A stretch of DNA of 64,000 nt, taken from contig OX597815.1 of the NCBI GenBank assembly GCA_951406725.2, forward strand, positions 107,322,001-107,386,000. The letters run 5' to 3'. The position numbers and the translations under genes were made by a program. This document shows, piece by piece, positions 1 through 64,000 of this stretch (position 1 is its first letter; each line of letters starts with the position of its first letter). The stretch comes from Octopus vulgaris. Lineage: Eukaryota. The notes beneath the pieces were generated by a model. That model had not been told where the DNA came from. It ran no database searches and was given only the letters and a program-made list of their open reading frames with translations.

Positions 1-812
1 AGTTGTAGTATTTTGAAACCAGGTTGTTGATCTTCTTCATGATGTGGTGGTCTATATTTGCGGGTATTTCACAATAGAAGGTTGTATCCTTCAGTTGGTC
101 CTCAACCAAATCCTTATAGTATTCGGTATCCATAATAACAATTGCACCACCTTTATCTGCTTGTTTAATTATTATGGTTTGATCGTTTTATATACGTTTA
201 CATGCAGACATCTCCGATTTATTGTTTGGCCTAACATTAGTATTGTGTCTAAGGGGAAATTTAGACAGGATATCAATGTATTGGTCAAGATAGTTATTTC
301 TTTTATAGATGGATAGGTTGTATTCCATCTAATGTGACTCTACTCAGAAGGCTGTAATATCATTTGACAGAAAACCCAGTATAAAGAATACATAAAACAA
401 AGCTGTGACTTTGTATACCTTTAATATGGCCACATTTATATACACAAGCTGAAGGATATTATGCAAATGATTTGATGTGTGGAGGCTACTGGTGTGTGGT
501 GTGAGAGAGCCAGTTAGGTTACGTCTTCATAATTTCATGTCCCAATGCAGAAAGAGAAAATCCTAAGGGCTCATGCCAGAATCTCACACTCTAACACCAT
601 CTAGTGTCAGTTTGTTTAACACTACTGTCAAGGGAGTATCTTCGCCTACACTTCCTTTTGGTAGGGTGAAATTTGATTTATTCTTTACATCAATCTCATT
701 ACATTTATTAATGAAGAATTCTACAAGTTGTAACTTACAACAGAATTTTTGGATATCCTCCTTTAGTTCTTTGTGGTTGACTGCTGGTACAGGTGTGAAA
801 TTCAGTCCTTTT
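1..812 (-). mobile_element. Penelope-like retroelement (PLE) ORF N-terminal fragment, decayed and interrupted
   Basis: Minus-strand translation LSKGLNFTPVP...DIQKFCCKLQLVEFF...KSNFTLPKG | RNNYLDQYIDILSKFP...IIIKQADKGGAIVIMDTEYY shows the KGLNF and ADKG motifs typical of PLE ORFs. One in-frame stop; runs off the window start; abuts (TATG)n. Confidence 0.85.
304..650. mobile_element. Probable solo LTR (Gypsy-like, 4-bp TSD) inserted in the PLE ORF
   Basis: Ends TATAG...CTACA (decayed TG...CA with short inverted termini), flanked by CTTT/CTTC. Removing it restores the PLE frame (CCA AAA GGA AGA AAT = PKGRN). Confidence 0.7.
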
Positions 813-825
813 GACAGAGGTTACT

Positions 826-851
826 ATATATTTATATATATATGTATATGC

Positions 852-884
<33 letters not shown>

Positions 885-1031
885 TGTATGTATGTATGTA
901 TGTATGTATGTATGTATGTATGTATGTATGTATGTATGTATGTATGTATGTATGTATGCATACTTCGTGCAATGGCCATACTCGATAACGAGGGGGTAGC
1001 CATAATGTATGTATGTATGTTTGTATGTATG

Positions 1032-1075
<44 letters not shown>

Positions 1076-1134
1076 CACATACACATATACACATGCACAG
1101 ATATCTACGTGAGTTGTCATCTTTTCGAGTCAAT

Positions 1135-1165
<31 letters not shown>

Positions 1166-1237
1166 TATATACACATATTCTTTTACTCTTTTACTTGTTT
1201 CAGTCATTTTGACTGCAGCCATGCTGGAGCACTACTG

Positions 1238-1272
<35 letters not shown>
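826..1272. repeat. Compound microsatellite (TATG)n/(TA)n/(CA)n with a SINE tail fragment (1178-1233, minus)
   Basis: Direct reading. Confidence 0.95.
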
Positions 1273-1273
<1 letters not shown>

Positions 1274-1283
1274 TTCTGGAATG

Positions 1284-1615
1284 GTGAAATGTGATTTCTT
1301 CTTGTGGGAATATTTAAAATCAAAAGTATTCAGTCATCGCCCTCGATCTATTGATGAATTAAAATGTGCAATTTGTGTAGAAATAGCAACCATTCCAGAA
1401 GAAATGATCCATAGAGTTATTGATAACTTTCATGAATGTTTCCAACAGTGTGTTGACAATGATGGGAAGCATTTAGCTGATTTGATTTTTAAAACTTAAT
1501 GAAATAAAATGGCATTATATGTACATTCAGAAAATAAAATTTTTCTTTTCATTATTTCTTATTTTGTTCTTTTATTAAGCCTCCAAATGTATCAGATCAT
1601 TTTGGTCCACCCTGT
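1284..1615 (+). mobile_element. Tc1/mariner-superfamily 3' fragment (transposase C-terminus plus TIR)
   Basis: CDFFLWEYLKSKVFSHRPRSIDELK...CVDNDGKHL matches the ITm transposase C-terminus; ends ...CCACCCTG-TA. Confidence 0.85.
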
Positions 1616-1625
1616 AGATATATGC

Positions 1626-2192
1626 ACAGTGTGGTGAATAAATTGTCATCTAAATTATGCAAAAATGAAAATAACACTGACATCTCATTTTAACAGATAT
1701 ATTTACCAAAGTTACATAAAAATATCTTGAAATACTAAAGAGTAAATTTATTCAATAAACTTACCATTAGCTTTAATCACGGCCTCCAGACGACTTTGGA
1801 ATCTGCAACTCTTCTGGACAGTCTCCTTGTTTTAGTTGGTAAATGCTGTGATAATCCTTGCCTTCAGCTTGTCTTTGGTGTTACAAAGAGTTTTGTTGGT
1901 CTGCGCCCCACACATGATAATCAAGGGGAGTTAGGTGGCCATATGTTATGGGTGATGTGGTCACAGAAATTGTTTGACAGCTGTATCTGGGTTCTGCTGC
2001 TTGTGTGGCATGGTGCAGAGTCCTGTTTCTAGACATAGGATCTTCTAGCAACCACCCTCTTGACCATGAGCAGCACTACCTCCTCCAGGCACTTGATGTA
2101 GGCTTCCGTGTTGAGTCTGAAACCATGTGGGAAAATGAATGAAGGCATGATGTCACCATCACTAGTGATTGCTCCAACATCATGATGTTGAC
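1626..2192 (-). mobile_element. maT (DD37D)-like transposon, 3' part
   Basis: ITSDGDIMPSFIFPHGFRLNTEAYIKCLEEVV; same family as 10177-11074 and 51565-52795. Confidence 0.85.
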
Positions 2193-3426
2193 TGTATGTG
2201 TGATTTTTATCACTCTTGGTACATGTCCTCACATTGATTGCACTGGCCTCAGAATGACACCCAAGCATGTATGTATGTGTCTTAGTGAATGTAACTGAAA
2301 CAACAGTAAACTGAAATTACCAGAGGTGCATCATAATAAATGTATATACTCCACTGAATGGCACAATGCTGTGGTTTTTGTCTGAGAGAAAATTTCCTCA
2401 AAAATATCTTGTGTTAAAAACATGATATATCTTAGATCGAAATGAACAATGTAGCAGTTGTGACTCATGAGAATGACATATATTTCACCCTAATTAAGGT
2501 TTCTCAATGCTGTGCACCTGTTTGTCAGTTGCTTAGATAAAATTCTTGCTTTAATATTTAGCTTTAATATATAGGAAACAGTGAACAATACATTGTCACT
2601 ACACATCTCTCCCTCTCCATTCTTCCACCCTGCACACCAATCTCCATATTTTCTGATCTATCTACAGGTTTTATTATTCTGAGGATCTCCATGCTTTCTA
2701 TACTGCCACATACCACTCCTTTCCTCCTGATACTCTTACACCTTTTAACTTCTCCCCCTCTATACTTAATTTATCATTGACCACAATCCTGACCTTGTAT
2801 ATACACTCATATATGTATACATATTAAAAGTTATATAATTTGTTGCAATATAAATTGGGCCTTTGCTATTTGTCTTCCAGTGCTGTTCCTATTGGAAAGA
2901 AGGCAGGAGATTTCAAGAATATCTCTGATGATTTTATGTGAAGTAATCTGGCATTTCTTCCTACAACTGTTGACCAAGTGTCCATAGTTTATTTCTTGAG
3001 GAATGGGAGATCCAGATAGAAAAATCCAGATTAACACAGCATAAACTGAAGTAGTTATTAATAACTTAATACACTTGTGTTGTCGTTGTTTAACTTAGCT
3101 TTTATTGTATTTATGAGTTGATTGTCTGAAGAGTTTTTCTTAAACGATATAATGTGTGACTTAAGGGCTGTTTAGCTGTTATTTCTTGCAGATCAAATGG
3201 CCATATAGATGCTACTATGTTGGATGTATAAGTTGTTAAATGAAAAAAAAAATTCAATAGATAATATGGTAACTTATAGAAGCTCTCGTCAACCTGTAAA
3301 CACCTTCTCTCTAACAACCAAAAGCCACTGATGGATGGCCATCATTTTGAAAGTCTGGAAGATGTTGAAATTAAACATGGTTCACTCCACAATGACTTTT
3401 TAAGGCATTGTTATCTTCATGATCAA

Positions 3427-3629
3427 AAGGCAGTGAGCTGGCAGAAATGTTAACACACCAGGTGAAATGCTTAGCAGTGTTTTATGTTCTGAGTTCAAAT
3501 TTTGCCAAGGCCAACTTTGCCTTTCATCCTTTCGGGGTCGATAAATTAAGTACCAGTTGCATACTGAGGTCGATCTTAATAGATTCCTCCTCTCCCAAGA
3601 TTTAGAGCCTTGTGCCTAGAATAGAAAAA
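3427..3629 (+). mobile_element. MetaSINE-type SINE (family B), full length with TSD
   Basis: tRNA-like head (GAGCTGGCAGAA...GAGTTCAAATT) and core GCCTTTCATCCTTTCGGGGTCGATAAATTAAGTACCAG; 17-bp TSD GTTATCTTCATGRTCAA at 3410 and 3630. More than 20 further copies or fragments (e.g. 3985-4197-, 7246-7450+, 24155-24372+, 24478-24680+, 24953-25170-, 33200-33410+, 42770-42990+, 49732-49948+, 51200-51416-, 58543-58750-, 63853-64000+). Confidence 0.85.
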
Positions 3630-4964
3630 GTTATCTTCATGGTCAAGTTGTTTTATCAGTCATGACTTTGCTATTTTATTGCAATATGGCTTGGGAAAAT
3701 AAAATTCTAAATTTCTCTGTGCTATAAATTTATTCAGAACACCTTCAGAAATCTGGATCTTGTATTTCCTCTGTTGACATTCCTGCATTTCTTACAATCC
3801 TTGTGAGAAACAGTAGGGTGTAACTTACTGTTGACTCTCATAGCATTGATGCTGTGGTTTTGTTGTTGTTTTAGTGCATTAGCAAGAATGTTCATGAAGG
3901 AATGTTCTGTGAAGGATTACTTGCATACTGCCAAAATATGATCTGATGATGTGCTGCTGCATCCACATCAATAACAATACTAATAATGGTTTCAAATTTT
4001 GGTACAAGGCCAGCAATTTGAGGGGGGGTGTAAGTTGGTTGTATTGTCCCCCAGTAGTTGACAGGTACTTATTTTCAACTTTCAAAAGGTGAAAAGCAAA
4101 GTTGACTTTGGTGGAATTTGAACTCAGAACATAAAGACAGATAAAATGTCGCTAAGCATTTTTCCAGCATGCTAATGATTCTGCTGCTCACTGCCTAATG
4201 ACAATATTTATAATAACTGTTTCAAATTTTAGCACAAGGCCAGCAATTTTGTAGGTGGGGATTTGTTGATTACATTGACTCCAGTATTTCACTGATACTT
4301 ATTTTATCAACCCAGGAAGGTAGAAAGGCAAAGTTGACTTTGGCAGGAACTGAATATGAGATTAATTACAAATTCACACTAAAGATTCACTACTAATTGT
4401 CATATGAAAGAAGCATACCATTGACTAATTGTAGAAAGAATCTTAATCTGGCTGGCTCCAATCTAACAAATATTTGCTATGATAGATTTCTTCACTCAGC
4501 TGTCTCCTGCTCTGCTTGTGCGCATGGGATTCTTCACATATCTGGTTTTGTTGCACACTCTTCTCATCGTAACATGCCACAGGTTGCAAGTAAATGGTTT
4601 GGAAGGAGAAACTAGTGACTTCCATTCCCTGTAAAATTAAGGATGAAAAAAAAAAGGAAGATAAATAGAAAAAAACAAAAAAACAAAGAGAGCCAGTGAG
4701 AGAGAAAGTGAGTGAAAGGGGCAGTTGCAAATATCATCTCAAAAAGGAGTCGAAAGCTTATTACTGTTTAAGCAAGTGAATTTTGTGTACATCAATCATT
4801 GCAGTGTCAAGGTTTCATCTCAATGTTTATTGGTGGATGGTAGGTGATGGGTGGATGGTGAATGAAGTGCAGGAAGGAAGTCCGTCTTTGCAGTGATCAT
4901 AGCAGTGATAGTAATCAATATTGTACAAGAGATGAGGACAGTTTAACAAGTTATCTTATTCAAT

Positions 4965-5886
4965 ATCACTGTCGTCGTCACCACCACCACGGCGACCATC
5001 ACCACCACCACCACGACCATCACCACTATCATCATCCTCATCATCATCATTGTCCTCATCGTTGTCGTTGTTATCATCATCATCATCATCATCATTGCTA
5101 TCAACTTGAACACCTCTCTCTGCAGCAGCAGTAACAACAATAATAGACCAGTAAATCAGTCATCATCATCATCACCATCATTATCCTCATAATCACCATT
5201 ATCATCACGATCATTATCATCATCATCAGTGTTATTCATTGCCAGCATCAACTCTTCCACCAACACCATCACCACCATGACTACCATCATCACCACTAGT
5301 GTGTTCCTGTCTGCCAGCACCACCATTACCATCATTGCCATCCCCACCATTACTACCTTCACCATCACTATCACCATCACCACCACAACTACCACCATCA
5401 CCACCACCTGTGGGTTTTTCTCTGTCAGCACCACCATTATCATTATCACCATCACCATCACCATCTCCAACACTACTTTTGACAGCATCACCACTACCAC
5501 CATCACCATCATATTCACCCATTATTACTACCATCACCTGTATGTCACACTCTACCAACCTATCACAACCATTGCAACTACCAGCATCTATGCTATTCTA
5601 CACCACCACCACTACCAGCACCACCAGCACCACCAGCACCAGCACCACCCACAATGACAACCCCTTCCCCTACTACCATCATTTCACCACCATTACTATC
5701 ACCACTATATGTGTTACTTTCAAGTGGCACCACCACTATTACCATCACCACTACTACCAACACCCATGTGTTATTCTCTGACATCATCATCATCACTACC
5801 ATTAATATCATCAAATTAATACCATCACCACTACCATTAATACCATCACCAATGCCATCACACTCACCACCACCATCACCACTACT
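4965..5886. repeat. Degenerate (CAT/CAC/TAC)n trinucleotide low-complexity tract
   Basis: Direct reading; source of the poly-His/Thr/Met pseudo-ORFs. Confidence 0.9.
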
Positions 5887-6213
5887 TTAATTAGCAACTA
5901 AAAAAAAAATGAGAGAACCTCTATGTGGTTGTCCAATTTGGTAGAAATAACAAGCCAAATCATCCTCCAATGAAACACTAACATCTTGAGAAAGGAAGGA
6001 GACATCTGACAGTGACAATAACTGTGACAAAAATGATCCTTTCTACAATAAGTGCAAGGCCTGAAGTTTTGAGGGAAAGGAGCTATTTGATTACATCAAC
6101 CCTACATTTCAACTGCTTTGTCTGGATGAAGACAAAGTTGACCTTGGCAGCATTTGAACTCAGAAAGTAATGCTGGAAGACATGCCACCAAGCATTTTGT
6201 CGCATGCTCTATT

Positions 6214-6427
6214 ATTCTTTTACTTGTTTCAGTCATTTGACTGCGGCCATGCTGGAGCACCGCCTTTAGTTAAGCAAATCGACCCCAGGGCTTATTCTTT
6301 GTAAGCCTAGTACTTATACTATCGATCTCTTTTGCTGAACTACTAAGTTATGGGGATGTAAACACACCAGCATCGGTTGTCAAGCGATATTGGGGGGACA
6401 AACACAGACACACAAACACATACACAC

Positions 6428-6479
<52 letters not shown>

Positions 6480-6652
6480 GACGGGCTTCGACAGGCTTCT
6501 TTCAGTTTCTGTCTACCAAATCCACTCACAAGGTTTTGGCTGCCCCAAAGCTGTAGTTGAAAACACTTGCCAAAGGTTCCACGCAATGGAACTGAACACA
6601 GAACCATATGGTTGGGAAGCAAGCTTCTTACCACATAGTCATGCCTGCACCT
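6214..6652 (-). mobile_element. tRNA-derived SINE (family A) with internal microsatellite
   Basis: Reverse complement of the 17827-18233 family; nested in a minus-strand family B copy. Confidence 0.85.
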
Positions 6653-6763
6653 ATAATATGCTAATGGTTCTGCCAGCCAACAAGAATACCAGCCACAGGA
6701 AGGGCATCCAGCCATAGAAACTTATAAACATGTGTGTGTGCATGCGTGTATGCATGTGTGCGT

Positions 6764-6795
<32 letters not shown>

Positions 6796-6805
6796 GCCTG
6801 TTTGC

Positions 6806-6841
<36 letters not shown>

Positions 6842-6934
6842 ACTGGAAAACTTAACAAATAATCAAATGTTAAGGCTCATTCCACACTTCACTCCTGTAT
6901 CCAGCAGGGCTAGACAAAAGGCATCAAACCAGAG

Positions 6935-7208
6935 TTTAGGTTTGACGAGGCTGGCAACGGCCACAATCGCACGTAAAAAGCACCATCCGATCGTGGCCGT
7001 TTGCCAGCCTCATCTGGCACCTGTGCCAGTGGCACGTAGAAAGCACCCACTACACTCTCGGAGTGGTTGGCGTTAGGAAGGGCATCCAGCTGTAGAAACA
7101 CTGTCAGATCAGACTGGGCCTGGCGTAGCCTTCTGGCTTCCCAGACCCCAGTTGAACCATCCAACCCATGCTAGCATGGAAAACGGATGTTAAACGATGA
7201 TGATGATA
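6935..7208 (+). mobile_element. 5'-truncated RTE LINE 3' end (family C) with (GAT)n tail
   Basis: GGCACGTAAAAAGCACC units, then GTGGTTGGCGTTAGGAAGGGCATCCAGCTGTAG...GGAYGTTAAACGATGATG; linked to RTE ORF2 at 46515. Confidence 0.8.
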
Positions 7209-7455
7209 ATAATATTACTTAGAACTATAACCTTAAAATAATTACTAGGGTGGCAAGCTGGCAGAATCATTAACATGCCAGGCAAAATGCTTAGCAGCAT
7301 TTTTTCCATCTTTATGTTCTAAGTTCAAATTCTGCTATGGTTGACGTTGCCTTTCATCCTTTCAGAATAAGTACCAGTTGAGCATTGGGGCTGATGTAAT
7401 CAAATTAACCCCTCCATTGATATTGCTGGCTTTATGCCAAAGTTTGAAATTTAAT

Positions 7456-7808
7456 GCAAGAGCACTCAGAGAGTGCAAGCACCAACGTTTTCTTAACGAT
7501 TAGCCAGAGATGGCTTTTTAAAATGAGAATATCTGAAATAAACTCGACTGCTCTCACAAATGAGAATACTAAAACTGAACCCGACTGCTCTCAAAGATTA
7601 AGTAAAAAAAACAGGAAAAATAATCCAGAATCCTTGCCCGGTTCTAGATTGATCCCAAAATCTAATCAGTTTGTGCCCGTCATGAGGCCAAACATCCCTG
7701 AGAGTTTCATCCTAATCCATCCAGGGGTTCTTGAAATATCTTGTCCATGGACAAACAAACAAACACGACTGAAAACAATACCTCCACTTTTGCTAAGGGG
7801 GAGATAAA
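7456..7808 (+). mobile_element. Probable Helentron-associated (HINE/DINE-like) non-autonomous element
   Basis: Starts CAAGAGCACTCAGAGAG; internal (CAAA)n microsatellite followed by GAAAACAATACCTCC and a degenerate terminal hairpin. Family assignment is from recollection. Confidence 0.45.
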
Positions 7809-8059
7809 AATTGCAATAATACTAATTATTGAATTTGGTTTTAGGTTAAAGCTTGCTTAAACCTTATCATTGTGTGTATATATGTGTTTGTTTAAGTTTG
7901 CATTTATATTTATTTAAGTGTACTTTATGTTTTTACATGTATGTCCATAAATGTGGTTATGTTTTTATGCCTGTATTATATTTGTTTAAGATGTTTTCAG
8001 GTATATATATTTTTTTCTTTGGTGAGTGTACAGGTCCATGAGTGAGTATACTTATATTT

Positions 8060-8610
<551 letters not shown>

Positions 8611-9508
8611 CAGCAAGACATTAACATTATACATAAAAATATATATATAGAAATATACCAGAAAAAAAAACCAAAAACCATTTTTAAGCTACTGTTTCTT
8701 AATATACTGGCCTTATTGTTTATGATGTTGATGCTGATATCGTTGTTGATATTAGTAGCTGCCAGAACAATTCAAGTAGAGTCATTGTGTAGATTTCCCC
8801 AAAGATACCAATGGAAAAAGCATATTTTTAGTAGTAAAAGCTTATATCATATATTCCTTACCATTCTGATTCTACTAATGTAACTCTGATGTTGAGGCAG
8901 TTGACTACCATGTCACTCACTATTGTGTTTATTGTTTTAGTATTGATTCTTTTTGTTTTTTGATTCAGTTAACAGTTTCACTCCATCGTCATCACCCTTG
9001 TTGTTGTTGCTGTTGTTGTTGTTTTAATATCCTCTTTTCCATGCTTGCTTCAGTTGGCACGGTTTATTTGAGACAGATTTTCCACAGCTGGATGCCCTTT
9101 CTGTCATCCACCCTCACCTGTCTTTAAACAAGGTAATATTCCCCCATTGCCAGGTATGTTCTCACAGAATATAGGAAATTAATGACACTGCCTGTATGAC
9201 AGTGGCACTCATTTACAACTATCACACAATGTTAAGACATGGAAACACATGCACACACTCAAACACAAATACATACATACATACATACACACATACATAC
9301 ATACATACATACATACATACATACATACATACATACATACATACATACATACATACATACAAATATGCATACATTCATACACACATACAGCCAGACAAAT
9401 ATAAAATATAAAGAAAGTCAGCGGGTATGAGATGAATATATTTATTTCACCAATTTTTAAGTTATGGGGATGTAAACAAACCAACACTAGTTGTGGTGGT
9501 GGTGGTGG

Positions 9509-9576
<68 letters not shown>

Positions 9577-9682
9577 AATCCCCCCCCCAGAAATGAAGAA
9601 CAAACACAAGATAAAAAGCAACACTGTGAGGACATGGTACATGCAATGTATTAGCAGATGTTTAGGGAAGGAAGGAAAGGTG

Positions 9683-9717
9683 GCTTTACGTTTCGAGCAA
9701 AGCGTTTCTTCAGAAAC
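9683..9717 (-). ncRNA. Minimal type I hammerhead ribozyme motif in a (TA)n-flanked insert (9573-9784)
   Basis: Minus: GTTT CTGAAGA AACGCTTTGCTC GAAA CG TA AAGC. Stem I GTTT/AAGC, palindromic stem III ACGT, GUA site; stem II decayed. Confidence 0.65.
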
Positions 9718-9781
9718 AGGAGACAGAGGAAAGTCCAAGTGAAAAGGAAGACAGAGGGAAAAAATCGCCAACGATTCACAT

Positions 9782-9873
<92 letters not shown>

Positions 9874-10176
9874 TTAATGTCTGTGTTCTATGCTTGCATG
9901 GGTGGGATGGAACCATAAGAGCAGGCCAAGCAGAAGCCTGCACCAGACTTCTGTGACTGTTTTGGCAGGAGTTTTACAGCTGGATGCCCTTCCTAACACC
10001 AACCACTTTACAGTGGGGACTGAGTGCTTTTTATATGGCACAAGCACAGGCAAGGTGAGTAGTAGTTTTAACTTGGTACAAACACAGGGGAAGTCAGTTT
10101 TGGCAAGGTTTTTACAGCTGGATGCCCTTCCAAACACCAACCAATTTACAGTGTGGACTGGGTGCTTTTAAATTTC

Positions 10177-11074
10177 ACAAAAATAAAAATGACACTGACA
10201 TCTCATTTTAACAGATATATTTATCAAAATTACCTAAAAATATCTTCTTTTCAACAAAATTGCCATTGGCTTCAACCACAGCCTCCAGATGACTTTGTAA
10301 TCTCCTGTAAATCTTCTGGACAGCTCTTTGTATAAGTTAGTCAATGCTGCCATAATCCTTGCCTTCAGTTTATCTTTGGTGTTATAAGGAGTTTCGCTTG
10401 TCTCTTACTCAACTGTGTCCCACACATAATAATCAAGGGGGTAGCAGTCTAGGGAGTTATGTGGCCAGATGTTAGGAGTGACGTGATTACAGAAATTGTC
10501 TGACAGCCATGACTGAGTTCTCCTGCTTGTGTGGCATGGTGCAGAGTCCTGTTTTCAGACATAAGGGTTTTCCTGCAGCTGTCCTCTTTATCCAGGACAG
10601 CACTACCTACTCCAGGCACTGTGTTGAGTCTGAGGCCATGTAGGAAGACGAATGGAGGCATAATGTTGCCATCACTAGTGATCGCTCCAAACACCATGAT
10701 GTTGACTGGATGTTTGACTTTCATCACTCTTGGTTCATGTTTTGGGGACAGAGCAAACCAACAATTGTTCTGTGTGTTCACCATCTGATCTTGGTAGAAA
10801 TTTTTCCTAGCAGAAACCAAAGCATGTCTGGATGAAGCAGATGCTTGAGTTTGTTCAAAAGCTTTGTAGTTCAGTATTTCCTCTTGTCCTTGATGACTTG
10901 GGATAAAAATTAGCCCTTTTTCATCTATGTATGAGGAGTGCCAAATGTCTTCATGCACTCCTCATACATAGATGAAAAAGGGCTAATATACTGTATAGTC
11001 AGCAATATCAAAAACAATGTACATGCGTGAAGTTAAAAATATAAAATGGCAACAATTTATCTATCACACCCTGT
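10177..11074 (-). mobile_element. maT (DD37D)-like transposon, internally deleted
   Basis: KNFYQDQMVNTQNNCWFALSPK...KHPVNIMVFGAITSDGNIMPPFVF; terminus ...ATTTATCTATCACACCCTG-TA. Confidence 0.85.
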
Positions 11075-11116
11075 AATATATATATATAATGAATAAAAAC
11101 ATGGTAGATATGTCAG

Positions 11117-11200
11117 CTCATTACAGTTGTTTCTTACATAACTTTTAATGAAGAATGAGAAACATTAGATCATTTTTAAAGGCTGTGATCATCAGATGAG
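11117..11200 (-). ncRNA. Type I hammerhead ribozyme motif with canonical core
   Basis: Minus: CTCAT CTGATGA [55-nt imperfect stem II] GAAA CAACTG TA ATGAG. Perfect 5-bp stem I, near-palindromic stem III, GUA site; about 25 bp from (TA)n. Confidence 0.75.
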
Positions 11201-11889
11201 AATGAAGGGGTATCCCAAGAATTGCACTCACTGGACTGTGGTCATGCTGGAGCACTGCTTCGATGGGTTTACTTGAACAAGTCAGCCCTAAGTGTTAATT
11301 CTAGCAAATTGATCAACCATTTGGTAGCTCCTTCATTGACTCTGTTAACATGTATGCTGTTGTGCTTTAACATGAATTAATGACAGATGCTTCAGATGAG
11401 GCCCTTTATTCTATCTTCTTGATAAAAGACCATGACTGTAGTAATAGCCTCTGTTTTATCTGACAATACCATATTAAAGACATTTTTTGCTTTTATTATC
11501 AACTCAATTCATGCAAATGATGGCCATCGTCAGCCACTACCAATCAATTCTTGCAACTATCATTATTTAAGAAATGTGGCTCATTAACAATACAATAAGA
11601 AAAATTGGTGTCTTCTATATAAGAATCTACATTATAGGAAAGTTCTAAAATAACAGCATTCAGAATAACAGAAAACAACAATTAATGACACAATTGCTGT
11701 CATTGCATATCTTACAGTCTACTTCAGCCATCATGAAAATGATTTTTATAAAAATTCTTAAATGTTTATACTTGCCACAATTAAGTAATAGCCAAGTAAT
11801 TTCTCCTCTCTCTCCCTCTTGCACTCTCTTCCTCTTGCCCCCTCTCCCTCTCTCCCTCTCTTCCTCCTCTCTCTGAGTTGGCTAGTGAA

Positions 11890-13165
11890 GGGGTCAAGAA
11901 AAGATGTGTTTATGAGGATCAGCATAAAAATTCACACACTGACCAAGATACTCTCCTGGAATGTGGTCAAATGAGGTTAATTTTTCAACATAGTCCTCCT
12001 TGTGGTCCATGCACTTCTATCGTGTTGCAGTTCTAGAACCCCATTGGTGAAGAAGCTTTCATCCTGCTGGTAAAATTAAGTCATCAACTCCAGATATGAC
12101 ATCATCAACACTGCAATACTGGTTCCTAGCCATGTGCTTTTTCATGTTGGATAACAGATGATAGTCAGATGGAGCCAAATCAGGAGAATAGAGAGGATGA
12201 TCAACCAGTTCAAAGCCACAGTCACACACTGTAGCCATTGAAAATAAGGACTTTTGTGTTAGAACATTATCCTGATGAAACAAGACCCCTTTTGTCAGTT
12301 TTCCTGGGTGTTTGATCTTGAAAGCCTTTCATAACTGCCTCAGCAAGTTGTCATTGTACTCTCCATTGATGTTGTAGCCCTTTGAAGATAGTAAATAAAC
12401 AGAATGCCTTTTGCATTCTAAAAAACTGAGGCCATCATCTTCCCTGTAGACGAAACGACCATGGCCTTCTTTAGTGTAAGTGAGGGGTGGATTATGTCTT
12501 TGTATCTGGCTCAAAGTGATGAAGACAACACTCATCTTGGTTAAGGAAACATTCAAGGAAACCAGCTGGATCTGCTTCAAACAATGTCAGATTATCCTAT
12601 GACGTGGTTAGCCAGGTGCGCTTTTGATCAGGTGTCTGAAGATGTGACACTCACCAATGAGAAGCCTTCAAGTTCTTTGTGCAAAGTATTCTCAACTCTC
12701 TCATGGGATATGCAAATAGTGCAGTTGGTCACCTGTCATCTATCACCACATGGTGAAGACAATCAATGTTTTCATTGGTGGTGGCAGTTGCAGGACATTC
12801 AAACCTTGGGTCATCTCCAAGACTCTCCCTTCCCCTACTAAATTAAGCTGCCCACTTCTGCACTGTTGACAAAGCTGGAGCATCATCCTCTAATGCAGTA
12901 AACATGTCAGCATGAATATTGCTGGGGGCTAAATCCTTTTCCCACAGGTTCTTGATAACACAACAATTCCAACTTTTGCTCATATTCAAGAGAAGTTGCT
13001 ACTATTTGCATTTGAAGTCTTTTTTGAACTGTCAGATGTGAGTTTACCTGGAAAGGAACAATGCAGTTATTAATAAGAAGAGTTGAAATTGATGCATGCA
13101 TAATTTCATGGCTCTAGCACCACTCCTTCATAGTCAGCCAATGAACTTTTCAGCCCACCCTTGTA
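11890..13165 (-). mobile_element. mariner (DD34D) transposon, near full-length pseudogene
   Basis: FHQDN...HPLYSPDLAPSDYHL with 34 residues between the last two Asp; TIR CAAGGGTGGGCTGAAAAGTTCATTGGCTGA next to TA; multiple stops and frameshifts. Confidence 0.9.
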
Positions 13166-13328
13166 CATTGCAGTCTAACAAATCCCTTTACTGCCACTCT
13201 GTGAGAAGAATAGTTGATCGAGTGATATCTATTATACTGTATCTCTATATTTTATTTGCTTTCCTCTCCCTCCAACTCCTCTTTTATCTCCTAATATAAT
13301 AATGAGCGTAGTGTTTTTTTTTTAATAT

Positions 13329-13371
<43 letters not shown>

Positions 13372-14732
13372 CACATTTGTCCAGAATCATGCCAGACGTG
13401 GAGGGGGAGAGAAAATAATAATTCAGTGAAGGAGAAGTAGTGAGAGTAATAGCCCTGACAGAGAAGGAGTGAGAGAAAGTAATGGCAATGAGAGAAAGGA
13501 AGGCGTGATAGATGAATAAGGAAGGGATGGGTGAAAAATAATCAGTGTTTAAACTCTGTGTAAGTATATGTGTGCATGTGAGTGCGTGAACAAGTGAAGT
13601 ATGTGAATGTTTGTATGTGTGTTTATTATGACCTTATTTTGTACCTTATTTATACATAAAATACTACAGTTAATCATCATTATTGACAGCACGTAGTCAG
13701 CTAGTTTACATAATAAATGCATTTAAAAACAATTCCTTGACTAAGGAAAATTCACAATCACACCATTTCAGTTTCTTGAGATTGCTATTATTTTGTAAAT
13801 ATTTATTGAATTAGATTTTGTTCTGAAACAAAGGCAATGTTTTAGATTAATCCAGGTATTTATGAGTATATTAATACCTAGAATAATTCTTGTAAAATGC
13901 TAATACCAAGAACAAGGGAAGAAATATTAAAGGGAAAACAGAAAAAATATAAAACAACAGAACTACTTGCTCAACTTGTGAGAAATAAGGAAAATGAATC
14001 TTCCTCAAAGCACATCATCATTGGTCGATTGTCCACTTTTTCATACTTGCTTATGTTAGAGAAGTTTATTTGTTAAGACAGATTTTCTATGGCTAGATGC
14101 CCTTCCTATCACTATACCTCATCTGCTTCCAAGTAAGGTAATATTTCCCCATGGTTAGGTATGTCCTAGGCATGGGGAAAGTTGGAAACAGGGGATACTA
14201 ATTGAATGAAAATGGTGCTCATTTACAAGAACACACATGCATCTATACACACATCCTTGCAAACACAAACACACACACACACACACACACACATAGTATT
14301 TTTATATAAGCTTAAAGCTTATGGTGATCACTGTACTATGACTAAGGAAAATAGTGTAAAGGGGCATATAAGCCCTCGACAGAAAAAAGAAGGCTTACCT
14401 ATATATATATATATATATACACACATACACACATGTATATAATGAGCTTCTTCCAGTTTCCATCTGCCAAATTCCCTTACAAGGCTGTGGTCAGCTTTGG
14501 ATTATCATACACTTGTCTAAGGTGCCATGCAGTAGAATTGAACCTAAAACCATGTGGCTGGTTACTGAACTGCTTAACCCCACAACCGTGCCCACATCTA
14601 GTCTTGTCTGTTACTAGACTAGCACTTTACTAGAAATACCTACTGTCTTGAAAAAAATGAAGAATACATTAGATAAAGCTGTGGAAAAATAATAAGGTCT
14701 AATAAAGAAAAGGCATATTGAGAAACATTCAA

Positions 14733-15092
14733 CTCCGGGTTCAGTCCCACTGCGTGGCACCTTGGGCAAGTGTCTTCTACTATAGCCTCGGGCCGACCAA
14801 AGCCTTGTGAGTGGATTTGGTAGACAGAAACTGAAAGAAGCCTGTTGTATATATGTATATATATATATGCGTGTGTGTGTTTGTGTGTCTGTGTTTGTCC
14901 CTCTAGCATTGCTTGACAACCGATGCTGGTGTGTTTATGTCCCCTGTTACTTAGCGGTTCGGCAAAAGAGACTGATAGAATAAGTACTGGGCTTACAAAA
15001 GAATAAGTCCCGAGGTCGAGTTGCTCGATTAAAGGCGGTGCTCCAGCATGGCCGCAGTCAAATGACTGAAATAAGTAAAAGAGTAAAAGAGT
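14733..15092 (+). mobile_element. SINE family A, 5'-truncated
   Basis: Near-identical to 17827-18233. Confidence 0.9.
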
Positions 15093-15443
15093 ATGCTTCT
15101 AATACTCAACATTTAAATTGGACATATCCATAGTCAGTGGAAAATAGTCAAATAGACATTTGCGAGCTTATGAAAACCTAGTAATGTATAGAAATATAGA
15201 TGATAGCAACAGAATGTGATCACAAGAAATATTGACAAAATATTTTTATCAAAACTTTTTTGAAATGTCAGCACAGATATTGTTTTATGAAGCAGAGACA
15301 GAGAGCAAGGAAGGTAGGTATAATGTAAATAGCAGCTGCTCATTGAATGTGCATATATCACTCAGTGACAAAAACAAGTAGATGATATGATACTGTATAC
15401 TGTATATTGTATCTCATCCATACATACACATGCATATATTCGT

Positions 15444-15504
<61 letters not shown>

Positions 15505-15779
15505 TAGATGTTAAAGAATGATGTTAACAATGTATCTATATATATATGAATATATATGTGTATGTATTTAAGAATTTTTTGTGAAATGAGATAAAAAACC
15601 AAGGTTGTGTAAATATTAGAACATTTATAGATAGATGTGTATGTATTTATGTATGTCTGTTCACATGTATGCATATGCATATATATATATATATATATAT
15701 ATAGATAGATAGATGGATGGATATAGATAAATAAATAAATATATGGAGTTAAACGCAGGTATTATTCAATTCTTTATAC

Positions 15780-15864
15780 TTCCAACATATGTTTCGAAGA
15801 AAACATTGTATTATTCCCGAAGGAATAAAATAATGTAAAACAACACAATCTTCTCATCAAGGAA
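15780..15864 (-). ncRNA. Hammerhead motif, left-arm copy (C3U)
   Basis: Minus: TTCC TTGATGA GAAGA...TATTCC TTCG GGAATA...TCTTC GAAA CATATG TT GGAA. Confidence 0.65.
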
Positions 15865-16427
15865 AAGAAGAAACCAAATACATCAACAAGACATTTTAAC
15901 AGAATGTGATGACTGCGTATATGAGGAAGAGAATGGTGGCAAGTCATTTTTCAAAAAAACCATTAATAGATATAATGTCAAAGGCAATTTATAGAAAGAG
16001 AAGGAGGAGAAAGAAAGTAGCAGAAAATTAATAGTGTAGAAATATAGAGCAATAGGTGAATATGTGTAAAGCTTAAAGGCATTGAAATCGATATATTTAG
16101 TGGATATGAAATGTAAGAAAACAGTTAAAGCTTGAGGTCTACGAATATATAGAGCTTGTTCTTTAACTGTTTTCTTAAATTTCATATCCACTAAATATAT
16201 CTATTTCCACGCCTCTAAGCTTTATACGTATTCACCTATTGCTCTATATTTCTTCACTATTAGTTTTCTGCTAATTTCTTTCTTTCCCCTCCTTCTCTTT
16301 CTATAAATCACCTTTGATGTTATATCTATTAACGTTTTTTTTTTAAATGACTTGCTACCATTCTCTTCATCATATATGCAGTCATCACATTCTGTTAAAA
16401 ATGTCTTGTTGATGTGTTTGTTTTTTT

Positions 16428-16514
16428 TTCCCCTGATGAGAAGATTGCATTGTTTTACATTATTTTATTCCTTTAGGAATAATATTAATGTTTTCTTTGA
16501 AACATATGTTGGAA
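16428..16514 (+). ncRNA. Hammerhead motif, right-arm copy
   Basis: TTCCC CTGATGA(16433-39) GAAGA...TCTTT GAAA(16499-502) CATATG TT GGAA; palindromic stem III. Confidence 0.7.
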
Positions 16515-16713
16515 GCATAAAAAATTGAAGAACACCTGTGTTTAACTCCATTTATTTATCTATGTTATACAAAAACATTTCAGTTAACCCTGGAATTTCT
16601 ACCTTTATAAGTAGGCTATCACATCCTTGGTACCTATGTGAATTTTTGCTACCCTGGCAACTATTTATTTATTTTTTCTGTGTTGTTTGTACACATTGAA
16701 AAAATACACATAC

Positions 16714-16759
<46 letters not shown>

Positions 16760-16833
16760 ATATACATATATATATATATATATAAATAGATAGACAGACA
16801 GATCAATTGATAGATAGATAGATATATGTGTAT

Positions 16834-16884
<51 letters not shown>

Positions 16885-17273
16885 CACACATACACACACA
16901 TATCCACATATCTACTACTTGTATTTATATTTGATGATCTTCATTATTTTAGCAGAAAGCTTAAGAAATTATGCACACATGCACACACACATGCACACAT
17001 ACACACACATACACACACACACGCATACATGCACATGCATTCCACCACACTTACAACTGCATATAATATTGATATCCTAGTAATTATTGTTAAGTCAACC
17101 GTGTACTCTTATGCATATAAGTTATGTCATTCACAATACATCAAAAGTTTTGTCGAGGTATCAAGTAAATTTGCTCTAATATCATTCGTAGTTTAAGAGT
17201 GTGAGTTTAATGAGTCTTCAGTTCAATCCTCATTCCTTCATGGAACCACTTCCACTGTGAAAGACTACATATA

Positions 17274-17731
17274 CAAGGAGTTGGACAAAATAATGAAAAC
17301 ACCTTCAACTTTCAAACAAATTTATTTTAATATGGGGTAGGACTGCCTTTGGCAATAATTGTAGCTTGAATTCTACAAGATATGGACTTGTACAAAGTTT
17401 GAATTGCTTCCAAAGGAAGTTTTGTCCCTTTTTCAGCTAAAACAGTCTCTAGTTCTTGTAGTGGTGATGGTGGAGGATATCAACTCCTTACTTGTTTTTC
17501 TAAAATGCACCATAAATGTTCAATGATATTGAGATCTGTCATTTTAATGAATTTTAATTACCTTCTTCTGATGATATCTGAAAAGAAACAGCAATTTTAG
17601 CAAAACATATTAAGCAACACTAATAACAAATCAAAAAACATAAAAATAAACAAGCTTTTGATGGTTTTATAAATATTTCAAAATTATGATGCTATGATGC
17701 TAGGTGTCTCCATTATTTCATCCAACTCATG
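17274..17731 (-). mobile_element. Tc1-like internally deleted element with both TIRs
   Basis: TIRs CAAGGAGTTGGACAAAATAATGAAAACACCT / AGGTGTCTCCATTATTTCATCCAACTCATG with TA on both sides; minus strand encodes DLNIIEHLWCILEKQV...AKGSPTPY. Confidence 0.88.
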
Positions 17732-17826
17732 TATATGGATGTAACTAATCTCATCTTCATTATAAAGCATTGTGTAATATTAGATTGGCCCTCAATTTGT
17801 AAGAAAGCACTAAATTCATTATCATA

Positions 17827-18233
17827 GGTGCAGGAGTGGCTGTGTGGTAAGTAGCTTGTTTACCAACCACATGGTTCCGGGTTCAGTCCCACTGTGTGGC
17901 ACCTTGGGCAAGTGTCTTCTACTATAGCCTCGGGCCAACCAAAGCCTTGTGAGTGGATTTGGTAGATGGAAACTGAAAGAAGCCCGTCGTATATATGTAT
18001 ATATATATATATGCATGTGTGTGTTTGTGTATCTGTGTTTGTCCGTCTAGCATTGCTTGACAACCGATGCTGGTGTGTTTACGTCCCCGCTACTTAGCGG
18101 TTCGGCAAAAGAGACCGATAGATTAAGTACTGGGCTCGCAAAGAATAAGTCCCGGGGTCGATTTGCTCGACTAAAGGCGGTGCTCCAGCATGGCTGCAGT
18201 CAAATGATTGAAACAAGTAAAAGAGTAAAAGAG
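17827..18233 (+). mobile_element. tRNA-derived SINE family A, full length
   Basis: A-box TGGCTGTGTGG, B-box GGTTCAGTCCC, CCTTGGGCAAG core, central (TA/TG)n, tail GGCGGTGCTCCAGCATGG...GAAACAAGTAAAAGAGTAAAAGA. Confidence 0.9.
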
Positions 18234-18816
18234 TATAATGTCTTAATAAGTGAAGGTGCATAGCTCAGTGGTTTGAGCATTGGGCTCACAGTAGTCAGTT
18301 TGATTCCTGGACCAGACTGTGTATTGTGTTTTTGAGCACGACATTTTATTTCACATGGCTCCAGTTCACTCAGATGTAGAAATGGGTAACAATGTCACTG
18401 GCACCAAACTGTATTGCATTTTGGGATAGTGTTTTTTTTTTTTTTTTTTACCAAATAAACACATGAGAATGCAATAAACAGGACAGAAGGAGACATGTGG
18501 GATAGTGAGTCCCTGAAGGGGTCACAGGATGTGTGACAAAAGATTTCAGACAAAGGACACTAACATAAGAATAATAAAAAAGCTGAAGTGAAGAATGAAT
18601 ATGTAATGTGTGTATTTATTTTTACTGGCAAAAAAAAAAAAAAAAAAAAGAAACAACTATCTCTAAATATAACAATATTTGTTGCAACACACTATTTCAT
18701 ATTAGGAATCTTGCAGAATAAATACATAGACGTAATTCATAAAATTACTATTATAAAGTCCAAGCAATAATAATAGTTGTATTTCATTAGATATTTCATG
18801 TAGAGAAAACAGTATA

Positions 18817-19039
18817 CAGTAACCCCTCGCCATATCATGGTTCACCTATCATGGTTTATTATTTAAGCTTACTTCGATTCCTCTGTGGTGTTGTTTTGCA
18901 TTTATAATAAAATAAATATATACAAATTATAAAAATAATAAGAAAGAATATACAGTATAGTACTGTTTCTACTTCATGGATTTTCACCCATCGCAGGGAT
19001 TTTTGGAACTTATCACCTGCAATAGTCGAGGGATTACTG
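18817..19039. mobile_element. pogo/Tigger-like MITE
   Basis: TIRs CAGTAACCCCTCG / CGAGGGATTACTG with TA TSD. Confidence 0.8.
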
Positions 19040-19166
19040 TATGTGTCTGCACACTTTTACCCACTTCTCCCACTTCCTCACTCCTGGCCACTATCTTTAA
19101 TAAAGACATGTGATTTATTCCCTGGCAACTCATTACTTCTTCTTCATCTATGTATAGGAACAATAT

Positions 19167-19554
19167 GTGGAGGCGCAATGGCCCAGTGGTTAGGGCAGCG
19201 GACTCGCGGTCATAGCATCGCGGTTTCGATTCCCAGACCGGGCGTTGTGAATGTTTATTGAGCGAAAACACCTAAAGCTCCACGAGGCTCCGGCAGGGGA
19301 TGGTGGTGATCCCTGCTGTACTCTTTCACCACAACTTTCTCTCACTCTTACTTCCTGTTTCTGCTGTACCTGTATTTCAAAGGGCCGGCTTTGTCACTCT
19401 CTGTGTCACGCTGAATATCCCCAAGAACTACGTTAAGGGTACACGTGTCTGTGGAGTGCTCAGTCACTTACACGTTAATTTCACGAGCAGGCTGTTCCGT
19501 TGATTCGGATCAACCGGAACCCTCGTCGTCATAACCGACGGAGTGCTTCCATCC
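19167..19554 (+). mobile_element. Young tRNA(Arg-like)-derived SINE with TSD
   Basis: A-box TGGCCCAGTGG, B-box GTTTCGATTCC; CpG-rich; 13-bp TSD ATAGGAACAATAT / ATAGGTACAATGT. Related heads at 18252+, 28685- and 47130+. Confidence 0.85.
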
Positions 19555-19724
19555 ATAGGTACAATGTTTGGGTGTACTACCTCTTGTCATTCATACTTTC
19601 TTATATGTGTGTATATGTGTGAAGTATATGTATGTGCATTTGTGCACATGTGAATGTGTGGTGAGATGGGTGTATGTATAATGCTTACATATATAGATAT
19701 GAAATATCATTCCTCCAGTATATT

Positions 19725-20150
19725 TAGGTAGGCGGGGGAGCCAGGCTAGCGGAGTTCTGTGATGTAAATGACCTAATGATCAGCAACATAAACTTCAGGG
19801 AACCATCCAGCCAGCCAGCCAGTCGGCCAGCCAGTTCACCTGATCAGCTATCAATCTGGTGGCCACACGAGCCAGATTGAAGACATTCACAGCAGAAAAA
19901 CGGAATAGACAGATTCTTGTGAATGCAAAGTTTTTCTCTTGTGAAGAATGTGCATACCAACACAAGTTAATGATTAGAGAGTTCAGACTGAGAGCTTGGA
20001 GGACTCAGAGACACAGACCAGAATATAAAAGTGAGATGTGGATGCTTAATGATACAAGATGATATTGTTGAAGCACTTGATAAAAAGGAGGAGGAGGAGG
20101 AGGAGGCTATAGAGATATTTAGCACAGAAGTCAACAAAAAGTTCCAATGA
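19725..20150 (+). mobile_element. RTE LINE apurinic-endonuclease fragment
   Basis: RLAEFCDVNDLMISNINF...HLISYQSGGHTSQIED...NAKFFSCEECAYQHKLMI resembles the APE C-terminal motifs of RTE elements. Confidence 0.7.
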
Positions 20151-20676
20151 TGCTGGTATGTTTACATTCCAATAACTTAGTGGTTCAGCAAAAGATACCG
20201 GTAGAATAAATACTAGGCTTACAAAGAATAAGTCCTAAGGTAAGTTTTTTTGACTAAAGGCAGTGCTCTAGTATGGTCACAGTCAAATGACTGAAACAAG
20301 TAAAAGAGTAAGAGAATAATGTAAAATTGGTCATAAGATGTAAGCTACTTGGTTGTCCAATCCTTTACTGACAGCCATCTTAATTGTTTTGTATGTATTT
20401 TCTTATGATTTCTGCAGGTTTTTACTGCTGTACGACAAGAGTCATCCACTCTGCTAGAAATAGAAACCAAACTTCCTTTATATCATACTCTATCATCTTA
20501 AAAAATAAAAGACGCAATAAGACATTTGGTAATTTAGTTCTGGAGGTATAACAATATAAATGTAGATTGGAAGGTCATAGATGGAACATCTTTAGTTACG
20601 AATCTACGCCAACAGGGCAGGACTGACATAGAGCAAAAACAACAAACACAAAATGCAGTTGTGTGCATGCAACATA

Positions 20677-20707
<31 letters not shown>

Positions 20708-20731
20708 CCATACTCATGTGTATGTGTGTGT

Positions 20732-20768
<37 letters not shown>

Positions 20769-21429
20769 TGTGTGTCCATCCATGCATGCTTACACACACA
20801 TGCATCCATATGCAATTTATTATGCAATATTTCCTTCCCTTTGAAAATGTTTTAATGTATTGCACTGATGGATTGATTGCCTGCTAGAAACCATGAGGCT
20901 TGCTTAGTATAAACCTCATCAAAGTAAATTATTTCTGCAGGATATGATGAAAGACAGAAAAAAAAAATCAAAACAGGTAAAGAATGAAAGCAAAAATATT
21001 TTCAAAGTGACATTCGGCATTAAATTCAGAGAATAGTATTAGCTAACACATGCCTTACTACAACAATTGCAATATAGTGCAATTTACATTTGCATCTTAT
21101 GTCAATAAAATCATCTCAAAATTCCCAATTTAGTCATATAGCTGCTTAATAATGAAGTTACTTATGCATTTACTTTATTTGTATTTTATTTAGATATATT
21201 TTGCTTTCCTGCGCATTTCTTTTTTATTATGTTTTTAAGAGCATTTAAATTATTTTTTGTTCTGTGCAGCCTTAGGTTGGAATAGTAATGAAGATACAAA
21301 AGAAAAAAAATGCCTGCCTCACTGAAAAATTATCATATTTTATTAAATAGCATGCCATCACTAACTGTAACTTTTAAACCAGTTATGGGCAAACTGTGGC
21401 CCATAGGATTTTTTGAATGGTATGCTAAA

Positions 21430-21649
21430 CCCTTTAGCAGTTAAACTGGTTATATCCAACCAAAATATTCTACTGTTTTATGTTCAAACTAGCCGGATCT
21501 GGCCACTACCATCTACCCTATAATGTAATTCTAGAAATAAGCAATCAGATCTTTTTAAATCTCAAAGCTACAAGACGATACATGATTAACTCAAAACAAT
21601 GTGAATAAACAAACAATGCATTTGTCAAAATAACCTGAATGCTAAAGGG
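21430..21649. mobile_element. piggyBac-like MITE nested in a hAT-like MITE (about 21380-21752)
   Basis: CCCTTTAGCA...TGCTAAAGGG termini with TAAA/TTAA flanks; second copy in opposite orientation at 56951-57146. Confidence 0.75.
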
Positions 21650-22174
21650 TTAAATGGAAAATTACCTTGAATTTTTTTAGTACTGTAGCCTATGTGATGA
21701 GGAGCCATGTCTCCTGTGGTCCACATCTTGAAAAAAGCTGCCCATATGCTTGCATTAAACTGTAGCATAGAAGTGGTAACAGGCAAACTAGTAAAGGGCT
21801 GTCCTAGTGTGAATCAGAATGGAAATAAAAACAAAGCAAAGGCATGAATTTTGGTGTTACCAAGTTGAAGGCTGGCATTTCTAGCACAGCATTATACCTG
21901 TGAAGAATTGTTTGAGTGAAGTTGTGGTGACAATTTTTTAGTAAGAGAGACTAAAAATGTATGGAGTTATGTCCATTATATGCACAAAAGAAAGAGGAGG
22001 AGAAAATAATTCTGTCTGTAGACTTTGAATAATTGAAATTGACAGCAAGCAAGCATTAATATCTATGTGTCTTGAAACACAATGGCAGCGCTATTTTATT
22101 GAACATTTTGTGTCGTGGTTTAGTACTCATATTTTGGATATTAGAAGTTTTTGTTACATGTATAAAACATGGGA

Positions 22175-22330
22175 ACTTCTATGGGGTTGTTCAACCGGCT
22201 AGAAATAGTAACTAAGCCTCTTAGATATCATATCCTACCATTTTAAAAATAAAATCATGTCTGGGGATGAATGTTTGGAATGTTTCGATCATATCTTCTT
22301 GATGAGGGCTTACCTGTGAATAAACAACAA
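22175..22330 (+). repeat. Old interspersed repeat (family D) ending in (CAA)n
   Basis: Motifs GCTAGAAATAGCAGCCAAATCT...GGAATGCCTTTGATCATAGG recur at about 5915, 20445, 27950, 32400(-), 41670(-), 42265, 55750(-) and 62160. Confidence 0.6.
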
Positions 22331-22373
22331 GAACAAGAACAAGAACAACAACAGCAGCAGCAGCAGCAACAGC

Positions 22374-22405
<32 letters not shown>

Positions 22406-24377
22406 GACTGATCAGTTTTACTCCTGTTTTCCTTTGGCAATCATTTCTTATCAAATAGATGTCTTACCATGTTTTATATCCTTATTCTCACATTAGCTCC
22501 TCTTCTTCAGTTATATCAAATGTACATCACATTTGCCCAGATATATGTGTAGATATTATACCAGAATCTTAGGCCATAGACTGTTTTGGTTGGTCTAACA
22601 CATTAATATCCATTATTTAAATATCTTTCATATATAAATTCTATTAATGTAGATTTCATTATTTCCATTATTTTTCAAAAAAAAAAACCCAAATAAACTG
22701 AAAGACAGTGTATTTAGGATGACATTATCCAATATCAATTTCTCTTTATTTTAAATGATAGAGTGTGATTTGATGGAAATTTGGCTGCTATTTTTAGCAG
22801 TCAAGTTTCTAACCACTTTGTGTTGATGGAATACATTTCCTCTATGATAAAGTAATATTTTACTTTCATTAATTACTACTAAAGAAAATTGTTATTTGCA
22901 ATAATTTTGTTTACCTTGAATGAATGGAAACAGTGCAGTGATGACCTTTTAGCCTCATAGGTCACAAATCAATCTTATTAGTGTTGGTGTCTTGATTAAA
23001 ATATACCCAGCACACTCTGTAAATATTAACAAATGAACAGAGAAAGTGTAAGTTTGAAAGAACCATTTAGTTTGGCCAAGGACAAAGCAATCTTTCAAGA
23101 GTTTGTGTTACAATAAAATGCACCCTACACACATGGTTAACAAATGAGGAGGATAAAAGTTGGGTTAAGAGGGCCTTTATTCGGGCCATGGACAAAACAA
23201 TCTCTATGGAACTGGTATCATAATAAAATGCACCCAGTGCATCGTCAAAGTGGCTGGTGATAGGAGAAGCATCCAACTATAGAAACCATGTCAAAATGAA
23301 ATGTTTTGAGCAAGATGTTAGATTCAAATCTGTCTAAGATGTCAGTAATTTTGAATGAGAACTGACTTGGATCATAATGACTTACTTAACCTATGCTAGG
23401 GTGAAAAGTGGATGCAAAAATTATGCTGCTGCTGTTGATAATGTGATAATGACAATGATGGTGATGACAATGACAATGATAACAACAATGGTGATGAAGA
23501 TAGACATAATGATTATGATAGAATGGAAGATATAATTCCCAGGAAAAGGGATCTTCAATTTGCTATGGATTCTGAGCTCCAAATCACTTTATTCATACTA
23601 CAACTACCTTTGATAAATATACATACTTGAGAAAATGGGACAGCCTTTAAGGTGTTAAATAACTGCTAAAAATGAGTTTTGCAAAGTGCCATTTCTCACT
23701 AAATTTGCTGATAAATTTATCAGAAGAGCCCTGTAGCTAGTTTTCATAGTTTACAAGTCATGCAGAATCCAGTGTCCAACATAGACTTCAACTGATTATT
23801 AAGAAATTATCTGCCTAAGGAATACATAATCACTTCTTTTGTTCCTGTTCTTATTGTTGTTGTTGATAATTCCATTAATTTCATTCAAATAAAACAAATG
23901 ATAAAACAGTAGTCAGTTAAACACTTAGTATTTGATAAAACAGTAGTCCAACTTGTTGGACAAATCAGAATAAAGAGTCAGATGAAGAGTAGCATCCTTG
24001 ACACTTTTTATTCAAAGACTCATTGGCTGACGTAAGGAAGGGAAGAATGTTATCTATGGACTGGAGATTGGGTCTGAAACACAGTGAACACAATTAGAGG
24101 TATCCAAGGACAAGAATTAAAATCAAGTAATGGTATTATCATTATTAAAGCTTGAGATAAGCTGGCAAACTGGCAGAATTGTTAGCAGACCAGACAAAAT
24201 GTTTAATGGCATTTTGTTCATCTTTATATTCTGAGTTCAACTTCTGCTAAAACCAATTTTGTTTTGCATCCTTTTGGGATAGATAAGATGTGTACCAGTC
24301 AAGAACTGGTGTTGATGTAACTGACTTACTTCCTTCCCCAACATTGCTTGCCTTGTGCCAAAATTTGAAACTTGAAA

Positions 24378-24432
<55 letters not shown>

Positions 24433-24442
24433 TATTATTATA

Positions 24443-24480
<38 letters not shown>

Positions 24481-25291
24481 AGTGATGAGCATGTGCAGTG
24501 AAACGCTTAGCAGTATTTTGTGTCTTGACATTCTGAGTTCATATTCCAACTGAGGTCAGTGTTGCTTTTCATCCTTTCAAGGTTGATAAAACAAGTACCA
24601 GTTGAACACTGGGGTTGATGTAATAAACTAGACCCCTCCCACAAAATTTCAGGTCTTGTACTTATCGTAGAAAGGATTATCAAAAAGAAGACTCAGGAGT
24701 TATTAGAGAATCGGATAAATTTCCATGCAGTATTTGTTCTGGCTCTTAACATTCTGAGTTCAAATACTACTGAGGTCAACTTTGCCTTTCACCCTTTTGG
24801 GTCAATGAAATAAAGTACCAGTAATATCAACTGCACCTATTATGTTACAGTTTTAAATTTTTGCTTTTAAAGCAAAGACTTTATTATTTGCCATTGCCTT
24901 AGTTAATCTTGCTGTTAGATTAAGGTACATCATCTGAGAATATAACAAACATTGGTTTCAAATTTTGGCTCAAGACCAGCAATTTTGTGGGTGGGGTGGA
25001 AGTTGATTACATCAACCCCATGCTCAACTGGTTCTTATTTTATTGCCCTTGAAAGGATAAAAGGCAAAGTTGACCTTGATGGAATTTGCACTCAGAATGT
25101 ATAGATGGATGAAATGCTGCTAAGCATTTTGCCTGGTGTGCTAATAGTTCTGCCAGCTTGCCACCTTAAGAATATAACAAATATTAGACTGACACTCTAT
25201 CCAAGGTAAGATTTATCTCTTACACCATGGAAGTGATACCATGTACTGGCCTTTAAATTTAATATTCCTTCCTTCTTTCCTTCTTTTCTCC

Positions 25292-25322
<31 letters not shown>

Positions 25323-25370
25323 TTTTCTTACTTTTTTCTTTCTTTCTTTCTTTCTTTTTTCTTACTTTTT

Positions 25371-25406
<36 letters not shown>

Positions 25407-25671
25407 ACACCATTTGTGAACTCTAGAGTTGTTGGTTACAGGTACATCCAAGCAGCCAATTTCAGGTATATCCACGTGGCTGAGTGGCCATCTGATGATG
25501 AATGTAACAAGAACATTGTCGCAAGTTCTTGATCATTGTTGCGAGTTCTGGTATTTTTGTGTTTGCTGAAGACCATTGGCACATGATAGGTTGTGAGAAA
25601 GAATGATGTTATATTCCATTAAATGATCAAAAGATTGGGATGACTGAATGAAGTATAAATAGGGCAAACTC

Positions 25672-25864
25672 CAATATGCTTAGCGGTATTTCGTCAGCTG
25701 TTACGTTCTGAGTTCAAATTCCACCGATGTTGACTTTGCCTTTCATTTTTCGGGGTCGATTAAATAAGTACCAGTTACGCACTGGGGTCGATGTAATCGA
25801 CTTAATCCCTTTGTCTGTCCTTGTTTGTCCCCTCTATGTTTAGCCCCTTGTGAGCAATAAAGAA
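25672..25864 (+). mobile_element. 5'-truncated family B SINE with alternative tail and TSD
   Basis: TSD ATAAATAGGGCAARCTC on both sides; tail TGTCTGTCCTTGTTTGTCC...AGCCCCTTGTG. Confidence 0.85.
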
Positions 25865-26133
25865 ATAAATAGGGCAAGCTCATGAATGTTCAACCATATT
25901 TTATTGATAGAAAACTGTGCATATAAATACACAAATTATCAGAGATTCACTGGTTATTGGAATTGTAAGTAGGAATACATTTAGTGTGTTGACTTAGACA
26001 TTAGCAATCTGGGAAAGAAGAAAATGCAGACACAAAAACTGCTGCACATTGTTAAAGCTTGAGGAAGAGAACAGTGAGGACTCTTACTTAAAGGTTTATT
26101 GTGGTCTGCCGTGATTTAGGTGCCAAACTGTTT

Positions 26134-26540
26134 CATCATCATCATCATCATCATCATCGTTTAGCATCCGCTTTACATGCTAGCATGGGTTGGACGATTT
26201 GACTGAGGACTGGTGAGCCAGATGGCTGCATCAGGCTCCAATCTGATCTGGCAGAGTTTCTACAGCTGGATGCCCTTCCTAACGCCAACCACTCTGAGAG
26301 TGTAGCAGGTGCTTTTACGTGCCACCAGCACGAGAGCCAGTCAGGCGGTACTGGCAACGGACATGCCCAAATGGTGTTTTTACGTGCCACCTGCACAGAA
26401 GCCAGTCCAGCGGCACTGGCAATGACCTTGCTTGAATGTTTTTTCATGTGCCAGTAAGGTGATGCTGGTAATGATCACGCTCAAATGGTGCTTTTTATGT
26501 GCCACCAGCACTGAAGCCAGTTAGCTGCTCTGGCAACAAT
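26134..26540 (-). mobile_element. RTE LINE 3' end (family C)
   Basis: (CAT)n tail, terminal domain and three tandem 3'-UTR units. Confidence 0.85.
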
Positions 26541-26790
26541 CAAATTGGGTAAAAAGGCATGAATCTCTAGAATAATCGAGAAACTGTCAATGCCACAGCT
26601 TCAAACTGATTGGTCAATTTTCAGATCAATCCTGTGAACCTTCCCTATAAAGCAGGGAAGAACAAATATCAAAAAGACTTCTCTTGAAGAGCACCATTTT
26701 TTAGTTTTCTTGGAGATGTCTACATCCTTGACCACATACACACACACACACAAGTATATGCTTGTATGTGTGTATGTGTGTGCGTGCATA

Positions 26791-26829
<39 letters not shown>

Positions 26830-27129
26830 CTGCATGTGTGTGATGGGCTCTTCTGTACAGTTTCCATCCATTAAATTCTGTATATTCTATATTAAAATGT
26901 TATGATTTTAATAGGAAGTAGACTGCTACACACCTGCAATCACCCACAGAGCCCTCTAATGAGCATGAATATCAAAGATGCTGAAGATGACTGATTACTT
27001 TGATCTGAAGTTGAGCATTTGAAGCAGCTAAAATCAGATGTCTAGGCTAAGGACACAGAATAGTACTGGGGTTGAAGATATTAAATATAGAGCTTTTGAG
27101 TTGTAGTTCAATGTCTTCTAGACTTTACC

Positions 27130-27535
27130 AGGTGCAGGAGTGGCTATGTGCTAAGTAGCTTGCTTACCAACCACATGGTTCCAGGTTCATTGCCACTGTG
27201 TGGCACCTTGGACAAGTGTCTTCTACTTTTGCCTCCAAAGCCTTGTGAGTGGATTTGGTAGACGGAAACTGAAAGAAGCCCGTCGTATATATGTATATAT
27301 ATATATGTATGTGTGTGTATATGTTTGTGTGTCTCTGTGTTTGTCCCCACAACATCGCTTGACAACTGATGGTGGTGTGTTTTCGTCCCTGTAACTTAGC
27401 AGTTCAGCAAAAGAGACTGATAGTATAAGTACTAGGCTTCCAAAGAATAAGTCCTGGGGTTGATTTGCTTGACTAAAGGCGGTGCTTCAGCATGGCCGCA
27501 GTCAAATGACTGAAACAAGTAAAAGAGTAAAAGAG
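27130..27535 (+). mobile_element. SINE family A, full length
   Basis: Matches 17827-18233. Confidence 0.9.
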
Positions 27536-30500
27536 GAAAGAGTAGAGAGAGCTGCAATTTAACATCTTAGCAGTTAATCATTTGGTAATATCTGTCAGAA
27601 TAAAACCCCGCTCTCCATGACAAGCTAGGTAAGTGGCACACAATAATATCATTGGCTTGGGGCTAGATTTACTTCATTTGTGGTCTTAAAACAAAGATGA
27701 GTTTAAATCTTATCACACACACATACACACACACGCTTACATGTACACATGCACATGCACGTACACACACTGTCAAGGTTGATAACACTAGCACTGATAG
27801 CAATATAATGAGATTTATTAACCTATTTACTTAATTGTAGCTTGTACTGATATTATTCTGCCAATCATAGTCTATTTGTCAGTAGTGCTATAATTTTAAT
27901 TCACTCCTATTTGTAGGGAAAGTATACATGTCACAAATGGGAGTCTCTATGAGAACACTTGATCTACTAGAAATAGCAGCTAAATCTTCATCACATCACG
28001 TTACATTAGATCAGTGGTTGTGAACCATATTTTACCTATGGACCCCTTTGATTTCTTTTTTATTTGGGTGGACCCTCATAGCTATGTGATGTTTAGAATA
28101 ATTCTATTATATTTTTAGACGTAAATATTATTAGGAATTGCATAAAAAAATAATTGTGAAGATATTTGGTGTATTAAAGAATTATAAGCAATTTATTGTG
28201 GATAAAGTTTTACAGAAAAGAAAAAAATTCTGATATGGACCTCAAAGGGTTGTAATGTAATCATATATATATAATTACATTGGATAATGAAATCATATAT
28301 ACAACAAAGGATTGTCATGACTAGAATGCTTTGTTCATAGGTCTGCTTGATCAGGCAAGACAACATCAACAATAAAAACACCAACAGCTGCAGGCATAGC
28401 TGTGTGGTTAAGAAGTTCTTTTAAGTAAAACAAGCAAAGTTGCCTTTTTGAGTTATGCCAACTCATAAGAGCCAGTTTACCTGTTTCCTTGGCATTTAAA
28501 TTCTCCACCTGGACAGGACGCTGGTCTGTTGCAGGATTACTATATTTTTGCCAGCTGAGTGGACTGGAGCAATGCGAAATGAAGTGTTTTGCTCAAGAAC
28601 ACAACATATTGCCCAGTCCAGGAAATCAAACTACTATCTTATGATTATGGGTCCAACACCCTAACCACTAAGCCATGCACCTCCACAAGAAGTTCTTTTA
28701 GCAACCACATGGCTTTGAGTTCAGTTCCACTGCATGGTGCCATAGCAAGTATCTTTTACTATAGCTCTGAACTGGCCAATGCCTTGTGAATCAATTTGGA
28801 AACTGTGTGGTTGCCTGTTGTATATATGTGTGTGTGTGTGTGTTTTGTGTCTGTATGTTTGTATATGCATATATATATGTGCATATTTTTGTGCTTGTCT
28901 CTCCCACTGTTTGACAACCGATGTTAGTTTGTTTGCAACTTCATGACCTTGTGATCTGGCAAAAGAGCCCTATAAATTAAATATCAGATAAAAATTAAGT
29001 GCTGGGGTTGACTGAGTCGAAAAAGCCCTTAAAGGTGGTGTCCCAATGACTGAAACAAGTAAAAGAATAAAAAAAATAAAACAACAAAATCAACAACTCT
29101 TGAGTATAATGCTTGATGGAAGAATATGTTTAAACGTCCAATAATAATCTGATGTTTTGAAGGTTTGTCTGGAATAAACTTAATTTGAACATCTACCTGT
29201 TTTAATTATAGCTGAGTTAAACAAAGCAGTTCCTAATGAATTGTTTATAAAGTGCAGCTTTTCTCATAAAATGGAAATCATAGACATTTATACACACATA
29301 TAAATATGCACATGGGAATACAAATGTATGTATACAAACAATCATAAAAAATATATATATATAAGTACCATGAAATATATATATATGTATATAACTATTT
29401 ATTAAATAGTATATAGTTATACAGAGCATTGCCTAATACTTGGAACATGTACTAATTTTGAGCAAATACAGTTGAAAGCTTAAACTTTGCAAATTGAAAA
29501 TATTGTTTAAATATCCTATCATTCTTTCTGGTATTCTCTTACATCCCTATTTCAGGGATGACTGTCTCCTCTTCAGGGAAGATGCACCTTCATTTTGCAG
29601 TTATCTAGAGAACTAGTAATCTAAATCAGTATACATATAGAAGTAATTTATTTGCATATAACATTAATAATTTACCTGATTTGCTTATAATATATTAGCC
29701 ACATAGTTAATTAATATATCTATGTAGAAGACACAAGGCAATTCATAATACCTGAAACATATATAATGTTGATGAATCTGCAATTATCTGTTTTTTTTTT
29801 TTCTGTGACGTGCGTATGACCATGTCAACACTCCTGCTTGGCTTTGTTTATCGTCCCCCAAGTTGAGTTGTAGTGCACCTGAGCACTGTACACAATTATT
29901 ATTATTATTATTATTATTATTATTTTAAAACTTTGGCTGTGGAGATTGCAAATGATGTACAAACACTATATTGTTTCCTATAATAAATAGAGAAGCAATC
30001 CCCTTACAATTTTGCTTCACAGCTAATTTGATTTATCTGTATGTTTCCACATATTTCATTTTATGTATATTTCTGGTAAAGTTTATAGGCAAGTTGTGAA
30101 GGAAGGAAATAAATTTTACAGTGAAGCAGTATTTTCTCATGGGCCACTAAATTAAGATAGAACAAACAGAAGGGGAAAATGAAGCACTTCCTGGGGTAAG
30201 CAATGGTTAAGGTTGGAAGGGTAAGAATAGTTATTTCTACCTTGGTCTAGAACAGCTAAGTTAAATTTTAAAAAAATTAAATTCATAGAACTGAAATATA
30301 TTGAAATATATAAAGATTACATATTTTATTCCAGTTTAGTTTGTTAGTCATCTGATATAGTTTTCATTGAATTTTACGTACACTTAACAATTTAATCCAT
30401 TTATAATAAAAGAACCAGTTTTAACCAATTTTAATTATCTCTTAATTTAGTGTTTTACAGGAAACTTTTAAAAACATCACATTTATGGCAAAATTTATAA

Positions 30501-31439
30501 AGATATGTAATTTTATTTTGATATTTTTTCATTATTGAAGTGTTGAATTTCTAAAGTTCTACTCATAGATTACATTGTACTGACAGTTTTACTAAAAGCA
30601 AACCATAGTTATATGAAAAAATTATAGTATGCATTGCTATTTTTAACACAATGTGATAGGAAATGAATTTAGATAGATAATATTTTGAATGAAAGTTAAT
30701 AGCATTTGTGTAATTTGCTTTAGAGTTGAAGACTGAGATTTTAAAATAGTGTAAATTTAATGAAAAAATGAGCAGTTATAACTGGTTGGGCTAAAGAGCT
30801 GTCAAACAAAGGGTCAACAGTTAATATCTTAACTTCAGCTTTGTAGTTTACTGTAAGGAATGCCCGAAGAAAACTAGTTAGGAATGACTTATGCATTAAA
30901 ACAAATAGTTTAGTGGTGGAGGTAAATGTTAAATAATGTAGTGAAGCAAAAGAAATCAGTGAATTAATATTATAGTTGTGGTGAGGAGAAAACAATCATT
31001 AGCATAATGATAAATGCTTGTAAAAATAGACAAGGTAAAAAATACTGTAAACAAAATTTGAATAGGGACATGCAATGAACATTGAGTCTGATCAGTGACA
31101 ACTCCAGACATGCTTCACTTTTATTAGACCTTATTAGACCTTAGCTGTGAATAATCTTTATTAGAAATTATCAGAACTTAAACAACTGAGGTATAAAAAA
31201 TCTTTGATTTAATAAACATGGATATACATAATAACTTAACAACTGGGGCATTCCCATAACTGAGCTAAGTCTACTATCCTTTAAGTCACCATACTTGTAA
31301 TAAAATATACTGTTTGTATGTTTAAATTGACTTTAAAAAAATGATGGGATTTAGTAAAATAATTAGGTTTTTACTATTAAACTAGTGTTTTAAGCTGGTG
31401 GGCTGGCAAAATCATTAGATTACGCTGTGTATCACGATT

Positions 31440-31756
31440 TTGTTCTTGGGTAGCAACTGTTATTTTCTATTTGCTTACCCCTAGAAACTATGAAAAATGG
31501 CTAATATTTCCTTCAAACTTTGTAGTTAAGGTGCAGCAACAGACAAGCAAATCTGTGGTATTGAGCAGAATATTTGCTATAATGATATTTCTGCTTCAAC
31601 AACTCAGCACTGAATCTGTTTGAAATGTAATGGAAAATACGTCTATTTCAAAACATTGATGTCCAGGTCACAAAAGCAAAGTTTTGAAAGGAATAGTGGT
31701 CATAGCCTTTGGTTTCTAGAAGCAAATAGGAAATAACACTTACTGACCAAAGACAG
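31440..31756. mobile_element. Foldback/MITE-like element with about 80-bp degenerate inverted arms
   Basis: TGTTATTTTCTATTTGCTT...CCTTCAAACTTTG versus CAAAGTTTTGAAAGG...AAGCAAATAGGAAATAACA; splits a family B SINE. Confidence 0.6.
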
Positions 31757-31885
31757 GAAAAAAAAGAAACAATTTTGCCAAAGTGTTATGGGGTAAAATA
31801 CTTAGCAATATTTTTTTCTGTTTTATTTATGTCCTGAGTCCAAATCTCACCAAGTCCTTGTTTCAGTTCTCTCGGCTAGATAAAG

Positions 31886-32345
31886 TATTGGGTTGGACAA
31901 AAAGTCTGTTTGGCTTTTTAAGTAAAAAGAAGATACAAATTTTAAAAGACAAAGCAATTTATTCAGTCAGTGATATAATTACTGTTTCATTCTTGTATCT
32001 TCTGCTAACATATCCATTATTCCCTCCTCAACGAATTTCCTGTCTTTATGGTGAAAAACTCTCTCTAGTGAACTTTTACATCGTTTACAGAGTTGAAAGT
32101 CTGTTCATTCAATGATCTGTGAAGAGACCAGAACAGGTAGAAATCTGAAGATGCAAGGTTGGGCAAATATGAAAGGGTGCAAGACTTCCCAGTCAAACCC
32201 CATTAACTCCTGCTGCATCTACAAAGAAATGCGTGGTCTGACATTGTCTTGATGAAAGACAATGTTCTTATACTTAGCTCGTGCTGGAGGCTTCTGATGG
32301 ATCACTGCATTTAATTTGTCCAGCTGGTCACTACACATATTAAAC
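31886..32345 (-). mobile_element. mariner 3' fragment
   Basis: TIR TATTGGGTTGGACAAAAAGT; minus strand IVFHQDNVRP...YLPNLASSDFYLF. Confidence 0.75.
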
Positions 32346-32779
32346 TGATGAGGCTACGTCACCACTAACTGAAACAACAGTTAGCTATTAATTAGCCATA
32401 GGTCAGTCGTGGCCAAGCAGGCTTATGTTCAAGGGCAATCCAGTCTTGCCTATCATATCTTTTATTCAAAAATAGTCCATTTAGGAATACATAATTCAAT
32501 GTAACCTCATTAAAAAAATATTAGCTGTGCTTTCAGAAAGATTTGACTACTATTTCTAGCAAACTGAGGAATCACTGAGAGGTTACACTGACACTTTGTA
32601 AGTATTTATATTAAGAGAATATAATTCTAATTCAGTTCCAATGTGTGTGAAATATTCTGAAATTCATCTTCAGTAGTATATAAGACACTTGCCTGCAGCT
32701 GAAATATTCCTAGCATATAATCTAATGTAACGGTACCTGTCAATTTAACAATCAATAAATCACCCAACCAATAAAACTG

Positions 32780-33075
<296 letters not shown>

Positions 33076-33710
33076 ATTTGTAATACACCCCCACACCCAT
33101 CCACACACACCCATGACGCCCCCTACCACAAAATGTTTGTATTTATGTATAATATAGAGTGGTGGTGGTGGTGTATAATATTCAATATCAAATATAATTA
33201 ATGCAGCGAGTTGGTAGAATCATTAGCACGCTTGGACAAAATGCTTGATAGCGTATCATCAGTCTTTACGTTCTGTGTTCAAATGTCACCGAGGTTGACT
33301 TTGCCTTTCATCTTTTCGGGGTTAATAAAATAATTATCAGTTGAGCACTAGGGTTGATGCAATTGACTTGCCCACTTCCTGAAATTGCTGGTTTCATGCC
33401 AAAATTTAAAAATTCATAATAAATATAGTTATTAAAATGTAAGAAGGAGCAGACTTATTTGTTTTGTTTGTCTGATATAATAATTGGGGGAGAATGGCAT
33501 CATTGAATACAAGTTTCCAATGGATTAATCATTACTTCACAACAATTTTGATGGGGAGAATGACAAGTGTCTGTTATTCAGAGCAAAACAAATATTACAA
33601 AGGACTTGTTTTGAGGAACAAATTTACAAACAATATTCATATGTTTCAATGACAGCCATATGTATATACATATGTCCATACATACATACATACATACATA
33701 CATACATACA

Positions 33711-33741
<31 letters not shown>

Positions 33742-33744
33742 GTA

Positions 33745-35335
33745 TGTTTAATTAGGATGAATATTGTTACATGGTTATGAAAAGGGAGAAAACTGTAAAC
33801 CAGACTAGCAATATCTCCATCAATGACTTGACTGTTTCCCCTATATCTGATGAGGGATGTTACAGGTATCTAGGGAGTCGATGAAAACATGTATTACAAT
33901 GGCACCAGTAGCAAAACATGTGTCACTAAAGAATATTACAGCCAAATAAAGAAAATTTGGACCTCAGACTCTCTGCATTCAATAAAACAGTGGCCCACAA
34001 TGTGTTTGCAGTGCCAGTACTCATACTAGAATTTGGGCTGCTTGATTGAACGATTGATGAGATCTTAGCCATTGATGTGAAAATCCCCAAAATACTAACA
34101 AGCACACATAATTTCCACATAAACAGTGATGTAGACTGCCTCTACCTAAAATGAAAACAAGGCAGAAGAGGCGTAACATCAATCCAAAATGCCTTTGAAT
34201 GTCGTATCATATCCCATTTGGTAACATCTTTTAACCATCAAGTGCCAAAGTGCATCCCTTGACCAAGTTGGCATAGATTAGGTTGATAACATCAGACTTG
34301 GAAGGCAGCTCCTTGAGCAGCATAGCTTGTCTGATAACCTTAAATACATACCCAAAGAGGTTGCACAACTCTACCGCAATGTTTCATAAGATGAAAAAAT
34401 GAGCATATATCAGCTGAAGGCTATGCATGTATAGGTTAGTGGTTTGCAACCCAGGAACAAGAAATATCAACCAAATACTTGATGCACAAAAGGGATAGAA
34501 ATGCAGGAAAAGCAGTAAAATGTGGCAAATGATGCAGACTTTGTGGAGTTAACACCAAAGATATCACTCACATCATAAGCAGTTGTCTGAAAATGTCATC
34601 ATAGTATTATCTACTAATGGGACATGATGTTGTCACTAGGACACACGATAATGAAATCCGTCAGAAGGATAATCCCATAGACAAAGAAATAGGAACCCAC
34701 AATATCGTAGATGCCATAGCCACTCATAATAAAAAGGAATACTGGTGGAATGTCCCAGCAAAAACCACCATAAAATGTAAGCACAACAGATCTGATATAA
34801 TGATTTGGGATAGAGAAGAGAAACTGTGCACAGTTGTGAAAATTAGCTGCCCAGTGGATGTTAACATAACACTCAAGATCAGTGAAAAAGAGAATACCAA
34901 CACTGAACTATTGAGAAATCTGAAGTTACTCTATCCAGATTACAAGTTCAGGTTTATGCCTGTAATTATTGGAGCCCTGGGATATGTAACACAATGCCTA
35001 AATACTAATCTAGAGAGAGAAATTAGGATTCTCAAAACTAGAAAGGAGAAAGCTTATTCAAAGACTACAGATCCAATCCATAACTGGAACTGTAAAAATC
35101 TGTAAAACTTTCCAGAAGTTTATCATTTAATTATATATGAGCAAGTCTAGATATGCCACTATATGCATATGAATGCATACATAAAGTAAAGCATACAAAT
35201 CTGCACATGTAAATAGATACATACATGCATACAAAAATACCCTGTTGATGTTGAAATTACAATGAAAGAACCCTGGATCTAGGTTAGAAACTGACTCTTT
35301 TTCTATGAGCAAGAAATCTTAAAATAAAACAACAG
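33745..35335 (+). mobile_element. 5'-truncated R4/Dong-like non-LTR retrotransposon (RT thumb, CCHC, RLE nuclease)
   Basis: CYRYLG, AFNKTVAHNVFAVPVL, SDVDCLYLK*KQGRRG, CRLCGVNTKDITHIISSC, GHD, NRSDIMIWD...ISCP...IIGALG; flanked by (TACA)n on both sides. Confidence 0.88.
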
Positions 35336-36317
35336 ACGGACATCCATCCATCCATCCATACATCCATTCATCCATACATACATACATACAAACAAACAAA
35401 CAAACATGCATGTATGCATGGAGTTTCAGAATAGCTGTCTCACACAAGTTGGATTTTCTCTATTTGGACAGGAATTTTTCAAATTTCTTTTTTGTATCAT
35501 ACACATCAAAATGATGGGGACAAGCCTTATATATCTAAAAAATTTCTGAAATTTAAGTATTTTTTTTTAAATGTTACATTCCATATCTTCATGACAGCCA
35601 TCACCATTAAAACATCTTACCTCGTCAAGTGATTATATTCCATATTCTGAATCACCCCACCTGAAATCCATGTATCTTATAGGCACCGTCCCCACTAAAA
35701 CAATAACCACAACTTAAATGATTTCTTTTTCATTATTTTTAATCATTTTATTATGTTCCAACATTTGGAGTTCACATTTTAAACAATACAAAACAAAAAT
35801 TCTTTTCTCCCTTTCATCATAAATTTCTCGCACACAATATCATGACATGGAAACATGAACACACACTCACTCATACACACATACATATAAATAACAGCAG
35901 CAGCAACAACAACAACAACAATAGTAATAATCACTTAAAATCCTGGAGAAGTAATAGACAAATAAAATTTAATTCTGTATGTTTACAGCTGTTTCATAAT
36001 TCAGTTTCATTTGTATCATTGACCCTGATTTGAAGGGATATACACATTGTACACACTTTACATACCCCTTGTATACATATATGCACATTTTTATAGTGGC
36101 TGCTTATGTTTACAAAATAGCTTTTTAAAATTCCAATTTGTCTCTCTAGTATAAAATGAATTGATTTGACCTTTTGCATTAGAGATAAATCTGGAATACA
36201 CTCTGAAGAGTAATTCTAGTTGTTACACTGTTATGTACATATACAGTTGTATGTGTGCACTCATATATATATAGTCAACTGGCTTCTTTCAGTTTCCATC
36301 TACTAAATGAGTCAGGT

Positions 36318-36870
36318 CAGAATATTTAAGTTTCCAAAAGCACTTGTAGCCCTAGTCATTTGTGGGATGAATAAAATGGTGTCAGTTGGAAAACTAAGAT
36401 AGGTGTATCTTATAAAAATCTTGAATTTTGAGCACACTTCTACCCCATATTTTTGCATGGGGCAGAAGCATGGACTTCCTATGACAGACATATAAAGAAA
36501 CATGAAACCTTTCACATGTGCTGTCTGTGCAATATCTGCAACATAAAATGTCAAGATAAGGTATCAATGTCAAAATTTAAGAAAAATGTGATGTCTCCAC
36601 TGAAAACATGCTATTGAGAATTCAATGCAGATAGGCAGCACATGTTGTTCAAATGCAAAAACTCTTCTATAAGGCCAACAAGTAGAGAGATACCATGGTA
36701 AAGGAAAACCCCTGCAAGGGTATAAGGATAAGTTGAGGCAATCACAAAAATAAGCTTGATGTAACATCTTAAGAAAGTTGTTGTCTAAATGGATCTGATT
36801 AGTGTAGAATGTGTGGTGATGCATCTAAACAATTTGAGTTGAAGAAACAGAACAATGAAAGAACTTTATT
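36318..36870 (+). mobile_element. Old RTE/BovB-like LINE ORF2 C-terminal remnant
   Basis: GAEAWTSYDRHIKKHETFHMCCLCNICNIKCQDKVS...AAHVVQM...GKPLQGYKDKL, read across frameshifts. Confidence 0.75.
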
Positions 36871-37014
36871 CTTAACAGATACATTTGCCCAGTCCCAGGT
36901 AAAATCAAAATCATCATTGTCCCCATTGTGACTTCATAGCAAAATCCAAACCTGGACTCAAATTATATTAATGCATCCAATAAAAATAAATGCAGCTTCT
37001 TTTTAAATCAAGCA

Positions 37015-37564
37015 AAAATGCTAGTTCGAAAATCTCTCTAAGAGATCAATGCAGTAGTTGTACTGACAAGTAATATTTGTAGCCACTTTAACATGGCTGT
37101 TCATTCAAACGGACTCTACTGTGATTTTATTAACCCCAAGAGGACATCTCTAGCTGGTTAACGAATCACAGCTGCATCTGATAATATTGCGAGCAGGGGA
37201 GCAAACCCTTACTCTCTCCTAGTGTTGGGACCAGTAGACCAGTCCTAGTTTCAGGCTATTTCTGCCACTCCTCGGTACTCGACACCTCAAATCCTAGAGA
37301 TGATAGCAGTTTGCTTCTGCATACAATATATATATATATATATATTTCAAGTGAACACACGGTCACTGATTTTGCAACAAATAAAAATGCTAGCTCTAAG
37401 ATCTCTCTCAGAGATCAACACAGTAGTTGTACTGACAAGTAATATTTGCAGCCACTTTAACATGGCTGTCTATTCAAGCAGATTCTACTGCAATTTCTTA
37501 ACCCCAAGAGGATATCTCCTTTAGTTGGTTAATGATGTACAGCTGCATCCAATAAAATTGTGAG
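37015..37564 (-). repeat. Two diverged direct repeats of about 180 bp (37015-37193, 37383-37564) around a hammerhead and (TA)n
   Basis: Both copies contain AAAAATGCTAG...CAGTAGTTGTACTGACAAGTAATATTTG...TAACCCCAAGAGGA...CAGCTGCATC. Confidence 0.85.
37222..37285 (-). ncRNA. Type I hammerhead motif with bulged, extended stem I (U4C core)
   Basis: Minus: GTGTCG AGTA CCGAGGA GTGGC AGAAATA GCCT GAAA CTAG GA CTG GTC TACT GGTCC CAACAC; GUC site. Confidence 0.65.
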
Positions 37565-37850
37565 AATTTCATCATATTTTCCTTCTTTTTCTTTTCTTTT
37601 CTTTTTTCTCTTTTTTCTTTCATTTTCTTTTGTAAACTTGAAAATTGAAGACTGATGATGCCATTCCATCAACATAGGGATGCTGGTTGCCCTTGTTCAT
37701 ATTTTGGATTTGAATTTCTATGTATCACTTTTCATCTTGAACTTGACAGAGACAGGTTAGTTGTCAAAATATTGTTCAAATTAATAAAATATCTACTGCA
37801 ATTGCATCGCACTCTTTGTACTGTCTATTATTATTATTATTATTATTATT

Positions 37851-38400
37851 GAGTGAGAGAGCAGTGTATGCCATCAAAGTAACAATGGGGTAAAATATGC
37901 GAAGCCCAGTATACCCATCATGACTACCCGTCTGATAAGGGTACACTAGGCACATGCATCACAACCATGTGTGTGTGACATGGTGATCTCATATTAAGAT
38001 AAACAGCACATGACCTTGCAGGTGGGGCCCAGTTAAAATTTTCTTCTGATCAAGTAGCCCATCCCACTCAAGAGGTCCCTGAATAAGGGTTGTTTAAGGA
38101 TGTTGAACAAAACACCCATGTTTCCATAGGTGAATTATTCAAACCCCAAAGAATCCCTCTCAACACATGGCTATGATGCTCCCCCACTACTTCTGCTTGT
38201 GATCAGAGATGCACATATCGTCAGCCACTAAGAGACATGCTCAACTGGTTAAGGTCAAACAACTGACAAGCAAATCTGTGGTATTGAGCAGAATATTTGC
38301 TGTAGCCCATATTTTCAAGACAAAACAATGTACAGGATAAAACTTCCAATCAGTTAAGATCAGAAGCCACAAGAGCCACTGCCTGGTACTGCATCAGGGC

Positions 38401-38403
<3 letters not shown>
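37851..38403 (-). mobile_element. About 550-bp non-coding element inserted in (ATT)n
   Basis: GC-richer unique block bounded on both sides by (ATT)n, with no ORF. Orientation is tentative, assuming an (AAT)n tail. Confidence 0.6.
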
Positions 38404-38434
<31 letters not shown>

Positions 38435-39303
38435 TATGGTGGCGAGCTGGTAGAAGCATGAGCTTGCCGGGCAAAGTGCTTAGCGGAATTTTGTCTGTCC
38501 TTCCATTCCGAGTTCAAATTCCACTGAGATCAACTTTGCTTTTCATTCTTTCTGGGTCAATAAAATGAGTATCAGTTGAGCACTGGAGTCAATGTAATCA
38601 ACTTAGCACCTCCCCTGAAATTACTGGCTATGTGCCAAAATTTGAAACCATTATCATTATCATCCTAATATATATATTAAGTTCAAATTTGGCTGTGGTT
38701 GACTTTGCTTTTGGAGTTGATAAAATAAGTACCAGTCAAGCACTGAAGTTGATGTAATGGACTATCCCCCACCATCAAAATTTCAGGCCTTGTGCTTATA
38801 GTAGAGATTATTATTATCATTATTGTTATTGTTATTATTATTATTATTATTATTAAAAAAATGGCACGTAAAATACACCAATCCGACCGTACGACAGGCA
38901 TCCATGCCAACCCCCTTTGCTTGCGAAGACATGTTGGGGCAAGCAAAATCGAAATCGAATTGAACCAGCCAGGATCCTTGGTCTGGTGGTACGTAAAAAG
39001 CACTATCCGACTCGTGGCCAATGCCAGCACCGCCTCAACTGGCTTCCGTGCCGGTGGCACATAAAATACACCAATCCAACCGTGGCCGTTGCCAGCCTCG
39101 CCTGGTCTTGTGCAGGTGGCACGTAAAAAGCACCCGCTACACTCACGGAGTGGTTGGCGTTAGGAAGGGCATCCAGCTGTAGAAACATTGCCAGATAAGA
39201 CTGGAGCCTGATACAGCCTTCTGGCTTCCCAGATCCCCGGTCAAACCATCCAACCCATGCTAGCATGGAAAACGGACGTTAAACGATGATGATGATGATG
39301 ATG

Positions 39304-39341
<38 letters not shown>

Positions 39342-39819
39342 GGTGGCAAGCTGGCAGAATTGTTAACATGCTAGACGAAACACTTAGTGACACTTTGCTC
39401 ATCACTATGTTCTAAGTTCAAATTCCACTGATGTTAACTTTGCCTTTTGTCCCTTCAGAGTCTATAAATTAAGTACCAGTTAAAAACTGGGATCAATGTA
39501 ACTGGCTAGTCCTCTCCCCAAAAATTTCAGGCTTTGTGCCCTTAGTAGAAGGGATTATTAGTATTACTATTATTATTATCATTATTATTATTATTATTCT
39601 TAAGGCAGTGAGCTGGCAGAATTGTTAGCACACCGGGTGAAATGCTCACTAGTATTTCTCCTCTTGCTATGTTCTGAGTTCGAATTCCACCGGAGTCAAC
39701 TTTGCTTTTCATCCTTTTGGGGTCAATAAATTAAGTATCAGTTGTGTACTGGGGTCGATGTAATTGACTCAACCTCTCCCCCAAAATTTCAGGCCTGTGC
39801 CTATTGTAGAAAAGATTAC

Positions 39820-39859
<40 letters not shown>

Positions 39860-39860
39860 T
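38435..39860 (+). mobile_element. Head-to-tail cluster of four family B SINEs and one RTE 3' end in (ATT)n
   Basis: B copies at about 38435, 38680, 39340 and 39601; family C at 38860-39303; each separated by ATT tracts. Confidence 0.85.
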
Positions 39861-40801
39861 TCTAATTACTATTATATATATTATTAGAAACCAATATATT
39901 ATTTTATATTACATCTTTGACGTGACCAAAGATACTCTGTTTCCGTCTATCCTAAAAAAAAAATGTATTTTTAATACAAATAGAGGAAGATCTTTGAAAG
40001 AGAGCACAATAAAGAAAATCTTAATCTTCTATCAGCAGCCACATATTTATTACGGACACCTTATTTTATTATTTATAAAAATCTTTGCTTTTAATCAAAC
40101 AATTCTTTTCGTGAATAGCTTTTAATATAAAAAAAACAAAAAAACTGACAGAACAAAAAAAAAAAACAAACCAAAATATATGCATAGCTGAATATGAAAT
40201 CAAGTAGAATGTTACAGTATTTGTGTCTGAATTTAGAATCTCTGCAACAATGACTGATGTCAATTCTGAAATGGCAGTCTGCTTTCTGAAAACTTGCAAT
40301 ATCATTGGAGAAAAGATGTGAAGATAGCCAGAGCAAAACATGTTGAATCTCAACTCATTTCCTCTATTTCATTTCCTTTATTTCATTTCCAATTTTTTTT
40401 GTCTATGTTGTGAGTAGGCATAATGCAGATGAATTTTGTTTCTTCAGCAATAACTAGAACTCGTTTACCTGTGTGGTCAAGAATTTTGCTTTCCAAACAA
40501 ATGGTTTCAGGTTCAGTCCCACTGCATCTTGGGCAGATGTCTTTCACTATAGTCCTAGTAGCCCTGGGCCAACCAAAGCCTTCTGAGTGGTTTTGGTTGA
40601 TGAAAACTGAAAGAAGCCATTCGTGTCCTGTACTCACGTATATATATTTATATGTGCATGTATATATACATGTAGATGTAGGTACATACATATATGTATG
40701 TATGCATATATTTTATTTATTACACTATTGTATGACTGAGTGCCCTCACATCGATTCGATTTGTTTCGTTTCGTTTCTTCTTCTCTAAGCAAGTTTTTAC
40801 G

Positions 40802-40830
<29 letters not shown>

Positions 40831-40833
<3 letters not shown>

Positions 40834-41050
40834 CTGACTGGCCCTCACGCTGGTGGTACATAAAAGCACCCACTACACTCTCAGAGTGGTTGGCGTTAAG
40901 AAGGGCATCCAGCTGTAGAAACTCTGCCAGATCAGATTGGAGCTTGGTGCAGGCATGTGGATCACCAGTTCCCAGTCAAACTGTCCAACCCATGTCAGCA
41001 TGGAAAGCGGACGTTAAACGATGATGATGATGATGATGAGGATGATATAT

Positions 41051-41083
<33 letters not shown>

Positions 41084-41378
41084 ATCAAGCATGGCCAATG
41101 GCAGTGCCACCTGAGTGACACCTGTGCGAATGGCACATAAAAAGTACCATTTAAGTATGGCCCGATGCTAGTGCTGCCTGACAGGCTCCCATGGTGGTGA
41201 CACATAAAAGCACCCACTACACCCTCAGAGTGGTTGGTGTTAGGAAGGGCATCCAACTGTAGGAACCTTGCCAAATCAAATTGGAGCCTGGTACATCCTC
41301 CTGGCTTGCCAGTTCTCAGTCAAATCATCCAACCCATGCCAGTATGGAAAGCGGATGTTAAACGATGATGATGATGAT
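40831..41378 (+). mobile_element. Two tandem RTE 3' ends (family C)
   Basis: Two terminal domains, each ending in (GAT)n (at about 41045 and 41378). Confidence 0.85.
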
Positions 41379-41379
41379 G

Positions 41380-41412
<33 letters not shown>

Positions 41413-43509
41413 ATATATAGATAGATTGATAGTTTTATTTATATATATATACACACATACATATATATAACTATATATCTCTTTATATATCTAGCTAGCT
41501 ATATACCCACACATATATAATTGGTTTCTTTCAGTTTCCATCTATCAAATCTACTCCCAAGTCTTTGGTCAACCTGGGGTTATAGTAGAAGACACTTGGC
41601 TATACTGGGATGCTGTGGGGCTGAACCCGAGGCCACATGGTTGGCAAGCCACATTGACACCTATGTTGTTGTTTAAACCCAGCTCAGCCCTAATTCAGCA
41701 AACTTATGATGAAATGCATTCAAGACATAACAATACTACAATTTTATTTGCTTGGGACTAGGTTGTCCAAAGTGTTCTTCCTTTTTGCAGAGAATGTGAT
41801 GTAAAGGAGACTGACAGCTATTTCAAACAGGTCAAGTCACTGCATAGAAATTTCCTTCAGATTGTGAGAAATCCTTTTTTCAGAAACAAAATCTCTCTGA
41901 ATTTCTTCCAATCTACTTTTAGTCTGGTATCTGTGATTTTTCTATGATTTTTCTATGATTTTTTTTCCCCTGCTTCAACATTAATTATATCAATTCAATA
42001 TGAGAAGCTATTAACTATATCTATTGTACTGAGTGGTTTGTAGACTTCATTTCATTAGTAATTTTACTAATAGCTACCACTGATGCCATGGGTTGTTCGT
42101 ATGTATATGTGTGTGTGTGTGCATGTTCATACATGCAATAAACTATCTTTAATGTCATCAGATGTAGTGTGTGATTAGAATCAATGTCTAGATTCTTCTG
42201 TGGTGAATATTTTTGTAAAAAAAGCTAAGGATAGAAGACAAGATAGTTCTCAAACTAGCTAGGAAATCCTCTATATGGTACTTGACATGATTGAAACAAC
42301 AGCCAGATATCTGTCACATTACACACAACTTGAAAAAAAAAATGAAGAACACTTTAGATAATATGTCCTTGATAACGAAAACGATGTGGTAGTCATAGCT
42401 GGAATGCCTTTGATCATAGGTATGCTGAATCATTTCCGGTCTGGCATTAAACAATAAAGGATTTCTCAGCGTACAAATGGCAAACTTCTTATTGCTTCCT
42501 CTATATCAATAAAAGCATTTTATTTGAATATTGCAAATGAATGAATCACTCATTAATTATACATTAATCCTAATCCTTCCAGTGTAGAATTATTACTATT
42601 CAGATCACATATTCATATAACTAAGCAGAGTGAGCCCCTGAAAGTTAAGTATCTTGGCCATGGACAAGTATCTTGGACATAGTATCATACCAAAGGAATA
42701 TAGATATCCACATTTTGCTCTTTAATTCAATTTGCAGTTGATTTTTCTCATATAATTATTTTACCATATAAGGCAGTGAGCTGGCAGAATCGTTAGAATG
42801 CCAGGTGAAGTGCTTAGCAGTATTTTGTCTGCAACTACATTCTGAGTTCAAATTCTGTTGAGGTTGACTTCGCCTATCATCCTTTCAGGGTTGATGAAAT
42901 AAGCACCAGTTACACACTGAGGTCGATGTAATCGACTGTCCCTCCTCCCCCAAATTTTCAGGCCTTGTGCCTACAGAAGAAAGGATTATTATTTTACAAT
43001 AGGCAATATACACACAGACAGTTTACAACACATACATACAACACACATACCGAATCTGGGTTTGTTCGCTCATTCCTGGGCTCACTGCTGATGTTTCCCT
43101 TCCTGCTGATCTACATGCCTACCTCTCAGTACTCTCAACACTTTTCATTTGTACAAGCTACCACTTGTACTGGTATCACAATGGAAAGCTGGCAACACAC
43201 ACTCCCCCAATATATCTTTATATATATACATATTACTCTTTTACTTGTTTCAGTCATTTGACTGCAGCCATGCTGGAGCACCATCTTTAGTCAAGCAAAT
43301 CGACCCCAGGACTTATTCTATGCAAAAAGCACCCAGCACCATCTGTAAAGTGGTTGGCCCCAGGAATAGCATCCAGCCTTAGAAACCAAGCCAAATCAGA
43401 CTGGAACCTGGAGTAGCTCTCCTGTTTACCAGCTCTGGTCAAACTATCCAACCCATGCCAGGCATAAAAAACAGACATTAAATGATGATGATGATGATGA
43501 TGATGATGT

Positions 43510-43571
<62 letters not shown>

Positions 43572-43670
43572 CATATATACATGCATAGTTCTAGTTTGAG
43601 TAAAAAGCTACTGGATAAACTGAATGCCAACAAGTGTATATGTATGAGTGTGTAAGATCTTGCAATTTAT

Positions 43671-43701
<31 letters not shown>

Positions 43702-44085
43702 CATACATACACAGACACATATCATCATCATCATCCTTATCATCATTACCATTATATTACTTTCATGTTCCATGCTGGCATGGGTTGGGTGGTTTGACAG
43801 CATCCACACGTAAATGCATGGAGCATACACATGCACACTCCCATACATACACATACACACACTCACATAACCTTCATGGTCACCCACATACACTCACCCA
43901 TACACACATTATCATCACATACTCACAAATGCTTACACACAAACACTTTATACAGATTACTGTTGTCTCCTTAGCCATCCTTGTCTTTAACCTCTTCCTT
44001 CCTTCCAGTCATTTCAACATGTGCAACCATTAATCCAGACACATGTTTTTTTTTTTCTTTTTCCATCTGTTTTCTCTCCTTATTC

Positions 44086-44125
44086 CTTTCTGTAGAAGAG
44101 CATCATAAGGCTTGAAATGTCAAAG
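44086..44125 (+). ncRNA. Degenerate minimal hammerhead motif (A6U)
   Basis: CTTT CTGTAGA A GAGC ATCATAAG GCTT GAAA TG TC AAAG; stems I and II intact, GUC site. Confidence 0.55.
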
Positions 44126-44407
44126 ACTCTTCCATTTTCTCCAATTAATACACCCTGTTTGTTGTTTCTCACCTGTCTCTGTCTTTTGTTTTTTGGGGAT
44201 TTTTTTGTACAATTTTGAACAACTGATATTTTAAAGGCGGTGCTCCAGCATGGCCACAGTCAAATGACTGAAACGAGTAAAAGAGTAAAAGAGTAAAAGA
44301 GTAACACACACACACACACACAAACACCATCATCACCTCCATCATAATCATCATCATCAACATTTAATGTCCGTTTGCCATGCTGGCACAAGCTGGATGG
44401 TTTGATA

Positions 44408-44638
44408 AGGCGACGAGCTGGCAGAAACGTTAGCACGCCAGGCGAAATGCTTAGCAGTATTTCATCTGCTGCTACGTTCTGAGTTCAAATTCCGCCGAGG
44501 TTAACTTTGCCTTTCATCCTTTCGGGGTCGATTAAATAATTACCACTTATGCACTGGGGTCGATATAATCGACTTAATCTGTGTCTGTCCTTGTTTGTCC
44601 TCTCTGTGTTTAGCCCCTTGTGGGTAGTAAAGAAATAG
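44408..44638 (+). mobile_element. Young family B SINE with alternative tail
   Basis: CpG-rich; TSD GGTTTGATAAG / GGCTTGATAAG. Confidence 0.88.
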
Positions 44639-45213
44639 GCTTGATAAGAGTTGGCAAGAAGGCTGTACCAAGCTTTATTGTCTGTTTTAGCATGGGTTCT
44701 ATGGTTGGACACCCTTCCTATATCTATCATTTTCGTGGGTCACTGCAGTGAGAATGCTTGTCTATCTTCAATATGTATTGCGTTTTTACCATATATATAT
44801 TGGATTTTATCTCAGACAATTCCACAGCACCATGCCTTCTAACGGGATGTATGCATTTAGTATGATACATAGATGGTGATTTTAATTTAATGCTTTTTCA
44901 GTTATGTACACTGAGTCTGTTTACAGCCTGAGAAGCTTCAACAATACCTGTGAGTATTCTCTTTTTTCTTTATATCCATGGCATGTATTTTATTTAAGTA
45001 GGTAACATTTAGGTGCTTGGCATAAAAAAAACCTCAAAAAAAGCAAAACACAGCTGTCATTCTCATGAGTCATTGCAGTGATGATGTTCATCTTCCTCCA
45101 ATATATATTTTGTTTTTTAAAAAAACAAACCTTTGGAGAGATTTTATCTCAGAGAATTCAACAGCGTCATGCCTTCAAAGAATGCGTATACATTTAGTAT
45201 AATACATAGATGA

Positions 45214-45268
<55 letters not shown>

Positions 45269-45292
45269 TTGTCTTTGTTTATCTCTCTCCAT

Positions 45293-45354
<62 letters not shown>

Positions 45355-46514
45355 TTTGCCTTAACTCTATTCTTGTCTTTGTCCCAATCACCACAGCTGT
45401 TGCCACCACTACCACCACTACCACTGCTGCCATCATTACCACTGCCACCACCACCACCACCACCACCACCATCCTGTTGCCATTAGTTTTTCTTACTTTC
45501 TTACTTTCTAATTATCTCCTTTTTACTTTTTCCAAGCAAAAATCTTTCCAGAAAGAAATGATGCAACTTTATTTCAGTATTAGCAGAAAGCAAATCACAG
45601 GAACATCAACAAAACTAAATAAAAACAACAACAGCACGCACACACACACACACACACACACACAGATGCACACATATATGCATATATATATGTGTGCGTG
45701 TGTGTGTGAATATAAGCATATATATACATGTAAGTATACTTGTCTGTGTATGCGTATGTATCCATATGTAATGTATGTATGTATGTATGTATATATGTGT
45801 GTATGTATGTATGTATGAGATATATATATATATGTGTATGTGTGTATATATGTATGTGTATGTATGTATGATATACGTCTGTGAACAGTGAATTGAAAAC
45901 CAATCAAAGAGCAGTAAGAAAGAAATCATTTCAAGCGATTCTCTTAGTTATATTGCAAAGAGTGAAATAAATAGTAAGTAAAAAGAAAATTAACTTAATT
46001 GGTTTACTTCTTTTTCTTTCCTTATGCAGTCTTCTTCATCCAATCCATCCTTGTTAAGAATGGTGTAGTGGGAGGTTTTGTATTTTTTTTTTCACACTAA
46101 TGCAAAGCAATCTAGGTGGTAGATTCATTTGGAGTTTGTCTGGACAAAGGGATGTATATGTGTGTGTCTGTGTATGTGCATATGTATATATGCATATATC
46201 GCCGCCGCCACCACCACCACCACCATCATCATCATCATTTAACATGTTTTCCTTGTTGGCATGGGTTGGATGGCTTGACAAGAGCCGGTAAGGTCAGGAG
46301 CTGCACCAGGTTTCAGAGTTTGTTTTGGCTTAGTTTCTACAGCTCGATGCCCTTCCTGACTCTCACCACTCTATAGCGTGTACTGGGTGCTTTTTACATG
46401 GCATCAGCACCAGTCCTTTATATGTGGCACCTCACTAGCTTTTTTTTTTTATGTGGAACCAGCACCACTAGCTTTTTTTGGGCTTTTATATAAAAATATA
46501 TATTTGTATATACA

Positions 46515-47097
46515 GAGAGGGAACCTGTCTAAAAAGTAGACCCAGGAAGACCTGGGATGAAGTGGTGAAGCATGACCTTGAAATGAGATGATGATGAGCG
46601 ACTGAGACCTCTGAAGATATGCTGTGCTTGAGAAGACCCAGTAAACCAAGTGAGACTGTAACCGTGGCCTATGCCTGTGTAGCATAACCAGCCCATTTAA
46701 GAGTACCCTTCTATCATTGAGCAATAAACTGTGCTTGAGAAGAGCTGTTGAGTCAAGTGAAATCATTGTTTTGGCCAATGCCAGTACCACCTGACTAGCT
46801 TCCATACTGGTGGCACATAAAATGCACCATTCGAGCGTAGTCATTGCTAGTGCTGCCTGACTGGCTCCCATACTGGTGACATGTAAAAAGCACCATTTGA
46901 GCATGGTCGTTGCCAGTACCACCTGACTGGCCCTCATGCTGGTGGCACATAAAAAGCACCCACTATACTGAGAGTGGTTGGCGTTAGGAAGGGCATCCAG
47001 CTGTAGAAACCTTGCCAGATCAGATTGGAGCCTGGTACAGTCCTTGATCAAACTGCCCAATCCATGTCAGCATGGAAAGCGGACATTAAATGATGAT
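46515..47097 (+). mobile_element. RTE LINE ORF2 end plus complete 3' UTR
   Basis: EGTCLKSRPRKTWDEVVKHDL...RYAVLEKT, followed by three units of about 65 bp, the family C terminal domain and a GAT tail. Confidence 0.85.
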
Positions 47098-47678
47098 ATA
47101 GATATATAAATATACATTTATACATGTGTAGAGGTGTGTGGCATAGTGGTTAGGGTGTTGCACTCATGATTGTAATAATGTGGTTGCAGTTTTACATTCT
47201 GAGTTTAAATTCTGCCAAGGTTGACTTTGCCTTTCATCCTTTCGGGGTCGATAAATTAAGTTCCAGTTATGTACTGCTGTCTTTCTAATTGACTGGCCCC
47301 CTCCCCCAAAATTTCAGGCCTTGTGCCTAAAGTAGAAAAGAATATTGTGGTTGCAGTTCCTCACCAGTTGATGCATTATGGTCTTGAGCAAAACACTTCA
47401 TTTCACTTTGCTGCAGTCCACTCAGCTGGCAAAAGTGAGTAATCCTGTGATGGACTAGCATCCTTTCCAGTGGGGAATACACATGACACAGAATCTAAGA
47501 AACTGGTCTTATGAGCCAATGGCTCGGGAAGGATATATTTGGTCCTTTTTGATTTATATATTTATGTATATGCAAATATCTATCTATCTGTCTGTCTGTC
47601 TATCTCTCAATCTATCCATCTGTCTGTCTGTCCGTCCAACCATCTGTCCATCTATCTGTCTATCTGCCTGTCTATCTA

Positions 47679-47728
<50 letters not shown>

Positions 47729-48441
47729 CATGCATACACACATATGTGAATATATTTTTGTGCTTGTGTGTGTGCATGTGTATGTATATGTATATATGTA
47801 ATGCACACTCACATATATGTGTGTATATATGTATGTGTATATGTATGGATGCATGCAGGTATCTGTGAATGGTTAAGAAGTTCACTACACAACCATTATG
47901 TCTGGGTTTGATTCGACTGTGTGACATCTTGAGCTAATTTCCTATTTTCCACATTAATAAAGATGTTGAAAGTTAATAAACATGTCCAAAGTTGACAAAT
48001 ACTGAGTGAGAATGCTCTAACAATACTTATACATGCTAGTATTACCATTTTCTAGAAGAGGCATGGGCAACTTTTTCATGAAACAGGCTGCATAAAGACA
48101 TGACTAATCATGAGGTGGGTCATACCACTAAAATATTCAAGGTAATTTTTCCTTAGGCTTGCTGTTCAGAAAGTCCCACAGCCAACATGCAGCATGTGAC
48201 CCACAGTTTGCCAGTGACTGATCTAGAACAGTCTCAACTGGGGCCCATATGATCCTTAAGGGTCCACATAAGATTTGTTGTAAAAATTTATCAACAATAA
48301 ATTGATTATACTTCTACAATACACAAAATGTTTTAACAATTTTTTAAATACAATTCCTAATAATATCTAATTATAAAAATATATTATGGAGATGTACTTG
48401 CATAGCAAGTGACCTGATCTGAGATCGTGTGCTGAAATGAA

Positions 48442-48728
48442 AACAATTGCAACGTGGAAGGTGTTTATAAGCCATTTAAAAGGATACAAAAACCGTTAGA
48501 TTCACTTCAGCATTTACATTTAATTTGCCAAAATATTTTCATTGCTTTGAAACAGCGATCTTTTCACTGACAAAATTCCGTGCTGCATGCGGAAGTTTGT
48601 CAGTGAACAGGTTGCGGTCTCAAAGCGACGAAAATATTTTGGCAAATTAAATTTAAATGCTGAAGTGAATCTAACAGTTTTGTGTGTTTCTTAAATGGCT
48701 TATAAACAACTTCCACACTGCAATTGTT
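48442..48728. repeat. Imperfect palindrome (about 139-bp arms, 9-nt spacer); PLE-end-like insert 48384-48726
   Basis: AACAATTGC...TTCCG / CGGAA...GCAATTGTT; flanking duplication TTATAAAAATATA / TTACAAAAATATA. Confidence 0.9.
48596..48646 (+). ncRNA. Minimal type I hammerhead with G3-C8 swapped core (decayed mirror copy 48524-48574 minus)
   Basis: TTTGTCA GTGAACA G GTTGC GGTCTCAAA GCGAC GAAA ATAT TT TGGCAAA; 7-bp stem I, 5-bp stem II, palindromic stem III AATATT. Confidence 0.7.
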
Positions 48729-49157
48729 ACAAAAATATAAGAGGAGGTTTTTTAAGATCAAATGGCTATGGGGGTCTAGTAGAGTAAAAATAGGAATCAA
48801 AGGGGTCTATAACTGAAAAATGGTTGAGAAACATTGATCTAGAACATACCTATGTCTGTCCTCAAAGCTAATCTGTCAATGTCTTTACACAAATGGTTGA
48901 GCATTGCTCCAGCTGAGGCAATTACAAGTTGGATGATAGACACCTTCCTTAATGCTCATAGCATCTTTAATTCAACAAGTAGGTCAATGTAATTCCCAAT
49001 CTTTCACCTTAGTTTTTGCTCAACATTAAAATCAATTCAGTATGCTTTGTTGATAACAAGTATGTTATTGTCATTTGTTTTGTCACCAAAATTGATATCA
49101 GGTTTATTATGTTATCTGACGGTCTATCTATATGCTAAAGTTCTATAGTATATATAT

Positions 49158-49320
49158 AGGTGCAGGAGTGGCTGTGTGGTAAATAGCTTGCTTACCAACC
49201 ACATGGTTCCGGGTTCAGTCCCACTGCATAACACCTTGGGCAAATGTCTTCTACTATAGCCTCAAGCCGACCAAAGCTTTGTGAGTGGATTTGGTAGACA
49301 GAAACTGAAAGAAGCCTATC

Positions 49321-49392
<72 letters not shown>

Positions 49393-49600
49393 TTGTAAGT
49401 CTGTGTTTGTGCCCACCAACATCGCTTGACAACTGATGGTGGTGTGTTTACATCCCTGTAACTTAGCAGTTCGGCAAGAGAGACCGATACTAGGCTTCTG
49501 AAAAATAAGTCATGGGGTCGATTTGCTTGACTAAAGGCGGTGCTCCAGCATGGCCACAGTCAAATGACTGAAACAAGTAAAAGATAAAAGAGAAAAAAAG
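49158..49600 (+). mobile_element. SINE family A, full length
   Basis: Matches 17827-18233. Confidence 0.9.
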
Positions 49601-50367
49601 AGTGTTTTCACATAGTATTTTCAAAGACTGATAAATGTTTATGAGATTATCTAAAGTTTTTTTTTTCCCTGGAATTAGTTAAATAAGCATATATAAAATA
49701 GCTCTGTTATGTTACTATGTGACCAAGTATTTAAGGCTGTGAGCTTGCAGAATCATTAGCATGCTGGATAAAATGTTTAGCGGCATTTCATCCATCTTTA
49801 TGTTCCAAGTTCAAACTCCACCGAGGCTGATTTTGTCTTTTTGCTTTCGGGTGCCAATAGAATAAGTACCAGTTGAGCACTGAGGTTGATGTAATCAACT
49901 TACTCCCTCCTGTGAACTTGCTGGCCTTGTGCTAAAATTTGAAACCAATATTTATCTAAGTATCTTCTGTTATAACCTTCTATCAGACTGGTTGATATGA
50001 TGTGATGTATTGTTTCAGAAAATATATGACATAAACAGTTCTCTTTACATAATGATTCAATACAGGATATGATACAATAATTTCTTGCTATATGACAACA
50101 TATTTATATAACCAAAAAGGTGATGAACTGATACAAGCATTAATGAGCTGTAAAAAAAGCTTAATGACATCATTCCTAACTCTTTCTTTACCTTCTGGAT
50201 TCAGATTCCACCAAAATCGATTTTGTCTGTCATCATCTTTTTTGTGTTGATAAAATGAGTACCAGTTGAACACTGGGGTTCATGTAATTATCATGCCTGC
50301 TCACCTAAAATTTCAGGCCTTGTACCTACATTAGAAAGAACATGTATGTCCAAAACATATGTATATA

Positions 50368-50486
50368 GCTTACAGCCATATCACATTGAAAACACCAGTT
50401 CTCATCCAATCACCAAAGTTAAGCAACATCGAGCCTAGTTGGTACTTAGATGGGTGACTGCTTGAGGAACCTAGGGGCTGTAAGCA
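50368..50486 (+). pseudogene. 5S rRNA pseudogene, full length (119 bp)
   Basis: GCTTACAGCCATATCACATTGAAAACACCAGTTCTCATCCAATCACCAAAGTTAAGCAAC...GTACTTAGATGGGTGACTGC...GCTGTAAGCA. Terminal helix GCTTACAGC/GCTGTAAGC; many CpG-type substitutions; solitary; no T-run terminator. Confidence 0.9.
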
Positions 50487-50493
50487 TTAAAAA

Positions 50494-50878
50494 AGTGCAG
50501 GAGTAGCTGTGTGGTAAGTAGCTTGCTTACCAACCACATGATTCTGGGTTCAGTCCCACTGCATGGCACCTTGGGCAAGCATCTTCTACTATAGACTCGG
50601 GCCGACCAAAGCCTTGCGAGTGGATTTGGTAGACAGAAACTGAAAGAAGCCCATTGTATATGTGTGTGTGTGTGCGTGTGTGTGGTGTGTGTATGTGTGT
50701 CTGTGTTTTTCCCCCCACCATTGCTTGACAACTGATGTTGGCATGTTTACGTCCCTCGTAACTTAGCAGTTCAGCAGAAGATTTGACAGAATAAGTACTG
50801 GGGTTGATTTGTTCGACTAAGGCGGTGCTCCAGCATGGCTGCAGTCAAATGACTGAAACAAGTAAAAGAATAAAAAAA
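50494..50878 (+). mobile_element. SINE family A directly downstream of the 5S copy
   Basis: Matches 17827-18233. Confidence 0.88.
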
Positions 50879-51527
50879 TATAATCACCAGCATTGAACAC
50901 TGAAACACAACATGAAATTGGGGACCTATCAAAGGTAATGGGAGTAGGGTGGAGCAGAGAGTTCTTGCTTGGCATGGTGAAATGTAGCTTGTGATCATCT
51001 GAAGAAGAAGAATATTTATAGTTCAAACATATTTAAATTTTTAAAGCATACCTAAACATATTTCAAAGCATACTTATATGTTCAAGACAGCTTTTACTTG
51101 TTTAAATTATTAGATTGCTGCCATGCTGGAGCACCACACTGAGGAATTTTAGTTGAATGAATTGACTCTTCTATTTTTTATTTTGAAACATAGCACTTAT
51201 TCTTTTCTACTCTAGGCACAAGGCCCAAAATTTTGGGGAAGGAGACCAGTTGATTGGATTGACCCCATTATACAACTGGTACCTAATTTATCAACCCAGA
51301 AAGGATGAAAAGCAAAGTCGACTTGAGCGGAATTTGAATTCAGAATGCAAAGACAGATGAAGTACCGCTAAGCATTTCACCCGGCATACTAGCATTTCTG
51401 CCAGCTCGCCACCTTAAGCCTGGTACTTATTCTATCGGTCTCTTTTGCTAAACTACCAAATTATAAGGAGATAAACACACCAACACTGGTTGTCAAGCAA
51501 TGTTGGGGGACAAACACACACATACAT

Positions 51528-51564
<37 letters not shown>

Positions 51565-51567
<3 letters not shown>

Positions 51568-52795
51568 GGGTGTGATGGGTAAATTGCTGCTGTTTTATAT
51601 TTTTGATTTCAGGCACGTGCATTGTTTGCTTTTGATTTTGTCGACTACACAGTATAGTAGGGTCAGTTGGGTACTGTCTGTGAGAAAAACAGCACATGAC
51701 GCAATTCACTCTGCCAGAAATTTGGAAACGATATACTGTACTGCTTGGCATTCATGCTGGAAGCTCCAATATGAATATTTCAGAGTGTTTGGGTGTCAAT
51801 CTGAAGACAGTGCAGAGGATTGAGAAAGTGTTGGCTGAATCTAATGATAATTATGAAGGTGCAGCAGCTCAGAAAACTCACTCTGACTGTTCTGATAAGA
51901 AAAGAACACCTGAATTTGTTGGTGAGATCTAGGTCATGATTGACAAACGATCTCTCCAAGTCAATCAGATCCATCACTAGGGACATGGCAATGTCTGATT
52001 TTTTTATCAGGTAGGTAGGGCATGAAGACATTCAGTATTCCTCATACAAGATGAAGAAGGGCCATTTTTTTTATCTCAAGCCATCAAAAACAAGAGGGAA
52101 GATCTTGGACAAACTCAAGCATCCCTTCCAACTGAACATGCTTTGGTTTTTCTCAGATGACAAAAATTTCTGCCAGGATCTGATGGTGAACACTCAGAAC
52201 AACTGTTCGCTTGTCGTATCTTCAAAGCATATACTGAGAGTGATAAAAATCAAACATCCAGTCAACAGCATGGTGTTTGGAGTCATCACTAGTGATGGCG
52301 ATGTTATGCCTCCATACATCTTTCCACACAGCCTCAGACTCAATGCAGAGTCTTACATCAAGTGCCTGGAGGAGGTAGTGCTGCCCTGGGTCAAGAGGGT
52401 GGCTGCTGGAAGACTCTATGTCTGGCAACAGGACTCTGCACCATGCCACACATGCAAGAGAACCTAGTCACGGCTGTCAGACAATTTCTGCAACCATATC
52501 ACTCCTAACATCTGGCCACCTAACTCAGCAAGACTGTAACCCTTTTGATTATAATGTGTGGGGCGCAGTTGAGTTCACCAAAGATGAACTGAAGGCAAGG
52601 ATCTTGGCAGCATTGACTAACTTAAACAAGGAGACCATCCAGAAGAGTTGCAGGAGATTCTAAAGTCGTCTGGAGGCCATTGGTTGAAGGCAATGGCTAT
52701 TTTATTGAATAAATTTACTCTTCAGCATTTCAAGATAATTTTATGTAATTTTGCTAAATATATCTGTTAAAATGAGATGCCAGTGTTTATTTACA
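51565..52795 (+). mobile_element. maT (DD37D)-like transposon, near full-length pseudogene
   Basis: WFFSDDKNFCQD...MVFGVITSDGDVMPP...YVWQQDSAPCH...IWPPNS.DCNPFDYNVWG, with about 37-residue D-D spacing after frameshift repair; 5' TIR GGGTGTGATGGGTAAATTG. Confidence 0.9.
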
Positions 52796-54199
52796 ATTTA
52801 TCTATTCAAAATATATTTACATGTCTAAGGATTATTCATATTTGCTGCAGAAAGAAAAATGCTTTTATAATTTAAATTTTTCATATATTGCATTACCAGC
52901 ATGAAACTGGCTAGTTCCAATCTCCTTGGTTCCTCTCAGAATTCACATACTCAATTATATGCCTAATTGGAAGTTGTTTACACAACAGCTCAAACAGAAA
53001 TAGACATTTGCTAATCTGAAAGCACTGGCCATCATAATTAATTATATAAGAATTGAAGGAACCAATTAACCAATAGCTCAGAATCATTAGTTCTGCACAA
53101 AATCTCTTGCAGTCCTTTATGCATTGAGATTATACTACTTTGTGTTTCATCCTCCTGGTTTTGATAAAATAGGTACCAACGAAGTATTAAAATAAATGCA
53201 ATCAACAGCTGCCAGATGTATATCACTGGATCATAATAATATGGCTGGTAGTTGGTGAGTGAGTGGCCCACATTTAGGCCGGTGACTATCACATCTGATA
53301 GTTCCCCACTAACTAAAAACACATTAACCATCTTCACTATTTGGAAATTTAAATTTAAAACAAAAGTAGTTGATTAATTGCCAGTTATTGTGAATTTTTC
53401 CCTTGATACAAATTCAAAAACATTTAAAGCATAGAATGTATTACACACACAGACACAGACACACACAGACACACACACACACACGTGCGTGTGTGCATGC
53501 ATGCATACACACACATAGATATGCATATACACACACAGATATGTATAATACCCACACAGATACAGTGTGTATACACACACACATATAATGTATATATGCA
53601 TATATCTAAACCTCTCTCACTCTCTCTCTCTCTTTCTCTCTCTATACACAAATACACACACACACACGCACACACGCACACACGCACGCACACATAAATA
53701 CACGCACACGCACACACACATATATGTGCGTGTGCTCAAGATTCTTTTTAAAATCATTTTATACCAACATTCTCATCTATTTGGATTACTGCTATACATG
53801 CACCATGTGCATATTTTAATATCCTCATTGATTTTGATATAGACATACAACCTCACAAATACATTTATGTATTTATATATTTGTATATTTATATATTTTT
53901 ATATTATATCATGTATATATGTATGCACCTATGCATGCTGTGGAGTCCGATGCTTTGAAATGTATTGAGTGAATATGAATACTGACCTTCGAAATTTGTT
54001 CTCTCTTTCTTGATTTCATATATATATATATATGTATATGTATATGTATGTATGTATGTATGTATATATACACACATTTATATATGTGTGCGTGTGTATG
54101 TATATATATATATATATATATATATAGATATAGACACACACGCAGAAACCTGGAGATGCTATACACATGCAACCAGAGTTAGACACAATATACAGGTGG

Positions 54200-54828
54200 G
54201 TTGAAGGACAATAGCATGCAGTTTAATGCATATGGAACTGGAAACCATGATGTGCTTCTGAAGGACATTTGTCTTCAGCTGTTTTGGGAGCTGCTCCCAT
54301 CCATAGTCACCATACAGTGTAAAATTATACTTAGATGGATTGCTTCAAGTTCTGAAGCAATCCCGCAAAGCTAAAAGTCAGTTACAGGGAAAGGAACAAG
54401 GGTGAGAAAAACATGTAGTGATATGCTTCTGGAAAATCCTGGCTGGACTTGTACTGAACTCTGGCATTGAAAGTTACAGAAACACCCAAATGGGGTGCTA
54501 CTGTATAAATCCAAAGATCCCACTATCACCATCAAGATACAGAACCAGATACCGTTTGGGTTTCAATGGCTCACAACTCTTCAATATCCTCTCAAAAAGC
54601 CTGAGAAACCCACATGGAGTGGATGTAGGGCTCTTCAAGACAAAACTGGATCCCCTCCAGTCAAGAATTGCAGATGAACCTACCTCACAGAAGGAAGGCA
54701 GCAACATCAGATTTTCTCATTCACAAAATGTTGTATATCAGAGGAGGTTTCAAGTAATGAAAGTGTAGTAAAATTGGTGGTTGTACCCCAGCATGGTCGC
54801 AGCTCAGAGCTGAAACTAGTAGAATATA
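54200..54828 (+). mobile_element. CR1/L2-group LINE 3' remnant
   Basis: FWKILAGLV...LGFNGSQLFNILSKSLRN...FKTKLD...IADEP is a typical CR1-group ORF2 C-terminus; tail CCCCAGCATGGTCGCAGCTCAGAGCTGAAACTAG. Confidence 0.75.
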
Positions 54829-57800
54829 TTTTTTACACATATAAGTGCATTTGCCTATGTTTTGGGGAAGAAGAAATGATTAAATCCTGATGAAAAATTA
54901 AATTACACTGGATCAATTCATTCAATACTCAAGCTTTTGAAAATGTCATCATAGGCCCAAGGTTAGAGTGAGACAAAATACACATAAATGTAGGAGTCTA
55001 TACATTTATTTATTCATAAGCCATGCTATATTGGTACTGTAGTAATTATTCAAACTAATTGACTAACTTGTTATTTTGATTCTTATATCAGATTCACTTT
55101 GCTGTTACATTATGGTTTTTATGGCTGTTAGGCAAATCCTGTAAATACCAACTTGTTCATTATGAATTTCCTGTTCTTCCAGTCTATCATCAAGTCTATT
55201 CTTAAACTGGTTAGTTTTCTTTAACTCGGCAACATCTATTGGTAATTGATTCTAGTTTTTAATGTACCTCATTTGAGAAGATTTGCTGTTTTAGCTTGTT
55301 GGATTGCTTCTTAAATAATTTATATATAAATGGCTTCTTGCTGATGACTGATAGAATTCCTAGTTTTAATCTTGGTTGATGTTGACTTTTTCTGTTTCTA
55401 TCTTTCATAAATATATCCTATCTCTTCTCTTTTATATCCATGGAACATTGAGAGAAAATTTAGTACTTTCAGCTTAATCTCATATTGTAGGTTTATATAA
55501 AATTTCTATTAATATGATGGCATTTGCTGTTTGCTTTCTACATGAATTTGATAGCTGATGTAATCTCGTTCTGATATAATGTTTCCTGTTGCTATATTTG
55601 CAACATAATATCATCAAGATCATGGAAAGTATTGTAAGGGCTATTTTTGTTGATCACTGGAAAAAAATTTTTTAATGTTCCAGGAGTGATGTTAGGTTTC
55701 TTGGTTATACCAGCAGTATGTCTGTGTTTTGAACCTTCAGATATTTATATTTTCCGTTGTTACTTAATCCAAGATCAGTCCCAGTTGGATAGACCAATAA
55801 TTAAGAGCATTTTATTTGTAAGTAGTTGATCTTTTTGTACACATAGAACTACATTTTCTAATGTATCTGTCCTTATTATTGTTTATGGTGGTAGAATTTG
55901 ATTCTAGTAGAGTTTGGGCTGTTATTTCTAGCGGGTTGAGGGAACATGGAAATGCAACTCTTGTTGGTTCATTTTATTGTTTGTATTTTCAGTTCAAAAG
56001 TTACATTTGGGTTGTCAGATTCTATGATGGAATCTCATTCTTAGACATTCTTAGATATATGTAGGAGAATGAATTCATAAATAAAATGAGTTCCAATGGA
56101 GTTGATTGACCTGTCAGAAAAAAACAGCCAAATCCCTCTATACTTATACTTTACTAGCTTAAAAATAAGGCACAGTGGTACAGTGCAATTAAGCAGTTTG
56201 ATCCACAACTGATTAACATATTAACAGGACATATTTTGGTTAAAAGGACGCATTAGATACAACCTGACTACTTTGCTAAGAAACTTGCTTCACAACTAGA
56301 TGCTTTTGGGTTCAAATTCACTTCATAACACATTGGGCAAGTATCTTCTATCATAACTTTGAGTTTAATGAAGCTTTGTGATTGAAATTTGGTAGATGGA
56401 AACAATGTGAAGAAGTAGACTATACTTACTTTTGTTGGGGTAGACGTACACTCAACCCAGTTTACTGTAAGCATCCGACCCATTGGTGCTTTTAGTAGAG
56501 TCATCATCATTTAACATCTGTTTTCCATGCTGGCATGAGTTAGATGCTTTGACTGGAGTTTATAAGCAGAAAATCTGCAACAGGTTCCAGTCATCTGTTT
56601 TGGCTTGGTTTCTGTGCCCTTCTTAATGCCAACCACTTAAGAGACTGCACTGGGTGTTTTATATGTGTCACTGGCTTGGGTGCCCAAAAGAAATAAAAAA
56701 GAAGAAAGGATGCTTACAGTTACCAAGCCTTTCATCCATAGGTCTGCTTTATCGAAATGACCTGGCTACTACAAGCAACCACTGGAACTGAATTAAAAGA
56801 TAAAGTCATAATTGCAGTGAAAACGAATTGATATTTAATGATAAATGAGAAAAAGTAATTTAAAAACAGACATAAAAAATGGAAAATAAAAGACAACAAC
56901 TCTGAGGTTATTTACTCAGAGACAGCATCTGATGGCAAAACAATACACAACCTTTTAGTGTTCAAATTACTGTGTCAAATGTAATGTTTATTCATTCACA
57001 TTGTTTTGAATTAATCATGTATTATCTCATAGTTTTCATATTTCGATGATGTGATTATTTTTCTTTTAGAATGACATAGTAAAGTAGGCATTAGCAGCTA
57101 GATATGATCAGTTTCGAGCATTTAAGCCAGTTTAGATGGTAATGGGTTAAGTTTATGCTATCATGTTTAATGTAGTGAACATAAGATATTTAATAAGAAA
57201 TATTTATACATTTATAAAAGACAACATTAGATCAATGAATAAATATTATTTTAATCATTTTGGCAAGTGCAGAAGACAACACTGGACATATTTTGGTATC
57301 ATTAAACATCCTCAACAAAGCATAAACAAGACCACATTTTATGTCCCAATGTGCAGCACCGTGGGCAAGTGTCTGCTACTGGGCTAACCAATACCTTGTG
57401 AGTGAATTTGGTAGATGGAAAGTGTGTGTGTGTATCTATGTTTGTCTCCTCATCCCCACTTGAAAAATGGTGTAGGTTTGTTTATATCCCAGTAATGTAG
57501 CAGTTAAACAAAGAGATCAACAGAATAAATACCAGGCTTAAAAAATAAAAAACTGGGATCGTTCTGTTTGACTTAAACCCTTCAAGGGGTGCCCCAATAT
57601 GGCCACAGTTCAATGACTGAAACAAATAAAAGCTAAAAGGTAAAAGATAGTATATCTATAATGACATATTAACCAAACAAAGGGAGCTTTTGTCAACCAA
57701 ATTCCACTCATCCAATATTTGTTAACTGAAGGCTGTGATAGAAAATACTTGCCTAAGGTACAGCACTGTCGCATTGAACTTGGAATCATGTAGTTGCAAA

Positions 57801-58284
57801 ACAAACTACTTAACCACAGAGTTATGACTGCTTAACTACATCAATTATTCTGCAAAACTGTGCAATAGAAGTGGTAAAGTGTATTTTTTGTTGACTTCAT
57901 TGACTGGCAAGTATTGCATGCTATGATAAGGAACAAAACAGATCCTTTGGCAGAATTTAAATCCTTTGCTTTTGGCACCAGTAATCCTGAAATTTAATTA
58001 CTCAGCTACACCATTTAATTAAATAAAGAATTTATACAAAAAATGGCCTCAAAGGTACACGTAATAGGATATTAATTGAATGAAGTCATGGATTGAAATT
58101 TAAAAGAAGTGAATGATAGTAATTTCTTGTGACAAAGTCTTTTCTTGTACATAACATGTATAGGTGTTTGTCTGTCTGTATGTGTGTTTGTCTCTGTGTG
58201 TGTGTGTGTGTGTGTGTTTGTTTGTCTGTATGTGTTTTTGTGTGTGTTTGTGTGTGTGTGTGTTTGTTTGTCTGTATGTGTGTT

Positions 58285-58317
<33 letters not shown>

Positions 58318-58934
58318 TGTTTAAGATTATGCCACTTTTTAATTCATGTACTGACAATGCAGCTGAAATTCCTGAAGAAAGACACACACTTTATTGATAT
58401 TACTGGGGGTTGTAGGAGGGAGGTAAGTACCAAGATTCAATGAAGTATTGTGATAGAATATGTAGGCTATGTCAATGTCTTTTGGATGGGGTTTTGTCAA
58501 ATGTATCAAACCCTCTTGTTGGCACTTATTTCTTTCAACTTAATGGTTTCAAATTTTGGCACAAGGCCAGAAATTTTTAGAAGAGCAAGGTAACTTGATT
58601 ACATTGACCCCCAGCACTTACCTACTACTTTATTTTGATGACCCACCCAAAAGGCTGAAAAGCAAAGTTGACCAAGGTGAAATATGAATTCAAATTGTAA
58701 AGGGTTGAAGCAATTTACTCCAACATGCTAATGATTCTACCAGCTCTCCATCTTGCACAGGCATGGTTGTGTGGTAAGAAGCTTGCTTTCCAACATGGTT
58801 CTGGGTTCAGTTCCACTGTGTGGCTCCTTGGGCAAGTGTCTTCAACTATAGTCTTGGGCCAACCAAACCTTGTGAGTTGATTTGGTAGATGGAAACTGAA
58901 AGAAGCCTACTGTGTGTGTGTGTATATATATATC

Positions 58935-59205
58935 AACATCGTCGTCGTTGTCGTCATCATTTAATGTCTGCTTTCCATGCTGGCATGAGTTGGACGGTTT
59001 GACTGAGAACTGGCAAGCCAAGAGGCTACACCAGGCTCCAACCTGTTCTGGCAAGGTTTCTACAGCTGGATACCCTTCCTAATGCCAACCACTCTGAGAG
59101 TGTAAGTGTAGTGAGTGCTTTTTATGTGCCACCGGCACTGGCATTGACCACACTCGAATGGTGCATTTTACGTGCCACCAACATAGGTGCCAGTCAGGCG
59201 GCACT
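58935..59205 (-). mobile_element. RTE LINE 3' end (family C)
   Basis: Reverse complement of the family C terminal domain. Confidence 0.8.
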
Positions 59206-59451
59206 GATTGTTTATAGATGAGAGACAGATATTCACTGTAGAGAATACACTTTATAGTGCTCAAGAGATTTAAACTTGAGCAGGTAAAACTCTTATTCAA
59301 CCCCTTCAATTCCTGATATTATTTCCATTCTGTCTACATTAGATCTTATATGTAAACATCTGTACATTTTTTTGCATTAAATATCTTTAATATTTTTTAT
59401 ATATCAACTTCCCTAACTTATCTTATCCTTAGATTTACTTCTGTATATGTT

Positions 59452-59506
<55 letters not shown>

Positions 59507-59588
59507 ATAAATATTAGGGAATAAATCCAAATTTACAGGGAAAAATCAGATTTAGGATTAAATCCAATTTTATAGTAAAATATTATAT

Positions 59589-59746
59589 AATATTAATTAG
59601 AGACAAAACCACTATTTTGCAAAACAAACAAGGAAAGACTTAATCAATACATAAAATTTTAATAAAAAGACTTTTTATTAAAATTTTATGTATTGATTAA
59701 GTCTTTCCTTGTTTGTTTTGCAAAATAGTGGTTTTGTCTCTAATTA

Positions 59747-59751
<5 letters not shown>
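59589..59751. repeat. Perfect palindrome, 81-bp arms, 1-nt spacer
   Basis: AATATTAATTAGAGACAAAACC...AATAAAAAG A CTTTTTATT...GGTTTTGTCTCTAATTAATATT, between (TA)n tracts. Confidence 0.95.
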
Positions 59752-59789
<38 letters not shown>

Positions 59790-59792
<3 letters not shown>

Positions 59793-59976
59793 ATTATAAA
59801 TAAGGGCAAAAAGAAAGAAATTTCTTTGCCGACATACTGAAAAATAGACGCTAAATCGTTTAACCACATAAATATTTTCACTTGTATTACTACACCATAT
59901 GGTTAGATGATTTAGTGTCTATTTTTCAGCATATTGGTAAATAATTTTTTTTCTTTTTGCTCTTATTTATAATTGT
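59790..59976. repeat. Imperfect inverted repeat, about 77-bp arms, 33-nt spacer
   Basis: ACAATTATAAATAAG...TTTAACCA / TGGTTAGA...CTTATTTATAATTGT. Confidence 0.88.
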
Positions 59977-60111
59977 ATTTATAATTTTCACCTTAAAAAG
60001 GTATTTTTCATATGCTTACCACTGATAAAATGTTTTAATAAAATTTTGTATATATATAAGGTAGAAAATATTTTAGTGGGGAAACACATGTGGTGGATAT
60101 ATATAGAAAGG

Positions 60112-60288
60112 GAAAAGATGAAAAACACAGAAGATTTGTTTTACAGGGTTTAAGAGTATTTTGTACAAAATAAGGTTTTGTTCTTTCAACATAATTGAAG
60201 TACAAAATTGTTTAATATCTTTATTATCATGGCTCTAATATACTCTTAAATCCTGTAAAACAAATCTTCAGTGTTTTTTCATCTTTTC
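60112..60288. repeat. Inverted repeat, about 48-bp arms, 80-nt spacer
   Basis: GAAAAGATGAAAAACAC...TAAGAGTAT / ATACTCTTA...CATCTTTTC. Confidence 0.88.
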
Positions 60289-60306
60289 TATATGTATGTA
60301 TATATA

Positions 60307-60463
60307 CTTTATTTAAAGCAGCAGAAAATTCAACAAAACCTGTTACTCTGAGTTTCACGTTCCCGTTCGTCGGGCAGTTTTTGCTAGAAAAACTGTCCGA
60401 CGAACGGGAACGTGAAACTCAGAGTAACAGGTTTTGTTGAATTTTCTACTGCTTTAAATAAAG
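60307..60463. repeat. Near-perfect palindrome, 76-bp arms, 5-nt spacer, 2 mismatches
   Basis: CTTTATTTAAAGCAG...CAGTTTTT GCTAG AAAAACTG...CTGCTTTAAATAAAG; unpaired tail to about 60536, then (TA)n. Confidence 0.95.
60393..60430 (+). ncRNA. Minimal type I hammerhead, U4C core (mirror copy 60340-60377 minus)
   Basis: CTGT CCGACGA ACG GGAA CGT GAAA CTCAGAG TA ACAG; GNRA-capped stem II, palindromic stem III, GUA site. Confidence 0.78.
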
Positions 60464-61686
60464 CATATTACTCTACCACTGGTATTTGAGTACTCTTTTT
60501 TTCACCTTGTTTCACATTTATGTGTTTACTCTGGTGTATATATATATATATATATATAGATTATTATTATCATTACTATATTTATCCTACATTATGTTGG
60601 CACAGCTCAGAACAATCCTATAGAGCTGCTGCTGCAGGTTGGAATCAGTAGGAGCTTTTATATGCATACTTAAAAATGTTTCCCGTAAATGAACTTAAGT
60701 GTGTGTGTGTGTGTGTGTGTGTGTCTGTATTTGTCCTCCATCACTGCTTGACAACTGGTGTTGGTGTAACTTAGTGTTTCAGCAAAAGAGACCAATAGAA
60801 TAAGTACCAGTCTTAAAAAAAAAAAAAACGATAATTACTGGGGTAGGGAGGAATGATTTGTTTGACTAAAAATTCTTCAGGGTAGTGCCCCAGCATGGCC
60901 ACGATCTAATGACTGAAACAAGTGAAAGATAAATGATAACAAAACCAAAACCTGGTTGGATTTGAACTCAAAATGTTGATCAAGCCACTGAACTTTAGGT
61001 ATCATGAAGCATTTATCCTAGTTCTTTGGTAGTTTTGTCCATCTCTGCTACTCTCAGATATGTACGATAATGGATCAGAGATGTCTTATTAGCAGCTGCA
61101 GTGTGCTGATGGGGGAGTTGGTAGAGGATCGGTGCAGTTTGACTGATTATTATGGATATCATCTGCAAGTTTAATAGCAGCACGAGCTATGCATCAGTTG
61201 ATAATGTCTGGATAATTGAGGCTCCATTTAGATATAATGTACACATTATTACTGATGGGGAAAGTAGGAGAAGAATAAAAATAAAAAAAAAAAGCAGAAA
61301 AAGAATAAGAACAAGAAATTTAGTTTTAAAGAAGAGAGAAGAACATTCTGTAGTTGGTAGAAGAATAAGAAACAGAACGATGACACAAGACCTACGAATG
61401 AAGAACTGCTCATGGGTCGGTATAGAGTAAATCAAGAAAATGGAAAGCTAATGGATATAGCAGAATGTAAAAGAAACAAAAATAGAAAAAGAAAAAGAAA
61501 AATAACTAAGGAGAAAATATTTCTTTCTTTCTGGAGGAGGGGGGGGGGCAAAGCAAAAAAAAAACATGAAGCAAGAAAAATAAGAAAAACAAGAGAAACC
61601 TTGTCTTATTATCACTACTATTATCATTCTCATTTCTATTAGCATTGTGCGTGCAATGTCACAACCACACTGAGGAAGACAATCGT

Positions 61687-61708
61687 TACTACTACTACCA
61701 CCACCACA

Positions 61709-61776
<68 letters not shown>

Positions 61777-61895
61777 CGCTGCTGCTGCTGCTGCTTCTGC
61801 TGCTCTCTCCACCACCACCACCACCACTACCACGAAACCCACCACCACCGCCACTGCTGCCACCACCACCTGCACCACCACTACTATGATTACAA
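61687..61895. repeat. (TAC)n/(TGC)n/(CAC)n microsatellite
   Basis: Direct reading. Confidence 0.92.
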
Positions 61896-62419
61896 CTAAT
61901 TACTAATTCTTTCTATGCTTCTTTCGTAGAGCTCTTTTACTTCTTTACCATCCTTGTGATTGTTGTTGCTCTCATCTTGCTAACACCCACCACTCACACC
62001 ATATTTTAACACTGAAATCATCATTGCCTGCCATCATCATCATCAACTGCTGCCATCACATCTATCAAACATTTTGTCATCACAATCTGCAACATGTTTC
62101 AGTCCCTCCTTCTACTCAAAACTCATCATCACTACCATCATCCATTCAATGAATGAGTTTCTCTATTGTTATTCAAGTGCAAGCTAGAGACAGCAGATAA
62201 ATCTCCCTCAAATTATACACTACTTTCATTAAAAAAAAAAAAAAAAAATGAATGTAAAAACATTTGGATAATGTAATCAACAAACTAAAAAAACAGACGT
62301 TGGTGAGGTCATGACTGGAATATCTGTCATCATATATTTTGCTGAGTCAAACACTGACCTTGGATTATACAACAACAATCACCATATGCAGTTTTCCAGT
62401 CTTCTGTTTTCTCATGCTT

Positions 62420-62822
62420 GACATCATTGTCATCATCATCATCATTCATCGTAATAGTCGTTGTTGTCATTGTCATCATTGTCGTCATAATCATCATCGT
62501 CATCGTCGTTATTGTCATTGTTGTCATCATCATCATCATCATCATCATTTTGTCATTGCTGTCATCATTATCGATATCATCATCATCATCATTGTCATTG
62601 TTATCATCATCATCATCATGTCATTGTCGTTGTCATCATCATCATCATCTTCATCGACGTCGTTGCCATCATCATCATTATCGATATCACCATCACCATC
62701 ATCATCATCATCATCATAGTCATTGTCATTGTTGTCGTCGTCATTGTCGTCATCGGCGTCGCTGTCATCGTCATCATCATCATCATCATTTTGTCATTGT
62801 CATCATCATCACCATCACTGTT
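62420..62822. repeat. Degenerate (CAT/CGT/TGT)n tract
   Basis: Direct reading; interrupts a family D repeat. Confidence 0.92.
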
Positions 62823-64000
62823 GTTATAGTAGTCGAAATAGTAGTCAAATTACCTTTAAATCACATTTGACCATCTTAAAAACAATGTTACCTGAAGTTA
62901 CACTGGATAATCTAGTGTAAGGTACACAGTGTCTGAAATAAAAATGAAGGGGTGGTCACTGCTGGAATTCTTTTCATCATGGATTTCCTAACCATAGCTA
63001 AACTCTGCTTAAACAATATCAACAGCAATATTGATTACCAGTGCAACAATACTAACTAGACTACTCACTTGTATACCATGTTCCATAAACCATTACAGTT
63101 ACAAGAATTAAGGTACCATGTTTTGAATTTCCAGGACTAAAATCTTCACTTAGCTTGTTGCTATTAGGTACTGGTGGTGGTGGTGGTGGTGGTGGTGGTG
63201 ACAGTGGTAATAATGTGGATAATGATGATGAGGATGGTGGTCATGGTAGTGGTGGTGGTGGTCATGCTGGTAGTTGTGGCCTTTGCCTTTCCTCTTACTG
63301 CACTGAAGACCACTTTCATCATCACCTTTATCATCAGACTATGGCTGTCACTATTCTACTCCTCCTCCTCCTCCTCTTCATCATCATGATGTTCGCATTA
63401 GTTTTGATGCTTGGATAGATTAGGTAGGTTTCAAAGAGTTTCACCTTTTGTCATCTGCCACACAGGACAACCGAGAAAATTGGCATGTTTGTGATTTGTT
63501 AACATATATGCACACACACAAACACACACACACACTTGCATGTGCACATGCACACATATATACACACACATACACTCACATGCATAAATACGTCTATGTG
63601 TATATGTGTCCATTTCTGCATCCTCAGACTCACTGACAAACGCATTCAAACTCACTAATTAAAATATTTCATTGCTTATGCTGTGTTAACATAAAACCTG
63701 TAATTTATCAGACTGACAAATAGAAATTGATAAAGTAAGAACCAGACTAAAATAGATATTGAATTAATGTGACAGACAAAGCCTTCAAGAAGAATGCCTT
63801 AACATGACTACAATCGAATGACAAAAACAGCAACAGACCAAATTTTACTTTTCAGCTGGCAGAAATGTTTGCGCGCCAGGCTTTACAGTATTTCGTCTGT
63901 TGCTATGCTCTGAGTTCAAATTCCACCGAGGTCAACTTTGCCTTTCATCCTTTCGGGGTCGATAAATAAAGTTTCGCCCTGGAGTCGATGTAATCAACTT

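Follow-up and report, generated by a model that had tools for sequence, protein, structure and literature searches.

Two decayed, head-to-head copies of a hammerhead-bearing repeat family form a 0.8-kb inverted repeat in Octopus vulgaris

Introduction

What kind of event leaves an inverted repeat of 0.8 kb with a hammerhead ribozyme motif in each arm, and do the ribozymes or the hairpin still have any function? This question is raised by positions 15727 to 16716 of the 64-kb stretch of Octopus vulgaris DNA that was analysed as a whole (the window). Penelope-like elements (PLEs) account for 6.83% of the O. vulgaris genome and comprise 190 families according to the accessible part of the supplement of PMC13282606. 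The inverted repeat is built from two copies of a repeat family that is present in high copy number; both copies are short and decayed, and each contains a hammerhead motif. Probably, a single event of Penelope-like retrotransposition inserted two 5'-truncated 3' ends of this family between (TA)n tracts in head-to-head orientation, and decay followed.

Structure of the inverted repeat

Local alignment of 15727-16141 with the reverse complement of 16150-16568 gave 368 matches, 44 mismatches (29 of them transitions) and 10 gap columns. The initial annotation had described an inverted duplication of about 810 bp at 15743..16716 with arms differing mainly by transitions. Both the duplication and the predominance of transitions were borne out, and the duplication is slightly longer than claimed. 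The inverted repeat itself reaches only to 16568, however, and the rest of the span (16569-16716) lies outside it, yet is family sequence. The 833-nt hairpin has a predicted folding energy of about -517 kcal/mol on either strand, and none of 20 shuffled sequences was equally stable.

The left flank (15679..15726) runs from (TA)n into GATA/GGAT repeats and is likely the target microsatellite, with a TRF array called at 15679-15744. It is followed by the left copy (15727..16130), a 5'-truncated family fragment with its sense on the minus strand, which ends at a short 3' end corresponding to the mirror of about 16563-16568. Between the two 5'-truncated ends lies a junction of 7 nt (16131..16137), 2 of which match the family upstream sequence in register. 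The right copy, on the plus strand, starts with a 5' extension (16138..16160) that forms most of the hairpin loop and makes this copy about 23 nt longer than the left one at the 5' end. Its paired part (16161..16563) is T-rich family sequence with the hammerhead region at its end and, compared to the left arm, shows 358 identical positions, 28 transitions, 11 transversions and 6 gaps. A 3' extension, or tail, of about 150 bp (16564..16716) is again family sequence and belongs to the right copy only. The right flank (16717..16878) is a (TA)n microsatellite (TRF period 2, 81 copies) and likewise a likely target. By themselves, (TA)n tracts on both sides of the unit say little, as (TA)n is abundant throughout the window. 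No other copy of the family was found within the 64 kb, the best other blastn match scoring 31.9 bits.

The repeat family in sequencing runs

The run index for the locus contained 20 entries from 10 studies under six organism codes. Contigs from four of the 24 listed runs, three of DNA type (organisms A, B and E) and one guessed to be RNA, were aligned to 16120-16716 at 80% likeness. The three DNA runs yielded 2617, 1855 and 2245 family contigs (2014, 1462 and 1845 of them, respectively, less than 95% alike), and the RNA-guess run yielded 232. This is plainly a high-copy, diverged family found under at least three organism labels, although summed contig depth is no copy number and run X1 may be the window's own sample. 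The finer details of the family are drawn from 40 of 137 variant rows, 15 of 77 joints, 24 of 967 loose ends and 32 of 7066 pieces.

Family depth and variants continue through 16580-16716 in all four runs, and listed pieces bridge 16427-16647 and 16423-16670. Because the family covers 16564-16716, the right arm is not terminal. At the opposite side, alignments stop at 16161 and share one common upstream consensus (17 contigs in X1 and nine in X3, among the 24 of 967 loose ends listed). The loop of the window, read in register on the plus strand, agrees with this consensus at 17 of 30 letters, including 15 of the last 23, and 17 matches were reached in 28 of 100,000 shuffles. Reading the loop as a continuation of the left copy was rejected, with 411 of 5000 shuffles being as good compared to 17 of 5000 for the plus-strand reading. 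As the loop matches the upstream consensus of the family, the 5' truncation points of the two copies differ, the right copy starting at about 16138 and the left one at about the mirror of 16161. A recurrent family end near 16563, leading into AT repeats, was observed in X3 (23 contigs) and X11 (19 contigs) with an agreement of the loose ends of only 0.5-0.56, and the end of the left copy coincides with it.

Depth in the junction bins of X1 was 85-203 versus 4642-23052 in the next bins, and 16120-16159 reached about 1-2% or less of the arm depth. The hairpin is thus particular to this locus and not a feature of the family. Among the 15 of 77 joints listed, X1 held two other opposite-strand joints at other places, and no go-back joint was present.

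The highest summed contig depth of 16120-16716 in X1, X3 and X22 was found at 16640-16679, a part of the tail that may be common to shorter copies or sister families. Family variant places were also skewed, with 32-34 T>C versus 6-8 A>G in all four runs, the DNA runs equally, an excess beyond what the composition (261 T versus 162 A) explains.

Comparison of the arms with the family at the 32 variant places listed within them showed a non-family letter in both arms at 13 and the family letter in the left arm at 15; the other four were three three-way differences and one gap (within the 40 of 137 variant rows listed). Independent decay would be expected to yield 0.6-2.4 shared non-family letters. 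The 13 observed therefore suggest that the arms derive from one template or subfamily, but local duplication at the DNA level or later gene conversion would fit them equally well. Mismatches between the arms are symmetric with respect to strand (15 G.U-type versus 14 A.C-type on the plus strand, p = 1.0), and C>T and T>C changes are balanced at 10 each. Decay since insertion thus looks neutral, and the 15 versus 14 symmetry rules out an ADAR footprint fixed in the DNA.

Hammerhead motifs in the two arms

The claim of a hammerhead in each arm was supported by a descriptor scan, which identified two outward-pointing type I motifs on opposite strands, 573 bp apart. The left motif (15779..15865, minus strand) has a 5-bp stem I, a core with C3 changed to U (TTGATGA, 15860-15854), a 58-nt stem II region with a UUCG cap and a predicted cut after 15784. 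In the right motif (16428..16515, plus strand) the core is CTGATGA (16433-16439), G10.1 faces U11.1, the stem II region spans 59 nt in three helices (16440-16498), and the cut is predicted after 16510. Both motifs have a palindromic helix III and a GUU site, and both cores are followed by GAAGA...TCTTY-GAAA-CATATG-TT-GGAA as described in the initial annotation. The TTCC that was said to precede the core in both arms needs correction, since the right copy reads TTCCC, hence a C.A mismatch in stem I.

In RNA terms, the motif is CUGAUGA...GAAA...GUU with five pairs in stem I and a helix III formed by the self-complementary 8-mer ACAUAUGU. The predicted fold of the stem II region has helices of 5, 5-6 and 7 bp in this order, the first two separated by a U.U loop and the last two by an asymmetric loop, and a tetraloop caps the third. 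In this fold, positions 9 and 10.1 follow each other without an unpaired base. The right copy, and apparently the majority of the family, has a type I core (CUGANGA...GAAA...NUH) with three helices, whereas the left copy fails at C3. Although the descriptor was written post hoc, after the motif had been seen, it gave no match in 2000 shuffled versions of the right arm and tail together. In whole-window shuffles, any match occurred in 1 of 100 when stem I had to be at least 4 bp and in 5 of 100 at a minimum of 2 bp. No hammerhead was among the 31 Rfam matches at E <= 10. The sole odd feature of the motif is its 59-nt, three-helix stem II, which is mildly new, and Rfam misses the motif.

Family variation suggests, judging from the ranking of the variant rows, that the family keeps CUGAUGA, GAAA and GUU. 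The family core was expected to be CTGATGA, and the 40 of 137 variant rows listed indeed held no common alternative letter at the core places. A possible GTC cleavage site had also been anticipated, but the site is GUU in both arms, with no common change at the cleavage base in the same rows. At 16430 and 16486, the letters prevailing in the family (84-90% and 93-97% of depth, respectively) re-establish Watson-Crick pairs; the CpG site at 16498 has 32-70% C in the family, and the remaining listed variants fall in loops. In the 40 of 137 rows, the listed variants keep or restore pairs and none is a compensatory double change, so the structure rests on consensus and not on covariation. The C(UUCG)G tetraloop reported for the left copy is present, but its standing as a hallmark of selection is not supported family-wide, because 72-81% of family depth has U at loop base 16475, making UUCU the prevailing loop in the family. 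The template of this insertion alone probably had UUCG, as the UUUA of the right arm is what double CpG decay of UUCG would leave.

Both hammerheads are damaged, the left one by C3U and the right one by its stem I mismatch. In addition, the constrained hammerhead fold was calculated at -13.0 kcal/mol versus a minimum free energy (MFE) of -20.3 kcal/mol for the left motif, and at -7.2 versus -16.3 kcal/mol for the right motif, placing the monomer fold 7-9 kcal/mol above the MFE in both. In a read-through transcript, 9 of 10 plus-strand and 10 of 10 minus-strand core bases are predicted to be unpaired with a probability below 0.03, being paired to the antisense arm, so that the locus would silence its own ribozymes. 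Given their opposite strands, the damage to both and the predicted pairing of the cores with the antisense copy, the ribozymes likely do nothing at this locus. Helix III did not form a hairpin alone, and its self-duplex between two molecules was calculated at -7.0 kcal/mol. Since this helix is a self-complementary 8-mer, an active family hammerhead would likely work only as a dimer or with the help of a protein.

Origin of the locus

The distance from the hammerhead to the 3' end is about 50 nt in one copy and about 200 nt in the other, and the copies, one of them inverted, are 5'-truncated and joined at their 5' ends, with the family continuing upstream of both. Together with the one-sided extension of about 150 bp and the recurrent short end, this layout is probably the outcome of twin priming. 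The RT-endonuclease of the element would nick the two strands at a (TA)n target and so prime two rounds of reverse transcription on one RNA or on sister RNAs, from the short 3' start at about 16563 and from another about 150 nt further out at 16716. Both cDNAs would then stop early, after about 400 and 580 nt, and joining of their 5' ends would create the hairpin with its asymmetric loop and one-sided tail. The interpretation as a PLE terminal repeat plus inverted copy, put forward initially, agrees with this anatomy, with the family data and with published precedent, but the coding part of an element was not reached. No Pfam match was found in the three arm frames, and the visible upstream consensus of the family comprises 30 letters, with no RT or GIY-YIG sequence linked to the family. 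A partial head-to-tail tandem, which forms the direct pLTRs of PLEs, was absent from this locus, and the 15 of 77 joints listed included no go-back joint. As neither reverse transcriptase nor endonuclease was found, we infer both the membership in PLEs and the clade.

Alternatively, a single retro-inserted copy could have been duplicated later in inverted orientation at the DNA level, by fold-back repair or template switch. The non-family letter common to both arms at 13 of 32 variant places and the extra 7 nt at the junction would fit such a history, which we nevertheless regard as unlikely, because a random duplication would not make the left copy end at a recurrent family end before AT repeats, and because the layout equals the one published for PLEs in the available sections of PMC8557442. 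Quite unlikely, too, is that the family itself is a non-autonomous hammerhead retroelement (a non-LTR retrozyme or SINE-like PLE derivative) moved by PLEs in trans. No coding sequence was found, the palindromic helix III resembles that of retrozymes in the accessible text of PMC7229834, and retrozymes have been argued to descend from PLE pLTRs (bioRxiv 10.64898/2026.07.22.740005, as far as accessible). The unit of at least 590 bp, however, exceeds the 170-400 nt of such elements, the family continues upstream, a head-to-tail tandem is absent at this locus, and the 15 of 77 joints listed gave no sign of one. A retrozyme tandem at the locus itself was rejected, as the copies are head to head only and TRF found no array of 170-400 nt.

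The initial annotation had named an ordinary MITE, recognisable by fixed symmetric TIRs and the lack of a conserved core, as the outcome that would speak against it. Long inverted arms without an ORF at high copy number are what a MITE or foldback DNA transposon would show, its hammerhead then being due to chance. Fixed TIRs common to the copies were not observed, and a TSD is unreadable in (TA)n. Since the family runs past the centre of the hairpin and through the right extension and has a recurrent end at about 16563, the arms are not fixed TIRs but two joined truncated copies. The low junction depth, a motif that beats shuffles and family letters that repair the hammerhead stems also argue against a transposon of this kind, making it highly improbable. 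A fold-back artefact of assembly or library construction, which the palindromic layout and the lack of a contig spanning all of 16120-16716 among the 32 of 7066 pieces listed might bring to mind, can practically be discarded. The 39 substitutions between the arms are biased towards transitions and CpG sites, and in X1 and X3 the depth of all contigs exceeds that of the others at 16154, which implies contigs carrying the letter of the window there. A single Penelope-like insertion of two truncated 3' ends remains the most probable reading.

Double-stranded RNA, editing and silencing

If transcribed, the hairpin is a possible substrate for ADAR editing or siRNA production, as had been suggested from its predicted structure. 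That the locus is a selected hairpin RNA gene, whose dsRNA is edited or diced to silence the family, is nevertheless very unlikely. The very stable predicted fold on either strand would favour it, as would the finding, in transgenic Drosophila, of siRNAs matching inverted Penelope regions (PMC3681739, accessible sections). On the other hand, the arms are about 10% different with a neutral mismatch spectrum, whereas G.U pairs should prevail if one RNA strand were under selection, and the RNA-guess run mirrors the DNA runs (8 versus 6-8 A>G and 33 versus 32-34 T>C). This run contained 0.00 of the words of the locus in addition to its family contigs and carries no weight either way on expression; no RNA run was listed for the locus in the run index. 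A dsRNA output would also not be new, as it has been described for the inverted Penelope copies in Drosophila.

Other features of the window

Antisense to the right hammerhead, a frame at 16222-16551 (minus strand) comprises 28 + 80 open codons interrupted by one stop and starts near the outer end of the arm. Its 80-codon part (16222-16464) had no relative at E <= 0.01 among 34 longer candidate proteins and no Pfam match, and the frame is probably compositional. Two direct copies of a SINE-like repeat of about 360 bp (14734-15094 and 17876-18236), 90-94% alike in four blocks, flank the hairpin at a spacing of about 3.1 kb; this repeat is presumably an octopus-type SINE, and surroundings rich in SINEs and microsatellites would suit an octopus genome. 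The only Rfam match in the window at gathering score was a 5S rRNA at 50368-50486 (plus strand, 82 bits, full model length), which has several non-standard pairs and is likely a pseudogene or 5S-derived repeat. Open frames at 10449-10961 (minus strand) and 52015-52467 (plus strand) are related (48% identical over 113 aa), lack a Pfam match and are presumably remnants of Tc1/mariner-like transposases. A 166-codon frame at 34605-35105 (plus strand) also gave no Pfam match and seems to us to resemble the restriction-like endonuclease end of a LINE.

Among viral contigs, 75 loci with a 16-nt motif were attributed to chance (best blastn match 37 bits over 29 nt), and the five of them with an upstream core-like word were otherwise dissimilar. 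Metagenome scans with two patterns returned no matches.

Significance and comparison with known systems

Taken alone, this fossil insertion is of minor importance, since publications already cover its layout, its hammerhead and even a possible siRNA output, although it neatly illustrates a probable twin-primed integration of a PLE with two 3' ends. The 59-nt stem II and the tail of about 150 bp are the parts not found in the literature searched, whereas the head-to-head layout is known. If the long stem II is family-wide and active, standard searches would miss part of the hammerheads in genomes of this kind, and the reported lack of hammerheads in some PLE clades would then have to be re-examined with long-spacer descriptors. 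Perhaps, though this broader picture is doubtful as a whole, the family represents an undescribed and very abundant PLE lineage in several related species, in which the three-helix stem II missed by Rfam and by short-spacer descriptors is a conserved protein docking site, the 150-nt tail marks two unusually distant RT starts, and many head-to-head insertions supply long dsRNA for host editing.

A search of the freely accessible literature retrieved no paper on this family, its 59-nt stem II or its 150-bp tail, and octopus hammerheads only in Craig 2021; the family may already be catalogued in Repbase, Dfam or supplements. Three motifs were absent from the 584,131 characters of the Craig 2021 supplement that were available, in which line wraps can hide matches. 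By eye, no match was seen to the hammerhead of Hydra-1_Obim or to the 3' ends of Naiad_Obim, Ovul and Omin as given there, and the Naiad clade, described there as being without a canonical hammerhead, was rejected.

Metazoan non-LTR retrozymes, in the accessible text of PMC7229834, share with the octopus family a non-coding, AT-rich sequence and a type I hammerhead with a weak palindromic helix III. They differ in forming head-to-tail tandems of 170-400 nt that yield circles, while the octopus locus is head to head, exceeds this length and offers no RNA with two ribozymes in sense orientation. A long insert between the core halves is known from PLE-X1_sMoe/sTam (Craig 2021 File S2, as available). 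The insert of PLE-X1_sMoe, about 53 nt, is by our own count the longest of the 34 rows in the Craig 2021 hammerhead table and is slightly exceeded by the 59 nt of the octopus stem, which in turn far exceeds the 7-17-nt spacer of the core search used in that study (PMC8557442, accessible sections). These elements are, however, EN-minus, reside in 28S rDNA of spike mosses and are unrelated in sequence, and the octopus motif is surrounded by repeats of an animal type.

Similar in architecture are the dual minimal hammerheads of Cervera and de la Pena 2014 (PMC4209133, accessible sections), which lie on opposite strands 100-700 bp apart and are tied to truncated PLEs. The distance of 573 bp falls within this range, and helix I of 4-5 bp, G10.1-C11.1, the palindromic helix III and the predicted need for a dimer, a type described there for metazoan PLEs, are held in common. 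Helix II in these hammerheads has 7-8 bp, unlike the three-helix region found here, and the predicted octopus fold would also differ by lacking an unpaired base between positions 9 and 10.1.

The overall layout matches that of PLE insertions in Craig 2021 (PMC8557442, accessible sections), which include inverted 5'-truncated copies, a one-sided tail of 30-40 bp and (TA)n targets; a preference for (TA)n or AT-rich targets is reported there for Neptune, Naiad and Hydra PLEs. Penelope-13_HM of the Hydra clade carries hammerheads on both strands (PMC8557442 supplement, as available). Insertions of this type share with the octopus locus the head-to-head arrangement, a 3' hammerhead on either strand, flanking (TA)n, a one-sided tail, a short palindromic helix III and a cleavage base other than C, but the octopus copies are shorter than 600 bp and without an ORF, and their tail is about 150 bp instead of 30-40 bp. 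A biochemical counterpart is offered by the anole Poseidon (PMC11167929), whose hammerhead requires protein and is dispensable for insertion in vitro, and whose protein cuts and extends both strands from two internal starts, the interval between them corresponding to the tail.

What the first reader, a model, noticed from the sequence alone, without database searches (positions are those of the whole stretch)
48384..48728. Palindromic insert with a naturally swapped G3-C8 hammerhead core
Seen: core GUGAACA instead of CUGANGA, with a 7-bp stem I, 5-bp stem II and AAUAUU stem III; the mirror arm also has G3. Established: positions 3 and 8 form a Watson-Crick tertiary pair, so a double swap preserves the fold. 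Inference: a compensatory change indicating selection for catalysis; standard CUGANGA searches would miss this family.
Basis: partly seen in the sequence, partly recalled or inferred. Interest (0 to 1): 0.8.

Follow-up and report, generated by a model that had tools for sequence, protein, structure and literature searches.

The report
Swapped-core hammerhead in Penelope retroelement
This palindrome is a decayed two-copy fragment of a common jumping gene whose end carries a hammerhead-shaped RNA motif with two paired core letters swapped in the whole family, while its close relatives keep other correct pairs there, so the swap is likely a natural compensatory change; whether the RNA still cuts itself is untested.

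Summary
48384-48728 is a head-to-head duplicate of a ~205-nt unit: the terminal repeat plus ORF start of a Penelope-like retrotransposon (parent found: hammerhead, then a reverse transcriptase + GIY-YIG frame). G3-C8 is the family state: 5,350 exact G3 motifs; C8 in 2,946 of 3,189; no C3-G8 copy among 14 C3 copies. Related elements carry the motif at the same place with C3-G8 or U3-A8, and the nearest sister family (51% protein identity, same genome) has C3-G8. With positions 3 and 8 left free, all 30 motifs of other families were Watson-Crick. This supports selection on the 3-8 pair in the source lineage. It does not show catalysis: no assay, no copy-end or RNA-end signal at the predicted cut, and a related Penelope inserts without cleavage in vitro. 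This copy is probably inert (mirror arm G3-A8; read-through RNA folds into one long hairpin). Natural U3-A8 and the laboratory C3G/G8C mutant are published; I found no natural G3-C8 in print, but two key papers were unreadable. The scan noted this swap before on other copies in this genome and in another genome. New variant of a known kind.

The parts
48384..48728 (.). Whole insertion: head-to-head inverted duplicate of the terminal repeat (pLTR) of a Penelope-like element, in A/T-rich flanks
   Evidence: 42 of 42 inverted loci are head-to-head
48384..48441 (-). 58-nt one-sided 'tail'; continues the start of the parent ORF
   Evidence: 37 of 42 inverted loci have one long and one short arm
48386..48475 (-). 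First 30 codons of the parent ORF (MAYKHLPRCNCF...)
   Evidence: translation; same start runs on into the long frame in L328 and L331
48442..48588 (-). Left arm of the palindrome (long arm with the tail)
48524..48574 (-). Decayed hammerhead copy: G3 (48567) with A8 (48562), weakened stem II
48592..48728 (+). Right arm (short arm, ends about 30 nt into the ORF; ATG at 48695)
48596..48646 (+). Type I hammerhead motif with G3 (48603)-C8 (48608), inserted G 48610, stem II, GAAA, palindromic helix III, U17 at 48639 (predicted cut after it)

Best explanation
The insert is a decayed, head-to-head double copy of the terminal repeat of a Penelope-like retrotransposon, and its G3-C8 motif is that element's hammerhead, whose 3-8 pair was likely flipped from C3-G8 in the source lineage and which likely still self-cleaves slowly, as a dimer or with the element's protein, in the parent RNA but probably not in this copy. 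Shown: family state, link to the parent ORF, position between ORF end and next ORF start, pair states in relatives. Inferred: the element's protein started reverse transcription at two sites inside the ORF start (two fixed 3' ends, one-sided tail) on uncut RNA that began about 15-20 nt before stem I (probably the repeat's own transcription start), and inserted the copies in A/T- or (TA)n-rich DNA. Untested: cleavage and its rate.
For: Parent: hammerhead unit runs straight into the ORF (L328, L331); units flank a 777-aa frame in L277 and follow a 1,025-aa RT + GIY-YIG frame in L267. Family state: G3 59 of 60 and C8 54 of 60 arms; 76 of 78 and 78 of 78 in a sample picked by a pattern outside the motif; C8 2,946 of 3,189; no variant at 5% at either place in contigs of four organisms; 11 of 11 motifs found in 20 further ORF-linked loci, 84-98% identical to the youngest ORF, are G3-C8. 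Relatives: sister L269 C3-G8 (tree support 99/100), L283 and L286 C3-G8, L281 U3-A8, same position and layout; 30 of 30 motif entries of other families Watson-Crick with 3 and 8 free. Inserted nucleotide, G10.1-C11.1, palindromic helix III and U17 are usual in published Penelope hammerheads. C3G/G8C partly rescues a Penelope hammerhead in vitro.
Against: No cleavage assay. Only 1 of 123 arms starts at the predicted cut and microhomology explains it. In vitro a Poseidon element inserts equally well with dead hammerheads (PMC11167929), and published Penelope hammerheads cleave weakly. Within the family the core is no more constant than the spacer behind it (0 of 35 vs 3 of 48 variable columns, part of the spacer fixed by my pattern). 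G8 makes up 41 of 100 listed non-C8 copies (hand count), unexplained. Stem pairing in the five-family table (49 of 50 cells) was required by my descriptor. The tree is unresolved below the sister pair, so the direction C-G to G-C rests on parsimony; no motif was found in L284, L285, L287, L289.
Confidence: 0.65

Rival explanations
1. Same element and same homologous fold, but the G3-C8 motif no longer cuts at a useful rate; the 3-8 pair is kept because the fold serves something else (protein binding, translation start, promoter), or the motif merely rides along.
For: Hammerhead mutants do not impair insertion in vitro; G8C costs 10^5-fold and C3G restores only part; no genomic footprint of the cut; excess G3-G8 copies, including two older ORF-linked ones, L272 and L335.
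Against: All catalytic-core letters (U4 G5 A6 A9, GAAA, U16.1) persist over subfamilies while loop II changes (5 of 9 columns) and across five families 41-51% identical in protein.
Confidence: 0.3
2. A MITE or foldback DNA element whose sequence resembles a hammerhead by chance.
For: Long inverted repeat in TA-rich flanks; no Rfam hammerhead hit.
Against: 36 of 78 loci are single arms, ends are asymmetric, 5' ends are truncated; the unit is the end of an RT + GIY-YIG element; homologous motifs with other pairs sit at the same place in relatives.
Confidence: 0.02
3. This particular palindrome has been adopted by the host as a functional hairpin RNA.
For: A read-through transcript would form a -180 kcal/mol hairpin; family sequence is present in RNA reads on both strands.
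Against: One of thousands of like copies, arms 13% apart with CpG-type decay; miRNA-model hits lie far below their gathering scores; reads cannot be assigned to this locus.
Confidence: 0.03

Closest known systems
[quoted passage not shown]
   Same: Type I, in the terminal repeat, extra nucleotide between 9 and 10.1, G10.1-C11.1, short palindromic helix III, often U17, pairs on opposite strands 100-700 bp apart, natural covariation at 3-8 (U3-A8).
   Different: 3-8 pair is G-C; none of the motifs listed in their Fig. S3 alignment starts with G3. Helix I is 7 bp.
PAc hammerhead and C3G/G8C mutant (Frangieh et al. 2024, PMC11167929; read: passages and first part of the main text)
   Same: Hammerhead near the ORF start; two internal RT start sites explain the one-sided tail; the double mutant has the same 3-8 pair and partly cleaves, with protein help.
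   Different: There G3-C8 is engineered, in a Poseidon element; here it is the natural state of a recently active family.
Natural core variants (Perreault et al. 2011, PMC3088659; read: passages)
   Same: Natural compensatory change at 3-8.
   Different: U3-A8 (two transitions); G3-C8 needs two transversions and is not in the passages seen.
C-terminal GIY-YIG Penelope-like elements, Nematis-like (Craig et al. 2021, PMC8557442; read: passages, section 12, supplement rows)
   Same: RT then GIY-YIG with a short CxxC linker, inverted 5'-truncated copy, one-sided tail, (TA)n targets.
   Different: Clade assigned by eye from the linker only; tail 58 nt against their 30-40; reference sequences were not in my tree.

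Membership tests
Type I hammerhead ribozyme | Helices I, II, III around the core in type I order | tested here: met
   helix III is the short palindromic kind
Type I hammerhead ribozyme | Core U4 G5 A6 A9 G12 A13 A14 A15.1-U16.1 H17 | tested here: met
Type I hammerhead ribozyme | Literal C3 and G8 (CUGANGA) | tested here: not met
   G3 and C8; 0 of 14 C3 copies have G8
Type I hammerhead ribozyme | Watson-Crick pair at 3-8 | tested here: met
   + arm and family consensus; not met in the mirror arm
Type I hammerhead ribozyme | Match to an Rfam hammerhead model | tested here: not met
Type I hammerhead ribozyme | Site-specific self-cleavage | not testable with these tools
   no assay; indirect copy-end test negative
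Penelope-like element (EN+) | Single ORF with RT and C-terminal GIY-YIG in the parent | tested here: met
   RT motifs read by eye; Pfam GIY-YIG E 4.6e-4, just under its cut-off
Penelope-like element (EN+) | pLTR-ORF-pLTR, inverted 5'-truncated copies, one-sided tail | tested here: met
Nematis clade | Placement in an RT tree with named reference elements | not tested
   only the short CxxC linker was compared by eye with published rows
Non-LTR retrozyme | Tandem direct repeats of a non-coding hammerhead unit | tested here: not met
   solo or inverted copies with a coding parent
MITE | Fixed symmetric terminal inverted repeats, no RT parent | tested here: not met

The most novel reading that the evidence does not exclude
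A natural, well-cleaving G3-C8 hammerhead: the lineage crossed the double-transversion gap through a mobile G3-G8 stage (the excess G8 copies being its trace), and context (U17, inserted G, long helix I, the element's protein) restores activity that laboratory double mutants only partly regain; more such families lie hidden from CUGANGA searches.
Probability: 0.2. Interest if true: 0.65.

Novelty: new variant of a known kind. Interest (0 to 1): 0.45.

Why it matters
What the hammerhead does for Penelope elements is open: it cleaves weakly and was dispensable for insertion in vitro. Two recently active sister families in one genome, one C3-G8 and one G3-C8, with a U3-A8 relative, are a natural experiment showing that the tertiary 3-8 pair is kept in living lineages, and give ready constructs to test whether cleavage is what is selected. 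Practically, hammerhead descriptors should treat 3-8 as a pair, since more than 5,000 motifs in this genome alone are missed by CUGANGA and by Rfam.

Tried and rejected
Rfam: no hammerhead hit. RNA: no RNA holder listed by the index; raw reads of three RNA runs of organism B lay on both strands (1,662, 1,283, 1,140 reads) with no pile-up of ends at 48639/48640; ordinary RNA-seq of a multi-copy family cannot show a cut, so this is no evidence either way. Copy 5' ends at the cut: 1 of 123. First guess at the parent, the 781-aa family found by the GIY-YIG search, was wrong: it carries its own U3-A8 motif; the unit near L094's ORF is a separate insertion. Splice-acceptor reading of the sharp 5' start (493 copies have an acceptor-like upstream extension): disfavoured because copies keep the AG and often the base before it (6 of 10 solo heads), with no shared upstream exon; a transcription start is preferred but not shown. 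G3-G8 as an ancestral subfamily: G8 copies lie in several loop backgrounds, partner arm G8 in one and C8 in one; older ORF-linked copies are mostly C8; unresolved. Viral contigs: no useful relatives. Papers: Lunse et al. on Penelope hammerhead dimers and Przybilski and Hammann 2007 on 3-8 exchanges were not held; either could contain or bear on natural G3-C8; supplement file 1 of PMC4209133 was not searchable. PMC6155905 and PMC2920678 passages and part 1 of 5 of bioRxiv 2026.07.22.740005 added nothing on G3-C8.

Full report
Observation. The two arms are inverted repeats with 122 of 140 columns identical. The mirror arm has G3 but A8 and a damaged stem II. Folded alone the arm gives stems I and II but is not unusually stable (z -1.17); the whole insert folds into one hairpin of -180 kcal/mol, which would hide either motif in a read-through RNA. 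Rfam has no hammerhead hit.

Family state. The insert belongs to a large repeat family of the 2.8-Gb genome G000. Exact patterns give 3,189 G3 motifs with a 9-nt loop II and 2,161 with an 8-nt loop, against 0 in reversed controls. In the first set 243 lack C8, so 2,946 of 3,189 have it. C3 occurs in 12 and 2 copies, all with C8, none C3-G8. In 60 arms chosen by overall likeness G3 is 59 and C8 54; in 78 arms chosen by a pattern outside the motif, 76 and 78. Contigs of four coded organisms show no variant at 5% at either place. This fixes G3-C8 as the source state. It is not evidence of selection, since copies inherit it.

Anatomy and parent. Of 78 loci (12 duplicates or segmental repeats removed from 90), 36 are single arms and 42 inverted; all 42 are head-to-head and 37 pair a long arm with a short one, the difference being the 58-nt tail. 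Craig et al. describe just this for Penelope-like insertions (PMC8557442, passages). [quoted passage not shown] In L328 and L331 the unit runs directly into the ORF start, and the window's long arm encodes the same first 30 codons. L277 has units on both sides of a 777-aa frame. The short CxxC linker resembles published Nematis rows by eye; the clade was not tested. Young copies are 97-98% identical in the last 900 nt of the ORF with identical motifs; of 20 further ORF-linked loci 11 yielded a motif, all G3-C8, down to 84% ORF identity, while two other older loci (L272, L335) have G8.

Covariation. The nearest relative is a young family in the same genome, 51% identical in protein, sister with support 99/100; its motif is C3-G8 with compensatory stem changes. 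Of 17 metagenome relatives, L283 and L286 have C3-G8 and L281 U3-A8 at the same place between ORF end and next start; L282 and L291 show altered C3-G8 motifs by eye; the rest gave none. With 3 and 8 free, a scan of 298 loci (1.14 Mb, overlapping, so entries are not independent) found 30 entries of other families in 11 helix III classes, 13 C-G and 17 U-A, none mismatched; mismatches occurred only in single copies of this family. Stems were required by the descriptor, so the 49 of 50 paired cells in the five-family table are partly circular; the 3-8 result is not. C3-G8 as the ancestral state is parsimony on a tree unresolved at its base.

Mechanism. Inferred: RNA starting just upstream of stem I (50 of 123 arms begin within the first five unit positions) is bound by the element's protein, reverse-transcribed from two sites within the ORF start as shown for PAc (PMC11167929), and inserted as single or inverted copies. 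The copies come from uncut RNA: 1 of 123 arms starts at the cut. In the parent's tandem RNA two motifs would pair through the palindromic helix III and cut after U17, as proposed for Penelope hammerheads (PMC4209133; PMC6765202 passages). The laboratory C3G/G8C mutant is partly active, and one paper reports, without data, that context changes G3-C8 activity (PMC3884650).

Against. No assay exists. PAc inserts with dead hammerheads. Within the family only loop II varies between subfamilies (5 of 9 columns against 1 of 42 in core and stems, that one keeping a U-G pair), but the spacer behind is about as constant as the core. G8 is 41 of 100 listed non-C8 copies against 9 for A8 (hand count), unexplained.

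Novelty. Hammerheads in Penelope repeats and natural U3-A8 are published. Seven full-text searches on 3-8 variants and the alignment in Fig. S3 of PMC4209133 showed G3-C8 only as an engineered mutant; two relevant papers were not held. Earlier notes of this scan report the same swap on other copies and in another genome; I saw them after reaching this reading. Verdict: a real, family-wide natural variant in a known setting; this copy ordinary and probably inert; cleavage likely but untested.

Noticed in passing
window 50368-50486 (+): 5S rRNA-like sequence (Rfam 82 bits) directly followed by a short repeat that also lies at 49153-49326; likely a 5S pseudogene or a composite SINE.
   Followed up: partly
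window 8-817 (-): Fragment of a Penelope-like ORF 38-53% identical to the 781-aa family.
   Followed up: no
L106:2745-5088; L077-L085, L089: Young, abundant Penelope-like family with an intact 781-aa frame and a U3-A8 hammerhead; several more U3-A8 families in the same genome (L102, L213, L031, L215, L231).
   Followed up: partly
L269:4892-4899; L281:2497-2504: Both related motifs have C instead of the normally fixed A9, followed by an inserted G; L269's helix III is not a perfect palindrome.
   Followed up: no
L282:4973-5020: Motif with GAAU in place of GAAA and a matching A at 16.1, i.e. a U15.1-A16.1 variant, read by eye.
   Followed up: no
G000 genome-wide: C8-to-G copies are far more common than C8-to-A (41 vs 9 of 100 listed); hot spot or minor G3-G8 source copies.
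   Followed up: partly
G000:C12:17161511-17161542 (-): One copy of this family reads U3-A8, a second Watson-Crick state; may be two chance changes.
   Followed up: no
L046, L062-L066: One inverted copy of the unit with the same flanks recurs at several places on contig 1, apparently carried inside a larger repeat.
   Followed up: no

Follow-up and report, generated by a model that had tools for sequence, protein, structure and literature searches.

The closest described counterparts of the locus reported here are the EN+ Penelope-like elements (PLEs) Penelope/Poseidon, Neptune and Nematis. PLEs are described with an inverted, 5'-truncated copy, a tail and a bias towards (TA)n (Craig 2021, PMC8557442), and palindromes are reported at the inverted junctions, for which self-priming on an antisense template was proposed (Arkhipova 2013, PMC3846280). 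Metazoan PLEs also carry minimal type I hammerheads with a short palindromic helix III and a short helix I, and Cervera 2014 (PMC4209133) reports these as paired copies on opposite strands, which it ascribes to truncated PLEs. In the PAc Poseidon of the green anole the tail is bounded by two recurrent ends and the target is AT-rich, according to Frangieh 2024 (PMC11167929). For octopus, a repeat annotation counts 31 recently active Penelope-like families (PMC13282606).

Here we describe a train of four unrelated palindromes, each with a tail, in Octopus vulgaris. Judging from the sequence, these units are likely to be pseudo-LTR ends, truncated and inverted at the 5' side, left by separate insertions of four Penelope-like families. 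Measured against EN+ PLEs (PMC8557442, PMC3846280), the locus shares the head-to-head inverted copy, the one-sided tail, the strong 5' truncation, the microsatellite target and the short junction palindrome, with a candidate hammerhead in the repeat of U4, whereas it differs in that its units are stubs of about 250 nt without a reading frame, mostly with tails of 65-85 nt, and in that four families share one tract. The anatomy of the single unit is already published (Craig 2021; Arkhipova 2013) and the locus mainly adds four family stubs of known anatomy; their stacking is what is unusual here.

Materials and methods

The window, i.e., the whole stretch of DNA that was analysed, comprises 64,000 nt of contig OX597815.1 (GCA_951406725.2), and all positions are those of the window. 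Copies of the families were sought in sequencing runs with 59789-60695 as the query (U2 to U4 and the right flank, with U1 outside) at a likeness of 82. Twenty-four runs were considered (20 with part of 59100-60900; 8 studies, 5 organism labels), four runs were compared, and runs X7 to X17, with small shares, were unused. Statements on family pieces refer to the 24 listed out of 27,648.

Architecture of the palindrome train

Four palindromes, U1 to U4, lie end to end in one TA microsatellite (Table 1), at the positions where an initial annotation, made from the letters of the window, had placed four inverted repeats. That annotation had credited most of them with a one-sided tail; the tails are indeed one-sided, and "mostly" understated the matter, as all four units have one. 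The tail stands on the left in U1 and U3 and on the right in U2 and U4. Read with the tail last, every unit runs from inverted arm to direct arm, tail and TA, on the minus, plus, minus and plus strands, respectively, an alternation expected by chance in 1 of 8 cases. TA flanks both sides of all four units, the arm/tail boundary is TA-like in each, and the tail-last strand is T-rich. The U3 tail measures about 37-45 nt and those of U1, U2 and U4 65-85 nt, against 30-40 bp in described PLEs. The two halves of the direct repeat in the U1 tail are 73% alike, and this repeat may account for the unusual length of that tail.

Table 1. Coordinates of the features that make up the train
Feature	Position	Strand	Remark
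(TA)24, left part of target tract	59456-59503	.	
U1 tail, about 85 nt, including a 37-nt imperfect direct repeat (59513-59586)	59504-59588	-	
U1 palindrome: tail-bearing arm 59669-59589, 1-nt centre 59670, inverted arm 59671-59751	59589-59751	-	0/81 mismatches
(TA)18 spacer	59753-59788	.	
U2 inverted tail-less arm; in family terms it reaches upstream of the direct arm by about 30 nt more; junction overlap of 2 nt	59789-59901	-	
U2 direct arm (to about 59980) and tail of about 65 nt	59900-60047	+	In other copies the family goes on upstream for 189 nt or more
(TA)5 between the U2 and U3 tails	60049-60058	.	
U3 direct arm, starting at 60200 and interrupted by a gap of about 33 nt; a brief TA run (60097-60104); tail 60096-60060	60060-60200	-	
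U3 inverted tail-less arm; its start lies, in family terms, some 35 nt downstream of where the direct arm starts	60200-60290	+	
Degenerate 19-nt TA/TATG spacer	60289-60307	.	
U4 inverted tail-less arm, with second hammerhead copy on the opposite strand	60308-60382	-	
U4 direct arm	60388-60468	+	
U4 minimal type I hammerhead-like motif	60389-60436	+	
U4 tail, about 67 nt	60469-60535	+	
(TA)11, right part of target tract	60537-60558	.	

The self-complementarity of each unit exceeded that of all 200 dinucleotide shuffles. Likeness between units stayed inside the shuffle range in all six pairwise comparisons (24 to 200 of 200 shuffles reached the score), which indicates that U1 to U4 are unrelated and agrees with the first impression that they share no sequence. 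Within the 64-kb window no other copy of an arm was found, save a weak 32-nt match near 44920.

The arms also differ in divergence, as had been noted: mismatches number 0/81 in U1, 2/75 in U4 (arms 60308-60382 and 60388-60462, 5-nt centre), 13/81 in U2 (arms 59789-59869 and 59897-59977) and 3/42 in the ungapped core of the U3 palindrome (60097-60303), where two smaller indels accompany the gap in the tail-bearing arm. By Fisher test, U2 departs from U1 (p = 1.4e-4) and from U4 (p = 5.5e-3), while U1 and U4 do not differ (p = 0.23). U2 clearly predates both U1 and U4, and the ages of the latter two are inseparable; the proposal that the insertions occurred at different times is therefore supported for U2 against U1 and U4, with no separation of U1 from U4. 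Eight of the 13 U2 mismatches could be resolved in the rows listed, one of them by a family base at only 41-66% of depth, and each time the arm opposite the change carries the family base, with four changes per arm. Both U4 mismatches are likewise private changes, one in each arm. Such private changes in single arms indicate that the arms of U2 and U4 began alike and then decayed separately, and these eight U2 and two U4 mismatches lend no support to gene conversion between arms; between the arms of U1 it is possible. An apparent 27-nt loop in U2 was rejected, as it aligns contiguously with another copy and is instead more inverted family sequence.

Family copies in sequencing runs

Matching contigs numbered 15,010 in X18, 6,731 in X2 and 5,229 in X19. 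Summed depth in X18 came to 3.8k-13.8k for U2, 1.2k-16.8k for U3 and 0.5-2.8 million for U4, values that are sums and not copy numbers, against reference depths of 40 for the contig matching the locus and 14-48 over the right flank (60564-60625). The excess over locus or flank, which again is not a copy number, is about 100-340-fold for U2, 30-420-fold for U3 and more than 10,000-fold for U4. U2, U3 and U4 are multi-copy families, and for these three units the contig matches bear out the expectation that the arms would not be single-copy. The contig of depth 40 matches 59789-59926 with 0 substitutions and 2 gaps, across the U2 junction, and X18 may be the source sample.

In the listed pieces the families continue upstream past the direct arms for 189 nt in U2 (before 59900), 356 nt in U3 and 584 nt in U4 (before 60389). 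At the other end, 5 of 10 listed direct-arm pieces of U2 stop at 60047, beside the TA run, with two more at 60042-60044, and both listed U3 pieces reach 60049, through the tail into the TA run. At least 15 distinct inversion joints were found for U4 among the rows listed, which comprise 15 of the 186 joint rows and 12 of the 94 between-letter rows; joint sides are 21-41 nt long and some joint rows may be false. Tail ends that are fixed among copies and inversion points that vary had both been predicted; the recurrent tail ends in U2 and U3 and the varying inversion points in U4 support this. Two sets of rows were set aside. U4 ends at 60521-60526 are no evidence of a fixed tail end, their positions coinciding with the repeat mask, and seven listed opposite-strand U3 joints were not counted as separate inversions, since the deletion in the present copy splits normal copies between the arms. 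No piece among those listed spans two neighbouring units, and no listed contig covers the train end to end.

In the raw-read run X21 only 12 reads matched in 1,934 million letters, a scarcity at odds with a very abundant U4 family, provided that the species is the same. Five X21 reads over 60471-60532 have a TA microsatellite immediately before the U4 tail, i.e., they are tail-only copies. Exact-pattern scans gave 0 matches for a U1 26-mer in metagenomes and genomes, and 0 for a U4 22-mer in genomes, viral sequences and metagenomes.

Hammerhead motifs

A relaxed scan of the window for type I hammerheads returned three matches, of which only that in U4 (60389-60434) had stems of at least 4/3/3; such stems were reached by 0 of 1000 shuffles of the train, and looser ones by 8 of 1000. 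The U4 motif has its core at 60397-60403 (a U4C variant), a GNRA-capped helix II, GAAA at 60414-60417, a near-palindromic helix III and a predicted cut after 60426. Its minimum-energy fold has three helices, with a stability not above that of shuffles (z = 0.68). Set against the metazoan PLE hammerheads of PMC4209133, the U4 motif, which is known from sequence, differs in its helix II of 2-3 bp with a GNRA loop, in lacking the usual G10.1-C11.1 pair and in the core substitution of the present copy. Family variants (60372 G>A and 60369 G>A) lead to a canonical core; they make up 43-64% of the depth in runs X2 and X19, and 3-7% of it in X18. Further variants, among 40 of 142 rows, affect loops II and III (loop II is GNRA in either form), the bulge of helix I and the base that closes helix II. 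In the canonical-core relatives, the ATG of the core would open a frame of about 29 codons into the U4 tail (60400-60486); the reading frame of PAc likewise begins inside its hammerhead, although the U4 frame is very short.

In four contigs from X2 and four from X19, the loose ends of the U3 family behind 60200 have the element-strand sequence GAAA-CCGG-UC immediately ahead of 60200. Within the 30 letters visible, which stop short of the 5' core, we recognise a putative 3' half of a hammerhead whose helix III is palindromic. The direct arm of U3 begins at the first base past the predicted cut, to a precision of 1-3 nt owing to junction microhomology. This single case differs from PAc, which uses uncleaved RNA in vitro (PMC11167929). 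Across the train, then, the full motif occurs in U4 and the 3' half alone in the U3 family, with no hammerhead core seen in U1 or U2. Naiads are an unlikely source of U3 and U4, because Naiads are without canonical hammerheads. The motifs in U4 and the U3 family support a probable link to Penelope-like ends; the initial annotation had anticipated linkage to PLE 3' ends. Rfam reported no hammerhead in the window at gathering score and none among the sub-threshold matches over the train. The 42 sub-threshold Rfam matches, mostly to microRNA families, were discounted as fits that any hairpin might give.

Origin of the units

The case for Penelope-like membership is built on non-coding hallmarks; translation of the units in six frames gave no RT or GIY-YIG frame. 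The hallmarks present are the inverted copy, the one-sided tail and the microsatellite target in 4/4 units, 5' truncation as seen in U2 to U4, and the behaviour of a dispersed family, i.e., recurrent 3' ends (U2, U3) and variable junctions (U4). No empty target site was recovered, and a target-site duplication would be indistinguishable within (TA)n.

Following published work, a GIY-YIG endonuclease would nick (TA)n, and reverse transcription would start at the tail end, where the ends recur among copies. Synthesis of the cDNA would stop after about 150 nt, a truncation seen in U2 to U4, and its 3' end would fold back, pair with a short inverted match at a distance of 0-35 nt and prime its own second strand. 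Copying of that strand would end at the arm/tail boundary and be joined to the other TA side, leaving an inverted arm without a tail, and the TA left on both sides, partly visible here, could serve as a new target for later insertion.

The junctions bear on this scheme. Among 13 same-strand U4 joints, six lie within 10 nt of symmetry, six have the longer arm on the tail side and one has a longer inverted arm; near-symmetry in 6/13 has p = 0.015 under a rough null that assumes uniform truncation. The arm starts are offset by at most about 35 nt in every one of the six palindrome-and-tail units found in the window, even where the arms reach 400 nt. This coupled truncation of the arms favours fold-back self-priming of a prematurely ended cDNA, and fold-back insertion by different families, as suggested at the outset, is supported as the likeliest course, with family copies compared for U2 to U4. 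Fold-back alone does not suffice for U2 and 3 of 15 U4 joints, where the inverted arm is longer and later deletion or dual priming is needed; the three include two opposite-strand joints, probably inverted-longer, that stand outside the 13.

We give a modest chance to the units having come from short non-autonomous hammerhead families, retrozyme-like and mobilised by Penelope-like enzymes, instead of from truncated coding elements, an origin that is compatible with fold-back. The extreme abundance of U4 would suit such families, and a preprint (10.64898/2026.07.22.740005) proposes a pLTR origin of retrozymes. Five of the 13 same-strand U4 joints begin at 60388, four of them with just 1-8 extra letters; however, 60388 is the present copy's own break, which biases the count. 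The 584 nt found upstream of U4 in contigs also speak against short families, as does the locus itself, where no head-to-tail tandem of hammerhead units, a trait of non-LTR retrozymes, was found.

A doubtful alternative keeps the same Penelope-like families and has each palindrome arise from two cDNAs, primed on the two strands of the TA target, which is self-complementary, at the tail end and at an inner start, and joined by microhomology. There is precedent in Frangieh 2024 (PMC11167929), where the PAc protein of the anole, a predicted dimer, cuts both strands and extends them, and has two RT start sites that bound the tail. At the locus, the inverted arm stops at the arm/tail boundary in 4/4 units and junctions show 1-2 nt overlaps or short palindromes; the tail-only X21 reads and the longer inverted arms of U2 and 3/15 U4 joints point the same way. 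Independent cDNAs would, however, be expected to stop at unrelated points, in conflict with the small offsets in 6/6 units, and 12 of the 13 same-strand U4 joints are symmetric or longer in the tail-bearing arm. Later arm deletions, moreover, do occur, as in U3.

TA-targeting fold-back DNA transposons (MuTAnT/Micron-like MITEs) lying beside unrelated short inserts are very unlikely, at least for U2 to U4, which the copy evidence covers. The Mutator-like MuTAnT (292 bp, fold-back, 144-bp TIRs, TA-flanked) resembles the units in size, hairpin form and target, but its description (PMC4486113) gives it a transposase partner and terminal inverted repeats that end in G/C. In U2 to U4 fixed TIRs do not delimit the whole element: the tail lies outside the arms, is one-sided and family-linked, and is contiguous with the arm in other copies, centres differ among copies, the upstream continuation of the families is non-palindromic, and hammerhead motifs occur in U4 and the U3 family. 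An assembly or amplification fold-back artefact, to which the perfect palindrome of U1 (outside the read comparison) and the want of a listed contig spanning the train might point, is extremely improbable given that mirroring ends at both borders of each unit, that arms of U2 to U4 carry private mutations relative to their families, and that the X18 contig, possibly from the source sample, crosses the U2 junction.

Stacking in one TA tract

Four of the seven non-microsatellite palindromes of the window lie within 720 nt, with p = 1.7e-4 under uniform placement and p = 5e-4 for the presence of four in a single tract among 39 TA tracts. Both values are post hoc, the cluster having been chosen by eye during a large scan. 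The two remaining tailed units (15727 and 48380) lie outside stacked trains, and that at 48380 is not in a long TA tract, so that positive feedback is possible at most. As a speculation that we consider rather improbable, a palindromic Penelope stub might make a TA tract a better, cruciform-prone substrate for unrelated GIY-YIG endonucleases and so create palindrome-stacking traps, and the 5' end of U3 at its predicted hammerhead cut might be the trace of a ribozyme-cleaved RNA that served as template in vivo, unlike the template of PAc in vitro. No title or abstract was found that dealt with several PLE families in one microsatellite, or with genomic 5' ends at hammerhead cuts, in a search confined to literature, with few subscription papers in its scope.

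In Craig 2021 (PMC8557442), how the inverted structures of PLEs form and how microsatellites are chosen is an open question, for which the train is a tractable dataset. Junction offsets over thousands of U4 copies could discriminate between fold-back and dual priming, and an accumulation of 5' ends at hammerhead cuts, if true, would give the ribozyme a role. The stubs are self-contained hairpins that could feed dsRNA editing if transcribed; heavy editing of Penelope is reported in lizard (Porath 2017, PMC5625713). Such stubs are also easily mislabelled as MITEs or microRNA precursors.

Other features of the window

The window holds 115 tandem-repeat rows, ranges from 29 to 41% GC and, apart from repeat fragments, has no long gene-like frames. 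Its short interspersed repeats are presumably of cephalopod type. A frame of 166 aa at 34605-35105 resembles the C-terminal part, with the restriction-like endonuclease, of a non-LTR retrotransposon; a Pfam search of it gave only a weak unrelated match.

Three further non-microsatellite palindromes were found outside the train, at 10909, about 15727-16568 and 48442. The first (10909-10987) is small, with 33-bp arms, a 13-nt loop and no TA flank. At 48380-48728, a 287-nt palindrome with arms 86% alike and a left tail of about 62 nt is unrelated to U1 to U4. The unit at 15727-16716 has a like anatomy at larger size, with inverted and direct arms of about 400 nt and a tail of about 148 nt that ends at (TA)19. 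It contains a canonical hammerhead core (16434-16440) with a long helix II and a palindromic helix III, which the hammerhead scan missed owing to its length limit. An 80-aa open stretch on the opposite strand of this unit was rejected as a gene, with no Pfam family, homologue or representative match. The only Rfam match in the window at gathering score, away from the train, is a single 5S rRNA-like sequence (50368-50486; 82 bits), possibly a pseudogene or a 5S-derived SINE.

Follow-up and report, generated by a model that had tools for sequence, protein, structure and literature searches.

The 64,000-nucleotide window of Octopus vulgaris DNA analysed here (the whole stretch, to which all positions refer) contains, at about 60.4 kb, a short inverted repeat, each arm of which carries a hammerhead-like motif with C instead of U at position 4 of the core. 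This arrangement raises the question of how the palindrome was formed, whether the C4 core is peculiar to this locus, and whether the pairing of the two arms serves, as proposed in a sequence-only reading, to silence the ribozyme and so protect host transcripts from cleavage.

Structure and origin of the insert

The inverted arm (60307-60382, minus orientation) is the shorter copy of the 3' end of the element, while the direct arm (60388-60463, plus orientation) comprises the hammerhead motif, a T-rich stretch and an AATAAA box at 60457-60462. The arms differ at 2/76 positions (60322/60448 and 60374/60396) and flank a 5-nt fold-back centre (60383-60387), which is a perfect palindrome minus one base in a gapped self-alignment. 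All CpGs are intact on both sides (4/4 per arm; the observed/expected CpG ratio of the window is 0.27), and the near identity of the arms and the retention of their CpGs, pointed out in the sequence-only reading, are thus confirmed. The span given there for the palindrome, 60307..60536, is correct for 60307-60463 but not for 60464-60536, a one-sided tail of 73 nt with no counterpart in the left arm. The direct arm runs through AATAAA and these 73 further bases into a (TA)n tract (60537-60558). The inverted arm ends at the mirror of 60463 within a TA-rich flank (60290-60306), in which 4/5 of the bases preceding the arm mirror 60464-60468 (microhomology). Both sides of the insert are TA tracts, the two C4 motifs lie on opposite strands and face outwards, and self-comparison of the sequence revealed no direct repeat of the insert unit at the locus.

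Contigs from 4 public sequencing runs (of 24 listed) were aligned to the insert at 80% likeness and 10% share; three of these are DNA or unlabelled runs bearing three species labels (X1, X3 and X5), and the fourth is a run guessed to be of RNA (X9). The aligned records numbered 8859 (X1), 6305 (X3), 4935 (X5) and 364 (X9). Depth over 60292-60533 amounts to 1e5-2e6 in X1, X3 and X5, compared with 31-147, 62-96 and 6-9, respectively, over the flank at 60578-60643. It climbs from bin 60292-60313, at the beginning of the inverted arm, and is as high as 2.3e6 in 60468-60489, so that the tail belongs to the same family. The insert represents a single copy of a repeat of very high abundance (60292-60533), which behaves as a dispersed multi-copy family with TA targets under all three species labels. 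Summed contig depth was rejected as a measure of copy number. Scans with patterns of the family gave no matches in metagenome contigs, viral contigs or prokaryote genomes, and two matches of a shorter pattern (L001 and L002), having nothing else in common with the element, were dropped as chance.

Both differences between the arms are private to this copy: in 4/4 runs the other letter is present at 60374 in 88-100% and at 60448 in >99%. With one private change per arm, the description of the palindrome as young is reasonable, although arm-to-arm conversion could mimic youth. The head-to-head form is not confined to this locus, since diverged records also cross the centre: 9/32 of those listed carry 7-24 other letters (four in X1, two in X3, one in X5 and two in X9). 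In other copies, the identical centre letters preceding 60388 follow a left arm that stops at 60314, 60341 or 60349. The depth measured at 60388 corresponds to 2-4% of the value over 60389-60401, and X1, X3 and X5 all show recurrent loose ends at 60389 and 60391 that represent two further continuations in the upstream direction (with an agreement of only 0.5). A reading of the pile of loose ends at 60389-60391 as a hot spot of truncation was not accepted, since this is where the reference itself ends. A single head-to-tail joint, from 60500 to 60389, was found in one contig.

It has been described that insertions of Penelope-like elements (PLEs) possess a shorter inverted copy, a self-priming junction palindrome, a one-sided tail and (TA)n targets, and that head-to-head copies are their usual insertion product (available text of PMC3846280 and PMC8557442). 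The same combination of a 5'-truncated copy, an adjacent shorter inverted copy and a palindromic junction was found here and recurs elsewhere in the family. The insert is therefore likely to be built as a truncated inverted PLE insertion, a membership that is assigned by architecture and not by linkage to a reverse transcriptase-endonuclease gene: inspection by eye of the 48 open frames of at least 110 aa in the window revealed no RT or GIY-YIG gene, and, of six short motifs taken from the element and from the sequences next to it, none had a match in the PLE supplement of PMC8557442.

Probably, this locus is a heavily 5'-truncated PLE copy in (TA)n that was doubled head to head by self-primed fold-back, the hammerheads being passengers. 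According to this scenario, synthesis by the element's reverse transcriptase would have been limited to the last ~150 nt of an RNA that had not been cleaved, comprising the hammerhead, AATAAA and the tail; the short centre, being self-complementary, would then have let the end fold back, and 76 nt would have been copied a second time. The second arm may have been attached to the target by AT microhomology of a few bases, which would leave it without a tail. Both arms have gained one private change each after insertion. In the parent element, the motif would function slowly and as a dimer, by way of its palindromic helix III and possibly with the assistance of protein, and C4 could spread because insertion does not need cleavage. 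In this respect, it has been reported that hammerhead core mutations leave PLE insertion in vitro unaffected and that unprocessed RNA serves as the main substrate, with internal initiation behind the tail and a protein-assisted hammerhead (Frangieh et al., in the available part of PMC11167929).

Alternatively, the palindrome itself might be mobile, i.e. a non-autonomous fold-back derivative copied whole from a palindromic master, in which case the doubling would not be local. Several diverged contigs crossing an identical centre in 4/4 runs, the recurrence of the centre letters, and a depth at 60387-60388 of 11-12 thousand in X1 and X3 (18-76 for single-locus contigs) are in accordance with such an origin. 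However, the left arms end at differing places, the tail is one-sided, and the small share of depth that crosses the centre is in part chance run-on from the other upstream types. Moreover, a transcript of the whole palindrome would form a 76-bp hairpin, presumably a poor template, and recurrent self-priming at one short palindrome accounts for the common centre (as far as described in PMC3846280). We consider this alternative quite unlikely. Two further classes were rejected, namely non-LTR retrozymes, because there is no head-to-tail tandem at the locus and only the one such joint in one contig, and MITEs or fold-back DNA transposons, because of the one-sided tail, the minor fraction of depth crossing the centre and the recurrence of other upstream continuations.

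Three further palindromes of 180-210 nt, separated by (TA)n and devoid of hammerhead boxes, lie directly to the left (59580-59761, 59783-59983 and 60097-60303). They are likely to be fold-back stubs of other TA-targeting elements, the last of them being itself a family of moderate abundance, with a depth of 700-17000 in X1 and X3. One contig of X9 (the guessed RNA run; depth 2.4) spans 60111-60321 with seven differences, four of them A>G (60143, 60145, 60263 and 60264), each of which falls on an A-U pair of the hairpin at 60097-60303. This is a weak hint of plus-strand transcription with A-to-I editing, and an allele or error may also explain it.

Elsewhere the window resembles repeat-rich animal DNA. 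Older palindromes, also without hammerhead boxes, are present at 15727-16568 (852 nt, 87%) and 48442-48728 (291 nt, 86%), and there is a smaller palindrome at 10909-10987. A 5S rRNA-like sequence at 50368-50486 (plus strand; 82 bits, E 6e-16, several broken pairs) is probably a pseudogene or a SINE head, and is the only match in the window at the Rfam gathering score. The open frames at 10449-10961 (minus), 52015-52467 (plus) and 1113-1499 (plus) are, we assume, Tc1/mariner transposase fragments, and that at 34605-35105 (plus) is presumably a non-LTR endonuclease fragment.

The hammerhead motifs and their predicted folding

The predicted plus-strand motif, of type I, occupies 60389..60435 and is identified by the descriptor, by folding and by the variable sites of the family. 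Its stem I pairs 60389-60396 with 60427-60435 (4+4 bp and one bulge) and its core is at 60397-60403, with C3 at 60397 and C4 at 60398. It continues through stem II (60404-60413, 2-3 bp with a GNRA loop) and the GAAA box (60414-60417) into a palindromic helix III (60417-60425, 4+1+4), and the GUA triplet ends at 60426, which places the predicted cut between 60426 and 60427. The predicted minus motif spans 60335..60381 (C3 60373, C4 60372, N17 60344). Both cores read CCGACGA, as the sequence-only reading had stated.

The descriptor allowed any base at position 4 and required at least 4 bp in stem I and at least 3 bp in stem III; the plus copy matches it with stems I, II and III of 4, 3 and 4 bp. 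After block-wise dinucleotide shuffling of the window (200 times), there were 0.045 strict matches per shuffled window and a single match with C4. The type I core boxes (C3-U4-G5-A6-N7-G8-A9, G12-A13-A14-A15.1 and U16.1-H17) are present in both copies except that U4 is C. C4 is a known natural deviation, which weakens the term canonical, not the term hammerhead. Stem II lacks the G10.1-C11.1 pair, having instead an A after A9 followed by C-G pairs, and the base before G12 (60413) varies. Among the 30 matches of 60250-60560 to Rfam at E<=10, there was no hammerhead, the matches being to generic hairpin models. As Rfam is blank at both places in the window with a C4 motif (for the second, see below), the assignment rests on the descriptor together with the variation within the family.

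The two motifs are not equivalent. The private change at 60374 affects the stem I pair that adjoins C3 and the cleavage site of the minus copy: its U is substituted, so that this pair is lost and no core-proximal stem I pair is left. In the plus copy, the core can be surrounded by three paired helices, with stem I as the open end. The divergent twins of the sequence-only reading do exist and point outwards; only the plus one is intact.

Folding was predicted with ViennaRNA, whose model does not extend to tertiary contacts. For the monomer, the probability of the hammerhead fold was 7e-5 with C4, 6e-6 with U4 and 2e-6 for the minus copy; this fold is less stable than the best one by 4-6 kcal/mol, and for the double hammerhead the gap to the best cofold amounts to 7-9 kcal/mol. 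In the C4 form, this base pairs with the region of stem II, and stem II goes from 0.96 to 0.04, while with U4 the core pairs with loop III instead; the predicted effect of C4 is the loss of a core-trapping helix with loop III and the gain of one with stem II. Helix III (60417-60425) forms no hairpin on its own in the monomer and is predicted to form an 8-bp intermolecular duplex of -7.4 kcal/mol, which is a dimer signature at the level of the model. The opposite-strand copies cannot form such a dimer from one transcript. In the full palindrome, whose hairpins have energies of -141 and -137 kcal/mol, the probability of the hammerhead fold is ~1e-57.

A transcript of either strand carries the antisense arm first, as had been claimed, and would form a 76-bp hairpin that blocks the ribozyme, a predicted by-product of the geometry. 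On both strands, this block is predicted to be complete and to set in during transcription, G5 being paired with its antisense partner at P=1.0 once the core is transcribed, and one low-depth contig of X9 crosses the left junction. This might suggest that the upstream antisense arm is a safeguard, kept because it stops the ribozyme from cutting host transcripts. However, an antisense block arises from any head-to-head duplication, the usual form of PLE insertions, and the three palindromes directly to the left have no core boxes. The lone motif is predicted not to form the hammerhead, with C4 as with U4, and no cleavage was seen with a PLE monomer in published work (in the available part of PMC4209133), so there would be little to silence. 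In addition, most copies are without this centre, and no host gene was identified at the locus. We therefore regard such a safeguard as very improbable: nothing beyond the geometry speaks for the self-silencing role put forward in the sequence-only reading.

Position 4 across the family

On the left arm, U4 (60372 G>A) was counted in 2650/67023 (X1), 54055/127494 (X3), 20027/32184 (X5) and 358/623 (X9). Counted by left-arm contigs, it is found in 26/~94 (X1), 25/83 (X3), 29/72 (X5) and 4/19 (X9), i.e. about 21-40%. U at 60398 is below 10% in X3 and X5, in which all three C>T places are among the listed variants. By depth, U4 accounts for about 6-16% in X3 and 10-22% in X5, the range being obtained by bracketing the depth at 60398 from the bin mean and from 60408; the upper bound leaves aside X1 and X9, each with one C>T place outside the listed variants. 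These are tallies of contigs and not of genomic copies, biased towards the C4 reference and with variants near contig ends undercounted. Among similar copies, most have C4 and a minority U4, the counts by contig and by depth being in agreement. The family consensus is therefore not U4, and a C4 that leads in so abundant a family predates the duplication and insertion at this locus; the proposal that the core variant is older than the palindrome was correct.

U7 is also present in the family, so that both textbook core letters, U4 and U7, exist within it. Since C4-G5 and C7-G8 are CpGs, CpG decay was considered as the source of U4 and U7, and was rejected: in X3, for which every C>T and G>A place is accounted for, C4>U and C7>U occur at at least 10% and the partner changes G5>A and G8>A do not. 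U4 is presumably the ancestral state, as the universal consensus would suggest.

At least six positions within 60389-60435 vary among the listed variants of X3. These are positions 4 and N7, the variable base (N) of the GNRA loop, the base that precedes G12, the middle base of the palindromic helix III and the bulge in stem I. Four of these 6 fall among the 7 unpaired non-core positions of the 47 (Fisher p=0.003; the unpaired set was fixed after inspection of the table, and subfamily variants represent few independent events). Helix III stays palindromic, with only its centre base varying across the family, and in X9 alone U16.1>C reaches 14%. We read this pattern as the trace of past selection on the hammerhead in master elements. 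That the motif is no ribozyme homologue but a chance match or long-dead relic in an ordinary repeat is scarcely credible: the missing Rfam match, the positive folding z-scores (1.15 and 0.35), C4 itself, the weak stem II and the variable 60413 would fit it, but they are opposed by the rarity of strict matches in shuffled windows, the occurrence of U4 and U7 in the family, and variation that avoids the core and stems and preserves the helix III palindrome.

It is known that a natural viroid hammerhead with U4C has considerably lower activity in vitro and is still infectious (cited in Perreault et al. 2011, PMC3088659, as far as available). The core change is identical here; the present case differs in that it is the majority state of a high-copy animal repeat, with no evident compensating tertiary loops, and is known from sequence alone. 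We give somewhat better than even chances to the expectation that C4 slows cleavage without abolishing it. Far more speculative, and in our judgement rather unlikely, is a scenario in which an animal retroelement lineage switched to a working, selected U4C core, maintained, under selection, both the other core positions and the palindrome used for dimer formation, and was amplified beyond its U4 sister in three or more species, with C4 retuning the ribozyme and a subset spreading as hairpins that are transcribed and A-to-I edited. Were this true, the family would constitute a large natural set of U4C hammerheads that descriptors restricted to U4 have missed.

The sequence-only reading had also invoked a C4 core in an unrelated motif of the same window. 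Such a motif exists: the descriptor predicts a type I hammerhead on the minus strand at 37222..37286 (C3 37275, N17 37237), with a stem I of 4 bp, a stem III of 5 bp and an imperfect stem II, and no C4 match of this quality occurred in 200 shuffles. It has no blastn similarity to the 60.4 kb element, and no hammerhead was among the 2 Rfam matches at E<=10 for 37150-37350. Being a single decayed-looking copy, it is weak evidence that C4 is tolerated. The motif and a TA tract lie between two direct repeats (83%, 369 nt apart) within 37001-37564, a region that is possibly a decayed tandem, either retrozyme-like or a partial PLE tandem. A further box pair with U4 (9687-9713; 9713, minus strand) passes the descriptor and is of the minimal PLE type, with a stem I of 4 bp and a two-base helix III. 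Other U4 hammerhead-like box pairs, at 29540-29576 (minus), 32345 (plus) and 33847 (plus), look decayed or may be due to chance.

Related elements and significance

Among the closest known systems are the minimal and small-helix-III hammerheads of type I in metazoan PLEs (Cervera and de la Pena 2014). According to the available text of PMC4209133, PLE ends carry dimer-type hammerheads and opposite-strand pairs, the dimers showing low cleavage. The motif described here resembles them in being of type I, in its short stem I without a clear loop 1, in a palindromic helix III that implies dimers, in the U-rich 3' flank, and in the mass of truncated copies and the opposite-strand pairing. It differs in having C4, where 56/56 PLE representatives have U4 (Fig. 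S3 of the same paper), in the absence of a G10.1-C11.1 pair, in a stem II of only 2-3 bp with a GNRA loop and in a longer helix III (4+1+4). The arms also abut, whereas the published opposite-strand pairs are 100-700 bp apart.

With the inverted pLTR insertions that have been described for PLEs bearing an endonuclease (Arkhipova et al. 2013, PMC3846280; Craig et al. 2021, PMC8557442; available parts), the insert shares the shorter inverted copy, the junction palindrome, the tail at one end and the (TA)n target, which masks any target duplication. In contrast to these, no ORF is left here, and the tail is 73 nt long instead of 30-40. Non-LTR retrozymes (PMC7229834; bioRxiv 10.64898/2026.07.22.740005; as far as available) are likewise non-coding animal elements with a type I hammerhead, a weak palindromic helix III and a relation to PLE ends. 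However, they form head-to-tail tandems of ~170-400-nt units, whereas this is a single head-to-head stub, in which the uncleaved 5' half of the ribozyme is kept.

The palindrome and its apparent self-silencing need no new biology, as they are those of an ordinary PLE-type stub. What is modestly new is that, in an animal repeat of very high abundance, the majority of cores have C4, with U4 as the sister state. No C4-majority animal family was named in the titles and abstract openings of the surveyed literature; PLE hammerhead variants have been studied by Lunse et al. (summarised in the review PMC6765202, available in part), and that work may show C4.

One repeat family with C4 and U4 subfamilies, in which C4 is ahead, represents a paired natural experiment and a clean test of whether cleavage by the PLE hammerhead is needed for the spread of the element (PMC4209133 and PMC11167929, in their available parts). 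If C4 is dead, massive amplification in vivo does not need cleavage. If C4 is active, textbook descriptors overrate how essential U4 is, and counts of animal hammerheads obtained with a fixed U4 would be too low.
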